Shown piece by piece: positions 1 to 58,619 of a stretch of 58,619 nt of DNA. The stretch is taken from positions 1-58,619 of the forward strand of contig JAFGGM010000071.1 of assembly GCA_016930555.1 (NCBI GenBank), in the 5' to 3' direction. The translations under genes and the position numbers were made by a program. The stretch comes from Candidatus Bathyarchaeum sp. (GTDB taxonomy: Archaea; Thermoproteota; Bathyarchaeia; Bathyarchaeales; Bathyarchaeaceae). Numbering within the stretch: the stretch's first letter is position 1; each line of letters opens with the position of its first letter. The notes beneath the pieces were generated by a model. The model worked only from the letters and a program-made list of their open reading frames with translations, was not told the origin of the DNA and ran no database searches.

Positions 1-85
1 CCGGGGTGACAGAGCGGTAATGTGCCGGTCTCGAAAACCGGTGGTGCCATGCGCCACAAGGGTTCAAATCCCTTCCCCGGCGCCA
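1..85 (+). tRNA. tRNA-Ser (anticodon CGA); first acceptor base lost at the window edge; 3' CCA genomically encoded
   Basis: Acceptor 3' strand CCCCGGC (75-81) pairs with (G)CCGGGG at 1-6. Anticodon arm CCGGT-CTCGAAA-ACCGG (25-41), anticodon CGA at 32-34. Long class-II variable arm TGGTGCCATGCGCCACA. T arm AAGGG-TTCAAAT-CCCTT (58-74). Discriminator G82, CCA 83-85. Confidence 0.9.
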
Positions 86-97
86 CTTCATTTAAAC

Positions 98-613
98 TTA
101 AAGCCGTGTTTTTTTCTTTGGTTTCCGTTTAAGTTCGGTTCCGCAGACTTCACAGGTTTCGTATTTGTAATCTGGTGGATATTTGCGATAGCATCCAGGA
201 CAGTATAGGGTCCATTTGATGCGCAACTTTATTCCGAAAGTCATTAGTGAAGTGAATTCTATGCCGATTTTGTTAGCTACATTCTGTATCGAGTAGTCAT
301 CGGTGACAATCAGTGGAGCTAATCCGTTGCCTTTCAGCTCCAAAGCAAGAGCCAGTACCTGTAAATCTGCCTCAGAGAGATAACGTATGTCGCCAACCTT
401 TCTGGAAGCCTCCTTAACTTTGCTAAGAGCGACGCTTTTAGGATTTTTAATGGTCAACTTGCCGCTTTCTACCGCGGCATTGAATCGCACCACGTTCATT
501 GACTCTGCAACGAGTTCATTCTTAACCTCTGGAACAGTGTACTGTTCCATGGGGACTGTGAGGGGGTCAAATCCGCCAATAAAAGCTGAAGTATCGAGGA
601 CAAGCACTTTCAT
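98..613 (-). CDS. nob1: Nob1-like endonuclease (PIN domain + C-terminal zinc ribbon), small-subunit rRNA 3'-end maturation
   Basis: PIN N-terminus MKVLVLDTSAFI and LIVTDDYSIQN. C-terminal CPGC-x12-CEVC ribbon. ATG at 613 is preceded by GGGTGGGAG, so it is preferred over the longer ORF start at 649. Confidence 0.8.
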   Translation of the reverse strand: MKVLVLDTSAFIGGFDPLTVPMEQYTVPEVKNELVAESMNVVRFNAAVESGKLTIKNPKSVALSKVKEASRKVGDIRYLSEADLQVLALALELKGNGLAPLIVTDDYSIQNVANKIGIEFTSLMTFGIKLRIKWTLYCPGCYRKYPPDYKYETCEVCGTELKRKPKKKTRL

Positions 614-774
614 ATGATTGACTCCCACCCGCTTCATGGTTGCACCCAAAATATGAAGGTGCGAAACTGGCTATTTTACGTTACTCGCTGCTTCTATTGT
701 CTAGGGGCTTTTTTTATGCGATAGATTATTAACAGAGAAATGTGTGAAATTCTTCTAATAGGAGAACAGATGAC

Positions 775-1167
775 ATGAGCAAACCTTCAGATGTAGGCGC
801 CCTACGAGTCGGCAGCTACATAATTATTGACGATGAACCCTGCAAAATAGTAAGCTACACTAAATCGAAACCAGGAAAACATGGCGCCGCAAAAGCCCGC
901 ATCGTTGCCATAAGCGTATTTAGTGAAGCCAAAAAAACCATTGTGAAGCCTGTAAGCGCACAAGTTGATGTTCCCCTTATTGACAAAAAAGTTGGTCAAG
1001 TTATTGCCTTGTTGCCCTCTGCCGTTCAGTTGATGGACCTAGAAACTTACGAAATGAGTGAAGCGCCTTACCCAGAAGACGAAGAACTGAAAAGCAAGCT
1101 GGAATCAGGCGTTGAAGTCGAGTTTTGGACTATTCTGGGGAGAACAAGAATAACCCGAACAAAATAG
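775..1167 (+). CDS. eif5a: translation initiation factor 5A (aIF5A)
   Basis: 130 aa. Hypusination loop TKSKPGKHGAAKARIV. Followed by deoxyhypusine synthase. Confidence 0.95.
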   Translation: MSKPSDVGALRVGSYIIIDDEPCKIVSYTKSKPGKHGAAKARIVAISVFSEAKKTIVKPVSAQVDVPLIDKKVGQVIALLPSAVQLMDLETYEMSEAPYPEDEELKSKLESGVEVEFWTILGRTRITRTK

Positions 1168-1231
1168 TCCCACTTTTCTGTGGCTACCTTTTTAAAACGC
1201 TAGTCGCAAAGCTTACTCGTTATAGTTAATA

Positions 1232-2182
1232 TTGTGGCGAGAAACTTTGAAGCGCGTAAAACATATTCAACTGAAAAAGGGCTTAACTGTAGGCGCCCTC
1301 GTTTCTGAAATGAATCAGTGTGGAGTGCTTGGCGCAGGAAACATTGGTAAAGCAGCCGAAATCGTGAAGGAAATGTTCAGCGACAAAGACTACACCGTGT
1401 TCTTGACTCTTGCAGGTCCTCTGGTTCCTGGGGGAATGAGGCAAATCATCAGAGATCTCATAGATCAAGGATATGTGCATGTTATTGTGACAACTGGGGC
1501 AAACATGGTGCATGATATGGTGGAATCTCTTGGTCACCGTCACTGGATAGGCACCTTTCTTGCTGAAGACGAAGAGCTAAAGGACCAAGATATTGGACGA
1601 ATAGGCGACATCTACATTGGACAGGATGCCTTCAAGGGCCTAGAAGAGTGGATGTACAAAACCTTAGAAAGTATACCTGAAGAGAAGAGAGAACGTATAT
1701 CCACCACTGAACTTCTTTACGAAATAGGCAAAAGAATCTCTGACCCTCAATCCATACTTGCTACTGCAGCCAAAAAAGGAGTTTCAATCGTAAGCCCAGG
1801 ATTCGTAGATTCCATAGCTGGCTTTCACCTGTGGATGTTTGGGCAAGACAAGAAACTGAGGCTAGATCCCCTCCTTGACACTCACAAGCTTGTGGACATA
1901 GTTTACGAAGCTAAGAAAGCAGGAATGATAATCCTTGGTGGAGGCTGGCCCAAACACTATGCCCTCTTTGCCAACACCTTCAGAGAGGGCGTTGACCATG
2001 CAATCCAGATTACAATGGATCGTCCAGAACCTGGTGGCTTAAGCGGGGCTACTTTGAAGGAGGCAATCAGCTGGGGAAAGGTGAAGCCTGAAGGAAAGGA
2101 AGTAACTGTCATCTGCGACGCAACAATAGCCTTTCCATTGATTATCGCTTCCGCCTTGGAAGCCATCAAAAAAACTCATTAG
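1232..2182 (+). CDS. dys: deoxyhypusine synthase
   Basis: 316 aa, TTG start. Motifs FLTLAGPLVPGGMR, VTTGANMVHD, GGGWPKHY. Active-site Lys context EAISWGKV. Confidence 0.93.
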   Translation: MWRETLKRVKHIQLKKGLTVGALVSEMNQCGVLGAGNIGKAAEIVKEMFSDKDYTVFLTLAGPLVPGGMRQIIRDLIDQGYVHVIVTTGANMVHDMVESLGHRHWIGTFLAEDEELKDQDIGRIGDIYIGQDAFKGLEEWMYKTLESIPEEKRERISTTELLYEIGKRISDPQSILATAAKKGVSIVSPGFVDSIAGFHLWMFGQDKKLRLDPLLDTHKLVDIVYEAKKAGMIILGGGWPKHYALFANTFREGVDHAIQITMDRPEPGGLSGATLKEAISWGKVKPEGKEVTVICDATIAFPLIIASALEAIKKTH

Positions 2183-2276
2183 AGTAGTCAAAGAAAGCTT
2201 TAGTTGAAGCCGATGATGTAAGAAGAGCCGTTAGATTTATGACGAAACGAGCAGTGCTGAGGTTTCAAACAACATT

Positions 2277-2705
2277 CTAGCTCTTTCTTGGGAACCGTAC
2301 CTCAAGTATGCCTCCGGTAAAGGAGATTTTCATCTTTTCTGAATCAAATGGTACCTGTATTCTGTCTTGGCAACGTAGAGCTGAGAACTCGCCTTGTCTA
2401 TGATAGATGCCCAAATCGGCGAACCGCACTTTCTTCTTCATTTTGGCTGTAATCTGGATTACCGTTTCATCTACTGCCTCAACTTTTACGGTTTCAGGTT
2501 CGATGTTTGGCATGTCAGCTGTGATAACAACCTCTCTGGATGTTACAAAAACATTGGAGAGGGCCTGAAGACAACATGTTTCTATGTTCCAGCTGGGACC
2601 TTCAGGGAATGTAGCTTCCAACAATTCATCTGCTAAAGCATCAAACACTTCCACGTACTCGCCCATTACATCAAAGATTGAGCGTTTTCGCGGCTTTTCT
2701 GGCAT
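2277..2705 (-). CDS. Hsp20/alpha-crystallin family small heat-shock protein
   Basis: 142 aa. Alpha-crystallin domain VVITADMPNIEPETVKVEAVDE ... KISFTGGILEVRFPRK. Confidence 0.85.
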   Translation of the reverse strand: MPEKPRKRSIFDVMGEYVEVFDALADELLEATFPEGPSWNIETCCLQALSNVFVTSREVVITADMPNIEPETVKVEAVDETVIQITAKMKKKVRFADLGIYHRQGEFSALRCQDRIQVPFDSEKMKISFTGGILEVRFPRKS

Positions 2706-2717
2706 TCCCGTTTTCCC

Positions 2718-3467
2718 CTAAACATATAATGGCATGTCATATTCCTGAGACTTCTTCATCCGACTCATCTCTTCCTGAGTTCGCTTCATTATATCTCTGG
2801 CCTTCAGTCGGATTTCTTCGCCCTTCTCAAGAAGTTTGGAAACATCAACATTGACGTCAAAAATCTTTGATAGCTCCTTCAATACAATAGCTGCTGCCTG
2901 CGGGTCAGGGTAGTTATAGAATGACTGGGCTAAGATTGCTATAGATGGAACATTGTTGTTGATACTATAGCGCATACTAAGGGCTTGAGGACCAACCATG
3001 TAGCCTTCATTCATTATCTTCACCCCACTTTTGGTTAACCCGTCAAGGAGTTCTTGGTTGGAGGCGGAGCCAAAAACTTTAGGCTCTGTGATTGCCTGCC
3101 TGTTTTCTACGGGGATGCCTCCCATCGAAATGATTCTTTTGACCTTCTTCGCTTGTCCCCAATCCACAATTTTTCGCATTATTGTATATATTGCGGGTGC
3201 AGGAACCGCTAATTCCGAGATTACTGCAATAAATTTTTGGTTTCCGTAGAATCTGAGAGGTGCACGGGGTAGCCCCTGATGCAAAACCATTACAGGAGGA
3301 AGGAGGTCTGAATCCATATATGCTATCTCTTCTAGGTTGAGTTCAGTTATTATGTAGGATGTTGCTATGAGACCTACAAGACCCACATCAGGAAGCCCAA
3401 CAATCATTGTAGCTTCAGAAGGTATAATCTGCTTTTCCACAATTTTAACTGCTTCTGACAATAACAT
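2718..3467 (-). CDS. PAC2-family proteasome assembly chaperone (PbaA/PbaB-like), paralog 1
   Basis: 249 aa. N-terminal GLPDVGLVGLIATSYII motif typical of archaeal PAC2/DUF75 proteins. Charged C-terminal tail ending DMPLYV. Confidence 0.8.
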   Translation of the reverse strand: MLLSEAVKIVEKQIIPSEATMIVGLPDVGLVGLIATSYIITELNLEEIAYMDSDLLPPVMVLHQGLPRAPLRFYGNQKFIAVISELAVPAPAIYTIMRKIVDWGQAKKVKRIISMGGIPVENRQAITEPKVFGSASNQELLDGLTKSGVKIMNEGYMVGPQALSMRYSINNNVPSIAILAQSFYNYPDPQAAAIVLKELSKIFDVNVDVSKLLEKGEEIRLKARDIMKRTQEEMSRMKKSQEYDMPLYV

Positions 3468-3605
3468 TCCCTGTCTTAATTACCTCTCACGATGAGTTTA
3501 AGCCTTTTCATAAACCTTAAATTAAGAAACCGCAACAATAGCCTGCCAATCAGTGATGGCTTGTTCACACTTCTGTGCCTGCTGCTCACACCTTCTGTCC
3601 GCATA

Positions 3606-3664
3606 TTAGGAGCTTAATAGAGGTATATTGTTGAAAACAGTCTTTTGTCTGAAATTCAACAGCA
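3606..3664 (+). repeat. conserved ~59-nt intergenic element, copy 1 (core ATTGTTGAAAACA)
   Basis: TTAGGAGCTTAATAGAGGTATATTGTTGAAAACAGTCTTTTGTCTGAAATTCAACAGCA. Aligns to the reverse complements of 22954-23012 and 36226-36283. Confidence 0.8.
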
Positions 3665-3824
3665 AATCACACATATAATCCCTCTAGTTCATACAACCTT
3701 CGGTAAACCATACATCGGGCTATTTAGACCTGTTTTACTGAAAAGCCCTAACAAAATCTCGATTGTCTGATTCGATTTAGGCAAACCATCATTAATGTGG
3801 GGAAAAATGATGTGCTGTAAGCTA

Positions 3825-3838
3825 AATACCTATAAAAG
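3825..3838 (+). promoter_or_regulatory. putative TATA box of srp54 promoter
   Basis: AATACCTATAAAAG about 30 nt upstream of ATG 3867, implying a very short leader. Confidence 0.4.
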
Positions 3839-3866
3839 GCGAATCTACTCTTAAGTGGGAGAAATC

Positions 3867-5192
3867 ATGGTTCTAGACCGTCTCGGCTCCTCGCTAAACG
3901 ATGCCCTAAAGAAGGTTTTCCGAGCACCAGTTATGGACGAAAAAACCGTAAAGGAGCTTTGCCGCGACATCCAGCGGGCGTTACTCCAAGCTGACGTCAA
4001 CGTCAAACTGGTTCTTGAAGTTTCAAAAAGAATAGAAGATCGGGCACTACAAGAGAAAGTTCCACCCGGAGTATCCAGAAGAGAGCACGTAGTAAAAGTG
4101 GTTTACGAAGAACTAACACGTTTTCTAGGCGAAAAGCCTGCCACACTAAAAATAGAACCTGGAAAAAGAAAAACCATCATGCTTGTGGGAATTCAGGGGT
4201 CAGGAAAAACCACTGCCTCAGGAAAACTGGCAAAATATTTCCAAAAAAGAGGTCTAAAAACTGCCCTGATCTGCACCGACACTTATCGACCCGGAGCCTA
4301 CGACCAACTGAAGCAGCTGGCAAGCAGAATAAATATTCCCGTATACGGAGAACCAAAAGAAAAGAAGTCCGAAAAAATTGCCATGAGAGGCTTGAAACAA
4401 TTCAAAGACTATGAGCTTGTCATCGTTGACACTGCTGGTCGCCACAAAGAAGAAAAAGGCTTAATCGATGAAATGAAGCGTCTAGAACAAGTAATCAAAC
4501 CAGACGAAGCAATTCTGGTCATCGACGGAACAATTGGTCAACAGGCAGCTGTGCAGGCAAGAGCACTCCACGAAGCCACACCCATAGGCTCAATTCTCGT
4601 GTCGAAGCTTGATGGCTCTGCTAGGGGAGGCGGCGCCCTTTCTGCTGTGGCTGCCATCGGATCGCCCATAAAATTCATCAGTTCAGGAGAAAAACTTGAG
4701 GACATTGAACCCTTTATTCCTTCCAGATTCGTAGGCAGACTACTGGGAATGGGAGATCTTCAGAGCTTAGTTGACAAAGTGCGCGATGCAGAAGTCAAAG
4801 TGCCTGAGAAAAAAGCTCGCGCCTTTCTGAGTGGAAAATTCACCCTTACGGACATGTATGAACAGTTCGAATCTATGAAGAAAATGGGTCCCTTAAGCGG
4901 TATCTTGAAGATGATTCCAGGCATGGGTTACAACATCCCAGATGAGCAGATGAACTTGGCTGAAGACGCCCTCAAGAAATTTCGGGTAATAATTCAATCT
5001 ATGACACCAAAGGAAAGAGAGAAACCTAAGATTCTTTCATCATCTAGAATCCGCCGAGTTGCTCGAGGGTCCGGCACCACAGAGAAGGACGTAAAAGACC
5101 TGATAAAACAATATAACCAAACGAGAAAAATGATGAAAAGCTTTAGAAGAAAGAAGCTTCCCTTTTTCGGAAAAGGTCTTCCCAGAACCTAA
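3867..5192 (+). CDS. srp54: signal recognition particle protein SRP54
   Basis: [17 protein letters not shown]-terminus. GTPase motifs [19 protein letters not shown]. Met-rich M domain [18 protein letters not shown] 3867 with GGGAGA upstream is preferred to GTG 3855. Confidence 0.95.
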
Positions 5193-5249
5193 AATAACAA
5201 ATTGGAAGCTGATAGACAATTTACCACAAAATAAACCGAGGAGAATTTA

Positions 5250-6578
5250 ATGGAAATACTTGAAAAAACGCATGAAATGCTTGAAGCGCATCCTCTCTGT
5301 GACCACTGTTTAGGACGTCAGTTCGCTCTCCTCGGCTATGGACTGGATGACCAGCAACGGGGAAAAACCCTGAAGCTTCTTTTAACAATGAAGAATCACC
5401 AGTTGGCACTTTCTGGCAAAAAAGCAGGCTTTTCAAATCTCCGACTCCTTGCAGTAAACGGCTCATTCGATATGGCTGCTGAAATCCTCAAGAATATGAG
5501 AAAAAGAGCCAGAAAAAAGAAGGAATGTTACCTGTGCCAAGGTCTATTTAAGAACGTGGATACGCTGGTAGAAAACGCTCTAAAAGTCCTTGAAAACTAC
5601 GAGTATGCTACCTTCCTCGTTGGAATAGAGCTGCCAACAATAGTTGAGGAAAGGGAAGACGAATTCAAAGCGCGCTTCGAGGTCGCCTACGGAGAGAGCA
5701 TGCGAAACGAATTCAGCCGCGACATCGGAAAAAAAATCGTCAAAGCAACAGAAAAGCCAGCTGAATACAAAAAACCAGATGTTGTTGTACTGGTCAGACC
5801 CTTCACTGGCGAAGTAATTCTTCAATCTAACCCCCTATATGTCCGCGGAACATACAAGAAACTTCTTCGCGGCATTCCTCAATCCATGTGGCTATGCAGA
5901 AGCTGCGGAGGTAGAGGATGCCCAAAATGCGATAACACAGGAAAACAGTATTCCGAGTCTGTTGAGGAAATTATTGCAGGACCCATTCTGAAGAAAACTG
6001 GTGGAGAAAATGTATCCTTTCATGCTGCTGGACGAGAAGACGTGGACGCTCGAATGCTGGGAACAGGCAGACCTTTTGTTATAGAAATCAAAAAACCACG
6101 AAAACGATTCCTAGACCTCAAGAATCTCACAGAACTTGTTAACAAGGATGCTCAAGAAAAAGTCGAGATTTCAATTCTTTGTGCCGCCACAAAAGATGAT
6201 GTTAGGCAATTAAAGAGGGCTGAGGGCGCTCAGAAGATATACAAAGTATTCATCGACTTTGAACGCAATGTTTCTAATGAAGAGTTAGATGCTGTAGCAA
6301 AAACTTTGACCAAAGCTAGCATTCGACAACAAACACCTTTACGTGTTTTGCATCGAAGAGCGGACCTAATTCGGGAAAAGTACATATATGAGGCACATCT
6401 TAAGAGGTTGGCGCCTAACCGCGCAGAGATGAAAATACGTTGTCAAGGAGGACTTTATATTAAAGAATTGGTAAACGGGGATGAAGGGCGAACAATCCCT
6501 AGTGTAGCTTCTATCCTCAACGTAGAATCTAAACCTCTCGAGTTAGACGTTTTGAAGGTTATCATGGAGGAATCATAG
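5250..6578 (+). CDS. pus10: tRNA pseudouridine(54/55) synthase Pus10
   Basis: 442 aa. N-terminal zinc module CDHCLGRQF ... CYLCQG. Second Cys cluster CRSCGGRGCPKCDNTG. Catalytic region AAGREDVDARMLGTGRPFVIE. Confidence 0.9.
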   Translation: MEILEKTHEMLEAHPLCDHCLGRQFALLGYGLDDQQRGKTLKLLLTMKNHQLALSGKKAGFSNLRLLAVNGSFDMAAEILKNMRKRARKKKECYLCQGLFKNVDTLVENALKVLENYEYATFLVGIELPTIVEEREDEFKARFEVAYGESMRNEFSRDIGKKIVKATEKPAEYKKPDVVVLVRPFTGEVILQSNPLYVRGTYKKLLRGIPQSMWLCRSCGGRGCPKCDNTGKQYSESVEEIIAGPILKKTGGENVSFHAAGREDVDARMLGTGRPFVIEIKKPRKRFLDLKNLTELVNKDAQEKVEISILCAATKDDVRQLKRAEGAQKIYKVFIDFERNVSNEELDAVAKTLTKASIRQQTPLRVLHRRADLIREKYIYEAHLKRLAPNRAEMKIRCQGGLYIKELVNGDEGRTIPSVASILNVESKPLELDVLKVIMEES

Positions 6579-6878
6579 TTGGGAAGAAAAGCGAAAGGTT
6601 TCCGTAGAAGAACCCGTTACCTCCTAAAGAGGAAACCCCGAGAACGGGGAAAGACGGGGCTAAGTAAAGTATTGCGTGAATATGAACCTAAAGAAAAGGT
6701 TGTGATTAAACTAGACCCTAGTGTTCACAAAGGAATGCCTCATCGAAGGTTCCATGGCAAAATCGGGGTTATCGCGGACAAGCGAGGGAGAAGTTACATC
6801 GTTAATGTGACCCAAGGTAAAGCAACCAAGGAAATTATCGTTCGCCCAGAGCACATTACCCCGCATAAGGAGGTCTAA
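6579..6878 (+). CDS. rpl21e: 50S ribosomal protein L21e (eL21)
   Basis: 99 aa, TTG start abutting the pus10 stop. GRKAKGFRRRTRYLLKRKPRERG ... HRRFHGKIG. Confidence 0.92.
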   Translation: MGRKAKGFRRRTRYLLKRKPRERGKTGLSKVLREYEPKEKVVIKLDPSVHKGMPHRRFHGKIGVIADKRGRSYIVNVTQGKATKEIIVRPEHITPHKEV

Positions 6879-6882
6879 AACC

Positions 6883-7221
6883 ATGGCACGAAAGGCTTTG
6901 AAGGAACGCATCGTCACTGTTCCACAAGTAAAAGAAGCCTTAGAAGCTATAGGTGAAGAACAGCTGGACCAGTTCCAGAGAAGATCCCTTGATTACACAA
7001 CAAAATTCACCAAAGTTGATTCCGACAAAGTGGACCTTATAATAAAGGAATTCGTGGAAACATTCGAAGTGGACGAAGAGGAAGCTGTGCAGATGGTAAA
7101 TGCTATGCCTGAGAGCATCCAAGAAATCAGGGTGTTTTTGGCGGGCGGTCGCAAGATAATCGAAACCTCTAAACTAGAAACAATACTCTCTTTTTTGAAC
7201 AAGTATAGAAAAAAGGAATAA
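6883..7221 (+). CDS. rpoF: DNA-directed RNA polymerase subunit Rpo4 (RpoF)
   Basis: 112 aa. Conserved position in the L21e-RpoF-DUF655-KsgA block. Helical HRDC-like profile (LDQFQRRSLDYTTKF). Confidence 0.8.
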   Translation: MARKALKERIVTVPQVKEALEAIGEEQLDQFQRRSLDYTTKFTKVDSDKVDLIIKEFVETFEVDEEEAVQMVNAMPESIQEIRVFLAGGRKIIETSKLETILSFLNKYRKKE

Positions 7222-7279
7222 GGACTTTTCTCATTATATAATATCTGACCTAATTGTACCATTTCTGGGGTATGAACGA

Positions 7280-7843
7280 GTGGAAAGAAGCGATAAGAGA
7301 TACGAAGAGTATGCTTATGTTTTGGATTATCTTCCTCACGGAAGACCAGGAACACGACCAGGATACAGAGCCGGGGCACTAATTCAGGTAGTTGGCGAAG
7401 AATATTTCACTTTTCTTGAAGCAATAGCTAGAGACGGTGTTGTTCTTAAAACCTCTGACAGAGTCTACGTTGGAAAAGATTCTCGAAGAAAAATAACTTA
7501 CATCATCGGAAGAATAAACTATGAAGACTTAACATCTAATTCCAAGATGGAACTCTCTGGAACAGTGGAAAAAATAGTAATTAACAGAGAACCCTGGTTC
7601 ATCAATTTCTTCAACACAGCACAAGCAATAACACCCAGAATGCACGCCCTAGAATTGATTCCAGGAATCGGAAAGAAATACATGTGGCAAATCATTGATG
7701 AAAGAGACAGAAAACCTTTCCAGAACCTCGAAGATTTACAGAACCGCGCCAACATGCCTACCCCCTCCAAGCTAATTACAAGAAGAATTTTGGAGGAACT
7801 AGCTGGCGAAAGCAAATATAGATTGTTTACGAGAGCGCCCTAG
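7280..7843 (+). CDS. DUF655 family protein (putative nucleic-acid-binding, OB + HhH)
   Basis: 187 aa, GTG start. EEYAYVLDYLPHGRP and LELIPGIGKKYMWQII (helix-hairpin-helix) are typical of DUF655. Confidence 0.8.
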   Translation: MERSDKRYEEYAYVLDYLPHGRPGTRPGYRAGALIQVVGEEYFTFLEAIARDGVVLKTSDRVYVGKDSRRKITYIIGRINYEDLTSNSKMELSGTVEKIVINREPWFINFFNTAQAITPRMHALELIPGIGKKYMWQIIDERDRKPFQNLEDLQNRANMPTPSKLITRRILEELAGESKYRLFTRAP

Positions 7844-8676
7844 TGGAAAACGTTAATCTTCTTAAAAGGGCGAAAGATCTTCTTCGCCTTTACGATATTT
7901 CTCCAAAGAAACGTTTAGGGCAAAATTTTGCAGTTAACTCAGGTATGCTACAGCGGTTTGTGTCCCACGCCTCCTTAACTGAAGATGATGTTGTGTTAGA
8001 GGTTGGACCAGGATTTGGCTTTCTGACACAATTTCTCTCTAGCAAATGCAAAAAAGTCATTGCGGTTGAAATTGACCCTCAGCTTGTACGCTTTTTGAGA
8101 ACACAACTTCAAAGCTTAAAGAATATAGAATTGATAGAATGTGACATCCTAAAAGTTTCTTTTCCTTCTTTCAGCAAGGTTGTTTCTGCTCCTCCCTACT
8201 CCATTTCGTCTCCCCTTCTTTTTCGTCTTCTAGAACAGCAATTTGAACAGGCAGTTCTAATTCTCCAGAAGGAGTTTGCAGAAAGGTTGGCGGCTTCGGT
8301 GGGAACCAAAGATTACGGGAGGCTAACAGTTAATATCTACTACAGGGCTGAGGTGGAGCTTCTGGATATTGTTCCCCGAACAATGTTTTATCCCCCGCCT
8401 GATGTGGACTCCATGATGGTACGACTGAAGCCTAGAGCACCCCCTTTCCCTGTGGATGACGAAGAAACCTTTTTTGGGATTGTAAAAACGCTTTTCACTC
8501 AACGAAACAGGAAAGTAAGAAACGGTTTGATTTCTTTCCTGCACCAGCAGCATGGATTAACTGGAAAAAAGGCAGTGGAATTGGCTGACTCCACAATTTA
8601 TAGCACAAAAAGGGTGAGGGAACTATCGCCAGAAGATTTTGGGATTTTAGCGGATGAACTTTTCCGTAAATTTTAG
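7843..8676 (+). CDS. rsmA: 16S rRNA (adenine-N6,N6)-dimethyltransferase KsgA/Dim1
   Basis: 277 aa, GTG start overlapping the previous stop (TAGTG). KRLGQNF, SAM motif VLEVGPGFGFLT, VVSAPPYSISSPLLF. Confidence 0.93.
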   Translation: MENVNLLKRAKDLLRLYDISPKKRLGQNFAVNSGMLQRFVSHASLTEDDVVLEVGPGFGFLTQFLSSKCKKVIAVEIDPQLVRFLRTQLQSLKNIELIECDILKVSFPSFSKVVSAPPYSISSPLLFRLLEQQFEQAVLILQKEFAERLAASVGTKDYGRLTVNIYYRAEVELLDIVPRTMFYPPPDVDSMMVRLKPRAPPFPVDDEETFFGIVKTLFTQRNRKVRNGLISFLHQQHGLTGKKAVELADSTIYSTKRVRELSPEDFGILADELFRKF

Positions 8677-8864
8677 ACAGATTTTTATCCCAAAAATGTA
8701 ATACTGTTTTCACCTTCAACTCCCCCTAACTTGCATTCACTAAACATAGAACCCCTGTAACAAATATCTTCTGTTCCTATTTTTTACAGATTGTTAAGCC
8801 AAATATAGAATAGTTTTTATAATATCTGCTCAACTATGATGGCAGAGCAGGTGAGAAATAGACA

Positions 8865-9362
8865 ATGAAGGCTCGTAACTATCGGGAAGTAAAGGGCCAA
8901 GCCTATACACGGAAAAAGTACATCCGAGGCTCTCCCTCATCAAAAATAGTGAAATTTACTATGGGCGATACATCAGGCAACTACAAGTATCAAGCCCGAT
9001 TGATCGCCGAGAGAGCAGTTCAAATTCGTCATAACGCTTTGGAAGCTGCACGTATAGCATCCAACAGGGTTCTTAATGAAAAACTGGGAAACAGTTACCA
9101 TTTGAAAATTTTACCATTCCCACATGTTGTGCTGAGAGAAAACAAAATGATTTTTGGAGCCCACGCGGATCGCCTTCAAGACGGAATGCGTAACTCTTTT
9201 GGCAAAGCCATAGGGCTCGCAGCTAGAGTGAAACCAGGACAATCCCTTATAATTGCCGACGTAAATGAAGATGGTCTTGAGGCTGCCGCAACGGCACTGA
9301 AACGTGGAAGCGCCAAATTACCCACACCTTGCCGTGTGGTTATCGAAAAACTCGGGGATTAG
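8865..9362 (+). CDS. rpl10e: 50S ribosomal protein L10e (uL16)
   Basis: 165 aa. ARNYREVKGQAYTRKKYIRGSP ... LRENKMIFGAHADRLQDGMRNSFGK. Confidence 0.93.
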   Translation: MKARNYREVKGQAYTRKKYIRGSPSSKIVKFTMGDTSGNYKYQARLIAERAVQIRHNALEAARIASNRVLNEKLGNSYHLKILPFPHVVLRENKMIFGAHADRLQDGMRNSFGKAIGLAARVKPGQSLIIADVNEDGLEAAATALKRGSAKLPTPCRVVIEKLGD

Positions 9363-9467
9363 CTGAGGGAGTAGATTGCAGGGGTCTACCCATGAGGGCA
9401 GGACTTGCAAGAAAGAGAAACTCCTTCCATTATTTTATGTTCAGGAAATCAGTAATCAGTATGGGGT

Positions 9468-12071
9468 ATGAATGTGGTTTCTGAAAATTTGATCGTTAAT
9501 ATTGAGGAAGAAATTGCTGCCGATGGAAGATATACTGGTGGAAAAGGAGCTAACTTAGCTAAACTGTTCCATATCCTTGGAAAGGGTAACGTTCCGTATG
9601 CTGTGATGGTTACCACCGAATTCGCCAAGATATTGCTCAACGATCCTGAAATTGTAGACTTAGTAACAGAATTGGATGTTGTACTAGCTAAAGATGATGA
9701 AGCTGAAGCCAAGAAACTTGCAAAAAAAATAAGGGATATGATTGAGAACATAACGACACATCCAGAACTCATCGAGTTGCTAGAGAAAAAAATCGAAATA
9801 ATGAAGGAACGTGTTGGACGTAACAGAGTTGCAGTCAGAAGTTCTGGTATTACCGAAGACATGGCTACCGCCGCTTTTGCTGGACAATTCGAAACCTACC
9901 TTAACGTCAAACTGGAATCTTCTAGCGTTATCAAATACGTTTTAAAGTGTATTGCCTCAGCCTTTGGCTGGCGAGTTATTGACTACAGGCAAGATTTGCG
10001 TAAGAAGAAGATTCTAGACCTCTCAGAGGTTGATCTGCTTGAACAAGGTTTAATCTCTGTTGTTATCCAGACCATGATTGACTCAGAGAAATCTGGTGTG
10101 GCTTTCTCGATAGATCCAAACACTGGCAACCGTAATGTAGGCGTAATTCAGGCAGTTTATGGATTAGGAGAAATGATAGTTCAAGGAAAAGAAAGTGCAT
10201 CTTGGACTGGTTTTGTTAAAGAACCTAAAGTCCAACTTCTCGGAACCCTTCCAACTAAAAGCCCTCAAAAGGAAATGATGGTTTATGACGAGAAAACCAA
10301 GTCAAATCGTGATATTCCTGTTGGTTTACGTGACCCTCGAGTTATAACCTTGGATGAAGCGTATCAGGTTGCCAAGTATGTTACATCCATCGAAAAAAGC
10401 TATGGAAAGCCAATGGATGTAGAATACGCCGTCGAAAATGGTAAAGTCTTCATAACGCAGGCTAGACCAGAAACTGTTCACGCCACCAGAACAGTATTGA
10501 CTTTGTTCAAGCTCACAAAGAAGCCAAAAGAGGCTCCACTTTTCGTTGGTATCCCTGTTGGCACAAAAATTGCTTCGGGGGCCGTCTCTAAAGCAGAAAC
10601 TCCTGAAGAGGCAATGAAAGAGATTGTGGAATTCAACAAAAAGGGCATAAAACCGATGCTTGTCACTTCGATGACGACTCCTGACTGGGAAGTTGTCATG
10701 AGCCTCGAAAAAGTTTCTGCCCTAATCTGTGAAAGAGGTAACCGGACATCCCACGCTGCCATCGTCTCCAGAGAAAGGGGAATTCCATGTGCTGTTGGTG
10801 CTATTGGCATCCTCAGCTTAGAAGATGGAGAAAAAATTACCCTTGACTGTTCGACTGGTGAAGCGAATATTTACGCAGGTGAGATACCCTTCGAGATACA
10901 AGAGATTGAATTGAAGGAAATTCCTGACACAGTGACAAAAGTCTTGGTGAACATTGGCAGCCCTGATGAAGCCTTGCACATTAGTCAACTACCCTCTAAA
11001 GGTAGTTCTCTTGTCCGCATCGAATTCATTGTGTCAAATGCAGAATTGCATCCTGTGTTTGCTTTGAGAGCTGACCAGCTTGGTCCTGAACGCTGGGCTG
11101 ATGATGTTAAACAAAAATACCCTTTCATCACCTCTTTAACTCAAGAGTATATAAAAAGGCTGAAGACTGGTATAGCAATAATCGCTGGAGCCTTCAAACC
11201 TCGCAAGATTATTGTCCGTTTTTCAGATTTCAAAACTAACGAGTATGCATCTCTTCCCGGGGCTATATATTACGAAATCAAGTGTAAGTGTGGTACAAGC
11301 ATATCTCTAGGTCCTCATAAGAAATGTCCTCTCTGTGAGTCAACAGCTATCGAAGTTAATAAGGTCGAACTTGAATTCCAAGAAAATAATCCTATGATCG
11401 GATTCAGAGGAGCCTCAAGATATATTGATGATTTCTTCCGCGAGGCATACACGCTTGAACTTGAGGCCTTCACAGATGTACACAAACTAGGTTTAACAAA
11501 CGCAATCCCGATGATTCCCTTCATAAGAACGACTATTGAAGCAGAAAAAGTAACCAAACTAATCAAAAACGCCTTCAATAAAAAGGGCTTAAAGATACCT
11601 GACATCATCTTCATGGCTGAAGTTCCAAGCATCTGCATTATTCCCAAAATATTCTCTCAATACTGCGACGGCTTCAGTATAGGAAGCAACGACCTCACCC
11701 AACTAACCCTCGGCATTGACCGTGACAGCGAAAAAATCGCTTGGGAATTTGATGAATCCAACCCTGCCGTCATCAAATCCATAGAAATTCTATGTGAAGG
11801 AGCACATTCCATGACTCCGACAAGAACTGTGGGAATCTGCGGTCAAGCTCCAAGTGACTTGGGACGAAATTTCCTGAAATTCTTGACGATGCATCTAGAT
11901 TCAATTGGTGTCAACCCCGACAAAGTTGTTGAAACCTTGCTGTCAGTAAAAGAGATAGAGACAGAACTGATCGAAATTATCAAGAAAAACAATAAAGATG
12001 TTGCCAAAATAGCACAAGAACTGGGAATAATAGAAGCCAACGCCAATTATCTTATTAAAAAATTTACGTAA
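9468..12071 (+). CDS. ppsA: phosphoenolpyruvate synthase (pyruvate, water dikinase) family enzyme with a Cys-rich insertion in the PEP-utilizer domain
   Basis: 867 aa. YTGGKGANLAKL. Phosphohistidine swivel domain RTSHAAIVSRERGIPCAVG. C-terminal FSIGSNDLTQLTLG and NPMIGFRGASRY. Confidence 0.88.
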   Translation: MNVVSENLIVNIEEEIAADGRYTGGKGANLAKLFHILGKGNVPYAVMVTTEFAKILLNDPEIVDLVTELDVVLAKDDEAEAKKLAKKIRDMIENITTHPELIELLEKKIEIMKERVGRNRVAVRSSGITEDMATAAFAGQFETYLNVKLESSSVIKYVLKCIASAFGWRVIDYRQDLRKKKILDLSEVDLLEQGLISVVIQTMIDSEKSGVAFSIDPNTGNRNVGVIQAVYGLGEMIVQGKESASWTGFVKEPKVQLLGTLPTKSPQKEMMVYDEKTKSNRDIPVGLRDPRVITLDEAYQVAKYVTSIEKSYGKPMDVEYAVENGKVFITQARPETVHATRTVLTLFKLTKKPKEAPLFVGIPVGTKIASGAVSKAETPEEAMKEIVEFNKKGIKPMLVTSMTTPDWEVVMSLEKVSALICERGNRTSHAAIVSRERGIPCAVGAIGILSLEDGEKITLDCSTGEANIYAGEIPFEIQEIELKEIPDTVTKVLVNIGSPDEALHISQLPSKGSSLVRIEFIVSNAELHPVFALRADQLGPERWADDVKQKYPFITSLTQEYIKRLKTGIAIIAGAFKPRKIIVRFSDFKTNEYASLPGAIYYEIKCKCGTSISLGPHKKCPLCESTAIEVNKVELEFQENNPMIGFRGASRYIDDFFREAYTLELEAFTDVHKLGLTNAIPMIPFIRTTIEAEKVTKLIKNAFNKKGLKIPDIIFMAEVPSICIIPKIFSQYCDGFSIGSNDLTQLTLGIDRDSEKIAWEFDESNPAVIKSIEILCEGAHSMTPTRTVGICGQAPSDLGRNFLKFLTMHLDSIGVNPDKVVETLLSVKEIETELIEIIKKNNKDVAKIAQELGIIEANANYLIKKFT

Positions 12072-12166
12072 GCAGCTTGAAGATTAAAAAGACATGATTG
12101 CCCCTTTTGTGGTGTGGTACGAAAGGCAACTTTGGGTTGCATCTGATGCAATGCCGTAGATGAAAA

Positions 12167-13174
12167 ATGATGCACTTCAATCTTGAAGAGACGCGACTGA
12201 AAGAAGAAATTAAGAAGCGAAAGCCTAAAATCGTGTTCTTGCAGCTTCCAGAAGGACTAAAACCTGCTGCTCCACACCTTGCCTCTATTGTTGAGGAAGC
12301 TGGAGCACTGCCAATCGTCTCATCTGATCCATGTTATGGCGCCTGTGATCTGCCAATTTCTGAAGCAAAACTGTTGGATGCTGACCTAATAGTTCATTAC
12401 GGGCACACCCCCATGACCCTAAACAATGAGCTGCCCGTCGTATATGTTGAGGCAAAGGCAAAAATTAACATCAAAGAAGCCCTGGCAAAAGCTTTGCCTT
12501 TTCTTGAATCTTGGAACAAAATTGGTTTGGTGACAACAATTCAGCATATCCATAAATTCGATGAAGCAAAAAAAATTCTTAAGGCAGCAGGAAAAACCGT
12601 GTTTGTGGGAAACGCTGATTCCACTAAGCATCCGGGGCAGGTGACTGGATGCGATTTTGGTAATGCCCAAGCTGTTTCAGAAGATGTTGAGGCGTTTCTT
12701 TTCGTTGGCGGCGGTAGATTTCATGCCATTGGTGTAGCTTTAACTACGGGAAAACCCACGATAATTGCTGACCCTTACGAAGAATTGGCGTCTCCTATCA
12801 ACGATGACGCCCGAAGAGTAATAATGCAACGTTGGGGCAACATATCGGAAGCAAAAGAGGCAAAGAACTTTGGTATCTTGATTAGCTTAAAAACTGGGCA
12901 GATGCACCTGAGGGATGCACTGGAAATTAAGGAAAAACTCGAAAGAAATAGGCGGAAGGCTACATTGCTTGCCCTTAGAGAGGTTACACCAAATGCCCTC
13001 ATGCAGTTTCCCAGTTTAGATGCCTTTGTAAACACTGCTTGCCCTCGCCTTTCCTTAGATGATGCACCCAATTATAGTAAACCTCTTTTGTATCTTAATG
13101 AAGCACTTGTATTGCTAGGAGAAATGACATGGGAGGAAATGCTCAGAAGAGGCTGGTTCGGAAACGCGACCTAG
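12167..13174 (+). CDS. dph2: diphthamide synthesis protein Dph2 (2-(3-amino-3-carboxypropyl)histidine synthase)
   Basis: 335 aa. IVFLQLPEGLK. Three conserved Cys contexts: SSDPCYGACD, VTGCDFG, VNTACPR. Confidence 0.9.
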   Translation: MMHFNLEETRLKEEIKKRKPKIVFLQLPEGLKPAAPHLASIVEEAGALPIVSSDPCYGACDLPISEAKLLDADLIVHYGHTPMTLNNELPVVYVEAKAKINIKEALAKALPFLESWNKIGLVTTIQHIHKFDEAKKILKAAGKTVFVGNADSTKHPGQVTGCDFGNAQAVSEDVEAFLFVGGGRFHAIGVALTTGKPTIIADPYEELASPINDDARRVIMQRWGNISEAKEAKNFGILISLKTGQMHLRDALEIKEKLERNRRKATLLALREVTPNALMQFPSLDAFVNTACPRLSLDDAPNYSKPLLYLNEALVLLGEMTWEEMLRRGWFGNAT

Positions 13175-13785
13175 AGCGGATACTATCACAGATTGAACCA
13201 CATCCAACGCCCAAAGCTTACCTTGAACAATACACCACGCCCTCAAACGTTGCAGCAGAAACCCTATACCTCGCAGCATACGTTAACGACGATATCATCG
13301 ACAAGACTGTTATCGAGCTAGGCTGCGGCACGGGAAGATTAGCCATAGGTGCCGCTCTATTAGGAGCAAAAGAGGTTGTCGGCGTCGATCTGGAGGGGGT
13401 TTCGGTGAGTGTGGCACAAAAAAATGCAGAGAAAATCGGTGTGAAAGAAAAAATGCATTGGATTACAGCAGACATTAATGTTATCAACGGTGCTTTTGAT
13501 ACTGTCCTGCAGAATCCTCCCTTTGGGGTTCAACGAAAAAGAGCGGATAGACGGTTCATCAACAAATCCTTAGAGTTGGGTAGTATCATTTACTCTTTTC
13601 ACAAAGCAGGAGAAAGCAACCGTAAATTTATCAAAAGGTTTATTGAGGAGCACGGGGGAAAAATATCTACCATATTTCCTCTGGAAATGGAAATTCCGAG
13701 GATGTTCAAATTTCACACAAAGAAAAAAAAGATTATTCAAGTTGATTTGTATAGAATAGAAGGGAAAGTTTATGACAGAATCTGA
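13129..13785 (+). CDS. SAM-dependent N6-adenine methyltransferase, METTL5-like
   Basis: 218 aa. LEQYTTP, motif I IELGCGTGRLAIGAALLGA, motif IV LQNPPFG. Overlaps dph2 by 46 nt (only ATG available). Confidence 0.8.
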   Translation: MGGNAQKRLVRKRDLERILSQIEPHPTPKAYLEQYTTPSNVAAETLYLAAYVNDDIIDKTVIELGCGTGRLAIGAALLGAKEVVGVDLEGVSVSVAQKNAEKIGVKEKMHWITADINVINGAFDTVLQNPPFGVQRKRADRRFINKSLELGSIIYSFHKAGESNRKFIKRFIEEHGGKISTIFPLEMEIPRMFKFHTKKKKIIQVDLYRIEGKVYDRI

Positions 13786-14371
13786 AAGAAAGAGTGGTCT
13801 CTTCGTTATTCCTGGAGACCGTTTAGGCGTTATAGAAGAGTTTACATCTGGACCCGGAACCTACGTGGAGGATGGAATTATTCATGCACAAGTAACTGGA
13901 CGCACTCTATTGGACATGCTAAACAGGCAAGTCTCAGTTTATCCCATTGTTGAGGCAGCAACTGTTCCGCAGGTTGGAAGCGTAGTCACTGGAATGGCTA
14001 CAGATGTGAGAAACAAGAATGCTATCTTGCACATTTTCAAGATTGGGGACAAAAATCTTTCCGGAGCTTTCAAAGGCGCCTTACACATTTCGGGCGTCAG
14101 TCACGGATATGTAGACAACATGTATGATGTCTGCAAATCAGGTGATATCGTTAGGGCTAAAGTTATCAGTACCGCAAACAGGTCCATCTTTCTGTCGACA
14201 GTGGACAAAGATTTAGGAGTACTACAAGCCCTATGTTCAATGTGTGGAAACCTGTTGGAACCGGCAAATCGTGGAATGAACTGCCCTAACTGCGGAAACT
14301 TTGAGAGACGGAAAATGGCTCCTGATTATGGAAAAGATAAAACTCGTGAGGGAGAAGGAAATGAAAATTAA
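13772..14371 (+). CDS. csl4: exosome complex RNA-binding subunit Csl4
   Basis: 199 aa. VIPGDRLGVIEEFTSGPGTYVEDG, S1 domain, zinc ribbon CSMCG-x12-CPNCG. Confidence 0.88.
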   Translation: MTESERKSGLFVIPGDRLGVIEEFTSGPGTYVEDGIIHAQVTGRTLLDMLNRQVSVYPIVEAATVPQVGSVVTGMATDVRNKNAILHIFKIGDKNLSGAFKGALHISGVSHGYVDNMYDVCKSGDIVRAKVISTANRSIFLSTVDKDLGVLQALCSMCGNLLEPANRGMNCPNCGNFERRKMAPDYGKDKTREGEGNEN

Positions 14372-14654
14372 GGTTTTGAGACGGACAGATAATGAACTGA
14401 AGCTTGAAATAGAAGGAGAGGGGCATTCACTTCTGAATCTTCTACAGAAAGCTCTTTTGGAAGATGACAACATTGCAATGGCTGGTTACGACGTGCCGCA
14501 TCCCCTGTTTGACCGCGGGATACTGTATGTTCAAACAAAGGATAAACAGAATCCAGAAGATATACTAAAAGAAGCGGTGAAAAAAGTTCAAGCCCTCAAC
14601 AAAGACTTTGACAAATCCTTCAAGAAAGCATCTAAAGCGTATAAAGAGCAATAA
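14361..14654 (+). CDS. rpoL: DNA-directed RNA polymerase subunit Rpo11 (RpoL)
   Basis: MKIKVLRRTDNELKLEIEGEGHSLLNLLQKALLEDDNIAMAGYDVPHPL. ATG 14361 preceded by GAGGGAGAAGGAA. The track ORF from 14301 is an upstream extension. Confidence 0.88.
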   Translation: MKIKVLRRTDNELKLEIEGEGHSLLNLLQKALLEDDNIAMAGYDVPHPLFDRGILYVQTKDKQNPEDILKEAVKKVQALNKDFDKSFKKASKAYKEQ

Positions 14655-14671
14655 GCAATCTTTTGGCTGTT

Positions 14672-15064
14672 TCACAGTTCAGTTTTGCTCTTTGCAGCTA
14701 AGAGAAGGACACTGAATGCTTCAATAGTGTCTTCGTTTTGCTCCAAGATTTCTAGTGCCTCCTTCATCGTCATTGAGCCCCTTAACCATGGGTATACAAT
14801 CAAGGCCTCGGCGGCGTCCGCCTGTTTATGGCAGTCAATTCTTGATGGCAAAAATTCTCTTAATCCAGCCTTTTTGAAGGCATCAGCAAGCAAACGACCT
14901 TGAACTTTTGTTCCAGCAGGCTCTCCTTTCTTCTTGGATAGCGCCATGGAATAGAGAAAATTTACGTATGCATCTCCCAGTTTGGCGAGCTTCTGGTCCA
15001 TGAGAACTCCGCTGAGGCTTTTGTGTTGTGGTATGAATGTAAACATGCTGCTTCCCTCTAACAT
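14672..15064 (-). CDS. RNase III-domain-like protein (single catalytic-type domain, no dsRBD)
   Basis: 130 aa. QKLAKLGDAYVNFLYS resembles the RNase III signature E-x-L-E-x-LGD, and HKQADAAEALIVY the second acidic motif. An alternative start ATG 15046 has GAGGGA upstream. Confidence 0.5.
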   Translation of the reverse strand: MLEGSSMFTFIPQHKSLSGVLMDQKLAKLGDAYVNFLYSMALSKKKGEPAGTKVQGRLLADAFKKAGLREFLPSRIDCHKQADAAEALIVYPWLRGSMTMKEALEILEQNEDTIEAFSVLLLAAKSKTEL

Positions 15065-15132
15065 TTTGTATAGCTTTGACCTATTAAGGGGTGAATAAGA
15101 TTTAAAGGCTAAGTGACCTGATTGGAAGACGA

Positions 15133-15738
15133 ATGGTTTTGTCTCCCAAAAGATTTCGTTCCATAAAATCTGAGATTCGAGTGCTGGGTATTGATGATGG
15201 AGGTTTTGTTCCCCGCACTAAAGGAACAGTGGATGTTGTGGGAGTCGTCTATCGGGGAGGTCAATGGTTTGAAGGCGTAATGAAAACAAAGATAACCCTT
15301 GACGGATTGGACGCTACAGAAAAAATGGCCACAATGATCAAGGAATCTTCTTTATGTGGGGAAATTCGGGTCATCGTCCTAGACGGCGTCACTTTTGCTG
15401 GCTTCAACGTGGTGGACATCAGTGAACTCTCAAGCAGACTGAACTTGCCCGTAATTTCGGTGGTGCGAGAAAAACCTGATTTAGAGAAAATAAAAAACGC
15501 TCTTAAGAACCTACCATATTTTGAAGTCAGATGGCAAGCCATGGAGAATGCTGGGGAACTATTCACGGTTGAGACCAAAGAGGGAGAAAACCCTATTTAC
15601 ATTCACACAGCAGGCATTCTGTGGGAGGATGCCGAAAAGGTTATGAGGGTAACATCTACACGTAGTCTAATCCCTGAGGCTTTGCGGGTAGCACATATCA
15701 TAGCTTCAGGATTAAGCCGTTCAAGTGAAAACATTTAA
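15133..15738 (+). CDS. DUF99/UPF0215 family protein
   Basis: 201 aa. IRVLGIDDGGF ... VVGVVYRGGQWFEGV ... VIVLDGVTFAGFNVVD are typical of DUF99. Confidence 0.75.
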   Translation: MVLSPKRFRSIKSEIRVLGIDDGGFVPRTKGTVDVVGVVYRGGQWFEGVMKTKITLDGLDATEKMATMIKESSLCGEIRVIVLDGVTFAGFNVVDISELSSRLNLPVISVVREKPDLEKIKNALKNLPYFEVRWQAMENAGELFTVETKEGENPIYIHTAGILWEDAEKVMRVTSTRSLIPEALRVAHIIASGLSRSSENI

Positions 15739-15784
15739 AAGAGTAAATCGCAACGGAATTTGCGCAGAAATTGTGGTGAATGAT

Positions 15785-16132
15785 ATGGAATTCTGTCCGA
15801 AATGTGGTATGCGTCTGGTTATAACTAGCAAGAAAAAAGGAAAAAAGGCTGATTTTTATCTTTCATGCCCAAAATGCAGCTATAAGAAGCAGATTGATGA
15901 CAAACCGCCTGTTAACCACAAAACCATAGAACGTTCCCCCCAAGAATCCATAGCCATTATTGGAAAAGAGGAACAGAAACTGCGCACTTTACCCACAGTC
16001 AGGATAGAATGCCCGAAATGTGGCAACAACACAGCCTACGCCTGGCAAGTCCAAACAAGAGGCACGGACGAGTCATCGACACAGTTTTTCAGATGCACAA
16101 AATGTAACTACACCTTCCGCGAATACAGCTAA
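15785..16132 (+). CDS. tfs: transcription factor S (TFS; TFIIS/RpoM-type cleavage factor)
   Basis: N-terminal ribbon FCPKCG ... SCPKCS. C-terminal ribbon ECPKCGNNTAYAWQVQTRGTDESSTQFFRCTKC with the acidic DE hairpin. ATG 15785 preferred over GTG 15725. Confidence 0.88.
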   Translation: MEFCPKCGMRLVITSKKKGKKADFYLSCPKCSYKKQIDDKPPVNHKTIERSPQESIAIIGKEEQKLRTLPTVRIECPKCGNNTAYAWQVQTRGTDESSTQFFRCTKCNYTFREYS

Positions 16133-16237
16133 AAACACCAAATTAGCAAAAGCATCCTTTCCGTATGCTGGTTCAATAAGTAATCAAACAGCTTAAATCT
16201 GAGGTAGCTTAAACATACTGCTAACGGAGATTTGATA

Positions 16238-16993
16238 ATGTTCAAGGCAAAAATGGCTGACGCAAAAGTTTTGAAAGACATGATGGGCGCCATTTCGATA
16301 CTCGTGGACGAAGCAACCTTTGATCTCACTCCAGAAGGAATAACACTTCGTGCCATGGACCCCTCACGGGTAGCCATGGTCGATTTTGAGTGGCCAAAAA
16401 CAGTGTTCGACGAGTATTCCTGCAGTGAAACTATGAAGATGTGCATCAACATAAGTGAAATGTTGAAACTGCTTAGGAGAACAGGAAAAGACGAGTCTGT
16501 TGAATTGTCTCTGGATGAAAAGAGTGGCAAACTGAAGATTTCGATTAGAGGAAACTATTCTCGAACCTTCAATATGCCTACTTTGGAGGCTATGGATGAG
16601 GAGGTTCCAACTCCTAAAGTCAACTTTAATGTGAAGGCGAAGACAACGACGCAGGGATTACGGGAGGCTATAGAGGATGCGTCTCTAGTAAGTGATCATG
16701 TTCGAATCGAGGCAGACCAAGAGAAGATGATTATGAATGCTTCAGGCGACATTATGGGGGCAAGAATCGAGTTTAAGGCAGGAGACGATGTGCTCTTGGA
16801 GATGACAGCGAAGGAGGCTTCTAAGGCCACTTTCAGCTTAAGTTATCTGTCAGAGATAGTTAAGGCGGCTGTGCCCACCTCAGAAATCGTTGTTATAGAG
16901 TTTTCAACAGATATGCCAATTAAGTTGGATTTCCAGCAAGACAAAGATGGACAACTGAAGTTCTTCTTGGCTCCAAGAATAGAAGTTGAATAA
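16238..16993 (+). CDS. pcn: DNA polymerase sliding clamp PCNA
   Basis: MFKAKMADAKVLKDMMGAISILVDEATFDLTPEGITLRAMDPSRVAMVDF. About 250 aa. C-terminal LKFFLAPRIE. Confidence 0.92.
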   Translation: MFKAKMADAKVLKDMMGAISILVDEATFDLTPEGITLRAMDPSRVAMVDFEWPKTVFDEYSCSETMKMCINISEMLKLLRRTGKDESVELSLDEKSGKLKISIRGNYSRTFNMPTLEAMDEEVPTPKVNFNVKAKTTTQGLREAIEDASLVSDHVRIEADQEKMIMNASGDIMGARIEFKAGDDVLLEMTAKEASKATFSLSYLSEIVKAAVPTSEIVVIEFSTDMPIKLDFQQDKDGQLKFFLAPRIEVE

Positions 16994-18080
16994 AAGTATA
17001 GTGGAGGTTAAGCAGGTACTCACTGCTTACGACCGAGCAAAATATCCTTTCATGAAAGAGGCTGCTGAGCACGTAAGAGGCATAGGAATAGAATTTAACG
17101 AATTAGAACAAGATAGTGAATTTTATCGTCCATTCCTTGACCGAGCTGAGAAACGTGTTGAAAACGCATTGCGAGATGTATCTTCATATGCAAAAATTAA
17201 GCCAGCAAATGAAATGAGTGACGGCGAGAAGGAAATTGAAACTTTCTCTTTCCCCCTAGCAGTAATGTTGACTGTTGGAACTGAAGACTCTTTCATCAAA
17301 AGCAGATTTGCATTAGCCGAAGCAAAACGTGCTTCTGCCTTACTAAAAGGTGAAGAGAAAGAAACGTTGCTGCATGTCGCCAACAACTTTGACTGGAACG
17401 TTGAAGACTTCGGTTTAGAACCTTATGTCTTTGCTGTCAGTTTTCCGGTTTTCTTGAAGACTGCAACGGGCTTTCACGATAAGCGTTGGAAGCTTGTGAA
17501 CCAGAAGATGGTTGATGGAAAAGTTTACCTTACAAAACAAAAAGCAAGCCGTTTGCTGGAAGAGGAAGTACGCAAATATGTTGAGAGTAGGCTTGACACG
17601 AAAATCAAGTATCTTCCTCCCAGCATTATGGCTCGGGTAATGCGGTTGAGGCAGTTGGCTGCAGAGAAACAGGAACAGATTAAGCGGGAAGAGATGCCTG
17701 ATCGTGTGGTGATGGAAGCTTTTCCTACATGTATTAAGGGAGTTTATGAACGGGTTTCGGCTGGTCGTCCTGCTTCTCACATTGGCAGATTCGCTTTGAC
17801 TTCCTTCATGCTAAACATTGGAATGAGTGAAGAGGATGTTTTCAAGTTTTTCCGCTCCGTTTCTGACTTCAACGAGCGAATGACGCGCTATCAAGTGGAA
17901 CATATAGGCGGAACTAGGGGCTCAGGAACAAAATACACTCCCCCAAACTGTTCCACATTACGCACTCACGGCATCTGCATTTCGCCAGAACCTGAATGTA
18001 ATGGAGCGGTTAATCCGCTGGTTTGCTATAAACGAAAACTCGAGAAGTTGCCTGAAGAGTCGCCAAATGAGGAAAAGTAA
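16986..18080 (+). CDS. priL: DNA primase large (regulatory) subunit PriL
   Basis: 364 aa, TTG start overlapping the pcn stop. Fe-S cluster cysteines FPTCI and YTPPNCSTLRTHGICISPEPEC. Confidence 0.88.
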   Translation: MNKSIVEVKQVLTAYDRAKYPFMKEAAEHVRGIGIEFNELEQDSEFYRPFLDRAEKRVENALRDVSSYAKIKPANEMSDGEKEIETFSFPLAVMLTVGTEDSFIKSRFALAEAKRASALLKGEEKETLLHVANNFDWNVEDFGLEPYVFAVSFPVFLKTATGFHDKRWKLVNQKMVDGKVYLTKQKASRLLEEEVRKYVESRLDTKIKYLPPSIMARVMRLRQLAAEKQEQIKREEMPDRVVMEAFPTCIKGVYERVSAGRPASHIGRFALTSFMLNIGMSEEDVFKFFRSVSDFNERMTRYQVEHIGGTRGSGTKYTPPNCSTLRTHGICISPEPECNGAVNPLVCYKRKLEKLPEESPNEEK

Positions 18081-18206
18081 TGTTTGGTTAGCCTGTTTCT
18101 AGCCTTTAACTGGGTGATTTAGTCTTCTTCATATTCTTCTTGTGCTAGTTCTACTGATGCTGTTTCTTCATGTTCTTTTCTTTCGAGGCCAAGCTTCTTT
18201 TTCTTT

Positions 18207-18368
18207 TCAATTTTTTTCTCTTCCCTGCATGAAACTATATTCTGCTTCAGTTATCTCGTCGTTCTCTAGCATCTCTTCTAGATGTTTATCATCATAAATG
18301 TCGGTGGTCTCGGTTTCAGTTTTTTCTTCCTCTTCTTCGCGGGTACGTTCACTTTTTTCTTTTCTCAT
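18207..18368 (-). CDS. small acidic hypothetical protein (53 aa as written)
   Basis: MRKEKSERTREEEEEKTETETTDIYDDKHLEEMLENDEITEAEYSFMQGREKN-stop. Below the 60-aa track cutoff. Reading frame ends just after an A7 run. Low-complexity E/K composition weakens the call. Confidence 0.3.
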   Translation of the reverse strand: MRKEKSERTREEEEEKTETETTDIYDDKHLEEMLENDEITEAEYSFMQGREKN

Positions 18369-18543
18369 ATTTCCTCAAAAGTACTAGCTTGCCTGTTTCA
18401 TATAAAACCATTCGAAATCCGTTATATTGAAGCCAGAAAATTTGCTATCGAGCCCCTTTGGCTTAAGATTGACGCTAATCGTTTTAAATTTGTTTCTGCT
18501 CTATTATATCCAAACAGCATAACAAATATTGGCGGAATATTTC

Positions 18544-19782
18544 ATGTCCTCTTTGTCCCAATCTTTCATCCAAGAGAGATTCGCTGACTATTACAAAGAG
18601 AACTCCTTGTCTATCATGCCCCCCTCATCTCTCAAAAGGCGAGAATTCGGTTTTCTTCTCCTCGAAAAAAAGGTTATGCTCAGGCACCAAAGCTTCCTTG
18701 ACGCTGAACGCCTCAGAGCTGCACTATTCAATGTTGTGCCCTCAGATGTCTACTACTCAAGCGCATACTATGAACGCCCTGAAGAAGATATGAGAAATAA
18801 AGGATGGCTGGGTGCTGACCTAGTTTTTGATATTGACGCAGACCACTTTCCGACCCCATGCCCGACGGTTCATGACTTCTGGGTCTGCACTGGGTGCGGC
18901 GCTTCTGGCAAGGGCCAACATCCCCAAAAATGCTCTAGTTGTGGGGGAACAAAGTTTAAGGAGAAGAGTTGGCCTTGCGAAACTTGTTTAGCTGCTGCCA
19001 AGGCTGAACTGATTAAACTTGTGGATGTCTTGATGGAGGATTTCGGTTTTTCCTCTAAAGTGTTGACTGTTGCGTTTTCGGGGCACAGGGGTTATCATGT
19101 TCATGTGGAAAGTGAATTGGTTTGGGAACTGGATTCGTTGGCTCGCAAAGAGATTGTCGACTATGTCATGGGAATAGGGTTAGAAGCTGAATTTCATGGT
19201 TTGGGAAGAAGTTTGTCATTAGATAGGATGCTTGCCGGTCCTGACCTGAATGACCGAGGCTGGAGGGGACGAGTTGCTAAAGGAACTTATGATTTTCTTT
19301 CAGCTGCTTCTGAAGAAGATTTGATGAAAACAGGTTTAAAGCCTCAACAGATTAAACCATTACTGGCTTACAGCGACGAAATCATGGAAAGCTGGGATAC
19401 GAAAGGTCCTTGGGGTGTCGTGAAAGGCATAAGCCCAGAAACTTGGAAAACGATTGCTCAATACGGAGTGGAAAAGCAGTCTGTGAAAATCGATACTGTA
19501 GTTACCCCTGACATCAATCGCCTGATAAGATTGTCCAACTCATTGCATGGAAAAACGGGCTTAAAAAAAGTTGAATTGCCAATCACAGGTATCGAAGATT
19601 TTGATCCTCTTAAGACTGCAGTAGCCTTTAAGAGTGGAGAGGTTAATGTTCATGTTTCAGAAGCTCCTCAATTCCGGATGGAGGATGAAACATTTGGTCC
19701 CTTTAAGAGGCAGAAAATTGAACTTCCCACTGCAGCAGCGATGATGTTGCTGTGCAAGGGTGTGGCAAAGGTCGTGCAGTAA
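18544..19782 (+). CDS. priS: DNA primase small (catalytic) subunit PriS
   Basis: GADLVFDIDADH and SGHRGYHVHV catalytic motifs. Zinc module CTGCG ... CSSCGG. ATG 18544 preferred over TTG 18529. Confidence 0.92.
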   Translation: MSSLSQSFIQERFADYYKENSLSIMPPSSLKRREFGFLLLEKKVMLRHQSFLDAERLRAALFNVVPSDVYYSSAYYERPEEDMRNKGWLGADLVFDIDADHFPTPCPTVHDFWVCTGCGASGKGQHPQKCSSCGGTKFKEKSWPCETCLAAAKAELIKLVDVLMEDFGFSSKVLTVAFSGHRGYHVHVESELVWELDSLARKEIVDYVMGIGLEAEFHGLGRSLSLDRMLAGPDLNDRGWRGRVAKGTYDFLSAASEEDLMKTGLKPQQIKPLLAYSDEIMESWDTKGPWGVVKGISPETWKTIAQYGVEKQSVKIDTVVTPDINRLIRLSNSLHGKTGLKKVELPITGIEDFDPLKTAVAFKSGEVNVHVSEAPQFRMEDETFGPFKRQKIELPTAAAMMLLCKGVAKVVQ

Positions 19783-19784
19783 GC

Positions 19785-20333
19785 ATGTATGATGAACTGT
19801 ATGAATTGTGGAAAACTGAAAAAGAAACTCTGGATATTCAGCGGCTACCAAAGAACTTCTACGCCAAAGTTGCGGCTTACATCAAAAAAATGAATGAAGA
19901 AAATCGGATGTTAGACAAAAAAACCGCAAAAGCCAAGCTGCTAGATAATGAACTGCAGCATGCCATGGTCATGGTTTCCGAACTTCTTCAATGCAGGTAT
20001 GAAAAATTTTTGAAAAATGTTTTGGTTAGAGAAAATGTTGTCAGAGATGTCTTGACTGATGAGGAAAAAAAGTTGTATGGAGACATTTTGCCGTTGCCTG
20101 AAGCTTACCAGGTCTTCTCCAAGGGTATTCTTCGCGGTCAATTATCAAAGGTTGAGAAAGGTGAAAAACAAGCGGTGACTGTTCTACGTTTTATTCAGGA
20201 AATCCCTGCCTTAATTGGGTCTGACCTTAAAATGTATGGTCCCTTTGCACCAGAGGACATAGCAGCTTTGCCTCATGAGAATGCTCGAATCTTCATTAAG
20301 CAGGGAGTAGCCGTGGAAGTAGATTCAAAGTAA
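19785..20333 (+). CDS. GINS complex subunit (Gins15/Gins51 type)
   Basis: 182 aa from ATG 19785. MYDELYELWKTEKE..LQRLPKNFY N-terminus. C-terminal B-domain VLRFIQEIPALIGSDLKMYGPFAPEDIAALPHENARIFIKQG. Directly downstream of priS, as in many archaea. Confidence 0.8.
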   Translation: MYDELYELWKTEKETLDIQRLPKNFYAKVAAYIKKMNEENRMLDKKTAKAKLLDNELQHAMVMVSELLQCRYEKFLKNVLVRENVVRDVLTDEEKKLYGDILPLPEAYQVFSKGILRGQLSKVEKGEKQAVTVLRFIQEIPALIGSDLKMYGPFAPEDIAALPHENARIFIKQGVAVEVDSK

Positions 20334-20356
20334 CTGGCAGAACGTAGGTTCGCCAA

Positions 20357-20364
20357 TTTTTTTT
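20357..20364 (+). terminator. oligo-T tract (T8) downstream of the GINS gene
   Basis: GCCAATTTTTTTTAATT 24 nt after the stop codon. Archaeal terminators are oligo-T runs. Confidence 0.35.
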
Positions 20365-20533
20365 AATTCCCTAGGGATTATACTGGGTGTTTGTTTTTTC
20401 TGTATTTGTATGGAGTTGAGCTACAAAAACGGCAAAAATCTATCTAAATGCACAACGATAAATCATCACTTTATAAAAGAAAGGGCAAAATATGCATCGA
20501 AATTTTAAAGGACTTTATATAAAGTAGTATAGT

Positions 20534-21033
20534 ATGAAAGCCTAAAAACTACTTAGATTAGTAAGTGAAATGCTAAAAAATTCCAAGAAAAGCGACAGAG
20601 AATTAGCGGGAATTTTAGGGATGTCTCACAGCCCACCGTTTCCAGAACTAGAGCTAGAATCGAAAAAGACTACATCAAAACATACACCATCATTCCAGAC
20701 TTTGAAAAGCTTGGATACCAAATAATGGCTTTTTCCTTCTCCAAAATGAAAGCTTACCCAGGAACTGACGTAGCTGACGAAATAATCAAAAAATCCAAGG
20801 CATGGTTAACCAAACATCCTAATGTTATCTTTGGTGCCAACGGCGAAGGTCTTGGAAAAGACTTGGTTCTGATTTCCTTCCACAAGACATATTCCGCAAT
20901 TGCTGATTTCATGTGCTCCTTTGCCATGGAATGGGGGAATTATTTGGACAGTTTCGAATCGTTTCTGATCAGCATAGGAGCAGGCTACAAGCTAAGAGAT
21001 TTGGATCTGAAATATCTAGCAGACGACATCTAG
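20534..21033 (+). pseudogene. frameshifted Lrp/AsnC-like winged-HTH regulator
   Basis: Frame 2 encodes MKA-TAA-KLLRLVSEMLKNSKKSDRELAGILGMS. From 20629, frame 1 continues QPTVSRTRARIEKDYIKTYTIIPDFEKLGYQIMAFSFSKMK into track ORF 20725-21033. The junction lies in TCTCACAGCCC (20624-20634). Confidence 0.7.
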
Positions 21034-21047
21034 CACCTTAGATTCCG

Positions 21048-21530
21048 TTAAATCTGTGTAGCATTTAAAGGCTCATCTTTCGTAGTAGAGCTGTTTTTCT
21101 TTAGGATGGAGAAGGCGTCTTCAATCGTCTTTCGGTGGTCAAAGGCGATCTCCAGATTTTTTGTTTCTGCCTCAGAGAAGCTGTTGACTGCTTCAACTTT
21201 GGTTCCTGGTTTTGTTTTTCCTTCTGTAATCTTGCACAAGAAAGCGATACTTATGACGTGTTCTCTGGGGTCTCTTTTTGGGTTATCATAGATTCCAACA
21301 AGGCTTTCCTTCAGTGACGGGTAGAATAGCTTGATTTTTAGGTTGGTTTTTGTGCAAGCTATCCTCTTGAGGGTGGATTCTAAAGTTTCTTTGTATTGTA
21401 CTCTTCCTCCTGGCAGGTGCCATTTTCCTCCCCCCACGATACCCTGTATTCTTTTGGCGAAAACAATTTTCTGGTCTATAGTTAGTATTACTGGGTTAAC
21501 GTCAACATACGCATTCTTTTGAATTGTCAT
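21048..21530 (-). CDS. Nudix-fold protein with degenerate Nudix box
   Basis: 160 aa. GGGKWHLPGGRVQYKETLESTLKRIACTKTNL matches the G-x5-E-x7-R spacing, but the R-E-U-x-E-E-x-G-U part reads RIACTKTNL. Confidence 0.7.
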   Translation of the reverse strand: MTIQKNAYVDVNPVILTIDQKIVFAKRIQGIVGGGKWHLPGGRVQYKETLESTLKRIACTKTNLKIKLFYPSLKESLVGIYDNPKRDPREHVISIAFLCKITEGKTKPGTKVEAVNSFSEAETKNLEIAFDHRKTIEDAFSILKKNSSTTKDEPLNATQI

Positions 21531-21609
21531 TTTTATCCCAACAGCATAGCATTCTTTCTAGAAATGTATAAATAGTAATTAAGGGGGCTGTTTTATACCT
21601 AACTAGTCT

Positions 21610-21897
21610 GTGATGGCAATGAATGCACCAAAAGAAATCAACACATACTGCCCCAAGTGTCAGTCTCATCAAGCTCACGCTGTTTCCTTGTATAAGGCAG
21701 GGAAGAGAAGAGCCTTGGCTAAGGGCGAGAGAGCTCATGAGCTACGGGAAAAGAAGGGCTATGGTGGACAGAAATTCCCTCGGCAGAGGAAGTTTGCGAA
21801 AACGACCAAGAAGCAGACGCTGAGGCTGAAGTGTAAGAAGTGCGGTTTTATGCGACACAAGAAAGGAATTCGTCTTAAGAAGTTAATTATAACATGA
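21610..21897 (+). CDS. rpl44e: 50S ribosomal protein L44e (eL42)
   Basis: PKEINTYCPKCQSHQAHAVSLYKAGKRRALAKGERAHELREKKGYGGQKFP ... KCKKCG. Start could be ATG 21613 or 21619. Confidence 0.92.
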   Translation: MMAMNAPKEINTYCPKCQSHQAHAVSLYKAGKRRALAKGERAHELREKKGYGGQKFPRQRKFAKTTKKQTLRLKCKKCGFMRHKKGIRLKKLIIT

Positions 21898-21913
21898 GTG
21901 GGGTGAAGAGAAT

Positions 21914-22111
21914 TTGAGTGAATGGGATAAAGTGATACCTAAACCTAAAAGCAGATTCTATCGAATAAAGTGTCCTGACTGTGGAAACGAGCAATTTGTG
22001 TTTAGTCACGCTACGACAATTGTTCATTGTAATGTGTGTGGGGCAATTTTAGCTGAGCCTTCTGGCGGAAAAACAGTCGTAAATGGAGAAGTTACTGCCA
22101 TCCTAGATTAG
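21914..22111 (+). CDS. rps27e: 30S ribosomal protein S27e (eS27)
   Basis: 65 aa, TTG start. FYRIKCPDCGNEQFVFSHATTIVHCNVCGAILAEPSGGK. Confidence 0.92.
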   Translation: MSEWDKVIPKPKSRFYRIKCPDCGNEQFVFSHATTIVHCNVCGAILAEPSGGKTVVNGEVTAILD

Positions 22112-22131
22112 GCTGGCGGAGGAATATCTAT

Positions 22132-22923
22132 ATGAGTTTGAGGAGATCTGAATGGCCCGAAGTAGGCGATTTGGTAATAGCTACTGTCGTGAAAATAACC
22201 GACTATGGCGCCTACGTTAAGTTGGATGAGTACGACAAGGAAGGTCTCCTGCACGTTTCTGAGGTTGCTTCTCGATGGGTACGAAACATCCGAGATTATG
22301 TCCGCGAAGGTCAGAAAGTTGTTCTCAAGGTTCTTCGTGTTCAAGCAGACAAGGGACAAGTTGACCTTTCACGCCGAAGGGTTACGAAGCGGGAGAAGAA
22401 AGAGAAGCTATTGCTCTGGAAAAAAGACAGGAAAGCAGAGAGTCTTTTACGGACTGCAGCTGAAAAAATGAATATTTCCTTTGAGGAAGCTTATGAGAGG
22501 GCGGGAGTGCTGATTGAGAAGGCTTTTGGGGAGCTTCATGATGGCTTGGAGAAGACCGCAAAAGATGGTGTAGATGTTTTGCTGGAGCTGGGAGTCGACA
22601 AGGAACTTGCCATTACATTAGAAGCGATTGCGAAGGAAAAGATTCAGATATCCTTGGTGAATGTGAAGGGAATCTTGAAGCTTCAGAACCCAAAGCCAGA
22701 TGGTGTGCTCCTGATTAAGGAGACACTGAAGCACGCCAAAGAAGTTGGAGAAGCCGAAGGCGCAGACGTGGATGTTTATCTGGTTTCACCCCCAAAGTAT
22801 CGTATTGTGGTTATGGCTGAAGACTACAAAAGCGCCGAAAGTATCTTGGAGACAGCCACCAACTCGGCTTTGAAAGCTATCGAAAAGAGTGGCGGAACAG
22901 GCTCCTTCAGAAGAGAAAAATAA
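22132..22923 (+). CDS. eif2a: translation initiation factor 2 subunit alpha (aIF2-alpha)
   Basis: 263 aa. S1 domain EVGDLVIATVVKITDYGAYVKLDEYDKEGLLHVSEVASRWVRNIRD ... VDLSRRRV. Confidence 0.93.
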   Translation: MSLRRSEWPEVGDLVIATVVKITDYGAYVKLDEYDKEGLLHVSEVASRWVRNIRDYVREGQKVVLKVLRVQADKGQVDLSRRRVTKREKKEKLLLWKKDRKAESLLRTAAEKMNISFEEAYERAGVLIEKAFGELHDGLEKTAKDGVDVLLELGVDKELAITLEAIAKEKIQISLVNVKGILKLQNPKPDGVLLIKETLKHAKEVGEAEGADVDVYLVSPPKYRIVVMAEDYKSAESILETATNSALKAIEKSGGTGSFRREK

Positions 22924-22953
22924 GCTCTTCATAACCTACTCTTTTAGGTGTAG

Positions 22954-23012
22954 TGCAGCAAATTTTCGGAAAAAATATTGTTTTCAACAATATACTTCTA
23001 TTAGAATCCTAT
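22954..23012 (-). repeat. conserved ~59-nt intergenic element, copy 2
   Basis: Reverse complement reads ATAGGATTCTAATAGAAGTATATTGTTGAAAACAATATTTTTTCCGAAAATTTGCTGCA. Contains the perfect palindrome ATATTGTT-GAA-AACAATAT. Starts 30 nt after the eif2a stop. Confidence 0.8.
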
Positions 23013-23154
23013 TATGATTGGGCGAAGCGAGTGGGAAATTTTGATAAAGCTGATGGCGCCCGCACACCTGTTGGAAACGTAAATAGGTATGTTCTCACAA
23101 ATATTGATAAAAGTCCCTGAAATGTATTGACGAAGGGTTGAAGCTGGTGGTATT

Positions 23155-23319
23155 ATGGTTTGGCTGCTTAGAAAATGTGTAAAATGCGCAGAATATACTT
23201 TGAAGCTTGACCATTGTCCAATTTGTGGAGGCGACCTCCATGTTCCACATCCAGCTAAGTTTTCTCCTGAAGACAAATATGCCAAATATAGGCGGGCAAT
23301 GAGGCAGGTTAACCAGTAA
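23155..23319 (+). CDS. nop10: H/ACA ribonucleoprotein subunit Nop10
   Basis: 54 aa, not in the track (<60 aa). [54 protein letters not shown]. Zinc ribbon plus [11 protein letters not shown] motif. Canonical position after aIF2-alpha. TAATG overlap with the next gene. Confidence 0.9.
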
Positions 23320-24092
23320 TGAAATCAACAGTCATTAAAGAATTAGTTAACGTTGAGTTGAAGAATCCGATTCTGGTGGAAGGTTTTCCTGGATTAGGAA
23401 TGGTAGGAAGCATAGCTACCACTTACCTTGTGAAGCAGTTGAAGGCGCAGAAAATGGCAACTTTGTATTCTCCCCACTTTCCTTATCATGTTCTTGTCAA
23501 TAAGAAGGGAAGTGCTAGGCTTCTTCGAGGCGAATTCTATTTTTGGAAAAATGAGACTGGAGAAAATGACTTTATTTTGTTAACTGGGGATAGTCAAGCC
23601 CAGACCATTGAGGGACAGTTTGAGGTTGCCAACAGCATACTTGACTTTGTTGAGAAGAAGAATGTGAAAACTGTCATTACTCTTGGTGGATACAGAAACG
23701 AGATTGAAGAGACGCCGAATGTGGTTGCGGTGTCCACTAATCCTGCTCTTTTTGAGAAGGCTCTGAAGGCTAAGGCAATTTCCAGCGAAGCGGGAACTCC
23801 TATCGTTGGCACAGCGGGTTTGCTTCTAGGCTTAGCGAAGTTCAGGAAGATTGATGCTCTTTGTCTTTTAGGTGAGACTCGTGGCTATTTCCCTGACCCG
23901 AAGACGGCGAAGTCTATCCTAGAGATTCTGAAGGGAATTATCACGGTTGATGTTGACTTGAAAGGCTTGGATGAAGAGATAAACCGGTCTAAAGAGATAC
24001 TGGGTAGAATGCAGGATATAGAGAAGCGGCGACTAAAATACATGGAAAAGATGCGTAGGGTAGAAGAAGAAAGAATGACCTACATCTCTTGA
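23319..24092 (+). CDS. PAC2-family proteasome assembly chaperone (PbaA/PbaB-like), paralog 2
   Basis: 257 aa. EGFPGLGMVGSIATTYLVKQL motif. Charged C-terminal helix ending RMTYIS. Confidence 0.8.
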   Translation: MKSTVIKELVNVELKNPILVEGFPGLGMVGSIATTYLVKQLKAQKMATLYSPHFPYHVLVNKKGSARLLRGEFYFWKNETGENDFILLTGDSQAQTIEGQFEVANSILDFVEKKNVKTVITLGGYRNEIEETPNVVAVSTNPALFEKALKAKAISSEAGTPIVGTAGLLLGLAKFRKIDALCLLGETRGYFPDPKTAKSILEILKGIITVDVDLKGLDEEINRSKEILGRMQDIEKRRLKYMEKMRRVEEERMTYIS

Positions 24093-24095
24093 GTT

Positions 24096-26366
24096 CTATA
24101 CCTGCTCGTCATAGAGAATCTTGTATATGCATACTGCTGGCACGAAGTACTCGGTGTCTGATGAAGGAATCCATTGTAGGCTTCCGTACTGCTGCGAGAA
24201 GTATTCTACTTCAAAGTTTTCTAATACGATATCGGAACTTCCAGTGGTAAGTGTGTCGATTGCATAGTGCATCATCTTATACATCACTGTACTGTTTCCT
24301 AACGTGTTCACTATCAATTCATCATCATCTGGGCTAGTATCGTCGTCACTTGATTTTACCCAATCAACTCCCAGCGTATAGTTACCGAGCAAAGTGTCAT
24401 TAAGTCCAGGAATCCTTGCCATCCATCTCCATTTACCTTCGTCGCCATATCCTGCATCATATGTTGTTGTTCCATCTTGAGTTGCAAATGTTATGTATAT
24501 CAGGACATGCGTTATTTTGAGTTCTCCACGACTGTTGAAGTCGTCTATGATTTCCATGGCACTGGTTTCCTCTGACATGAAGAACTTTCCAATTAAACTT
24601 ATCTGAGTACTATTCACTGTACCATTATCTGCAAGAGTTGTTTTGTTGCCAATAGCTGTAATCCAGTAACCGTAGTCCCACCAGCTGAGCACAACAGCAT
24701 CGTCGGGTAGGTCAACTCTGATATAGTTGAGAGCATCTAGCCAGTCAGGAATGTTGGCTCTAACGGGCAAACTTGAAGCGGCAATAGTTGTGGGTGACCA
24801 TGCTCGCTGTATGACTCTAGGCTGAGTAGCGCCAGAACTTGGTATTACAAATGTGGCTGTCAGCAGGATGAACATCAAAACGATGAAGCCTGCACTGAAT
24901 TCTTTACCCACACGAGGTCTGAAACGCATTTTGCGTCTTGGGATTGTTGGACCTTCCCGCAGAATGGTGACAAAGGGTCTAATCATTTGAACCAATGCCA
25001 ATGCCCATAAGATGCTTAGTGCTGGAGCCAGAAGCAAATTCAACCGAACAAGGGAGCTTGCAAAGTAGATGGATGTTAGACCAAAGACTACAAGGAAAAC
25101 ATTGCGGTTTGTTGGATTCTGCACAGCAAAAAACAAGCCAACAGGAACGAAGAGGATTCCTACGCCTAGGTCATAGTAGAATGAGCCCCAAGTGGCAGGT
25201 TTGTGTTCTTGTACAGACTGCACAAGTTGTTGTATGGGCGTATCACCTATACGTTCACTTGGGAACAGAGTTGCCCAAAGTTTGGCTTCTAATGAGCCGA
25301 TTAGCCCAAGCTGTGAAAGCATAATAAACAAAATGACAATACCTGCTAAGAAGCCAACAACGAACAGTAGTTTGTTTTTAGGTACTGTTATACGCTTAGA
25401 GAATTCGAAAATACATAACACAAGGAAAACTCCAACCACTGCCATGACTGTGGGTTCAGTCAAAAATGTGGTGCCTAACCTTGGAATATTGACTGCTATC
25501 AAAAGTGAGACAACAAAGGTTGTGGTATATGAAATGAATAGACGCGTTGAATACCGCTTAAGCAATAGCATAGCAAACACAAAAACCAAAGTGATTCCCA
25601 AACCATATCGCGCTGCTCCCCATGACGCAAAGAGATAACCCAGCGACAATCCTCCTGCGACAGCATAGACAATGCTGCTTCTGGGCGACCTCTTGGAGTC
25701 GATAGATCTTAAGAAGAAGAAAATGAACAAGAGGAGACCAAATATTCCTACTGTTTCATCGTCAAAGAAACCAAAAGAGGTACGGCTAATATACGAGGAA
25801 CTTAGAGCTAAAAACAACGCTGAAAAAAGACCTACCTCCTTACCGCCGATATCTCTTCCCAACAAGTAAATTACAAAAACTGTCAATGTTGCCATAATCA
25901 CTGGAAAAATTATACAGAAATTGAAAAGAGGATCAGCAGTTAATGGGTGATAAATCTCTGAACTGTAAATTGGACCTGGGGCAAGATTCAGTGCACTGGC
26001 TATCTGGTAGAAAAAAACTGCTGTTCCTGCCAGACCTGGGAATAGTGAGTTTGCAACATTAAGTCCCTGTGGATACCATGACATAGTGTCTATCCATGTT
26101 GTCCAAGATGTGAATCCATTGTCAACCATGTGGCTAGCTAAACGGTAATGCATGTGGGGGTCAAATTCTGAAAGCTGGAAACCCCATTGCATCGGAAGCA
26201 ACCTGATTGAGGCGGCTATAACAAGAATGATTAGAAGCATAGATACATGCAACATAGAAGAATGAGTTAGTCGTAAACGAAGATTTCCAATGCTAGACAA
26301 AGCCTCAACTGCGCCATCTTTTGTAAACAATTTACCAATACTCACCGCAAACCCTTCTCTCGTCAA
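24096..26366 (-). CDS. aglB: oligosaccharyltransferase AglB (STT3 family)
   Basis: 756 aa. About 13 N-terminal TM segments. Catalytic WWDYGYWI motif. Acidic FGFFDDETVG loop. Confidence 0.93.
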   Translation of the reverse strand: MTREGFAVSIGKLFTKDGAVEALSSIGNLRLRLTHSSMLHVSMLLIILVIAASIRLLPMQWGFQLSEFDPHMHYRLASHMVDNGFTSWTTWIDTMSWYPQGLNVANSLFPGLAGTAVFFYQIASALNLAPGPIYSSEIYHPLTADPLFNFCIIFPVIMATLTVFVIYLLGRDIGGKEVGLFSALFLALSSSYISRTSFGFFDDETVGIFGLLLFIFFFLRSIDSKRSPRSSIVYAVAGGLSLGYLFASWGAARYGLGITLVFVFAMLLLKRYSTRLFISYTTTFVVSLLIAVNIPRLGTTFLTEPTVMAVVGVFLVLCIFEFSKRITVPKNKLLFVVGFLAGIVILFIMLSQLGLIGSLEAKLWATLFPSERIGDTPIQQLVQSVQEHKPATWGSFYYDLGVGILFVPVGLFFAVQNPTNRNVFLVVFGLTSIYFASSLVRLNLLLAPALSILWALALVQMIRPFVTILREGPTIPRRKMRFRPRVGKEFSAGFIVLMFILLTATFVIPSSGATQPRVIQRAWSPTTIAASSLPVRANIPDWLDALNYIRVDLPDDAVVLSWWDYGYWITAIGNKTTLADNGTVNSTQISLIGKFFMSEETSAMEIIDDFNSRGELKITHVLIYITFATQDGTTTYDAGYGDEGKWRWMARIPGLNDTLLGNYTLGVDWVKSSDDDTSPDDDELIVNTLGNSTVMYKMMHYAIDTLTTGSSDIVLENFEVEYFSQQYGSLQWIPSSDTEYFVPAVCIYKILYDEQV

Positions 26367-26539
26367 TCAAAGCAATGAAACCCTTTATTTTTGTTGTGGT
26401 ATTCCATTGTTATGACCCTCTCTTTGAACAAAGAAATATTTTAACTTTTAACATTCACTCAAAAGTAAATAAAATCAAATCGGCTTTCACAAGCCAAATT
26501 TGGAAAATCTGGCGTAACATTAATTTTTTTTGTCCCGCC

Positions 26540-26674
26540 TTACTTCTTTTTGCTGATTTTCGGAACGTAGATAACACATTCTCCACAAACAGGACACTGT
26601 CTAGGCTCTATTTTGCTTTCACAGGTCCATTTATGTCCACATTTCATACATACCCATTCTGTCACTTTTCCCAC
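26540..26674 (-). CDS. zinc-ribbon miniprotein (44 aa)
   Basis: GTG start. GKVTEWVCMKCGHKWTCESKIEPRQCPVCGECVIYVPKISKKK, i.e. CxxC-x14-CxxC. Same strand and immediately upstream of aglB. Below the track cutoff. Confidence 0.4.
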   Translation of the reverse strand: MGKVTEWVCMKCGHKWTCESKIEPRQCPVCGECVIYVPKISKKK

Positions 26675-26768
26675 TTCTATTAAAACATTTCAACATTTGC
26701 CCTTAAAACAGTTATTTCTTTAATCAAAAGAGCCTTCTATGCTGTTTCCTTTTCTGTAACTGGAGCCT

Positions 26769-26951
26769 TCAGCGCCTTCTGCCTGTTTCCTCGGCAGCTT
26801 CAACCATAACTTTTGTTGGCACAAAAGCAATTTTTTTGCCACATCCAGGACATTTACCATCGTTAGCTTGGATAATCTCATCTGGAGGTTTCAAGTCTGT
26901 GCCTTCATAAAGAACATGACCGCATTTTTCACAAATTACCTTCTGAGGCAA
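26769..26951 (-). CDS. zinc-ribbon protein (60 aa)
   Basis: MPQKVICEKCGHVLYEGTDLKPPDEIIQANDGKCPGCGKKIAF, i.e. CxxC-x21-CxxC. Acidic/basic tail. Confidence 0.55.
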   Translation of the reverse strand: MPQKVICEKCGHVLYEGTDLKPPDEIIQANDGKCPGCGKKIAFVPTKVMVEAAEETGRRR

Positions 26952-27141
26952 GGTCTCTCAGTCCATGTAGACCGAAATACAATCATTGCAGGCTATTTAT
27001 ACATTACGACAAATCTCAGAAATGCCTTGAAACGTCGCTCTCACCTTATATGATGCATTACTATGAACCCCAAATAGGTTGCTGGCTGGTAAATCATTTA
27101 GAGAGTTATAAGTGCCTGAAAGAGAATTAAATGGTGCATCA

Positions 27142-29217
27142 ATGAACAATTATACACTGATAGTCACTGAAAAACCTCATTCTGCCAAACGAATAGCAGA
27201 GGCACTTGATAGCCAAGGCAAGCCTAAACAGTTTAAGGAAAACGGCGTTCCCTACTTTGTCGCCAGCAGAGACCGTGAACTTGTTGTGGTTCCCTCCATC
27301 GGACACCTATACACTATAGTTCATGAAACAGGAACAAAAAGCAACTATCCCGTCTTCAACTTCAAATGGACACCACGGCACCTAGCAGAGAAAGATGCAA
27401 AAAGAATTCGATATTGGATAGAAACCTTCTCGAAATTGTCCTATGACGCTGACACCTTTGTGTCCGCCTGCGATTATGATATTGAAGGGAGCCTCATTGG
27501 ATATTTTATACTAAAGTACGCATGCGGTGGTAAAGAAACTTCTGCAAAAAGGATGAAATTTTCAACTCTTACAAAAGCTGAGTTGGAACAAGCCTACATG
27601 CAGCCTCTTCCAAGCCTCGATTTTCCCCTTATAGAAGCCGGAAGAACCCGTCATGAAGTGGATTGGTTGTACGGAATAAATCTTTCACGGGCATTAACTT
27701 TGGCTGCTCGTCGCTGGAGCGGCAGATACTATACCCTGAGCACAGGAAGGGTGCAGGGACCTACCCTCCAGTTTCTTGCCGAAAGAGAGAAAGAAATCCA
27801 TGGTTTTGTGCCAACTCCATACTGGCAGATAAAGGCTGAGGCTGAAATCCTGAATTCGGTGGTTGAGACAGAGTATGAAAAAAAACGGATTGACACAAGG
27901 GCAGAAGCAGACGCTGTTGTAGAAGCCTGCGCAGGCGAAGCTGGAAGAGTCATAACTGTTGAGGTTAGACGAGTTAATCAGAAGCCTCCTTTTCCCTTCG
28001 ATGTAGGGACATTACAGCGGGAAGCCTACAGTCTCTTCGGTTACAGCCCCAGACGCACCTTGGCAATCGCTCAGCGCCTATATCTTGACGCCCTGATTTC
28101 CTATCCTCGGACAAGCAGCCAGAAACTCCCTCCCTTAATTGGCTATAAAACAATCCTCAATGCCTTTAAACAGAAACGCGAATATGCCAAATTGGCGGAA
28201 AAGCTTTTAGAAAAGGAGCAGTTGAAACCCCGGGAAGGGAAAAAAGAAGACTCTGCGCACCCTGCGATATATCCCACAGGAAAGCTGCCCGAAAAACCGT
28301 TGGGACCTTCTGAGAAGCGCATTTGGGACCTAGTTGTCCGCAGGTTTTTGACTGTTTTCGGCGATGATGCGCTAAAGGAAATCCTGAAGGCTAGTCTAAA
28401 TGTGAATGGATATAGCTTTTTTTTGAGGGGGCGAAGAATCCTGAAACAAGGTTGGATGGAATACTACTTGCCCTATGCTAGATCCGAGGAAGTGCTCCTG
28501 CCACAAATTGAAGAGAGCGATTTGGTTCGGCTGAGGCGAGTCATACGGGAAGAAAAGTTCACCTGTCCCCCGCCTCGATATAATCCGAGCAGTCTCCTGA
28601 AGAGGATGGATGAGCTTGGAATAGGAACGAAGGCAACTAGAGCAGACATCATTCACACTTTATACAATCGTGGCTACGTCAGGGACGAAAGGATTGTGGT
28701 GACTAAGCTGGGTTTTGACGTAATTGATGTTCTTGACAAATACGCTCCTATACTGACTTCAGCACAGCTCACAAGAGAACTTGAAGATAAAATGGAGCAA
28801 ATACGAAACAATAAGATGAAACGGAAAACCGTTCTCAATGAAGTTGTTGAGCAGTTGAAGCCCCAGTTGGAGCACTTTAAAGAAAACGAGGAATCTATTG
28901 GTGAAGTCTTAACCCGCGCCATTCAGAGAGCGCAGGCGCAGGAGCGAATTGTGGGAAAATGTCCAAACTGTGACACAGGGAACCTTACAATAGTCTATTC
29001 GCGGAAAACAGGAAAACGGTTTATAGGTTGCAGCAACTACTTCAAGGGCGTCTGTAGCACATCGTTTCCTCTTCCTCAACGGGGAACCGTTAAGCCCACG
29101 GGAAATAGATGTAAAGCCTGCGGATGGCCTCAGATTCTTGTTCGATTCAAAGGCAGAATACCTTGGAATCTATGCTTTAATCCTGACTGTTCCAAGTCTG
29201 GGAGAAGAAAGTCTTGA
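27142..29217 (+). CDS. topA: type IA DNA topoisomerase (TopA / topoisomerase III-like)
   Basis: Toprim LIVTEKPHSAKRIA and ACDYDIEGS. Active-site Tyr in ISYPRTSSQ. C-terminal zinc fingers CPNC..C and CKACG. ATG 27142 preferred over GTG 27112. Confidence 0.92.
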   Translation: MNNYTLIVTEKPHSAKRIAEALDSQGKPKQFKENGVPYFVASRDRELVVVPSIGHLYTIVHETGTKSNYPVFNFKWTPRHLAEKDAKRIRYWIETFSKLSYDADTFVSACDYDIEGSLIGYFILKYACGGKETSAKRMKFSTLTKAELEQAYMQPLPSLDFPLIEAGRTRHEVDWLYGINLSRALTLAARRWSGRYYTLSTGRVQGPTLQFLAEREKEIHGFVPTPYWQIKAEAEILNSVVETEYEKKRIDTRAEADAVVEACAGEAGRVITVEVRRVNQKPPFPFDVGTLQREAYSLFGYSPRRTLAIAQRLYLDALISYPRTSSQKLPPLIGYKTILNAFKQKREYAKLAEKLLEKEQLKPREGKKEDSAHPAIYPTGKLPEKPLGPSEKRIWDLVVRRFLTVFGDDALKEILKASLNVNGYSFFLRGRRILKQGWMEYYLPYARSEEVLLPQIEESDLVRLRRVIREEKFTCPPPRYNPSSLLKRMDELGIGTKATRADIIHTLYNRGYVRDERIVVTKLGFDVIDVLDKYAPILTSAQLTRELEDKMEQIRNNKMKRKTVLNEVVEQLKPQLEHFKENEESIGEVLTRAIQRAQAQERIVGKCPNCDTGNLTIVYSRKTGKRFIGCSNYFKGVCSTSFPLPQRGTVKPTGNRCKACGWPQILVRFKGRIPWNLCFNPDCSKSGRRKS

Positions 29218-29354
29218 TAGGAGCCTTTGTGTATCCCTGTGAATCACGTTTTCCTCATTTTGAAGGAATATTTAAAAGAGCTTGTTGAGAATGCTTACAC
29301 TAGACACCGCAAAAGAAGCTGCAGAGTATACTGAAGAACAAGGATGTAATAATT

Positions 29355-29774
29355 ATGGGAAAGTCGGTTAACAAACAAGTTTCGTCTCTTTCTTTTCGTT
29401 TGCAAAAATTATACGAGAGAATACTGAACTATAAGCCCTCATTATTCCTTGTCGGTATGGCGATAGTCGCTGTTTCGATATTCCTGCTTGGAGGAGGACT
29501 TTATGACCTTCTAACTCAACCTGATCAAGCTTGGTATTACGGAGGACGATTGATTGTTTTCTATCCCTCCTTAACCGAGCAGTTTCTTGTGGGAAGCATA
29601 CTTATCATGATCTTTGGCGCTATGGGCTTCACAGGCTTTCTAATTGCATACCAAAGCACAAAATATGCCTATAACCCCCGTCAAGCATACCGTTCCCTTC
29701 TGGTTGGCTGTGCTCTTCTAGTTATTGGCTATATTCTCATAGAGAATGGTCTATTATCCAAATTCAGTTTCTAG
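29355..29774 (+). CDS. three-TM membrane protein, possible OSTC/DC2-like (OST3/OST6 superfamily) protein
   Basis: 139 aa. TM1 LFLVGMAIVAVSIFLLGGGLYDLL, TM2 FLVGSILIMIFGAMGFTGFLIAY, TM3 SLLVGCALLVIGYILIENGLL. The family assignment is motif-level only. Confidence 0.6.
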   Translation: MGKSVNKQVSSLSFRLQKLYERILNYKPSLFLVGMAIVAVSIFLLGGGLYDLLTQPDQAWYYGGRLIVFYPSLTEQFLVGSILIMIFGAMGFTGFLIAYQSTKYAYNPRQAYRSLLVGCALLVIGYILIENGLLSKFSF

Positions 29775-29812
29775 TCCTCTAGGCGATTGCTAAATGCCAA
29801 CCAAAGACTGCG

Positions 29813-30346
29813 TCAATGGTTTCTTCTTTTATTTTTCATGTTCAAAAGAGTTGCTCCCAAATTCGTTAGCAAATGTATAGGGATTGTTATCAGAAGAATT
29901 GTTAGAGTTGCTAGCCAAGAAGGCGGCGAAATGGGAATAGAGAGTAGGAATGCTCCCAGAATAAAGTCAATTTGATCTGCTACTGGAAGGGAGGTACCAG
30001 GAGAACGGGCTAGTCGACGTTTAGCGAAAGACTCTATCAGGTCACCTATTAGTGCCCCTAATGATAGCATGAATCCAAGAAGTATGCTGTAACTGAATTG
30101 GTTATATTCAAAAAGAACCTGCTCATAAAGTATTGTTTGAACTACACCTACTAACGTTCCCACAATGAGACCCGCCAAGAAGCCTCTGAAGGTCTTGTGG
30201 GAACCAAGTATTGGCTTGCCGTCAAAAAATTTTTTTCCAAAGTCCATTTGTGGTCCTCCGCCGAAAATAACTGGAGCTGCGTTGGCGCAGTAAGCTGGAA
30301 AAATGAACCACATGGCTGAGGCAATTTCAAGCAGTATTTCCGTCAT
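29813..30346 (-). CDS. carS: CDP-archaeol synthase (CDP-2,3-bis-O-geranylgeranyl-sn-glycerol synthase, DUF46)
   Basis: 177 aa. MWFIFPAYCANAAPVIFGGG ... GSHKTFRGFLAGLIVG ... GDLIESFAKRR. Confidence 0.88.
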   Translation of the reverse strand: MTEILLEIASAMWFIFPAYCANAAPVIFGGGPQMDFGKKFFDGKPILGSHKTFRGFLAGLIVGTLVGVVQTILYEQVLFEYNQFSYSILLGFMLSLGALIGDLIESFAKRRLARSPGTSLPVADQIDFILGAFLLSIPISPPSWLATLTILLITIPIHLLTNLGATLLNMKNKRRNH

Positions 30347-30384
30347 GTTCGTTCATCCATTAGTATCCTTCTAAGAAAATAACT

Positions 30385-31077
30385 CTAGCGTCTGTAATCG
30401 GTTATTCCTGAGCTTTCTATCTTGACGTAAACGTTTCCTGTTCCTTTTATTGATGGATGTTTTTCGCGGAGCACCTTTATGACTCGAGTTTGTCCCGTTT
30501 GTTTCATGTTAAGCACAACTTCTGACCAGTAATTCATAACGCGTTTTGCCACAGGTCGCATTTCCATGCTGTCTCCAGAGAGAAAGCCTCTCACTTGACT
30601 AACGACGAGCACCGCTATTTTATGAGTTTTTGCAATTTCAGTTAAAACTGCCAGTTGCCTGTTTAACTCACGGTTCGTAACATACACTTCTTCTTTGTCG
30701 TTAAATTCAACGTGATACAATGATGTGACTGTGTCAATGACGATTATTCCAAATTTGTGGGTTATAACTTTTTCAAGATGGTCTATGGCTTCGGATTGTT
30801 CCTGAAATGTTGTTGGTCTGATTATGATTATGAGGGGTGAGATTTTTTTGTAATCATATTCAGCTATCTGTGACAGGCGTTCATAAGAGAAGGTTCCATC
30901 TGTGTCTAGGAAAAGGGATTTGATGCCTCTCCGTGCACAATTGACTGCACACTGGACTGTAAGGGAGGTTTTACCTGTTTCAGCTTCTCCATAGATTAGG
31001 GAGACAGCTCCAGCAGGGAATCCTCCTCCTAATAGTTTGTCAAGCGAAATGCAGCCTGTTGGAACATGTTTCGGCAA
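30385..31077 (-). CDS. radB: RadB-type RecA-family ATPase (DNA repair/recombination)
   Basis: 230 aa. TGCISLDKLLGGGFPAGAVSLIYGEAETGKTSL (Walker A). Walker B IIVIDTV. Lacks the N-terminal HhH domain of RadA. Confidence 0.82.
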   Translation of the reverse strand: MPKHVPTGCISLDKLLGGGFPAGAVSLIYGEAETGKTSLTVQCAVNCARRGIKSLFLDTDGTFSYERLSQIAEYDYKKISPLIIIIRPTTFQEQSEAIDHLEKVITHKFGIIVIDTVTSLYHVEFNDKEEVYVTNRELNRQLAVLTEIAKTHKIAVLVVSQVRGFLSGDSMEMRPVAKRVMNYWSEVVLNMKQTGQTRVIKVLREKHPSIKGTGNVYVKIESSGITDYRR

Positions 31078-31238
31078 GACCTGTACACAAGAAGCGAAAT
31101 ATTGGTTAAGGAATTATAAGCCTTCTCTATAATTGTCTATTTTTCGTGATGTTTAGTAACATATTTAAGCTGTAAAGGAGGACAGGAGGGCACGCTGGTC
31201 TAAAATCATGCATATATGCGACGCTCTGTTTCTTTTGT

Positions 31239-31895
31239 GTGGACCTTGGAGGGTGTGACTCTGTGAAGACAAAGATAGCTGTTGCTACTGTTCATGGAAG
31301 AGCCTACTACAAGCTTGTTACAGAACTTCAGTGGCGGCATCTGCCTTTTCTGAGCTTGAAGCCTTGGGACTCTGTTCCCATGAGCATCAAAGTTGTTTTA
31401 ACCACCAGAGATGAAAGCCATCAAATTTCAAATACAAAAATTCTGGTTTTTGACCCAGAAACAACCCCTGAACATGTTGTTGACGAGGCATTATTGGCGA
31501 TTCAGGGAAAACAGAGCTACGAAAGAATTGTTGTGGGAATTGACCCTGGCAAAACCTTTGGCATCGCTGTCTTGGGCGACAACAAAATTTTGGCAACCCT
31601 AACAGCCTCAAATTATGAGCAGGCTTCTTACAGTGTTTTAGATAGTCTGAAGAGATTTCCAGCCGAAACTAGAATCGTGCGTGTGGGTAACGGACCTGCT
31701 GAATACACAAAAACTTTACTAGATTCTATGGACAAAATTTTGTCAGAAGATACGGTTATGGAAATAGTCCGCGAAGCTGGGACAAGCCGTGTCACAAAAG
31801 CGTCGGTAAACCGCAGAGTGTTAAAGGATACTGTTTCAGCCATAAAAATTGCGGGAAGAAATGGTCGAATCCTTTCGAGGAGGAATGTTAAATGA
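31239..31895 (+). CDS. RNase H-fold (RuvC/YqgF-like) predicted nuclease
   Basis: 218 aa, GTG start. RIVVGIDPGKTFGIAVLGDNKILAT is the first beta-hairpin/Asp motif of RuvC/YqgF-like folds. ATGA overlap with the downstream kinase gene. Confidence 0.5.
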   Translation: MDLGGCDSVKTKIAVATVHGRAYYKLVTELQWRHLPFLSLKPWDSVPMSIKVVLTTRDESHQISNTKILVFDPETTPEHVVDEALLAIQGKQSYERIVVGIDPGKTFGIAVLGDNKILATLTASNYEQASYSVLDSLKRFPAETRIVRVGNGPAEYTKTLLDSMDKILSEDTVMEIVREAGTSRVTKASVNRRVLKDTVSAIKIAGRNGRILSRRNVK

Positions 31896-33175
31896 AGCAT
31901 GTTGTAGATGAAGGGAAAACTTTGATGGTTGATGGTCCTGCTTCTGTACGTCTTATTTCGGGAAGTGCAACTGTTCTTGGTGCGCCTCTTCATGTAGAAG
32001 AGAAAGTCGTGGTCAGGGAAGGAAAACGGTTGCCCTTCTTTGTGAAAAAACAGGGTACATTTGAATGGATGTTGGGGGAAGGGGCTTCTGTTACCGAGAT
32101 TGACAAATGGACCCTACCTAGCTCATGGGAGGACGCAGCCAAAGAGATTCTGTGCTTAAATAAACCCGTTACTGTCATGGTTTTAGGCGGCATGGACTCG
32201 GGAAAGACAAGCTTCTGTACCTTTCTCGCAAATGAGGCAGTAACAACCAAATGCAAAACCTGTGTTGTCGACGCTGATTTAGGACAATCTGACGTCGGTC
32301 CCCCCTCAACTGTGGGCTTCACTTTCGTAACTGAGCCAGTGAAGGACCTTTTCGACATTGATGCCGAGGACCTAGTTTTTGTAGGGTGTACGAGTCCAAG
32401 CGGGGCACTGAACAAGCTTGTTGAGATATTAACGCAGCAGAAAAACAGGTTGACTGAGAAGGGCTTTGAGCTTCTTGTCATAAACACTGACGGATGGGTT
32501 GAGGGCGACGAAGCATCCGCGTACAAAGTTCGATTGGCAGAAAAAGTTGATCCAACGGTTGTTGTTGGTATTCAAAGAGAAAACGAGTTAATTCCAATTT
32601 TAGATGCATTGAATGAGGTTAAAGTTTTTGTTGTTGACTCTCCGCAGCTGATTCAGCCAAGGAGTAGAGAAAAAAGGAAGCTGTTGCGGGAGCTTAGTTA
32701 TAAGAAGTATATGAAAGGAGCTAAACTGCAGTCCTTTTCTCTTGGTTGGATAAAGACTGAAGACTCCATTTTTGGAGTTGGCGTTCCTTTGTCTCGTAAA
32801 CGTTTGTGGGACTTGTCTGATTTGCTGGGAAAGCGACCCATCTACTCTGAAGAGACTGTTGCTGCCATCTTTGCTGTTTTAAAGAACAACCACTACATAT
32901 CTGATGAAGAAATTAATGCTGCAGAGAACCACTTCAATAAAAAAGTTAAGGTAATACGGGAAGGAGACGAAGAGGGTCTGCTTGTGGGGCTAAAGGATGA
33001 AGAAAACAATTTTTTGGGAATAGGCATCCTGAATGGCGTGGACTACACACGAAAAATCCTAAAAATCTATACTCCAGTGAACGAAAAAGTGTCCGCTCTC
33101 TGTTTCGGTCAGGTGAAATTAGACAAGAACTGCCGCGAAATAGGCTTAAGCACAGTCTACCTTAGCAAGTTGTAG
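31892..33175 (+). CDS. Clp1/Grc3-family polynucleotide 5'-hydroxyl kinase
   Basis: 427 aa. P-loop VMVLGGMDSGKTSFCTFLAN. Clasp/Walker B region VVDADLGQSDVGPPSTVGF. LVINTDGWV. Confidence 0.85.
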   Translation: MKHVVDEGKTLMVDGPASVRLISGSATVLGAPLHVEEKVVVREGKRLPFFVKKQGTFEWMLGEGASVTEIDKWTLPSSWEDAAKEILCLNKPVTVMVLGGMDSGKTSFCTFLANEAVTTKCKTCVVDADLGQSDVGPPSTVGFTFVTEPVKDLFDIDAEDLVFVGCTSPSGALNKLVEILTQQKNRLTEKGFELLVINTDGWVEGDEASAYKVRLAEKVDPTVVVGIQRENELIPILDALNEVKVFVVDSPQLIQPRSREKRKLLRELSYKKYMKGAKLQSFSLGWIKTEDSIFGVGVPLSRKRLWDLSDLLGKRPIYSEETVAAIFAVLKNNHYISDEEINAAENHFNKKVKVIREGDEEGLLVGLKDEENNFLGIGILNGVDYTRKILKIYTPVNEKVSALCFGQVKLDKNCREIGLSTVYLSKL

Positions 33176-33180
33176 TTTTG

Positions 33181-33194
33181 AAAATCTATATAGA
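33181..33194 (+). promoter_or_regulatory. putative BRE/TATA element
   Basis: AAAATCTATATAGA about 40 nt upstream of TTG 33233. The same 12-mer AAAATCTATATA precedes argG at 38405. Confidence 0.4.
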
Positions 33195-33232
33195 ACCGTA
33201 AGAGAGCATAAGATAGAAGTGGAGAGTCTGGA

Positions 33233-33592
33233 TTGTCACGAGCCAAGATTGTTAAAGAAGAGATAATTGAAGGGGACACAACCTTTTTTGCGGTTTACAT
33301 TGAAACAGAAAATGCAAGTCAACTGTTTTTGAGTGAGGGCGCAGACAAGCTCGGCACCTTGGCTGTGGCTATGCCACAACAGCAGAAATTGCTTGGGCCT
33401 CCTCTCTCTTCGGTGCTTCTTGGTGACCGAAACATGATGATTGCTCGTGTTCTGGCTGAGCTTCTTGCCCAAAAAACCAACAAAATCGGTTTAGTTTCGG
33501 TTTTCACAAAATCTGTAATGGAAAAAGAAGCTGTTCCTATTCTTCGGAAGCTGTTGGAAAAGATCCTCAAGAAAGAAGAAAACAAAACCTGA
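33233..33592 (+). CDS. small protein resembling proteasome assembly chaperone 4 (PAC4/PSMG4/Pba4)
   Basis: 119 aa, TTG start with GGAGAG upstream. LGTLAVAMP ... LSSVLLGDRN ... ARVLAELLAQKTNKIGLVSVF parallels the PAC4 family pattern L-x-NLAVAM ... STSLLGD ... LAQRLARKTNKQVFVS (recalled, unverified). Confidence 0.5.
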   Translation: MSRAKIVKEEIIEGDTTFFAVYIETENASQLFLSEGADKLGTLAVAMPQQQKLLGPPLSSVLLGDRNMMIARVLAELLAQKTNKIGLVSVFTKSVMEKEAVPILRKLLEKILKKEENKT

Positions 33593-33717
33593 GGATCCCC
33601 TTCATTGAAAGAAACGATGTTGTGAAGCGGTTGTGTTGACTTCAGGTGTGGCTGTTTTCATGTTATTGATTCTGGTTGCTCAGCTAACACATATATTCCA
33701 CTTGTTCTATGTAGCTT

Positions 33718-35118
33718 TTGGTTTCAGGAGGAATCCTGGTGAATTTCGACGTCATAATAGTAGGCGCTGGTCCAGCGGGAATATTCTCTGCTCTTGAGTT
33801 AGCAGAAAAAACAGACCTGAGCATACTGCTTTTGGATAGAGGAAAAGACATCGATCAACGCAAATGCCCATCAAGCCGAGGATTAGGCTGCCTAAACTGT
33901 GACCCCTGCTCCCTTTTGGCGGGTTGGGGTGGTGCAGGTGCCTGGAGTGATGGAAAGCTTACTTTGTCCACTGAGGTTGGCGGATGGCTTAATGAGTACT
34001 GCACTGAAGATGCCCTATGGGACCTCTTGAAGTATGTTGACGGAGTTTACATCAAGTTTGGGGCAACCAAGCATCTTTACGGTGTGAGTCAACAGAAGTT
34101 TGAGGAGATAGAAAGAAAAGCCTCTCTTGCTGGATTGAAGCTTGTTCAGCAGAAAGTTCGGCACATGGGCACTGAAAAATGTGCCGAGACTCTTCGTAAG
34201 ATGCGTAATCATCTTGAGGGCAGGGTTGACATCAGAACCAGCACAGATGTTAAGAGCCTGCTGGTTAAGGACGGCAAGGTTGAAGGTATTGAAACCGCAA
34301 ATTGCGGGAAATTCTATGGCAAGTATGTGATTGTGGCACCTGGACGAATTGGCGCTGAGTGGCTGAAGACTGAGGCAGAACTCCTTGGCTTGAAAACCTT
34401 GAATAATCCTGTTGACATCGGCGTCAGGGTGGAGCTTCAAGCCGCCATTATGGAGGAGCTCACTAAGACCTTGTATGAGCCTAAGCTAATTTATCATTCT
34501 AAATCCTTTGACGATGCGGTGAGAACCTTCTGTGTTTCGCCATTAGGAGAAGTCATCACAGAATCATATGATGGTGTCTTAACCGTAAACGGACAAAGCT
34601 ACGCTGAACGAAAAACAAAAAACACAAACTTTGCCATCCTCGTCAGCACCTCCTTTACGGAACCCTTCAAAGAACCAATAGCATACGGAAAATACATTGC
34701 GAGGCTCTCTAACTTGCTCAGTGGAGGCGTAATCGTTCAAAGGTTAGGCGACCTAAAGGCTGGACGTCGCTCAACAGAAGAACGAATAAAACGAAGTCTA
34801 TGTGTTCCAACCCTCAAGAACGCTACGCCAGGAGACTTGAGTTTCGTTTTACCTTACCGTTACTTGGCTGACATCAAAGAAATGCTTGAGGCACTAGACA
34901 AGGTTTCTCCTGGAGTAAACTCAAACGACACGCTGCTTTATGGAGTTGAAGTCAAATTCTATTCAACCCGACTTGAAATCACTGACAACTTGGAAACCAA
35001 AATCGAGAACCTGTTCACTATAGGTGACGGCGCCGGAGTAAGCCGAGGGCTGATCCAAGCCTCTGCCTCAGGGGTTATAGTCGCAGAAGAGATTGCGAAA
35101 CGGACAAAAAAACAGTAA
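33718..35118 (+). CDS. FAD-dependent oxidoreductase (COG2509-type uncharacterized dehydrogenase)
   Basis: 466 aa, TTG start. Rossmann motif FDVIIVGAGPAGIFSALELA. C-terminal LFTIGDGAGVSRG. Confidence 0.8.
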   Translation: MVSGGILVNFDVIIVGAGPAGIFSALELAEKTDLSILLLDRGKDIDQRKCPSSRGLGCLNCDPCSLLAGWGGAGAWSDGKLTLSTEVGGWLNEYCTEDALWDLLKYVDGVYIKFGATKHLYGVSQQKFEEIERKASLAGLKLVQQKVRHMGTEKCAETLRKMRNHLEGRVDIRTSTDVKSLLVKDGKVEGIETANCGKFYGKYVIVAPGRIGAEWLKTEAELLGLKTLNNPVDIGVRVELQAAIMEELTKTLYEPKLIYHSKSFDDAVRTFCVSPLGEVITESYDGVLTVNGQSYAERKTKNTNFAILVSTSFTEPFKEPIAYGKYIARLSNLLSGGVIVQRLGDLKAGRRSTEERIKRSLCVPTLKNATPGDLSFVLPYRYLADIKEMLEALDKVSPGVNSNDTLLYGVEVKFYSTRLEITDNLETKIENLFTIGDGAGVSRGLIQASASGVIVAEEIAKRTKKQ

Positions 35119-35135
35119 CTTTCTTGGGTGTTAGG

Positions 35136-35210
35136 TGGGACCGCCCGGATTTGAACCGGGGTCCCGAACGTCCGAGGCTCAGAGCCTAGACCAAACTAGC
35201 CGACGGTCCC
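35136..35210 (-). tRNA. tRNA-Pro (anticodon CGG), no encoded CCA
   Basis: Reverse complement GGGACCG..CGGTCCC acceptor stem. T arm CCCGG-TTCAAAT-CCGGG. Anticodon arm TGAGC-CTCGGAC-GTTCG. The D stem contains a G-G mismatch, so tRNAscan confirmation is needed. Confidence 0.75.
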
Positions 35211-35354
35211 TTGGATGGTTCTTTGATGCATCAGGTTTTACATAAGCATTCTCTATTGATGTTTTTTTTAAAGCTGCGAACACGTGATTGTCACATGTGC
35301 GGTTTTTGTCGAAAAATGGAGAAAGTTTTTATACTATAATTCTGATGTCGGGGT

Positions 35355-35675
35355 ATGCAAGTGCTGTTTGACTTTCCTTTGAATTGGATTATCCTATTCT
35401 TTGCTTTCTTAGGAGTATGGGCAGTTCTGATGTTCAGCAGAAAGAAGAATAAAATTCAAAGTGAAGTTAAGGAGCAGATTTACTTGGCTGCAGCAGGTCT
35501 GTTTTCGCTGTTTCTTATGGAGGTTTTTGCTACCCAATCTGATCTGTGGCATTATATTCCAGGAGATTGGCCAGTGATTCTGTGGCCTACATACGTTGCT
35601 GCCATACTGTTTGGTTATCAACTACTACGCTTTATTGAAGAACGGTTAGTAACAAAAAATGTGATAGTGGGTTAA
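35355..35675 (+). CDS. small integral membrane protein, unknown function
   Basis: 106 aa, three hydrophobic segments (WIILFFAFLGVWAVLMF, AAAGLFSLFLMEVFA, VILWPTYVAAILFGYQLL). TATA-like TTTTTATACTATAA about 25 nt upstream. Confidence 0.5.
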   Translation: MQVLFDFPLNWIILFFAFLGVWAVLMFSRKKNKIQSEVKEQIYLAAAGLFSLFLMEVFATQSDLWHYIPGDWPVILWPTYVAAILFGYQLLRFIEERLVTKNVIVG

Positions 35676-35679
35676 AGGT

Positions 35680-35826
35680 CTATTTGTCAGCGAATTTACT
35701 TCTGTTTCTTTTAAATTTCTTTTTGCATTTGACACTGCAGAAATAGTAGGTTTCTCCGTCATGGGTGATTTTGTATTTAGCTGTCTTTTCGTTCAGAATT
35801 ACTCCACATACAGGATCTCTAGGCAT
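35680..35826 (-). CDS. YHS/TRASH-domain metal-binding miniprotein (48 aa)
   Basis: MPRDPVCGVILNEKTAKYKITHDGETYYFCSVKCKKKFKRNRSKFADK. The DPVCG ... YYFCS..C..KF pattern is characteristic of YHS domains. Below the track cutoff. Confidence 0.65.
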   Translation of the reverse strand: MPRDPVCGVILNEKTAKYKITHDGETYYFCSVKCKKKFKRNRSKFADK

Positions 35827-36021
35827 CAGTTTTCCTTCACCCTACTCAATGATGGATGCCCTTGATAAGGTATTTGCTTGTTTTTTCCTGTTTTTTAGGG
35901 TTGAATGTATATGCGGGTAATCTTTAAATGTTAGGTTCTCTTATCCAAAACGAGTTAGAAGTTATAAGATAATGTGGTTACTTTTTTAGCCACTTTTGAT
36001 ATGTTTATGGAGGATGCGTTA

Positions 36022-36210
36022 ATGGCGAACCTTAAGATTGGAGACCGAGTGAAGATTCCAGTGCACAAAGTGTTCCATCAGGAATCGGGACACTTCGGCA
36101 AAGTTGTGTACATAAGCGAGGATGGAGAAACTGTGACTGTAAAATGTGACCGGAAACATAACGGCAAAACAGTTGCCTTCAACATCGCTTTTTCATCCAT
36201 CAGAGAATAA
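36022..36210 (+). CDS. hypothetical small protein (62 aa)
   Basis: MANLKIGDRVKIPVHKVFHQESGHFGKVVYISEDGETVTVKCDRKHNGK. ATG 36022 has GGAGG 8 nt upstream. SH3/KOW-like beta pattern, but no family recognised. Confidence 0.4.
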   Translation: MANLKIGDRVKIPVHKVFHQESGHFGKVVYISEDGETVTVKCDRKHNGKTVAFNIAFSSIRE

Positions 36211-36225
36211 GCTTCACAAATCTTA

Positions 36226-36283
36226 TGCAGTCGAATTTCAGAAAAATACTGTTTTCAACAATCTGTTGCTATTAGGCTCCTAA
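36226..36283 (-). repeat. conserved ~59-nt intergenic element, copy 3
   Basis: Reverse complement reads TTAGGAGCCTAATAGCAACAGATTGTTGAAAACAGTATTTTTCTGAAATTCGACTGCA. Starts 15 nt after the stop at 36210. Confidence 0.8.
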
Positions 36284-36389
36284 CTTACCTGTGAGCGTGT
36301 TGGAAAAAGCTAGCGTCTTCTAGTTGTTGTGAGAAGACATTTTATAGTACGCTTATCCCTTCATTTTTCTCGAAAACGTCAGTGATTCT

Positions 36390-37664
36390 ATGATACATGA
36401 AATCAGTGATTCAATCCGAAATCATGACGATGGAGATTTTCTTTATCCTTGCTATGAGGAGAACTGCATTTCAAACATTCCAGGAACCCTACTGGGCTTG
36501 TTCAGCGTTAATACTAATTTAAGTAAGCTTCCGGTTGTGAGCAATGAAGTTCAAGCTGAAAAAGTTGTGCTTCTGGTTTTAGATGGTTTTGGATATAGCC
36601 AGTTTCTGCGCTACTACAGAAACAACGCGTTTTTGGGGAAGCTTGCTGAAGAAAGTGATGTTTTTCCTTTAACAAGCGTTTTTCCTTCACAAACAACTAA
36701 TGCTCTCACAACATTGAACACGGGTTTAACCCCCCAAGAACATGGGCTTTTTGAGTACTATCTTTATCTCAAGGAGGTCGACATGATAGTTAATACTCTC
36801 CGTTTTGAGCCGCTAGGGTCAAAGCGACCAAATGAGCTTGTGGAAAAAGGATTCAGCCCAGACATTTTGTTTAAGGGAAAAAACCTTCAAACGACTTTAA
36901 AAGAAGCAGGCGTAAATTCATTCACTCACATCTACTCTGCATATGCTTACAGCGCCAACTCTTCCGTGCTCTTCAAGAACAGTACACTTGTGCCATCTTT
37001 AAGGTCATCAGACCTAACTGTTACGTTAAGGAAGACATTGGAAAAACAAATTGGACCCGCCTACTTTTTTGTGCACTTCAGCTCCTTAGACATGATTTCT
37101 CATGAATATGGACCAACTAGCGAAGAATACTCCACAGAGTTGTCTGTGATCTCTTATTTGCTAAACAAAGAGTTGATAGAAAAAATCGACCCGAAGACCG
37201 CTAAAGAGACCCTAATTGTAGCAACCGCAGACCATGGGGGAGTAAACGTTGTTCCCGAAGAGACAACATTTCTCGACAGGTTCCCTGATGTTATAGCGAA
37301 CCTAGAGTGTGGTAAGTCTGGGCAGCATATTTTGCCTACGGGAAGTCACCGAGACCTTTTTCTTCATATCAAAGAGGAAAAGCTGGCAGAAACGAAAGAA
37401 CTACTATCAGAACATATTGGTGCCAAAGCGCAGATTGTTGAAACTAAAGAGGCAATCAACAGTGGTCTGTTTGGGTTAGGAAACGTAAGCTGTCAGTTCC
37501 TTGATAGGGCTGGAAATCTTTTGATTCTGCCTTATGGAAACGAAACAGTCTGGTTTGATCACTTCAAGGATTTCAGGTATAATCCTGTTGGTCAACACGG
37601 TGGACTAAACAAAGACGAAATGCTTGTACCCTTTACCGTATGCAGACTTAGCGACCTGAAATAA
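36390..37664 (+). CDS. alkaline-phosphatase superfamily protein (type I phosphodiesterase/nucleotide pyrophosphatase-like)
   Basis: 424 aa. VVLLVLDGFGYSQF, nucleophile region TSVFPSQTTNALTTLNTGLTPQEHG, metal ligands ATADHGG and GQHGGL. Confidence 0.8.
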   Translation: MIHEISDSIRNHDDGDFLYPCYEENCISNIPGTLLGLFSVNTNLSKLPVVSNEVQAEKVVLLVLDGFGYSQFLRYYRNNAFLGKLAEESDVFPLTSVFPSQTTNALTTLNTGLTPQEHGLFEYYLYLKEVDMIVNTLRFEPLGSKRPNELVEKGFSPDILFKGKNLQTTLKEAGVNSFTHIYSAYAYSANSSVLFKNSTLVPSLRSSDLTVTLRKTLEKQIGPAYFFVHFSSLDMISHEYGPTSEEYSTELSVISYLLNKELIEKIDPKTAKETLIVATADHGGVNVVPEETTFLDRFPDVIANLECGKSGQHILPTGSHRDLFLHIKEEKLAETKELLSEHIGAKAQIVETKEAINSGLFGLGNVSCQFLDRAGNLLILPYGNETVWFDHFKDFRYNPVGQHGGLNKDEMLVPFTVCRLSDLK

Positions 37665-37697
37665 ACACACAATAAATGTGAGAAGCCTGATTGCTGT

Positions 37698-38366
37698 TTA
37701 GGCTGTTTTTCTTCTTGCCTCTGTTATAAGGTCTGTTAGGGCTGCGAAGGCTTTGCTCACGTCCTCCATGGCTAGGACGATTATGGTTTCTGTGTAACAG
37801 CTCATGGTCTCTTCAATGTTGATGTGGCGCCGCGAAACTGCATTGTAAAAAGCCTGCACACATCCTGGAGTGGACGTTATCTCATCTGGGCTACGGATGA
37901 TGACTGTTGCTAGATTCTGTTTCTGGTCAACCACATCCGTTTTGTCGAAGATCGAACTGATTTTGCTGAAGGAATATAGGTCAGAGATTAACGTGACAAC
38001 CGAGTTTCCTTCTATGACTTGAAGAAATTCGCCTGAAAAGGTTGCCAAAGTTTTTCGTATCTGCTCCAGATTCTTTTTTGTTCTGTCAACCGAAACCTTT
38101 GCCATGTCAGTTCGGATGTTTAAGCCGCTTCCCGCAACTACCCGCGTTATTTTTCCTTGCAAGATTGTGTAGTTTGCTTTAGCTCGTTTTACTGACGTTA
38201 TGACGCTTTCAAGATTAACTTCTTCGCTGTCAACGGCTTCTTTGACTTTGGGGAGGAGCATTCTGGCTATTGCGCTGTAATTTCCGTAGTCTCTTTGCAG
38301 AGCATCCTGTAGGGAGAGGTCTTCGTCTATGAGGTTTTGGACTGTTTTAGAGATTGAATTGACCAT
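37698..38366 (-). CDS. ACT-domain protein, putative amino-acid-responsive regulator (COG2150-like)
   Basis: 222 aa. C-terminal ACT-like STPGCVQAFYNAVSRRHINIEETMSCYTETIIVLAMEDVSKAFAALTDLI. Divergent from argG. Confidence 0.5.
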   Translation of the reverse strand: MVNSISKTVQNLIDEDLSLQDALQRDYGNYSAIARMLLPKVKEAVDSEEVNLESVITSVKRAKANYTILQGKITRVVAGSGLNIRTDMAKVSVDRTKKNLEQIRKTLATFSGEFLQVIEGNSVVTLISDLYSFSKISSIFDKTDVVDQKQNLATVIIRSPDEITSTPGCVQAFYNAVSRRHINIEETMSCYTETIIVLAMEDVSKAFAALTDLITEARRKTA

Positions 38367-38404
38367 TTTTGGTCACATTTATCTGTTTTGTTAGAATATT
38401 GACC

Positions 38405-38418
38405 AAAATCTATATAAG
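38405..38418 (+). promoter_or_regulatory. putative BRE/TATA element of the arg-car operon
   Basis: AAAATCTATATAAG about 38 nt upstream of ATG 38455. Confidence 0.4.
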
Positions 38419-38454
38419 CTTTCCCGAAATATCAACCACAAACTGGGAACCACA

Positions 38455-39666
38455 ATGAAAAACAAGGTAATATTAGCTTACAGTGGCGGACTAGACACAT
38501 CCGTTCTCATAAAATGGCTACAAGAAAACCATGACGTAGATGTCATAACATTCACAATGGAGCTAGGGCAACAAATCGACTTAAAACAGGTCGCAGAAAA
38601 AGCCCACAGCCTAAGCGTAAAAAATCACTACTCAGTTGACGGCACAGAAGAGTTCGTCCTCAAACACGTATTTCCAGCTATAAAAGCAAACGCCCTATAT
38701 GAAGGAAAATATCCCATGGCAACAGCCCTAGGACGCCCTCTCATAGCAAAAAAATTGGTCGAAATCGCACAAAAAGAAAATGCTATAGCAGTAGTCCATG
38801 GCTGCACAGGAAAAGGTAACGATCAGGTACGCTTCGACGTCACAGTAAAGGCTCTTGCCCCAGACCTGAAGGTTATGGCTCCAGTTAGGGAGTGGGGGAT
38901 GTCAAGAAAAGAAGAAATAAAATACGCAAAAGAAAAAGGAATCAGCATTCCTCATTTATCCGATCCCTATAGTATAGACCAAAACCTCTGGGGACGCTCC
39001 ATAGAATGCGGACATTTAGAAAATGCGGACCAAGAGCCGTTGGAAGAAATCTACGAATTAACCATCTCCCCTGAAGATGCACCAGACAAATCCGAGTACG
39101 TGACAATCAAGTTTGAGGCTGGCTGCCCAGTTGCACTGAACGGAAAAGAAATGAAGCCCGTAGCTTTGATTGAGAAACTTAACGAGATTGCGGGCAAACA
39201 TGGAGTTGGACGCGTCGACCATATCGAAGACAGGCTTGTGGGCATAAAATCAAGGGAAATCTACGAATCCCCAGCCGCTGAAGTGCTGATGGAAGCCCAC
39301 AAAGACCTCGAAAAGATGGTTTTGACTCGCCATGAACTTGAATTCAAGAAGCTAATAGACGAAAAGTGGACTCAACTCGTTTATACAGGCTTGTGGATAG
39401 ACCCCCTAAGGGAAGCCCTAGAAGCTTTCATAGACAAGACTCAGGAACGGGTCTGTGGCGAAGTGAAAATGAAACTGTACAAGGGACGCTGCTGGGCTGT
39501 GGCACGCTCCTCGCCAATGTCTCTATACAACAAGAACTTGGCAACCTATGAAGTGGAAACAGACTTCAACCAAGCCTACGCTGAAGGCTTCATAGAACTG
39601 TGGGGACTGCCCACAAAAGTAGCTAACATACTGAAAGAGAAGGTGAAAAAAGAAAAACAATGCTAA
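38455..39666 (+). CDS. argG: argininosuccinate synthase
   Basis: 403 aa. VILAYSGGLDTSV, HGCTGKGNDQVRF, IKSREIYE. Confidence 0.95.
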   Translation: MKNKVILAYSGGLDTSVLIKWLQENHDVDVITFTMELGQQIDLKQVAEKAHSLSVKNHYSVDGTEEFVLKHVFPAIKANALYEGKYPMATALGRPLIAKKLVEIAQKENAIAVVHGCTGKGNDQVRFDVTVKALAPDLKVMAPVREWGMSRKEEIKYAKEKGISIPHLSDPYSIDQNLWGRSIECGHLENADQEPLEEIYELTISPEDAPDKSEYVTIKFEAGCPVALNGKEMKPVALIEKLNEIAGKHGVGRVDHIEDRLVGIKSREIYESPAAEVLMEAHKDLEKMVLTRHELEFKKLIDEKWTQLVYTGLWIDPLREALEAFIDKTQERVCGEVKMKLYKGRCWAVARSSPMSLYNKNLATYEVETDFNQAYAEGFIELWGLPTKVANILKEKVKKEKQC

Positions 39667-39714
39667 AAATAATGCGAAGGGGCTTCCGCTTTTTCATTTT
39701 TGAGGTGAAAAAAG

Positions 39715-41202
39715 TTGTCTAAGTTGTTGCGTGGAGGAAGAATCAGCTCTGCCCGAAAGGATGTGGTGGAATTTACTGCATCAATAAAAAGCGACCAGAA
39801 GTTACTGGAAGCCGTAATCAAAATCAACCAAGCTCACGTAACCATGCTCCTTGAACAACAGATAATCAAACCCTCAACAGCAGCCAAACTTCTAGCAGCC
39901 CTCAATGAAATCGACCCAAAAATGAAGCTGGACCAGACCCTAGAGGACGTTCACTTAGCCGTTGAGGAAGAAATCAACAAAAAAATACCTAAAGATGTTG
40001 CTGGAAACTTGCACATCGCAAAAAGCAGGAACGACCAAGTTGCAACAGCCATAAGGATGGCGCTACGTACAAGCCTTCACGACCTGATAAACCTGATAGT
40101 CACGCTACAGGACTCTCTAATCAAGCTGGCTGAAAAGCACACAGAAACTCTTGTGCCTTCGTATACTCATTTGCATCCTGCACAACCCGTAACTTTTGCC
40201 CACATCCTAGTCAGCTACGTGGATGCACTCCAGAGGAGCATAATGAGGATAAAGGGGGCGCTTCCGCGCATTAACTTGTGTCCTATGGGTGCAGGAGCTA
40301 TAGCAACCACAAGCTTTCCAATTAATAGGGAACGAACCGCAGAACTCCTTGGGTTTAGTGCTGTGCTGGAGAATTCTATAGATGCTGTTGGCAGCCGCGA
40401 CTTTATTCTAGAAACCTTAGCAGATCTCACTATACTTGCCACAGACGTTAGCAGGATTGCTGAAGACCTTATTGTCTGGAGCTCACCCGACTTCGGTATC
40501 ATTGACCTTCCCGAAAGCTTCGCTTTCACAAGCAGCATCATGCCACAGAAAAAGAATCCCGACGTCCTAGAGGTAATCAGGGCAAGGATGAGCCAAATTC
40601 TCGGCAACTTTGTAATATCAGCCACTACGTTGAAGGCTTTGCCCTCAGGCTACAATCTGGACCTCCAGGAGCTCACTCCGAAGCTTTGGGAATCAATTGA
40701 AACGGTTTCAGCTTCATTATATGTGCTTTCTGAGTTAACCATACACCTTAACGTGAACAAGGACGTTTTCAGTAAGGACGTTCTTCATTACTCGACTACG
40801 ACAGAGTTGGCTAATTTGCTTGTAAAGAAGTATGATGTGCCCTTCAGGATGTCCCATAAGATTGTTGGCGCAGTCGTCAAAACCTTGTTGGAGAAGAAAC
40901 TGACCCTTTTAAACCTGAAATCTGAACTGGTAAATAAGACCGCCGAAAATGTTGCGGGAATCACTTTAGCCGTGAAACAGGCAGATATCAAAGACTCCAT
41001 AGACCCCAAAAAGTTTGTTGAAAGCCACAACACCTTGGGCGGTCCAGCTCCAGCAGAAGTCAAGCGGATGCTCAAAAACCGTAAACAGTTAACCGCTCAC
41101 TCAAAAAAGAGCCTCGAAACTCACAAAAAAGGACTAGAGGAGGCTGACCTGAAACTGAAGTCTGCGATTCATAAATACGCGTTAACCAAAATTGAAGATT
41201 AG
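39715..41202 (+). CDS. argH: argininosuccinate lyase
   Basis: 495 aa, TTG start. GGRISSARK, SRNDQVAT, YTHLHPAQP, signature SSIMPQKKNPD. Confidence 0.94.
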   Translation: MSKLLRGGRISSARKDVVEFTASIKSDQKLLEAVIKINQAHVTMLLEQQIIKPSTAAKLLAALNEIDPKMKLDQTLEDVHLAVEEEINKKIPKDVAGNLHIAKSRNDQVATAIRMALRTSLHDLINLIVTLQDSLIKLAEKHTETLVPSYTHLHPAQPVTFAHILVSYVDALQRSIMRIKGALPRINLCPMGAGAIATTSFPINRERTAELLGFSAVLENSIDAVGSRDFILETLADLTILATDVSRIAEDLIVWSSPDFGIIDLPESFAFTSSIMPQKKNPDVLEVIRARMSQILGNFVISATTLKALPSGYNLDLQELTPKLWESIETVSASLYVLSELTIHLNVNKDVFSKDVLHYSTTTELANLLVKKYDVPFRMSHKIVGAVVKTLLEKKLTLLNLKSELVNKTAENVAGITLAVKQADIKDSIDPKKFVESHNTLGGPAPAEVKRMLKNRKQLTAHSKKSLETHKKGLEEADLKLKSAIHKYALTKIED

Positions 41203-41221
41203 AATAGTGTAGGTTAGAACT

Positions 41222-42367
41222 GTGAAAACGAACATCCCGCCCAAAGAAGCTGGTAAAGCTGTTCTCGTTTTAGAAGACGGCTCCATCTTTGTTGGTTACG
41301 GCTTCGGCGCAGCAAAGAAGGTCACAGGCGAATGTGTCTTCTCCACCTCCATGGTCGGATACCCCGAATCATTAACAGACCCCTCCTACAAGGGACAGAT
41401 TCTAACATTCACGTATCCTCTTGTGGGAAACTATGGAGTTCCAACCTATGACAAAGAACATGGAGTCCTCAAATACTTCGAATCAGACGACATTAAAGTA
41501 ACAGGCTTCGTAGTCCACGAGCTATGCAAACATCCTTTCCATTGGGCATCCACCCGAACACTAGATCAGTGGCTCAAAGACGAGGACGTGCCTGGAATAT
41601 ACGGAATCGACACGCGTCAACTCACAAAAAAGCTCCGAGTCAAAGGCGTCATGCTAGGCATCCTAAAAGTCTGTGAGACAGATGAAGAGCCAGACATGCA
41701 GAAGCTCGTGAAGGAAGTAGAAAATGTTCAGGACCCCAACTTCACAGACCTCGCAAAACAGGTAACGGTGAAGGAGCCAGTTCGTTATGAGGGTGGAGGT
41801 AACAAGTTGGCAGTTGTGATTGACTGCGGCGTCAAATACGGCATCCTACGGAACCTGCTACGAAGAGGCTTTAATGTAGTGCGGGTGCCTCATGATTTTT
41901 CGGCGGAGCAGATTCTGGACTTTAAGCCTGACGGCGTCATGATAAGTAATGGTCCTGGAGACCCTAAACAGTGTGTCAAAACTGTTGAAGCTATCAGGGA
42001 GCTGCTAGACAGGGACCTGCCCATGATGGGGGTGTGTCTTGGCACTCAAATTTTGGCTTTGGCTGTGGGAGGTGACACTTACAAGCTGAAGTATGGTCAT
42101 CGTTCCCAGAATCAGCCTGCTCTAGATTTGGAGACAGGACGCTGCTACATTACCACCCAGAATCATGGGTACACAGTGCAAAGGGACTCACTAAAAGACA
42201 CAGGCTTGACGGAGTGGTTCATGAACGCCAACGACAAAACAGTTGAAGGCGTAAAACATGAAACCAAACCAGCTTTTGCCCTACAGTGGCATCCAGAAGC
42301 ATCGCCCGGGCCATATGACACAGAATTCCTTTTTGATAGATTCCAAAAACTTGTGGAGGCGAAATAA
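41222..42367 (+). CDS. carA: carbamoyl-phosphate synthase small (glutaminase) subunit
   Basis: 381 aa, GTG start. TDPSYKGQILTFTYPLVGNYG, nucleophile GVCLGTQIL, WHPEASPGP. Confidence 0.94.
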   Translation: MKTNIPPKEAGKAVLVLEDGSIFVGYGFGAAKKVTGECVFSTSMVGYPESLTDPSYKGQILTFTYPLVGNYGVPTYDKEHGVLKYFESDDIKVTGFVVHELCKHPFHWASTRTLDQWLKDEDVPGIYGIDTRQLTKKLRVKGVMLGILKVCETDEEPDMQKLVKEVENVQDPNFTDLAKQVTVKEPVRYEGGGNKLAVVIDCGVKYGILRNLLRRGFNVVRVPHDFSAEQILDFKPDGVMISNGPGDPKQCVKTVEAIRELLDRDLPMMGVCLGTQILALAVGGDTYKLKYGHRSQNQPALDLETGRCYITTQNHGYTVQRDSLKDTGLTEWFMNANDKTVEGVKHETKPAFALQWHPEASPGPYDTEFLFDRFQKLVEAK

Positions 42368-45300
42368 GCTGCCCAAGTTTAAGTGGATAAAAAAGGTAAT
42401 TGTCTTGGGCAGCGGCGCCATTAAAATTGGGGAAGCTGCAGAATTCGACTATTCTGGAAGCCAGTGCCTAAAGGCTCTTCGTGAGGAAGGAATAGAAACT
42501 GTTCTGGTTAACCCTAACATTGCCACAATCCAAACTGATCCTCGGCTAGCAGGCAAAGTTTACCTTCTGCCAGTAACGCCCGAGTTTGTGGAAGAGGTCA
42601 TCGTAAAGGAGCGACCAGATGCTATCATGTTAAGTTTTGGAGGACAAACTGCCCTGAACTGTGGTGTCCAGCTTGCAAAAAGTGGCGTTCTCGAGAAGTA
42701 TGGTGTCAAAGTTTTGGGAACTCCTGTTCAGACTATAGAAGACACTGAAGACAGGGAACTGTTTCGTCGGTCCATGATTAAAGCTGATGTGGGTATCGCC
42801 AAAAGCAAAGTTGCAAGTAGCTTGAAGGAAGCTCTTGAGGTTGGCAGGGAAATTGGTTATCCTGTTATTGTTCGTGTGGCTTACACTTTGGGGGGCAAGG
42901 GCTCAGGTGTAGCCCATAACGAAGACGAACTAAGTGACATTGTCTGCCGGGCTTTGGGTATGAGCATGATTTCTCAGGTGCTGATTGAAGAATATTTGGG
43001 GCACTGGAAAGAGGTTGAATATGAGGTTATGCGGGACTACGATGACAACTGCATAATTGTATGTAATATGGAAAACTTTGACCCCATGGGAGTCCACACA
43101 GGTGACTCAATAGTCGTTGCCCCCAGCCAAACACTGTCAAACCGCGAATACCACATTCTCCGTTCAGCTTCCATCAAAGCAATACGCAGTCTAGGAGTCA
43201 TCGGCGAATGCAACATCCAATGGGCGCTAGACACCAAATCCGAGGAAATTCGTGCCATAGAAGTCAACGCTCGGTTGTCACGAAGCTCAGCTCTAGCAAG
43301 CAAAGCCACAGGATACCCCATTGCCTACATTGCAGCTAAACTCTGCATCGGTTACACGTTGCCAGAGCTGCAGAACAAGGTCACCCACATAACAACAGCA
43401 TGCTTCGAGCCTGCCCTTGACTACCTTGTAGTCAAGTATCCAAGGTGGGATCTGCAAAAGTTCAGGAACGTGAACCGCCATATTGGTCCCCAGATGAAGT
43501 CTGTGGGCGAGGTTATGGGCATCGGAAGATGCTTCGAGGAAGCGCTACAGAAAGCTATTCGCATGCTGGACATTGGCAAGCTGGGTCTGGTCTGCAATCC
43601 CGACGAGGATGAGCCTGAAACTTTAGAGACGCTGGAGGATGCTTTGGCGCATCCCACAGATCAACGTTTATACATAATAGTTAAAGCCCTAAAACAGGGA
43701 ATGTCCATAGAAAACATCTACGAATTAAGCGGCGTCGACCCCTTCTTCCTCCACAAAATCCAAAATGCCATCAACATGCAAGAAATGCTATCCTCAATTA
43801 GCCAACAAGACAGCCGCTTCCTAGAAATCCTCAGAGAAGCCAAACGCATAGGCTTTTCAGACAAGCAGATTGCAGTTTGCCGGAGCACAGACGAGTTTGC
43901 CATACGGAAAATTAGGAAAGAGGCTAACATTGTTCCTGCTGTTAAGCAGATTGATACTCTTGCTGCTGAGTGGCCAGCGAAAACAAACTACTTGTATTTG
44001 ACTTATGGAGGAACCGAGGATGATATCGAGTTTTCCTCAAGCAACATGAAGGTCATTGTTTTGGGTGCGGGGGTCTTCAGGATTGGCTCCAGTGTAGAGT
44101 TTGACTGGTGCGGGGTCAATACCATATGGGCACTCAAAAAGAATGGTGTCGACGAGGCCATAATGGTTAACTATAATCCTGAAACGGTTTCAACAGATTA
44201 CGACATGAGTGACAAGCTCTATTTCGAGGAGTTGACTCTGGAGAGAATCTTGGACATTTATGACAAGGAGCAGGCCTTCGGTGTCATAGCCAGTGTGGGC
44301 GGACAAATACCCAACAACTTGGCGCTTAAGTTGTCTAATCAGGGAGTTGACTTGCTGGGAACATCAGGCGAAAGCATCGATCAGGCAGAAGACCGAGCAA
44401 AATTCAGTGCTCTTCTTGACCAGCTTGGAATTCCTCAGCCAGAATGGAGAGACCTAACAAGAACCAGTGACATCAAAAAGTTCGCCCAGAAGGTTGGGTA
44501 TCCAGTTCTTATTCGTCCCAGCTACGTGCTGTCAGGCAGTGCCATGCGGGTCGCTTACACTGAAACTGAACTGGCAGATTACCTTAAGTTAGCTGCAAAA
44601 GTTTCACGGGATCATCCTGCCGTAATCTCCAAGTTTATCGAGAACGCAAAAGAGGTTGAGGTTGACGGAGTCTACGATGGTGAAGACAACATCATAGGCG
44701 CCATCATCGAGCATGTTGAGAATGCTGGAGTTCACAGCGGCGACGCAACGATGGGAATTCCATCGTTGACGTTGGACAGTGACGTGCTGCGTACTGTTCA
44801 GGATTACACTCACAAGATAGTTGAAGCCCTTGAAATCAGGGGACCATACAACATACAGTACCTGGTTAAGGATGGCGTAACCTACGTTATCGAATGCAAC
44901 CTCAGGGCTTCCCGTTCTATGCCTTACGTGAGCAAAACCCGTGGAGTCAACATGATAGAGCTCGCTACACTATCGATGCTGGGCAAAAAATTCAAGGATT
45001 CGGGCTTCACCGAGTTGCCCGCCATCACCCACTTCGGTGTGAAGGTTCCCCAGTTCAGTTTTATGCGTTTAAGTGGAGCTGACCCTGTGCTGGGGGTTGA
45101 AATGCTGAGCACCGGAGAAGTAGCGTGTCTAGGAGAAAACTTTCAAGATGCCTTGTCCAAGGCTATGCAGTCTGCAGAGTTCAAGATGCCGCCTGAAGGC
45201 GGGTCTGTGCTAATTACTGTTGGCGGAAAGAAACTGAAGGAGCAGATTGTGCCTATTGGTCGGGCGTTAAGGAATATGGGTTTTAAAATCTTTGCAACAA

Positions 45301-45644
45301 AGAATACTGCTGAGGTGCTGCGGAACGAGGGAGTAAACCAGATTTCTGTGTTGCATAAGGTCAGGGAAAAAGGTCAGACTCCCAACATTGTTGATTTTCT
45401 TCAGGAAGGCAAAATCGATTTGGTAATTAACATACCTATGCCTAACCATCTGGTCGCCTTCTCGGAGGTTCTGAAGGACGAATACACAATACGCAGATTA
45501 GCCATAGAATTCAACATCCCAGTTGTAACAAATCTTCAGTTGGCATCAGCATTAACCAAGTTGCTGGAACAACAGGAAGCAAACAAGTTTGACATTCGCT
45601 CCTTAAACGAGTATATGGATAGCCTGCCACGGAAATTCTGGTAA
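42351..45644 (+). CDS. carB: carbamoyl-phosphate synthase large subunit
   Basis: KKVIVLGSGAIKIGEAAEFDYSGSQ. Two ATP-grasp halves (second: KVIVLGAGVFRIGSSVEFDWC). C-terminal MGS-like domain. No ATG start; TTG 42351 or CTG 42369. The track start 42258 is an extension into carA. Confidence 0.92.
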   Translation: MWRRNKLPKFKWIKKVIVLGSGAIKIGEAAEFDYSGSQCLKALREEGIETVLVNPNIATIQTDPRLAGKVYLLPVTPEFVEEVIVKERPDAIMLSFGGQTALNCGVQLAKSGVLEKYGVKVLGTPVQTIEDTEDRELFRRSMIKADVGIAKSKVASSLKEALEVGREIGYPVIVRVAYTLGGKGSGVAHNEDELSDIVCRALGMSMISQVLIEEYLGHWKEVEYEVMRDYDDNCIIVCNMENFDPMGVHTGDSIVVAPSQTLSNREYHILRSASIKAIRSLGVIGECNIQWALDTKSEEIRAIEVNARLSRSSALASKATGYPIAYIAAKLCIGYTLPELQNKVTHITTACFEPALDYLVVKYPRWDLQKFRNVNRHIGPQMKSVGEVMGIGRCFEEALQKAIRMLDIGKLGLVCNPDEDEPETLETLEDALAHPTDQRLYIIVKALKQGMSIENIYELSGVDPFFLHKIQNAINMQEMLSSISQQDSRFLEILREAKRIGFSDKQIAVCRSTDEFAIRKIRKEANIVPAVKQIDTLAAEWPAKTNYLYLTYGGTEDDIEFSSSNMKVIVLGAGVFRIGSSVEFDWCGVNTIWALKKNGVDEAIMVNYNPETVSTDYDMSDKLYFEELTLERILDIYDKEQAFGVIASVGGQIPNNLALKLSNQGVDLLGTSGESIDQAEDRAKFSALLDQLGIPQPEWRDLTRTSDIKKFAQKVGYPVLIRPSYVLSGSAMRVAYTETELADYLKLAAKVSRDHPAVISKFIENAKEVEVDGVYDGEDNIIGAIIEHVENAGVHSGDATMGIPSLTLDSDVLRTVQDYTHKIVEALEIRGPYNIQYLVKDGVTYVIECNLRASRSMPYVSKTRGVNMIELATLSMLGKKFKDSGFTELPAITHFGVKVPQFSFMRLSGADPVLGVEMLSTGEVACLGENFQDALSKAMQSAEFKMPPEGGSVLITVGGKKLKEQIVPIGRALRNMGFKIFATKNTAEVLRNEGVNQISVLHKVREKGQTPNIVDFLQEGKIDLVINIPMPNHLVAFSEVLKDEYTIRRLAIEFNIPVVTNLQLASALTKLLEQQEANKFDIRSLNEYMDSLPRKFW

Positions 45645-45657
45645 ACAAATGAGGTTT

Positions 45658-46944
45658 TTAGTCCCTCGGTATGTTTTTTATTCTTCTTTGGAATTTCAGT
45701 TTTGCAGTTAATATTTTTTCTGTGCCAAAGAGCTTGGCTGCCACATATAACACTATGATAGTGAAGATTGCCATGTATGCTATTCCGCCAATTGCGCCGA
45801 CATAGTTTCCTGTGAAGGACACGTTGGCTGCCAGCATTGGATGAGTGAAGGGTATTGCAAGTAGTATAATTGAAAGAGGGAACGGTAACGCATTGATGTT
45901 TGTGAACATTGTGAAAATCATGGGAACAACAAACAGTATCGAGAGGGGACCTACTAGGGCTTGGGCTCCTCTCACGTCCTCGGCGAAGACTGATAACGAA
46001 ATTGCTAATGCTAAGGCTGAAAGAAGCGCCATAAACAATGAGACTCCAAGAATAATGTATGAGGCAAGGGATGGCGCCAATCCTATTGCTGCAAGGTCTA
46101 TGGTTATGTTTGAGGAAATTCCCATGAATGAATTCATGTAGTAACTAAAGCCGATAAGGTACGCTACTGCTCCGACAAGAGCTACAATTATTGAGCCTGT
46201 TAATTTGCCTGCTAGAATCATGGTCCGGTTAATTGGCAACGTTAGCAGCGTTTCTAGGGTTTTTTCCTCCTTTTCTGATGCTACTGCAGTGGCTGCAAGC
46301 TGCATGGCGAAGATGAGCAAAGTTATCATTCCGACTGGCATGATTGTGGTTTGAGAAAGCATTAAGCCGAAGAGAACATCGGGGCTAACATCTGCGCTTT
46401 TACCCTTAACTATCGATTTATCCTCTGACTTAATGGGATTTAGAATCTGTGTTGCGTTGGATTCAGGAAATCCTTCGCGGATTCTTTGGTCAAGAATTCC
46501 GCTCTCAAATATGTTGAGTAATGTGTTTACTGTAGATGAGCGTGTGGATTCGGCGATTCCACCGCCCCTGAATGGTGTGTAAACTGTTATGTCTGCGGTT
46601 TTGCCCTTAGTTATGTTTACGCTGAACCCTGACGGAATGATTATGAGGCTGGAGAGGTTCGAGTCTTGAACCTGAAGTAGCGCATCTTCTACGGAAATGT
46701 TGTCGAGATGTGTTACCGAAAAATTATTTGCCGTCATGAATGCTTGAAGGCTTAATGCAAACGAACCTTCGTCTTGGTCAATTAATGCTATGGAAGTTTC
46801 TCCTATGCTCTGTTGGGCTGTTTCCATGGATGTTTGGATAGCAAAGCCCATCAAAGGAAACATCACAAGAGGAATAATAATCATTGGAAGGAGAACCTTT
46901 GGGTCTCTGACTAGCTCCTTAATCTCCTTTAATATGATGTTCAT
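45658..46944 (-). CDS. ABC-2 type transporter permease
   Basis: MNIILKEIKELVRDPKVLLPMIIIPLVMFPLMG, large extracytoplasmic loop, then 5 C-terminal TM helices. ATG 46944 lies 7 nt after the ATPase stop. Confidence 0.82.
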   Translation of the reverse strand: MNIILKEIKELVRDPKVLLPMIIIPLVMFPLMGFAIQTSMETAQQSIGETSIALIDQDEGSFALSLQAFMTANNFSVTHLDNISVEDALLQVQDSNLSSLIIIPSGFSVNITKGKTADITVYTPFRGGGIAESTRSSTVNTLLNIFESGILDQRIREGFPESNATQILNPIKSEDKSIVKGKSADVSPDVLFGLMLSQTTIMPVGMITLLIFAMQLAATAVASEKEEKTLETLLTLPINRTMILAGKLTGSIIVALVGAVAYLIGFSYYMNSFMGISSNITIDLAAIGLAPSLASYIILGVSLFMALLSALALAISLSVFAEDVRGAQALVGPLSILFVVPMIFTMFTNINALPFPLSIILLAIPFTHPMLAANVSFTGNYVGAIGGIAYMAIFTIIVLYVAAKLFGTEKILTAKLKFQRRIKNIPRD

Positions 46945-46951
46945 TAAGTCA

Positions 46952-47713
46952 TTAAGCAAAGCCAACCACCTCCCCAAATACTTCTTCAAGATTAACTGCA
47001 TTGAATTTCTTTTTAAGTTCGTCTGGGGAACCTTGAGCAACAACTTTGCCCTTGTTAACTAGCGCCACGCGGTCGCAGAGATACTCCACTTCCAGCATGT
47101 TGTGGCTTGAAAGAAGAATGGTTACTTTATGTTCTTGTGCGTAACGTTTTATGATTGTACGAACATGAACTGAATGAAGCACATCCAAGCCGCTGTTAGG
47201 CTCATCTAGTATTGCCAACTTAGGTTTCGTCATTAGTGCTCTGGCAACCAGAAGGCGGCGTTTCATTCCTTTGCTGTAGCCCTTCACTTTATCTTTGAGG
47301 CGGTCTCCTAAACCAGAAATTTCAGAAGCTGCATCAACCAGTTTTCCTATGGCTGCTTTGTCGTTGGTTCTGAAGCTTGCCATAAACTTGAGGTACTCTA
47401 GGCCTGAAAGGTTTTTGTAGGCTCCAGCCTCTTCTGGAAGGTAGCTGATCATGTTACGGACTTCTGCTGCCTCGTCAACCACGTCGTGACCAAAAACGGT
47501 TACAGTGCCTGAAGTAGGCAATAGCAATGTTGATGTGATTCTGAGGGCTGTTGTTTTTCCTGCCCCGTTCAATCCGATTAAGCCGAAGATTTCCCCCTCT
47601 TTTATTGTAAAGTTTAAGCCGTCAAGAGCTGTGACTGACCCAAAATCTTTAACTAGATTTTTTGCTTCAACCGCAACACTCACAGAAAAATCTCCCACCC
47701 TTTTTGATTGCAT
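46952..47713 (-). CDS. ABC transporter ATP-binding protein
   Basis: 253 aa. Walker A GLNGAGKTT, signature-like YSKGMKRRL, Walker B LAILDEPNSGLD, H-loop SSHNM. Confidence 0.92.
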   Translation of the reverse strand: MQSKRVGDFSVSVAVEAKNLVKDFGSVTALDGLNFTIKEGEIFGLIGLNGAGKTTALRITSTLLLPTSGTVTVFGHDVVDEAAEVRNMISYLPEEAGAYKNLSGLEYLKFMASFRTNDKAAIGKLVDAASEISGLGDRLKDKVKGYSKGMKRRLLVARALMTKPKLAILDEPNSGLDVLHSVHVRTIIKRYAQEHKVTILLSSHNMLEVEYLCDRVALVNKGKVVAQGSPDELKKKFNAVNLEEVFGEVVGFA

Positions 47714-48270
47714 TAGAGGAGCATCTTTAATAAATCTGCTTTGGTTACGATGCCTACAACTGTTCCCTTCTTCGAAATCATAACCGCGGAATACACCTGC
47801 AGGAGGCTCGAAATCAGGGGTAACGGAGCGTCTTCTCCAACCAACGGAAAAGCTTCCTCCATGACCTCGCCTACGGAACGCTTGGAAATCTGGTTCAAGT
47901 CTTTGCCTGCCGAAACCTTTTCGATAATAGTCTTCTCTGATATGCTACCAACAGGGTGTACTCCATCAAAGATTGGAAGCTGAGAATAGCCATAATCTGC
48001 CATAGTTTGAACCGCCTGTGAGACAAGATCATTCTTCTGAATTCCAATAACCTTACTGTGCAGCACCTCATCGGCGCGAACTTCTTTTTCTGTTTGCAGT
48101 CGCTCCAGTGCATCAAATATTGCTTTAACTTTGGTGTAGGAGGGGTCAATTTTGTGGGATTCTAGTTTTGCGATTAGAGACTGGCTTACTCCTGCTAGCC
48201 TGGCAAGCTTTTGCTGGGTTAGTCCAAGAATTTTTCGTTTTTTGGCAACTTCTTTTAGTGAAGGTAGCAT
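47713..48270 (-). CDS. XRE-type HTH + CBS-pair transcriptional regulator
   Basis: 185 aa. HTH LTQQKLARLAGVSQSLIAKLESHKIDP followed by two CBS motifs. TAATG overlap with the ABC ATPase gene. Confidence 0.85.
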   Translation of the reverse strand: MLPSLKEVAKKRKILGLTQQKLARLAGVSQSLIAKLESHKIDPSYTKVKAIFDALERLQTEKEVRADEVLHSKVIGIQKNDLVSQAVQTMADYGYSQLPIFDGVHPVGSISEKTIIEKVSAGKDLNQISKRSVGEVMEEAFPLVGEDAPLPLISSLLQVYSAVMISKKGTVVGIVTKADLLKMLL

Positions 48271-48392
48271 AATCTGATTTTTGAAGCTCGGATTTATATT
48301 CCTTTTGGAATAATTATTTCAGTAAAATATTAAAATGGTAATGACGTTTGCTATGTCTCATAACAATAAGTGTGTTATAGGAGACTACGGAA

Positions 48393-49901
48393 ATGGCAGC
48401 CTCAAAAGAAGACAATAGGCGGACAATCGCGGAAATCAACCACAAAATCAAAACTGGCGACGTCCAGGTTGTAACCGCCGAAGAAATGAAAAAATTAGTG
48501 GAAAGCAGCGGCGTAGAAGTCGCATACAAAGAAGTTGATGTAGTTACTACAGGAACCTTCGGAGCCATGTGCTCATCAGGCGCCATAATAAACGTTGGGC
48601 ACTCAGACCCTCCCATCAAAATCCAGAAAGCATGGATAAACGATGTTGAGGTCAGTCACCCAGGTGCCGCAGTTGACCTGTATATAGGCGCCTCTCAAAT
48701 GTCCGGAACCAACCCCTTCGAGTATGGAGGCGGACACGTCATTGAAGATCTGATTGCAGGCAAAGAAGTTGAATTAAGAGCAATTTCCTATGGAACCGAC
48801 TGTTATCCCAGAACCAAACTAGATACCGTCCTCACAAAAGATGACCTGAACCAGTTTTATCTACTGAATTTCCGCAACTGTTACCAACGTTATGTCTGCG
48901 CCACCAACAGTCGCGACGAAATAATCTACACCTACATGGGTAAGCTGCTGCCAAGATTCAGAAACGCCACCTACTCTGGAGCAGGCGCCCTTAATCCTCT
49001 AATGAACGACCCTGACTACGAAACCATCGGTATAGGAACCCGCATATTCCTAGGTGGCGCACAAGGCTACGTCCTCGGAGAAGGCACTCAGCATGACCCA
49101 ACTAACAGATTTGGAACGCTGATGGTTCGAGGAGACTGCAAACAGATGAGCCCCGAATTCATTAGCGGAGGTGCCTTCACCAAGTATGGCACAAGCCTCT
49201 ATATTGGCATGGGCATTCCTATTCCTATACTAAATAAAGGGTTAGCGAAGAAGACAGCTTTGCGGGACGAAGAAATCTTCACGAACATTGTTGACTATGG
49301 GGTTCCTCGCCGGGAACGACCTAAGCTGGGCAAAGTCAGTTATGCCACCTTGAAGTCAGGTGAAGTGACAATCAATGACAGAAAAGTCAAAGTCAGTTCC
49401 ATGTCCAGTTTGAAGAAGGCAAAGAAGATTGCTGGGATATTGAAGTCATGGATCGAACACGGCACATTTTATCTGTCTGCTCCCTCTGAGACGTTGCCTA
49501 CAAACTCTGTATGTAATCCAATGAAGCAAGCTGGCGAGATAACCTTTGTTAGCACTGTGGCTCAGGCAGCTGTGACTTGCAGCGTCGGCGAAGACATCAA
49601 GGCTGTTGCCAAGCGAATCATAAACAAATCAGTGAATCATGTGGTTGTTACAGATGAAAGCGGAGCTCTCAAGGGCATAGTGACTTCTTGGGACCTCACG
49701 CGAGCAATCGCTGAAGGAAAAAGTAAGCTTGCTGACATCATCACAAAGAAGGTGTTTACTACAAGACCTGATGTATCACTGGAAGAGGCTTCAAGGAAGC
49801 TGGCACAGCATCACATATCTGCGTTGCCTGTGATAGACAGGGACAAGAAGGTTGTGGGTCTCATAACCTCTGAAGATATAGCCAAGTTGAGGGGAAGGTG
49901 A
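48393..49901 (+). CDS. homocysteine biosynthesis protein, COG1900 (DUF39) domain + CBS pair (L-aspartate-semialdehyde sulfurtransferase, MA1821/MJ0100-like)
   Basis: 502 aa. VDVVTTGTFGAMCSSGA and GGGHVIEDL are typical of COG1900. C-terminal CBS pair (VVVTDESGALKGIVTSWDL; ISALPVIDRDKKVVGLITSEDI). Confidence 0.85.
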   Translation: MAASKEDNRRTIAEINHKIKTGDVQVVTAEEMKKLVESSGVEVAYKEVDVVTTGTFGAMCSSGAIINVGHSDPPIKIQKAWINDVEVSHPGAAVDLYIGASQMSGTNPFEYGGGHVIEDLIAGKEVELRAISYGTDCYPRTKLDTVLTKDDLNQFYLLNFRNCYQRYVCATNSRDEIIYTYMGKLLPRFRNATYSGAGALNPLMNDPDYETIGIGTRIFLGGAQGYVLGEGTQHDPTNRFGTLMVRGDCKQMSPEFISGGAFTKYGTSLYIGMGIPIPILNKGLAKKTALRDEEIFTNIVDYGVPRRERPKLGKVSYATLKSGEVTINDRKVKVSSMSSLKKAKKIAGILKSWIEHGTFYLSAPSETLPTNSVCNPMKQAGEITFVSTVAQAAVTCSVGEDIKAVAKRIINKSVNHVVVTDESGALKGIVTSWDLTRAIAEGKSKLADIITKKVFTTRPDVSLEEASRKLAQHHISALPVIDRDKKVVGLITSEDIAKLRGR

Positions 49902-50320
49902 AGGAAATGGATAGAATACTACTAAGATTCAGTGAAGAAAACGTTGAGGAACCAATAACTTCGCAGGTGATTCTCGAGCTTGGAATCCCCATGAGAATCG
50001 TAACTGCCACCATCAACTCTCTCGGAGGCGACATTTTGGTGGAAGTTCCTAAAGTTCACCTCAAAAAGATAGTTCAAGCCTTCAAAGCCAAAGGCGTGGT
50101 TGTTAAGTTTCCAAAGCTCATAGAAGTCAACTATGATAAGTGCATTGACTGTGGCGCATGCTACGCTCTCTGTCCAGTGAATGCGATATCCTTCAAGGAG
50201 GACCACTCAATAGACTTCGACGAAGCCATTTGTATCGGTAGTCCCTGTGGCTTGTGTGTTGATGCTTGTCCAGCCAGAGCTATAACCCTTGTTGAGCAGC
50301 ATCGAAACAACCAAAAATGA
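49898..50320 (+). CDS. NIL-domain + 4Fe-4S ferredoxin protein (MA1822/MJ0099-like partner)
   Basis: NIL domain EPITSQVILELGIPMRIVTATINSLGGDILVEVP. Ferredoxin motifs CIDCGACYALCP and CGLCVDACP. GTG 49898 or ATG 49907. Confidence 0.85.
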   Translation: MKEMDRILLRFSEENVEEPITSQVILELGIPMRIVTATINSLGGDILVEVPKVHLKKIVQAFKAKGVVVKFPKLIEVNYDKCIDCGACYALCPVNAISFKEDHSIDFDEAICIGSPCGLCVDACPARAITLVEQHRNNQK

Positions 50321-51030
50321 CAAAACAGCACCTAATCAAAGAAGCTTTTCGCCTCAAGGAATCAAACTGCACCATAATCTCAGACCAAAAAAGCGGCATC
50401 GAAAAAGCAAAAAGTTCAATAAAACATCACAGAAAACAACTAGAAACATACGTAAACGAACATCCCCAATTTTTGCATTCTTTTGAACCCGTTCCCGTTG
50501 GCAGGGCACCAAAAGTGGCACAGTTGATGGCTGAGGCTTCCGCCAAAGCCAATGTAGGTCCTATGGCTGCTGTTGCTGGAGTCTTAGCTGACTTGGCAGT
50601 CCAAGAAATGATTGACAGTGGATGTAAGGTTGCAGTTATGGAGAATGGAGGAGAAGTCTCCGCGGTTTCAGACCAGCCAATAGACATAGGCTTTCAGGCA
50701 GGTGACGAACCTCTTTCACGGGAGATGGGCTTCAGATTAACGAAGTTTCCAGTAGGAGTTGCCACCAGCAGTGGGCGATTTAGTCATGCTTTTAGTTTTG
50801 GCGATGCTGATGCTGTCACAATTTTTGCTGTTGACGCTGGAGTTGCTGATGCTGCTGCTACTGCTGTAGCGAACTTGACTAAGGGCGATGATGTTCCCGA
50901 TGCAATCAGGCAGGGAATAGACGATGCCCTAAGCATAGATGGGGTTCAGGGCGTCTTCATACTATACCGCGGAGTTGTAGGAAGGGCGGGACAGGTTCCT
51001 GAGTTGATAAAAGTTAATCCAAAACAGTGA
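50317..51030 (+). CDS. UPF0280/COG2122 family protein (ApbE-like fold; MA1715-like)
   Basis: 237 aa. ATGA overlap with the upstream gene. GPMAAVAGVLADLAVQEMIDSGC ... VMENGGE. Confidence 0.75.
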   Translation: MTKQHLIKEAFRLKESNCTIISDQKSGIEKAKSSIKHHRKQLETYVNEHPQFLHSFEPVPVGRAPKVAQLMAEASAKANVGPMAAVAGVLADLAVQEMIDSGCKVAVMENGGEVSAVSDQPIDIGFQAGDEPLSREMGFRLTKFPVGVATSSGRFSHAFSFGDADAVTIFAVDAGVADAAATAVANLTKGDDVPDAIRQGIDDALSIDGVQGVFILYRGVVGRAGQVPELIKVNPKQ

Positions 51031-51326
51031 TTCTTTCTACCACAAAATTTTTGGTTGTATTTTCTACTCAATTCTTTGCTGTGGGAGAAATTGTTCAAAA
51101 AGCGGTTTACTAGGATTGCTCTTATGCGTGCATATAATTACTATTAGAGCCACAATAAACCCCTGATTTACGAACAAGAAAAGCATTTTTGTGAAGAAAT
51201 GTTAACCTACTAGACAATTCTCCAGTCAATTTTTTTAAGTAACAAACCTTTTCTGTTCTTCTATATACATTATTGTTTGGTGGTTACCCTTTGCCCAATT
51301 CGAGAGAGGAAGAGCCCTACTCGCTT

Positions 51327-52607
51327 ATGTTTTCATCTTTAAGTCATCCCGCTCGCCGCAAAATTCTTCGGCTACTAGCAGAGAAGCCTAGGAACTTCTC
51401 AACAATCCTAGAGACTTTGGGAATTTCCAGTTCCCATCTGACTTATCACCTTGAAAACCTTGGAGACCTTCTAACAAAACTGGATGATGGAACATACAAG
51501 CTCTCTCCTTTAGGAGACGCGGCTGTGTGTACGATGAGGGGTGTAGAAGAGCCGCCTGAAGCTCAGAAAAAGCACATGAAAATGCCCCTGAGTTGGAAAG
51601 CCATTTTTGCGGTTCTGATGATTGGCATCGTCATTTCTTCGGCTGTATCCGCTGCACAATATATGTCATTTAATCAGCTTTCCTCAGACTATCAGCAAAT
51701 ATCCAAAGATTATGAGCAGCTTCAAATGGATTATGAACAGTTATCCGTTGAGAATCAGCGGCTTATGTCTTGGGGCACTTCCCCAACTCCAGCGGTTGCT
51801 TTTCTAAGAGATGTAGTTCAGCTGGATTTGACAAAATATTCTTCAACTCTAGAAAGTGCCACTGTGGAGTACCGTTGGGATTTGGGCGGAATCGTTGAGG
51901 AGATTGTGAAGTGGTCTCTTACCTATGAGAGCAGCAAGCTAGATGTAACTTTCATATTTAGAAATTCTAGGCTTTACAGCTACTCTTTGAAAGTGACTGA
52001 GGGTTCACCATACTACTTTGAGCTACCGCCAATTCGACTAATTGATGCAGCTAAAGGTATTCTTGAAAGGTACCAGCAATATTCTGGAACATCCCATTTG
52101 GATCCGATGATAAGCATGCTGGAGGCAGTTAATACTGATGGAAATTTTGCACAAACAACGGGCAACATTAAGCTTATCCGAAGTGGAACAACAGAAACTA
52201 AAATCGAGTTCCAGTATACAACAAATAACATCGACTATCAAGCAAAAACCGTGGTCTTAACCTTTGACGAATATGGATTTTTGGACTCCCTCAGTGACAG
52301 CTGGCTTCTTTTCAATATAGGTAGCACACAAGTCACCATATCAAAGGAAGAAGCAATAGATATTGCAATGGAATACGCACGGAACTGCACATGGACAGCA
52401 AACGGCGAAACGATAAGCAATTTCATCTTAGAGAAAGATGATGCAACAGCAGAATTATGGCCCCATGTGAGAGATGAACCCCTAACGTTGATACCTTATT
52501 GGTACGTCACTATCCCTCTGGATGGAATTTATCCTGAACAGGTTACCTTTATTGCAGTAGGATTATGGGCTGACACAGGAAAATTCAGTAGCTGCCAACC
52601 CAAATAG
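51327..52607 (+). CDS. membrane-anchored ArsR-type winged-HTH protein with large extracytoplasmic domain
   Basis: wHTH LSHPARRKILRLLAEKPRNFSTILETLGISSSHLTYHLENL. Single TM WKAIFAVLMIGIVISSAVSAA. Coiled DYQQISKDYEQLQMDYEQL repeat. About 290-aa C-terminal domain. ATG 51327 (GAGAGAGGAAGAG upstream, TATA at 51261) preferred over TTG 51273. Confidence 0.7.
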   Translation: MFSSLSHPARRKILRLLAEKPRNFSTILETLGISSSHLTYHLENLGDLLTKLDDGTYKLSPLGDAAVCTMRGVEEPPEAQKKHMKMPLSWKAIFAVLMIGIVISSAVSAAQYMSFNQLSSDYQQISKDYEQLQMDYEQLSVENQRLMSWGTSPTPAVAFLRDVVQLDLTKYSSTLESATVEYRWDLGGIVEEIVKWSLTYESSKLDVTFIFRNSRLYSYSLKVTEGSPYYFELPPIRLIDAAKGILERYQQYSGTSHLDPMISMLEAVNTDGNFAQTTGNIKLIRSGTTETKIEFQYTTNNIDYQAKTVVLTFDEYGFLDSLSDSWLLFNIGSTQVTISKEEAIDIAMEYARNCTWTANGETISNFILEKDDATAELWPHVRDEPLTLIPYWYVTIPLDGIYPEQVTFIAVGLWADTGKFSSCQPK

Positions 52608-52624
52608 ACTGTAGCCTAAAAGAC

Positions 52625-53371
52625 CTACTTTTCCCTCTTCTTCATCATTCGTATTAGCAGAACAGCTATAATTGCAACAGTCGCTACCACTGCTATTATT
52701 TTGGCATAAAATACAATATTATCTATCTCCGAATTGTCGCTTGCGTTTGGGTCAATCCAACGATTTGTTGCAGATATCATAACCTTCTGTGCAATTTCAG
52801 TACCATTCAAAACTTGTTCTGATTGCAGGAAAATTCCTGTAGGCTTGTCCCAGTACACTTTTTTTTCGGTAAATGTTGCGTAAAAAGCGGTTCTTGTTCC
52901 GCCGGCATAAGTACTTTCTTCTGTTCCAGCAATTGTTATGTTGCCGTAGTCTTCGTGATAGAACACGTCAGCGTATTTGAGCCCTGCGGGAACAACTAGG
53001 AGATTTAGAACCCCCGATTTAAGGTCATAAGTGTGATTACTTGTGGTGGTTGTTCCGTTTAACATCTCATATATCATTTTACCTGTTATGCTTGTTCCTT
53101 GAACGTCTGTGATTTGGAATTTGAACCAGTTTGCGTATTCCTCTGGAGGGTCACCACTTCCCACATATGTTACGTTGTATTCCATCCAGTCTCCAGCTTT
53201 CACTCCCACTGTAACATTCGCATTAACTGTGCTCCCTGTAAGCGCCACTTTAGCTGCTGTGTCAGGAGTTAATTCCACAACTGTTGGCGAAGCATCCACA
53301 AGTGCTGTGGTAGTTAAAATCAGAACTAAAAATGCAACCAATGAGGTATTAGTAACATGTGTTTTCATCAA
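52625..53371 (-). CDS. secreted, C-terminally anchored surface protein rich in N-glycosylation sequons
   Basis: 248 aa. Signal peptide SLVAFLVLILTTTALVDA. At least nine N-x-S/T sequons (NVT, NGT, NHT, NIT, NAS ...). C-terminal TM IIAVVATVAIIAVLLI + RMMKKREK. Confidence 0.65.
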   Translation of the reverse strand: MMKTHVTNTSLVAFLVLILTTTALVDASPTVVELTPDTAAKVALTGSTVNANVTVGVKAGDWMEYNVTYVGSGDPPEEYANWFKFQITDVQGTSITGKMIYEMLNGTTTTSNHTYDLKSGVLNLLVVPAGLKYADVFYHEDYGNITIAGTEESTYAGGTRTAFYATFTEKKVYWDKPTGIFLQSEQVLNGTEIAQKVMISATNRWIDPNASDNSEIDNIVFYAKIIAVVATVAIIAVLLIRMMKKREK

Positions 53372-53509
53372 TTATTCCTCTGAAGGGTAGGTGTTGTTTT
53401 AATGGTTTAGACCTGATATTTACCATTTTTTGTATTCCATCACGTTCTGGCTAGGTCCTTTTTGGCACGTTTCAATTTGTTACGCTATTATTATATCTTG
53501 TTTTATGTT

Positions 53510-53522
53510 ACAGATTTTTATA
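53510..53522 (+). promoter_or_regulatory. putative BRE/TATA element upstream of the HTH-NrdD-like gene
   Basis: ACAGATTTTTATA 58 nt upstream of ATG 53580. A near-identical ACAGAATTTTATA occurs at 55966. Confidence 0.35.
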
Positions 53523-53579
53523 GGATACTTTAATTTTTTAAACTAGACAACTGTAATAGCAGGTAACGGAGACTCGACA

Positions 53580-55805
53580 ATGCCAAGACGGAGACGAAAA
53601 TCAGGTTTAAAGGTTCTAAAGGCAGCATCTTCCTCTTTGCGCATGCAACTTCTAATCACTCTCGTAGAGAAAGGACCCCAATCCTACACTGACCTAATGA
53701 AGGTTCTGAAACTTAATCCAAGCAGAGATGCAGGAAGATTTGCCTACCACCTCAAATATCTTCTAAGTGCTGACCTCATAGAACCCGATGTAGACAACAA
53801 AGAATATCGTCTCACAGATCTCGGCAAAACAATGATTAACTTCACAGAAGATATCCAGCAGCAGTTCCTTCAAAGAAAAAAAATTTTTGTACGAACCAGC
53901 CGCCTTGCAATGGAAGAATTTGACAGAAGTAAAATCGCTGAAGCCCTCGTGAAGGAAGCAAGTGTTCCAGTCTTTCAAGCCCAAAAGATCGCTCGAGAAA
54001 CAGAAAAACGTCTCCTAGAATTCAAAACAAAATACTTGACCGCACCTCTTATCCGAGAAATGGTCAACGCAATCCTTGTAGAAAAGGGTCTGGAAGAGTA
54101 CCGCCACAAACTCACTCGTCTGGGGCTCCCAGTTTACGACGTTAATCAGCTGATAGACTCAACTGGTGCCAAAGCACAGGGTACAGAGGCTATCCATAAG
54201 GCAGCTGCGGACGCGGTTATGGAAGAGTACACCCTTCTCAACGTTCTTCCCCGAGATATTGCTGACGCACACCTTTCTGGAGGTCTTCACCTCAAGCACC
54301 TTGGCACATGGGTTTTGAAGCCTGGCCAGTTCATGCATGATCTCCGCTTTTTCCTTCAAAATGGACTTAGCCGCAGAAATATGAATCTTCAGGAGCCCTC
54401 TTATTCTCCACCTAAAAGCCTTGAAGCGGCGCTGATAACTGCCTCTAATGTCCTGAAGATTGCTGATGTAGAAACTTCTGGAGAACAGACCATAGACTTC
54501 TTCAACATCTTTTTGGCGCCTTTCAGCCAAAATCTTTCAGAGGAACGAGTCAGGGAAGCCTTGAAGCTTTTTGTCATTAACTTAAGTCATCCCCTCTCAT
54601 GTGGAAGTTCAGTTGGGGCTTCATTGGGCATAGAATTTGTTGTTCCCGACTTTCTGAAAGAAAAGGAAGCCATTGGACCAGAAGGAAAAGTTGTTGGCTG
54701 CTACGGAGACTTTGCTGATGAAAGTCGCCGCCTAGCTTCACTCATAATCGAAGTCATGTTTGCGGATGACAGAAATAAACCCGTTTTCAATCCGCGTCTG
54801 ATAATTAAGATACGGTCTGAAGTTCTCAAAGATCCTGACTGCGTCAATCTTCTTTTTGAATCCCATAAGCTTGCAGCTGAAACAGGTCTTCCCTACTTTG
54901 CTAACCTCTGCTCCCCTGAACAGGCAAATGCATCCTACACCTCAACAGGTTTCAGATTAGCTTCTGACTGGAGAAACGACTGGGAATTGGATACCATGCA
55001 GACAGGAAGCGTGGACACTGTGATAATAAACCTCCCTAGAGTCATGTATGATGCAGGAGGCAAAGAAGCTAACTTTTTCCGGGTCTTGGATGATCAGCTA
55101 GAGATGGCGTTGCGGGCGTTGGACATCAAATACCGCACAATAAAACAGCGAGAAAGAGAACAGATGCTGCCCTTCCTGATGCAAAAAACTGACGGCGACC
55201 AATACTTTAGAATTGAAAACGCTGCTCGCCTAGTTAGCTTTGTTGGCTTAAACGAAACCATCCAAGCCTTCTTTGACAAGCCCCTGAAACTGGATGGCGA
55301 AACATTGGATTTTGCGAAAAAAACAGTAGCCTACCTCTCTAGCGAAATTAAGCGGTATTCTAAGAAGCCTGAGACCCGAGCTGCCTTGGCTATGGTGCCT
55401 GCTTCAGATGCTGCAAAACGGCTTGCAGAGTTGGATGCAGAAAGTTATGGGTGGGCAAAGGTTCGTGCCCGAGGCACCCGAGAGAAGCCCTTTTACACGG
55501 ACTTGGTTGCTTTGCCTCTAAACTTTGACGCTTCTTGGAAAGACCGTGTGAGGGTTGAGGAACGATTCCACAGTTTGACTACTGGAGGTCACTTAGCAGT
55601 ATTTCCCCTTGCTGGTGAGACGCAGAAGCCTGACGAGTTGCTGTCTATAACTCGGGAGATTGCTGGTAACTATGGCATTGGGTTGTACGCCTTTAACAAG
55701 AACATCGCATATTGTGCGAGTTGCCAGCAGATTTCCTATGGAGAATTAGAGAAATGCCCGTCTTGCGGATCAGTTAATATGCTTCAGTCCTTCAGTCGCG
55801 TATAA
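53580..55805 (+). CDS. winged-HTH + ATP-cone + catalytically degenerate class III RNR (NrdD-like) fusion protein
   Basis: 741 aa. wHTH LRMQLLITLVEKGPQSYTDLMKVL..YHLKYLLSADLIE..YRLTDLG. ATP-cone FVRTSRLAMEEFDRSKIAEALV. NrdD core colinear with ORF 56362-58557 (IADAHLSGGLHLKHL, FNIFLAPF, INLPRVMY, CASC..CPSCG). Ends SFSRV-stop, before the glycyl-radical motif. Confidence 0.8.
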   Translation: MPRRRRKSGLKVLKAASSSLRMQLLITLVEKGPQSYTDLMKVLKLNPSRDAGRFAYHLKYLLSADLIEPDVDNKEYRLTDLGKTMINFTEDIQQQFLQRKKIFVRTSRLAMEEFDRSKIAEALVKEASVPVFQAQKIARETEKRLLEFKTKYLTAPLIREMVNAILVEKGLEEYRHKLTRLGLPVYDVNQLIDSTGAKAQGTEAIHKAAADAVMEEYTLLNVLPRDIADAHLSGGLHLKHLGTWVLKPGQFMHDLRFFLQNGLSRRNMNLQEPSYSPPKSLEAALITASNVLKIADVETSGEQTIDFFNIFLAPFSQNLSEERVREALKLFVINLSHPLSCGSSVGASLGIEFVVPDFLKEKEAIGPEGKVVGCYGDFADESRRLASLIIEVMFADDRNKPVFNPRLIIKIRSEVLKDPDCVNLLFESHKLAAETGLPYFANLCSPEQANASYTSTGFRLASDWRNDWELDTMQTGSVDTVIINLPRVMYDAGGKEANFFRVLDDQLEMALRALDIKYRTIKQREREQMLPFLMQKTDGDQYFRIENAARLVSFVGLNETIQAFFDKPLKLDGETLDFAKKTVAYLSSEIKRYSKKPETRAALAMVPASDAAKRLAELDAESYGWAKVRARGTREKPFYTDLVALPLNFDASWKDRVRVEERFHSLTTGGHLAVFPLAGETQKPDELLSITREIAGNYGIGLYAFNKNIAYCASCQQISYGELEKCPSCGSVNMLQSFSRV

Positions 55806-55816
55806 GCAAAAAGGTT

Positions 55817-55830
55817 GTTTTTTGTGTTTT
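55817..55830 (+). terminator. T-rich tract downstream of the HTH-NrdD-like gene
   Basis: GTTTTTTGTGTTTT begins 12 nt after the stop. Confidence 0.3.
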
Positions 55831-55965
55831 AACTGCTCTGTCTGCTTAACTCCTATTTATAGTAAAAACACATCTTAGTCACAACTGTTTCATAGGTTTT
55901 TGTTGCTGGCTTATATTTGCCAAATATGGCTGGAAAGCTAAATGTCAATTTGATTGAGGTCTTAT

Positions 55966-55978
55966 ACAGAATTTTATA
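55966..55978 (+). promoter_or_regulatory. putative BRE/TATA element upstream of nrdH-like/nrdD
   Basis: ACAGAATTTTATA 78 nt upstream of ATG 56056. Confidence 0.35.
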
Positions 55979-56055
55979 CCATTAAACCTAAAAAATTAAA
56001 TAAGTATGCCTATACCTAACATCTTATCTCGTCGATTAAAAGAGAGGTAATTTTC

Positions 56056-56361
56056 ATGGGCTTTTCAGAAGATTTCGGCAGCACTTCCGCTCATTCCGCA
56101 GCAAACGACGTAGTCGTCTACACAAGCAGCGGATGCCCCAGATGTGACATGCTGAAAAAGTGGTTAAAAAACAAAAATACAACTTTTGTAGAAAAAAATC
56201 TAGAAGACTCCGATGTAATGACTGACCTAGTCATGAGAAACTTTGTTGTCATGTCTGCGCCAGCCCTAGAAGTTGATGGAATGGTGTACACAGACAGCCA
56301 AATATTCGAAAACAACGGTCTAATCAATCCAAACTTTACAAAGAAATTTGAGGCAATGTAA
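56056..56361 (+). CDS. nrdH: glutaredoxin-like protein (NrdH-like redoxin)
   Basis: 101 aa. Thioredoxin fold with the CPRC redox motif (VVVYTSSGCPRCDMLKKWL) and ..PALEVDG.. Abuts nrdD (TAAATG). Confidence 0.8.
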   Translation: MGFSEDFGSTSAHSAANDVVVYTSSGCPRCDMLKKWLKNKNTTFVEKNLEDSDVMTDLVMRNFVVMSAPALEVDGMVYTDSQIFENNGLINPNFTKKFEAM

Positions 56362-58557
56362 ATGACTGAAATTATTCAAAAGCTTCGCCCCATGGTTAGA
56401 GGAACAGACGGTTTCATGGTGCCATGGAGCAGAAACGAAATCGTTGAGCAACTACTGACTGAAACAAAACTGGCAGAAGAATTCTATGACACAAAGGCCA
56501 TAAGCAGACAAGATGCTGAGGATATCGCCTATGAGGTAGAAATGAAAATTTTTGACCTGAATCTCAAGTTCATCAGTGGACCCCTGATAAGGGAACTAGT
56601 AAACAATATCCTATTAGCTAGGTCCGCTCAGAGACCTGAATTTGCTCTTTACAGGAACATTTTGACTCGAGTAGGTGCCCCAGTCTATGATGCCTACAAA
56701 ATTGATATGGGTACAGGCTATAAGGCAAAAGAAAACGCGAACCTTCAGCCTAATCCTGAAACAGCCCACAAAAGAAAAGCAGATTGGGTTTCAGGGGAAG
56801 AATACCTTCTGCTTATGCCCCCAAAAATCGCCGACGCCCATCTGTCCGGAGATCTCCATATTCACGACCTTGAATACTTCGGAACTCGACCCTTCTGCCA
56901 GGACTGGGATCTCCGCTACTTCCTATACTATGGACTAATGCCTGACGGTCTTGGAACGCGAACAAGCATTGCGGGTCCAGCTAAGCATGCTGAGGTGGCG
57001 ATTCTTCACACAGCCAAAATACTGGCTTCTGCTCAAACTAACTTTGCTGGCGGCGAGGGCTTTTACAACTTTCTGATCTTCCTTGCGCCGTACGTTAGAG
57101 GCTTGGGTTATGAAAAAATCAGGCAGCTTATGCAGATGATGTTCTTCGAGTACACTCAAGCTTACGTGGCTAGAGGAGGGCAGCTGGTTTTCAGTAATAT
57201 TCAGGTGCAGCCTGGAGTTCCTGACTTGTGGAAAAATGTTCCTGTTGTAATGCATGGGCATGTTGGACCTGATGTATATGGAACTTACGAGGATGAAGTC
57301 CGCACCATGTTCAAAGCCCTTTACGACGTGGCTCTCAAAGGCGATTATTGGGGGAAACCCTTCAACTTTCCAAAACTCGAAAACTCTTTGAGTCCAGAGT
57401 TCTTCAAGCCAGAATATGATGATGTATGGATTGACGTTCACAAAGCTGTAGCCAAATTCGGGCAACCATACTTCGACAACCTGATGCCTGCCTATAGGGG
57501 TTACGGCAAAGGGGTTTCCTGTTACCAGTGTTGCGCCTACTGTTTTGTTGAAACTCCTGAAGACAGCGAAGACTTTGATGAGAAACTCAATTTCGACAAT
57601 GGGAAACACTTCACTATGGGAAGCTGGCAGGTTGCGAGCGTGAATCTTCCAAGAATGGCATATAAAGCCAACGGAGACGATGAGATGCTCTTTGAGGAAA
57701 GCCGCAGACTCATGGATTCGGCTCTTGATGTGTTCAAAGCCAAAAAGAAGTGGATGGACCTTGCCATCAAGAACCAACGGATACCCTTCGCCACCCAGCG
57801 GCCATTGGACCCAAGAACTCATGAGAAGGGAACACAAGCCGTGGACTTTGATCAGCTAACCTTCACTATTGGTCTTGTGGGTGGAAACGAGATGGCACAG
57901 CATCATACAGGATACCAGCTCCACGAAAATCCTGAAGCAGTCAAGACTCTGATTAAGGTGATTCTTGAGATGCAGAAATACAAGAAAGAACTGGAGTCAC
58001 GGAGCGGCTACAAAATTGCCTTAGCTAGGACGCCAGCCGAGTCTACAGCCCAACGGTTTGCCATTGCTGACCTCCTCACTGACCGTTATCGGGACTATGC
58101 GGAGAAGCTTGTCCGTGGAGATGTGGAGCAAGCCAAGTTCCTTATTAATCAAAGAAAGAAGGATGTTCCAGTCTATTACAGCAACGGAACCCACGTTGAT
58201 GTGAAAGCCAAGATGGGTGTCTTTGACAAGATAAACCTTGAGCAGAAGTTCTTCCCACTCCTGAATGGAGGGAACATGCTGCATATCTGGTTGGGTGACG
58301 CTTCTCCAGATCCTGAAGCTCTCTATAAGCTGACCAAACGGATTACCACACAAAGCAACATTGGCTACTTTGCCTACACCAAAGATTTGACTGTCTGCAG
58401 CGCCTGCGGAAAAGTCACTTCTCCCATCCTCGAGAACTGCCCCTACTGTGGCTCCAACAAAGTGGAATGGTGGTCCAGAGTTACAGGCTACTATCAGGCA
58501 GTATCTGGGTGGAACAATGGCAAGAAACAGGAACTTCTAGACAGATACAGAACCTAA
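56362..58557 (+). CDS. nrdD: anaerobic ribonucleoside-triphosphate reductase (class III RNR, NrdD)
   Basis: 731 aa. N-terminal ATP-cone. IADAHLSGDLHIHDLEY. Cys-rich finger-loop VSCYQCCAYCF. C-terminal zinc site CSACG..CPYCG followed by glycyl-radical motif WWSRVTGYYQAVSGWNNGKKQE. Confidence 0.92.
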   Translation: MTEIIQKLRPMVRGTDGFMVPWSRNEIVEQLLTETKLAEEFYDTKAISRQDAEDIAYEVEMKIFDLNLKFISGPLIRELVNNILLARSAQRPEFALYRNILTRVGAPVYDAYKIDMGTGYKAKENANLQPNPETAHKRKADWVSGEEYLLLMPPKIADAHLSGDLHIHDLEYFGTRPFCQDWDLRYFLYYGLMPDGLGTRTSIAGPAKHAEVAILHTAKILASAQTNFAGGEGFYNFLIFLAPYVRGLGYEKIRQLMQMMFFEYTQAYVARGGQLVFSNIQVQPGVPDLWKNVPVVMHGHVGPDVYGTYEDEVRTMFKALYDVALKGDYWGKPFNFPKLENSLSPEFFKPEYDDVWIDVHKAVAKFGQPYFDNLMPAYRGYGKGVSCYQCCAYCFVETPEDSEDFDEKLNFDNGKHFTMGSWQVASVNLPRMAYKANGDDEMLFEESRRLMDSALDVFKAKKKWMDLAIKNQRIPFATQRPLDPRTHEKGTQAVDFDQLTFTIGLVGGNEMAQHHTGYQLHENPEAVKTLIKVILEMQKYKKELESRSGYKIALARTPAESTAQRFAIADLLTDRYRDYAEKLVRGDVEQAKFLINQRKKDVPVYYSNGTHVDVKAKMGVFDKINLEQKFFPLLNGGNMLHIWLGDASPDPEALYKLTKRITTQSNIGYFAYTKDLTVCSACGKVTSPILENCPYCGSNKVEWWSRVTGYYQAVSGWNNGKKQELLDRYRT

Positions 58558-58619
58558 GAGCAAACGTTACGGGGACACTTAAATCCCCAAAATTACCCTT
58601 TTTCTTCATTTAATCTATA

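What the first reader, a model, noticed from the sequence alone, without database searches (positions are those of the whole stretch)
53580..55805. wHTH + ATP-cone + catalytically dead NrdD: candidate RNR-derived nucleotide-sensing regulator upstream of nrdH-nrdD
**Similarity to the real NrdD.** ORF 53580-55805 aligns colinearly over about 600 aa with the bona fide class III RNR 2.8 kb downstream. Pairs, this ORF first:
- IADAHLSGGLHLKHL / IADAHLSGDLHIHDL
- FNIFLAPF / FLIFLAPY
- INLPRVMY / VNLPRMAY
- ALAMVPASDAAKRLAELD / ALARTPAESTAQRFAIAD
- The C-terminal CxxC…CxxC zinc site is retained.

**Lost catalytic features.**
- The Cys of RPFCQDWDLRYF is Gln (KPGQFMHDLRFF).
- The Cys-rich finger-loop VSCYQCCAYCF is replaced by ASYTSTGFRLA.
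- The protein terminates …SFSRV-TAA (stop 55803-55805). The paralog continues …WWSRVTGYYQAVSGWNNGK, so the radical glycine segment is missing.
- The downstream in-frame codons (AKRLFFVF-stop) do not restore it.

**Added and retained parts.** About 95 aa of winged helix-turn-helix are added at the N-terminus. The ATP-cone, the allosteric (d)ATP sensor of RNRs and of the bacterial repressor NrdR, is kept.

**Inference.** I read this as a pseudo-enzyme repurposed as a DNA-binding, nucleotide-pool-sensing regulator of the adjacent nrdH-nrdD genes. That would be functionally analogous to NrdR but of independent origin. I am not aware of such a fusion being characterised.
Basis: partly seen in the sequence, partly recalled or inferred. 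Interest (0 to 1): 0.8.

Follow-up and report, generated by a model that had tools for sequence, protein, structure and literature searches.

The report
DNA-binding regulator built from dead RNR
This gene encodes a conserved archaeal protein that joins a DNA-binding domain to a ribonucleotide reductase that has lost all its catalytic parts, and it is most likely an undescribed transcription factor controlling the genes that supply DNA and pyrimidine building blocks.

Summary
ORF 53580-55805 encodes a 741-aa protein with three parts: an ArsR-type winged helix (aa 1-99), an ATP-cone-like domain (aa 102-182), and a class III RNR (NrdD) barrel with Zn ribbon (aa 200-741).

Every catalytic hallmark is missing: both active-site Cys, the HxHD and NxN substrate motifs, the PAE loop and the glycyl-radical motif.

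It is not an error or a pseudogene:
- dN/dS is 0.06-0.12.
- More than 120 near-identical-length homologues exist.
- The family spans Bathyarchaeia, Asgard lineages, Culexarchaeia and Nitrososphaerota.
- Among 150 representatives, the wHTH motif and the glycyl-radical motif never co-occur (64 versus 36).

The gene sits upstream of RNR genes (nrdH-nrdD; class II nrdJ in Hecatellales) and/or of divergent pyrB/pyrI in 63 of 79 loci. An imperfect 16-bp dyad recurs in those RNR promoters.

Best reading (confidence about 0.6): a nucleotide-metabolism transcription factor, analogous to NrdR but of independent origin.

Caveats:
- The cone lacks the canonical Lys-Arg pair.
- The specificity-site apparatus is degraded.
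- The most ancient linkage is to pyrBI, not nrd.
- The dyad module also precedes a few tRNA genes.
- DNA binding and the ligand are untested.

No description was found in the literature searched.

The parts
53580..55805 (+). Gene for the wHTH / ATP-cone-like / pseudo-NrdD protein (741 aa plus TAA)
   Evidence: ORF list. Pfam domains. More than 120 homologue clusters of 740-770 aa. dN/dS 0.06-0.12.
53580..53876 (+). ArsR/SmtB-type winged helix-turn-helix, aa 1-99. It has a basic N-terminal arm (MPRRRRKSG), the recognition helix 'DAGRFAYHLKYL', a wing at aa 67-78 and helix alpha5 at aa 80-99.
   Evidence: Pfam DUF7347 at 13-87. HTH_5 or HTH_20 in 18-19 of 28 family members. AF2 topology H-H-H-H-E-E-H with pLDDT 86-94. 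Foldseek TM 0.69-0.76 to SmtB, HlyU, CzrA, CadC and BigR. dN/dS 0.00-0.03 in nine of the ten pairs scored; the tenth, L003-L004, gave 0.106 on very few substitutions (dS 0.13).
53883..54125 (+). ATP-cone-like domain, aa 102-182. This is the most conserved part of the family. It includes 'VRTSRL' in place of the canonical 'VIKRDG', and 'EEYRHKLTRLG'.
   Evidence: Pfam PF03477, 26.8 bits against a cut-off of 25.8. 28 of 28 family members match. Foldseek hits to NrdR and NrdD cones. 36% of columns are at least 90% conserved, against 4% in the core. The Lys-Arg pair is absent.
54177..55802 (+). Catalytically dead NrdD ten-stranded barrel plus C-terminal Zn ribbon, aa 200-741
   Evidence: Pfam NRDD, 273 bits. 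Foldseek TM(target) 0.71-0.79 to T4, T. maritima and P. copri NrdD. Below the NCBIfam NrdD equivalog cut-off, 297.7 against 326.35. Loss of NrdD-invariant residues.
54285..54344 (+). Degenerate substrate-phosphate motif LHLKHL (real NrdD: LHIHDL, the HxHD motif), followed by KPGQFMHDL. In the latter, Gln250 (54327-54329) replaces the bottom-face Cys.
   Evidence: The role of the HxHD motif is taken from PMC11226230.
54939..54965 (+). Finger-loop remnant TSTGFRLAS. Phe458 (54951-54953) stands at the position of the thiyl-radical Cys.
   Evidence: HMMER alignment to 9d3x 'APMGCRSFL'. There is no Cys in this loop. 2 of 40 family members have Cys in that column.
55713..55769 (+). Retained Cys4 Zn ribbon (C712, C715, C726, C729)
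   Evidence: Invariant in 40 of 40 family members and in real NrdDs.
55803..55817 (+). Stop codon TAA and the in-frame relic 'AKRL' of the former C-terminal tail
   Evidence: tblastn of sister-clade tails: FSRVSAKHL aligns to FSRV*AKRL.
53509..53548 (.). Conserved promoter block upstream of the gene. It holds a Box B-like element TACAGATTTTTATAG (53509-53523) and GATACTTTAATTTTTTAAACTAGAC (53524-53548), which contains the 12-mer TAAAAAATTAAA on the minus strand.
   Evidence: Alignment of 22 orthologous upstream regions. The 'ACTyTAATTTTTTAAAC' element is conserved down to clades at 46% protein identity. Motif searches.
55940..56002 (+). nrdH-nrdD promoter module. Box A is AAATGTCAATTT (55940-55951). 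Box B is the imperfect dyad ATACAGAATTTTATAC (55964-55979) and is the candidate operator. Box C is CTAAAAAATTAAATA (55988-56002) and is the probable BRE/TATA.
   Evidence: Alignment of 21 orthologous upstream regions. Conservation across clades at 48-94% identity. Box B regex: 30 of 43 hits in 1.33 Mb lie in RNR promoters. The same arrangement precedes nrdJ in Hecatellales. Caveat: the module also precedes four tRNA genes.
56056..56361 (+). nrdH-like glutaredoxin or thioredoxin-fold gene, the probable reductant for the RNR
   Evidence: Pfam Glutaredoxin, E = 1.9e-8. Conserved between the dead gene and nrdD in all close loci.
56362..58557 (+). Bona fide class III RNR (NrdD) with C179, C390-C391, TPAES, the Zn ribbon and RVTGY
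   Evidence: Pfam NRDD, 491 bits. TIGR02487, 533 bits against a cut-off of 326. Alignment to T. maritima and P. copri NrdD including Cys125 and the radical Gly. Motif coordinates.

Best explanation
The gene encodes a one-component transcription factor.

- **DNA-binding head.** This is an ArsR/SmtB-type winged helix.
- **Sensor and oligomerisation body.** This is an inactivated class III ribonucleotide reductase: the cone domain, the ten-stranded barrel and the Zn ribbon.
- **Proposed mechanism.** The protein dimerises like NrdD and like ArsR proteins. The dimer binds dyad-symmetric DNA in promoters of nucleotide-supply genes. The targets here are the nrdH-nrdD operon immediately downstream (candidate site Box B, 55964-55979), probably its own promoter, and possibly the pyrB/pyrI pair that lies just beyond nrdD in close relatives.
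- **Signal.** DNA affinity or oligomeric state changes when a nucleotide, most plausibly an adenine nucleotide, binds the highly conserved cone domain. Transcription of dNTP and pyrimidine synthesis genes would thereby follow the nucleotide pool.
- **Relation to NrdR.** It would work like bacterial NrdR but arose independently, by duplication of an archaeal nrdD, loss of radical chemistry and substrate binding, and gain of a wHTH.

**Shown:** the architecture, the loss of catalytic residues, the purifying selection, the phyletic breadth, the gene linkage and the conserved promoter elements.

**Inferred:** DNA binding, the identity of the operator, the ligand, and the sign of regulation.
For: **Architecture and loss of catalysis.**
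- The tri-domain architecture is present in all 28 diverse members tested.
- The wHTH fold is confidently modelled and matches ArsR/SmtB repressors.
- The barrel matches NrdD structures.
- All catalytic and substrate-binding motifs are lost family-wide, while structural motifs and the Zn ribbon are kept.
- Among 150 representatives clustered at 50% identity, 64 carry the wHTH recognition-helix motif and none of those has R[IV][TSC]GY. 36 have that glycyl-radical motif and none of those has the wHTH motif.

**Selection.**
- dN/dS is 0.06-0.12 overall.
- The wHTH (0.00-0.03 in nine of ten pairs; one outlier at 0.106) and the cone (0.01-0.065) are the most constrained parts.
- The cone is the most conserved region across phyla.

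**Gene linkage.**
- The dead gene is followed by nrdH and nrdD in every close locus with room.
- Across 79 unique loci with at least 4 kb downstream, 63 have nrdD and/or pyrB downstream, and none has them upstream.
- pyrB(-)/pyrI(+) linkage holds in Atabeyarchaeia, Baldrarchaeota, Odinarchaeota, Helarchaeota, Culexarchaeia and Nitrososphaerota.
- In Hecatellales the neighbour is a class II RNR.

**Promoter elements.**
- A conserved 16-bp imperfect dyad, rTAyA-N6-TATAC (Box B), lies upstream of a BRE/TATA-like box in nrdH or nrdD promoters of clades at 48-94% identity, and in the Hecatellales nrdJ promoters.
- 30 of 43 regex hits in 1.33 Mb of loci are in RNR promoters.
- 17 of 22 exact Box B+C hits in 596 Gb of GTDB genomes are in Bathyarchaeia.
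- A Box B-like element with 2 mismatches sits in the gene's own promoter.

**Context from the literature.**
- NrdR is rare in archaea (PMC9110341), so an alternative regulator is expected.
- Enzyme-derived wHTH regulators have archaeal precedents, RbkR (PMC5397151) and GfcR (PMC10838023).
Against: - There is no experimental evidence of DNA binding or nucleotide binding.
- The cone lacks the canonical Lys-Arg pair that contacts the triphosphates in P. copri NrdD (Lys7, Arg8; PMC11226230). It has invariant Thr106-Ser107 instead. Its Pfam score is barely above threshold in the window protein.
- Loop 2 is deleted, and the region that aligns with the P. copri specificity-site beta-hairpin is poorly conserved in the family alignment. 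NrdD's other allosteric site is therefore probably gone.
- The complete Box A-B-C module also precedes tRNA-Ser, tRNA-Leu, tRNA-Gly and tRNA-Pro genes on four metagenomic contigs. One further genomic copy has no recognisable gene downstream.
- Box C resembles the ordinary tRNA promoter consensus AAAnnTTAAATA.
- Box A is the coding sequence for the C-terminal 'YMLIS' in long-form relatives.
- The elements could therefore be a strong-promoter module bound by another factor.
- 16 of 79 loci show no nrd or pyr neighbour.
- Dead NrdDs with two cones and no wHTH also exist, so the pseudo-enzyme body may have a function that does not need DNA binding.
Confidence: 0.6

Rival explanations
1. It is a transcription factor, but its conserved target is pyrimidine biosynthesis (pyrB/pyrI, perhaps carAB). 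In this reading the position next to nrdH-nrdD in this clade is a secondary insertion of the RNR operon into an older 'dead-nrdD / pyrB / pyrI' cluster. The ligand could then be a pyrimidine nucleotide or another pathway metabolite.
For: - pyrB(-)/pyrI(+) immediately downstream is the linkage shared by Asgard, Culexarchaeia, Nitrososphaerota and most Bathyarchaeia.
- 47 of 79 loci have pyrB downstream, against 32 with nrdD.
- Where both occur, nrdH-nrdD lies between the dead gene and pyrB.
- carA and carB lie 8-12 kb upstream in the window.
Against: - Box B is absent from the pyrB-pyrI intergenic regions.
- No motif shared convincingly between the dead gene's promoter and the pyr promoters was found.
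- Two different RNR classes (nrdD and nrdJ) have been recruited next to the gene, with the same promoter architecture. This points to an RNR link.
- The sensor body descends from an RNR, whose cone in characterised enzymes senses ATP and dATP.
Confidence: 0.15
2. It is a non-catalytic partner of an enzyme rather than a classical transcription factor. One version is a pseudo-subunit that heterodimerises with the active NrdD, as the inactive Rnr4 pairs with Rnr2 in yeast (from my own knowledge). Another is a nucleotide-sensing subunit that modulates RNR or ATCase activity. In either version the wHTH would tether the complex to DNA or serve as a protein-interaction module.
For: - The barrel and the helix carrying 'IADAHLSG.LH' are well conserved with the paralogue. 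By the sequence alignment to T4 NrdD and my recollection of that structure, this helix lies near the NrdD dimer interface. That placement was not checked on the model.
- The core is under purifying selection, dN/dS 0.07-0.15.
- Dead NrdDs exist in which a second ATP-cone replaces the wHTH. They cannot act by binding DNA through a wHTH.
Against: - The family occurs next to class II nrdJ in Hecatellales and in many loci with no nrdD nearby. A partner specific to NrdD is therefore unlikely.
- The wHTH is the most strongly constrained part. It has the hallmarks of DNA-binding ArsR proteins, including a basic N-terminal arm and an invariant recognition helix.
Confidence: 0.1
3. It is a DNA-binding regulator in which the dead RNR body is only an oligomerisation scaffold and senses no nucleotide. 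Regulation would then respond to another signal, for example redox or metal at the Zn ribbon.
For: - The canonical cone Lys-Arg pair, loop 2, and the active-site nucleotide contacts are all lost.
- The Cys4 ribbon is invariant.
- ArsR/SmtB relatives are typically metal or redox sensors.
Against: - The cone is the most conserved segment of the protein across phyla, with invariant Arg105, Arg108, Arg116, Arg159, Arg175 and Arg180. That is hard to explain for a passive linker.
- The linkage to nucleotide-metabolism genes fits a nucleotide signal.
Confidence: 0.1
4. It is still an enzyme: either an RNR using an unconventional radical route or a separate 'spare-part' glycyl-radical protein, or a new activity in the old barrel.
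For: - The barrel is conserved.
- A family-specific motif, SDW..DWELDT.RTG, follows the finger loop.
- Database annotations call it 'anaerobic ribonucleoside-triphosphate reductase'.
Against: - The thiyl Cys, the bottom Cys, HxHD, the NxN flap, the PAE loop and the glycyl-radical motif are all absent.
- It falls below the NCBIfam equivalog cut-off.
- Those annotations are automatic.
Confidence: 0.03
5. It is a decaying pseudogene or an assembly or sequencing artefact of a real nrdD.
For: The premature stop relative to NrdD, with an in-frame relic downstream.
Against: - The same stop position and length (740-742 aa) recur in more than 100 independent clusters from many studies and in 22 GTDB genomes.
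- dN/dS is 0.06-0.12.
- The radical Gly was already replaced in the full-length sister clades.
Confidence: 0.01

Closest known systems
NrdR (bacterial RNR repressor: Zn ribbon plus ATP-cone)
   Same: - It combines a DNA-binding module with an ATP-cone-type domain.
- It is genomically tied to RNR genes.
- Dyad-like boxes occur in RNR promoters.
- The expected logic is that the nucleotide pool sets transcription of RNR genes.
- Foldseek pairs the cone of this protein with NrdR cones.
   Different: - The DNA-binding domain is an ArsR-type wHTH, not a Zn ribbon.
- The protein is five times larger and carries an entire dead NrdD barrel.
- The cone lacks the Lys-Arg pair.
- The boxes differ from NrdR boxes.
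- The origin is a duplicated archaeal nrdD, not an NrdR ancestor.
- NrdR is rare in archaea (PMC9110341).
Class III ribonucleotide reductase NrdD (T4, T. maritima, P. copri, S. thermophilus structures; the window's own NrdD at 56362-58557)
   Same: - The fold matches: TM 0.71-0.79 normalised to the target.
- The N-terminal cone, the Zn ribbon and many structural motifs are shared: AH..G..H, FLAP, NLPR, GLxE, GGH.
- It is 27% identical to the neighbouring paralogue.
   Different: - It has no glycyl-radical motif, no thiyl Cys, no bottom Cys, no HxHD, no NxN flap, no loop 2 and no PAE Glu.
- It has an extra N-terminal wHTH.
- It falls below the NCBIfam NrdD cut-off.
ArsR/SmtB family repressors (SmtB, CzrA, CadC, HlyU, BigR)
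   Same: - The winged-helix fold has the same topology, alpha1 to alpha5.
- The rmsd to these structures is about 2-2.6 A over about 90 residues.
- Family members hit Pfam HTH_5 and HTH_20 and NCBIfam HTH_metalloreg.
   Different: ArsR proteins are proteins of about 100-120 aa that sense metals or redox within the wHTH itself. Here the wHTH is the head of a 741-aa protein whose putative sensor is an RNR relic.
Archaeal enzyme-derived one-component regulators: RbkR (wHTH plus riboflavin kinase, PMC5397151) and GfcR (PMC10838023)
   Same: The design principle is the same: a wHTH fused to, or derived alongside, a metabolic enzyme domain that supplies ligand recognition, with the gene next to the pathway it controls (abstracts only).
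   Different: - The enzyme ancestor is different (a radical RNR).
- RbkR is described as bifunctional in its title and abstract, so it keeps catalytic activity. This protein has lost all catalytic residues.
- The regulon is nucleotide supply.

Membership tests
Class III RNR catalytic subunit NrdD (PF13597 / TIGR02487) | Homology to, and fold of, the NrdD ten-stranded alpha/beta barrel | tested here: met
   Pfam NRDD, 273 bits. Foldseek TM(target) 0.71-0.79 to 1h79, 8p2s and 4u3e.
Class III RNR catalytic subunit NrdD (PF13597 / TIGR02487) | Score above the curated equivalog cut-off (TIGR02487, 326.35 bits) | tested here: not met
   297.7 bits. The neighbouring real NrdD scores 533.4.
Class III RNR catalytic subunit NrdD (PF13597 / TIGR02487) | C-terminal glycyl-radical motif RVxGY | tested here: not met
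   The protein ends at ...SFSRV. None of the 64 wHTH-bearing representatives has the motif.
Class III RNR catalytic subunit NrdD (PF13597 / TIGR02487) | Thiyl-radical Cys on the finger loop, and the bottom-face Cys | tested here: not met
   Phe458 and Gln250 stand at these positions. The bottom Cys is kept in 0 of 40 family members and the finger-loop Cys in 2 of 40.
Class III RNR catalytic subunit NrdD (PF13597 / TIGR02487) | Substrate-binding elements: HxHD, NxN flap, and the PAE loop with its Glu | tested here: not met
   HLKH, a deletion, and PAS respectively. The roles of these elements are taken from PMC11226230.
Class III RNR catalytic subunit NrdD (PF13597 / TIGR02487) | C-terminal Cys4 Zn ribbon | tested here: met
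   C712, C715, C726 and C729 are invariant in 40 of 40.
Class III RNR catalytic subunit NrdD (PF13597 / TIGR02487) | Ribonucleotide reduction after activation by NrdG and SAM | not testable with these tools
   This needs an enzyme assay and EPR.
NrdR | N-terminal Zn-ribbon DNA-binding domain | tested here: not met
   The N-terminus is an ArsR-type wHTH.
NrdR | ATP-cone with nucleotide-binding residues | tested here: inconclusive
   The profile match is just above threshold. The fold matches NrdR cones. The Lys-Arg pair is replaced by Thr-Ser.
NrdR | Binds paired boxes in RNR promoters in a nucleotide-dependent way | not testable with these tools
   Only candidate boxes were found: Box B in the nrdH, nrdD and nrdJ promoters.
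ArsR/SmtB wHTH regulators | Fold of alpha1-alpha2-alpha3-alphaR-beta1-beta2-alpha5 | tested here: met
   AF2 secondary structure and pLDDT 86-94. Foldseek TM 0.69-0.76. HTH_5 or HTH_20 in 18-19 of 28 relatives. The window protein's own best wHTH hit, DUF7347, is 25 bits against a cut-off of 27.6.
ArsR/SmtB wHTH regulators | Sequence-specific binding of a dimer to a dyad operator | not testable with these tools
   This needs EMSA or DAP-seq.
ATP-cone domain (PF03477) | Profile match at or above the gathering score | tested here: met
   26.8 bits against 25.8 for the window protein. 28 of 28 family members match at E <= 1e-3, with a best E-value of 7.7e-10.
ATP-cone domain (PF03477) | Basic Lys-Arg pair in the N-terminal beta-hairpin that contacts the triphosphate | tested here: not met
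   'VRTSRL': Thr106 and Ser107 are nearly invariant, flanked by invariant Arg105 and nearly invariant Arg108. The reference contacts, Lys7 and Arg8, are from PMC11226230.
ATP-cone domain (PF03477) | Binds ATP or dATP | not testable with these tools
   This needs a binding assay.

The most novel reading that the evidence does not exclude
A widespread archaeal (TACK plus Asgard) master regulator of DNA-precursor and pyrimidine supply evolved from a class III ribonucleotide reductase. The ancestor discarded radical chemistry, kept its allosteric cone as the nucleotide sensor and acquired a winged helix. On this reading it is the archaeal functional counterpart of bacterial NrdR. It would also be the first case of an RNR catalytic subunit repurposed as a transcription factor, and the RNR promoter dyad (Box B) would be its operator.
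Probability: 0.4. Interest if true: 0.85.

Novelty: new variant of a known kind. Interest (0 to 1): 0.75.

Why it matters
**A gap in archaeal regulation.** How archaea regulate RNR expression and dNTP supply is largely unknown. NrdR, the bacterial solution, is rare in archaea (PMC9110341). This family offers a concrete, testable candidate. The hosts include Bathyarchaeia, among them the enrichment-cultured Bathyarchaeum tardum with a complete genome (CP122380), and several Asgard lineages.

**A new kind of pseudo-enzyme.** It would add a striking case to the pseudo-enzyme literature. A radical enzyme's catalytic subunit, stripped of every catalytic element but kept under strong purifying selection, would be reused as the body of a DNA-binding protein.

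**Annotation.** Public annotations call these proteins 'anaerobic ribonucleoside-triphosphate reductase'. That over-counts class III RNRs in archaeal metabolic reconstructions and in oxygen-tolerance inferences.

**A tool for cone biochemistry.** The non-canonical cone (Thr-Ser instead of Lys-Arg) is shared in modified form with the neighbouring active NrdD ('VRGTDG'). It may reveal a different mode of ligand recognition by ATP-cones.

Tried and rejected
1. **The shared 12-mer as an operator.** TAAAAAATTAAA occurs twice in the window against 0.03 expected, at both promoters. I downgraded it. Ordinary tRNA promoters in these genomes read AAAnnTTAAATA, so the 12-mer is probably core BRE/TATA. 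In many relatives the copy upstream of the dead gene lies in a bidirectional region shared with a divergent tRNA-Pro.
2. **Box A as an independent regulatory box.** In long-form relatives it encodes the C-terminal 'YMLIS'. Its conservation there is at least partly a coding constraint.
3. **Box B as RNR-exclusive.** Rejected. The full A-B-C module also precedes four tRNA genes. One further copy has no recognisable gene downstream. The downstream RNA fold of that copy is not significant, z = -0.89, and Rfam finds nothing.
4. **Retention of NrdD's specificity site as the sensor.** Not supported. Loop 2 is deleted, and the region aligning with the P. copri specificity-site beta-hairpin is poorly conserved in the family alignment.
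5. **An evolutionary intermediate: an active NrdD carrying a wHTH.** Not found. Active NrdDs with N-terminal extensions have two ATP-cones.
6. **A motif shared between the pyrB-pyrI intergenic region and the dead gene's promoter.** Only a weak 'ACTCT + T-rich' resemblance was seen, which is not convincing.
7. **Literature.** Ten searches for the architecture or for a dead NrdD found nothing relevant. The library is not exhaustive.
8. **Whether genomes with the dead gene lack any active nrdD.** I could not test this.

Full report
**1.

ORF 53580-55805 (+) is an intact 741-codon reading frame with its own AT-rich promoter region. A T-rich stretch follows the TAA. BLASTP against the NrdD encoded at 56362-58557 gives a colinear alignment: 27% identity, E = 6e-71, residues 95-741 against 3-707.

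Pfam finds three domains:
- NRDD at 202-741 (273 bits).
- ATP-cone at 104-174 (26.8 bits, cut-off 25.8).
- The archaeal winged-helix family DUF7347 at 13-87 (25 bits, cut-off 27.6).

The downstream paralogue is a bona fide class III RNR. It scores 533 bits against TIGR02487, whose cut-off is 326. It aligns to T. maritima and P. copri NrdD through Cys125 and the radical Gly. A glutaredoxin-fold nrdH precedes it.

**2.
- The bottom-face Cys (real C179) is Gln250.
- The finger loop reads TSTGFRLAS, with Phe458 aligned to the thiyl Cys of 'MGCRSF'.
- The chain stops two residues before the radical Gly.

I compared columns that are invariant in 14 active NrdDs with 40 members of the dead family. 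Residue roles come from the P. copri NrdD paper (PMC11226230). The comparison shows further losses:
- the NxN flap (deleted);
- the HxHD triphosphate motif (now HLKH);
- loop 2 (deleted);
- the PAE loop Glu (now PAS);
- the YxNS motif;
- the T-G-Y of the radical loop.

Structural motifs survive: AH..G..H, FLAP, NLPR, GLxE, GGH. The Cys4 ribbon also survives. The protein falls below the NCBIfam NrdD equivalog cut-off, 297.7 against 326.35.

**3. It is a real, selected gene and a large family.**

More than 120 clusters at 90% identity share 72-100% identity with the query. Those above about 75% identity are almost all 740-742 aa, with a minority shorter, mostly 720 aa; the 72-74% group is about 770 aa. 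All named sources are Bathyarchaeia.

An exhaustive HMMER search of 1.84 billion representatives shows a much wider family at 30-50% identity. Among the best 150 representatives:
- 64 have the wHTH recognition-helix motif, and none of these has an R[IV][TSC]GY motif.
- 36 have that motif, and none of these has the wHTH motif.

All 28 diverse members tested hit NRDD, ATP-cone and DUF7347. 18-19 also hit ArsR-type HTH_5 or HTH_20.

Named members and loci come from the following lineages:
- Bathyarchaeia, including Hecatellales;
- Promethearchaeota, Jordarchaeia, Freyarchaeota, Atabeyarchaeia, Baldrarchaeota, Odinarchaeota and Helarchaeota;
- Culexarchaeia;
- Nitrososphaerota.

Public names are either 'anaerobic ribonucleoside-triphosphate reductase' or 'ArsR family transcriptional regulator'.

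Pairwise dN/dS among close orthologues is 0.06-0.12. By region:

| Region | dN/dS |
|---|---|
| wHTH | 0.00-0.03 in nine of ten pairs; one outlier at 0.106 (L003-L004, dS 0.13) |
| cone | 0.01-0.065 |
| barrel | 0.07-0.15 |

Across phyla the cone is the most conserved segment. 36% of its columns are at least 90% conserved, against 4% in the barrel.

**4. The stop codon is a fixed nonsense mutation, not an error.**

Most family members keep a C-terminal tail that is a relic of the glycyl-radical domain, with the Gly replaced. An example is YSRSLAKYLPLRWW against YSRITGYYQ..W. The sister clade of the window reads ...FSRVSAKHLPSS.... The window reads ...FSRV*AKRL in frame. The Gly was therefore already Ala before a Ser codon became TAA in the Bathyarchaeum-type clade, and the tail is dispensable there.

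**5. Structure.**

The full-length AF2 model has mean pLDDT 84 and pTM 0.73. Its best PDB matches are NrdD structures, with target-normalised TM 0.71-0.79.

A separate model of aa 1-200 gives pLDDT 86-94 for aa 11-90. Its topology is H-H-H-H-E-E-H. It matches two kinds of structure:
- ArsR/SmtB repressors (SmtB, HlyU, CzrA, CadC, BigR; TM 0.69-0.76, rmsd about 2-2.6 A);
- the cones of NrdR and of S. thermophilus NrdD, for the second half.

The inter-domain linkers have pLDDT below 50, so the relative arrangement of the domains is not predicted.

The cone is non-canonical. The Lys-Arg of 'VIKRDG' contacts the triphosphates in P. copri NrdD. Here it is nearly invariant Thr106-Ser107, flanked by invariant Arg105 and nearly invariant Arg108. 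The active paralogue has 'VRGTDG' at this position and no significant Pfam cone hit.

**6. Gene context.**

In every close locus with room, the order is dead gene, nrdH, nrdD.

Recurrent neighbours in more distant clades turned out to be the catalytic and regulatory chains of aspartate carbamoyltransferase. They are arranged pyrB(-)/pyrI(+) immediately downstream.

Over 79 non-redundant loci with at least 4 kb downstream:

| Downstream neighbour | Loci |
|---|---|
| nrdD and pyrB | 16 |
| nrdD only | 16 |
| pyrB only | 31 |
| neither | 16 |

Neither gene is ever upstream of the dead gene.

The pyrB/pyrI linkage extends to Atabeyarchaeia, Baldrarchaeota, Odinarchaeota, Helarchaeota, Culexarchaeia and Nitrososphaerota. 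It is therefore older than the nrd linkage. Where both occur, nrdH-nrdD lies between the dead gene and pyrB.

In two Hecatellales loci a class II RNR (nrdJ) is the second gene downstream of the dead gene, about 1.1-1.6 kb from its end, with a minus-strand DUF169 gene between them in L143. In the window, carA, carB and argH lie 8-14 kb upstream.

**7. Promoter elements.**

Alignment of orthologous intergenic regions shows invariant blocks.
- Upstream of the dead gene: ...ATACTTTAATTTTTTAAACTA (window 53524-53548).
- Upstream of nrdH: Box A AAATGTCAATTT (55940-55951), Box B ATACAGAATTTTATAC (55964-55979) and Box C CTAAAAAATTAAATA (55988-56002).

The Box A-B-C arrangement is conserved before nrdH or nrdD in clades whose dead-gene products are only 48-65% identical to the window's. 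A closely similar Box B plus Box C precedes nrdJ in Hecatellales.

Box B is an imperfect 16-bp dyad. The best example is GTACAAAATTTTATAC, which is 14 of 16 palindromic.

Specificity of Box B:
- Of 43 matches to rTAyA-N6-TATAs in 1.33 Mb of loci, 30 lie in RNR promoters.
- Of 22 exact Box B+C matches in all GTDB species genomes, 17 are in Bathyarchaeia.
- A Box B-like element with 2 mismatches lies in the gene's own promoter, at 53509-53523.

These are good operator candidates for a dimeric wHTH protein. Four caveats apply:
- Box C resembles ordinary tRNA promoters.
- Box A is coding sequence in long-form relatives.
- The whole module also precedes tRNA-Ser, tRNA-Leu, tRNA-Gly and tRNA-Pro genes on four metagenomic contigs.
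- One further genomic copy has no recognisable gene downstream.

**8. Interpretation.**

The simplest account of four facts together is a transcription factor for nucleotide-supply genes whose sensor and oligomerisation body is an inactivated RNR. The four facts are:
- a strongly constrained DNA-binding head;
- an even more conserved cone;
- a selected but catalytically empty RNR barrel;
- persistent linkage to RNR genes of two classes and to ATCase.

It would work like NrdR, but it fails NrdR's defining features: it has no Zn-ribbon DNA-binding domain and a different origin. It also fails NrdD's catalytic features. I therefore do not file it under either family.

The ligand is the weakest link. 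The active site and loop 2 are gone, which leaves the cone. The cone lacks the canonical phosphate-binding pair.

Rivals that remain open:
- a pyr-centred regulon;
- a non-catalytic enzyme partner, hinted at by the dead NrdDs with two cones and no wHTH;
- a scaffold-only body.

A pseudogene or artefact is excluded.

**9. Novelty.**

Ten full-text searches found no description of a wHTH-NrdD fusion or of a dead NrdD. The large RNR phylogeny paper mentions neither a helix-turn-helix nor inactive members. No NCBIfam model exists for the family.

Enzyme-derived wHTH regulators are known in archaea: RbkR and GfcR. ATP-cone-based RNR regulation is also known (NrdR). I therefore rate this as a new variant of a known kind, but an unusually interesting one. 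It is widespread in TACK and Asgard archaea, it addresses the open question of archaeal RNR regulation, and it exposes a systematic mis-annotation.

Noticed in passing
Proteins P0177, P0186, P0203, P0210 and P0225: This is a second kind of dead NrdD. It has two ATP-cones and no wHTH. It lacks the finger-loop Cys and the glycyl-radical motif. In P0203, P0210 and P0225 the chain ends before the Zn ribbon; P0186 keeps a CxxC...CxxC ribbon and P0177 at least one CxxC (tails). Its taxonomy and gene context are unknown.
   Followed up: partly
L213:2744-2902, L219:6304-6466, L246:40-271, L276:917-1144, and L151:6760-6965: Near-complete copies of the nrdH promoter module (Box A-B-C), including about 20 nt that match the 3' end of the long-form dead gene, sit about 50-120 nt upstream of tRNA-Ser, tRNA-Leu, tRNA-Gly and tRNA-Pro genes. 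In L151 a copy sits upstream of a stretch with no ORF, no tRNA and no Rfam hit. They could be duplicated promoters or a shared regulon.
   Followed up: partly
For example L025:5706-5783, L040:5768-5845, L065:5811-5888, L127:5010-5102, L135:4981-5074: A tRNA-Pro gene lies divergently upstream of the dead-nrdD gene in many Bathyarchaeia, and also in Culexarchaeia and Nitrososphaerota loci. It is usually 150-300 bp upstream in Bathyarchaeia and about 1 kb upstream in the Culexarchaeia and Nitrososphaerota loci. The conserved cluster is therefore tRNA-Pro(-) / dead nrdD(+) / (nrdH nrdD) / pyrB(-) / pyrI(+). The window itself has a membrane-protein gene at that position instead.
   Followed up: no
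For example L093:8351-9872, L104:8486-9950, L040, L065: pyrB and pyrI are transcribed divergently from a short shared intergenic region of about 75-180 bp in these archaea, rather than as a pyrBI operon. Bathyarchaeia share a conserved 'AAATAACTCTTT' block there.
   Followed up: partly
L143:5205-7457 and L122:4563-5813: In Hecatellales the gene near the dead nrdD is a class II RNR (Ribonuc_red_lgN + lgC + TSCPD). In L143 its promoter shows two tandem 'AGTATATTTTT' elements 21 nt apart upstream of a Box C-like TATA.
   Followed up: partly
window 55850-55878: A distal block, 'CCCCTATwTATA..AAAACACATCTTr', about 190 nt upstream of nrdH, is conserved among the truncated-clade loci. It lies in what used to be tail-coding sequence or just beyond it. 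It looks TATA-like and could be a second promoter or a small transcript start.
   Followed up: no
window 51273-52607 (+) and 52625-53371 (-): The gene two upstream encodes another DUF7347/ArsR-type wHTH (aa 19-85) fused to about 350 aa with no Pfam match and a hydrophobic segment. The gene between it and the dead nrdD is a 248-aa predicted membrane or secreted protein with no Pfam match. Both are syntenic only in the closest relatives.
   Followed up: no
Representatives P0160, P0164, P0168, P0174, P0206, P0209, P0222, P0264 and others: Many active NrdD representatives are 1,000-1,700 aa long and match in 2-4 separate stretches, as expected for intein-containing NrdDs. None of the wHTH-bearing dead proteins shows this.
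   Followed up: no
window 39715-45644 and 47713-49901: argH, carA and carB (carbamoyl-phosphate synthase) lie 8-14 kb upstream. A CBS-HTH_3 regulator is divergent from a homocysteine-biosynthesis (HcyBio-CBS) gene. The region is rich in nucleotide and amino-acid precursor genes.
   Followed up: no
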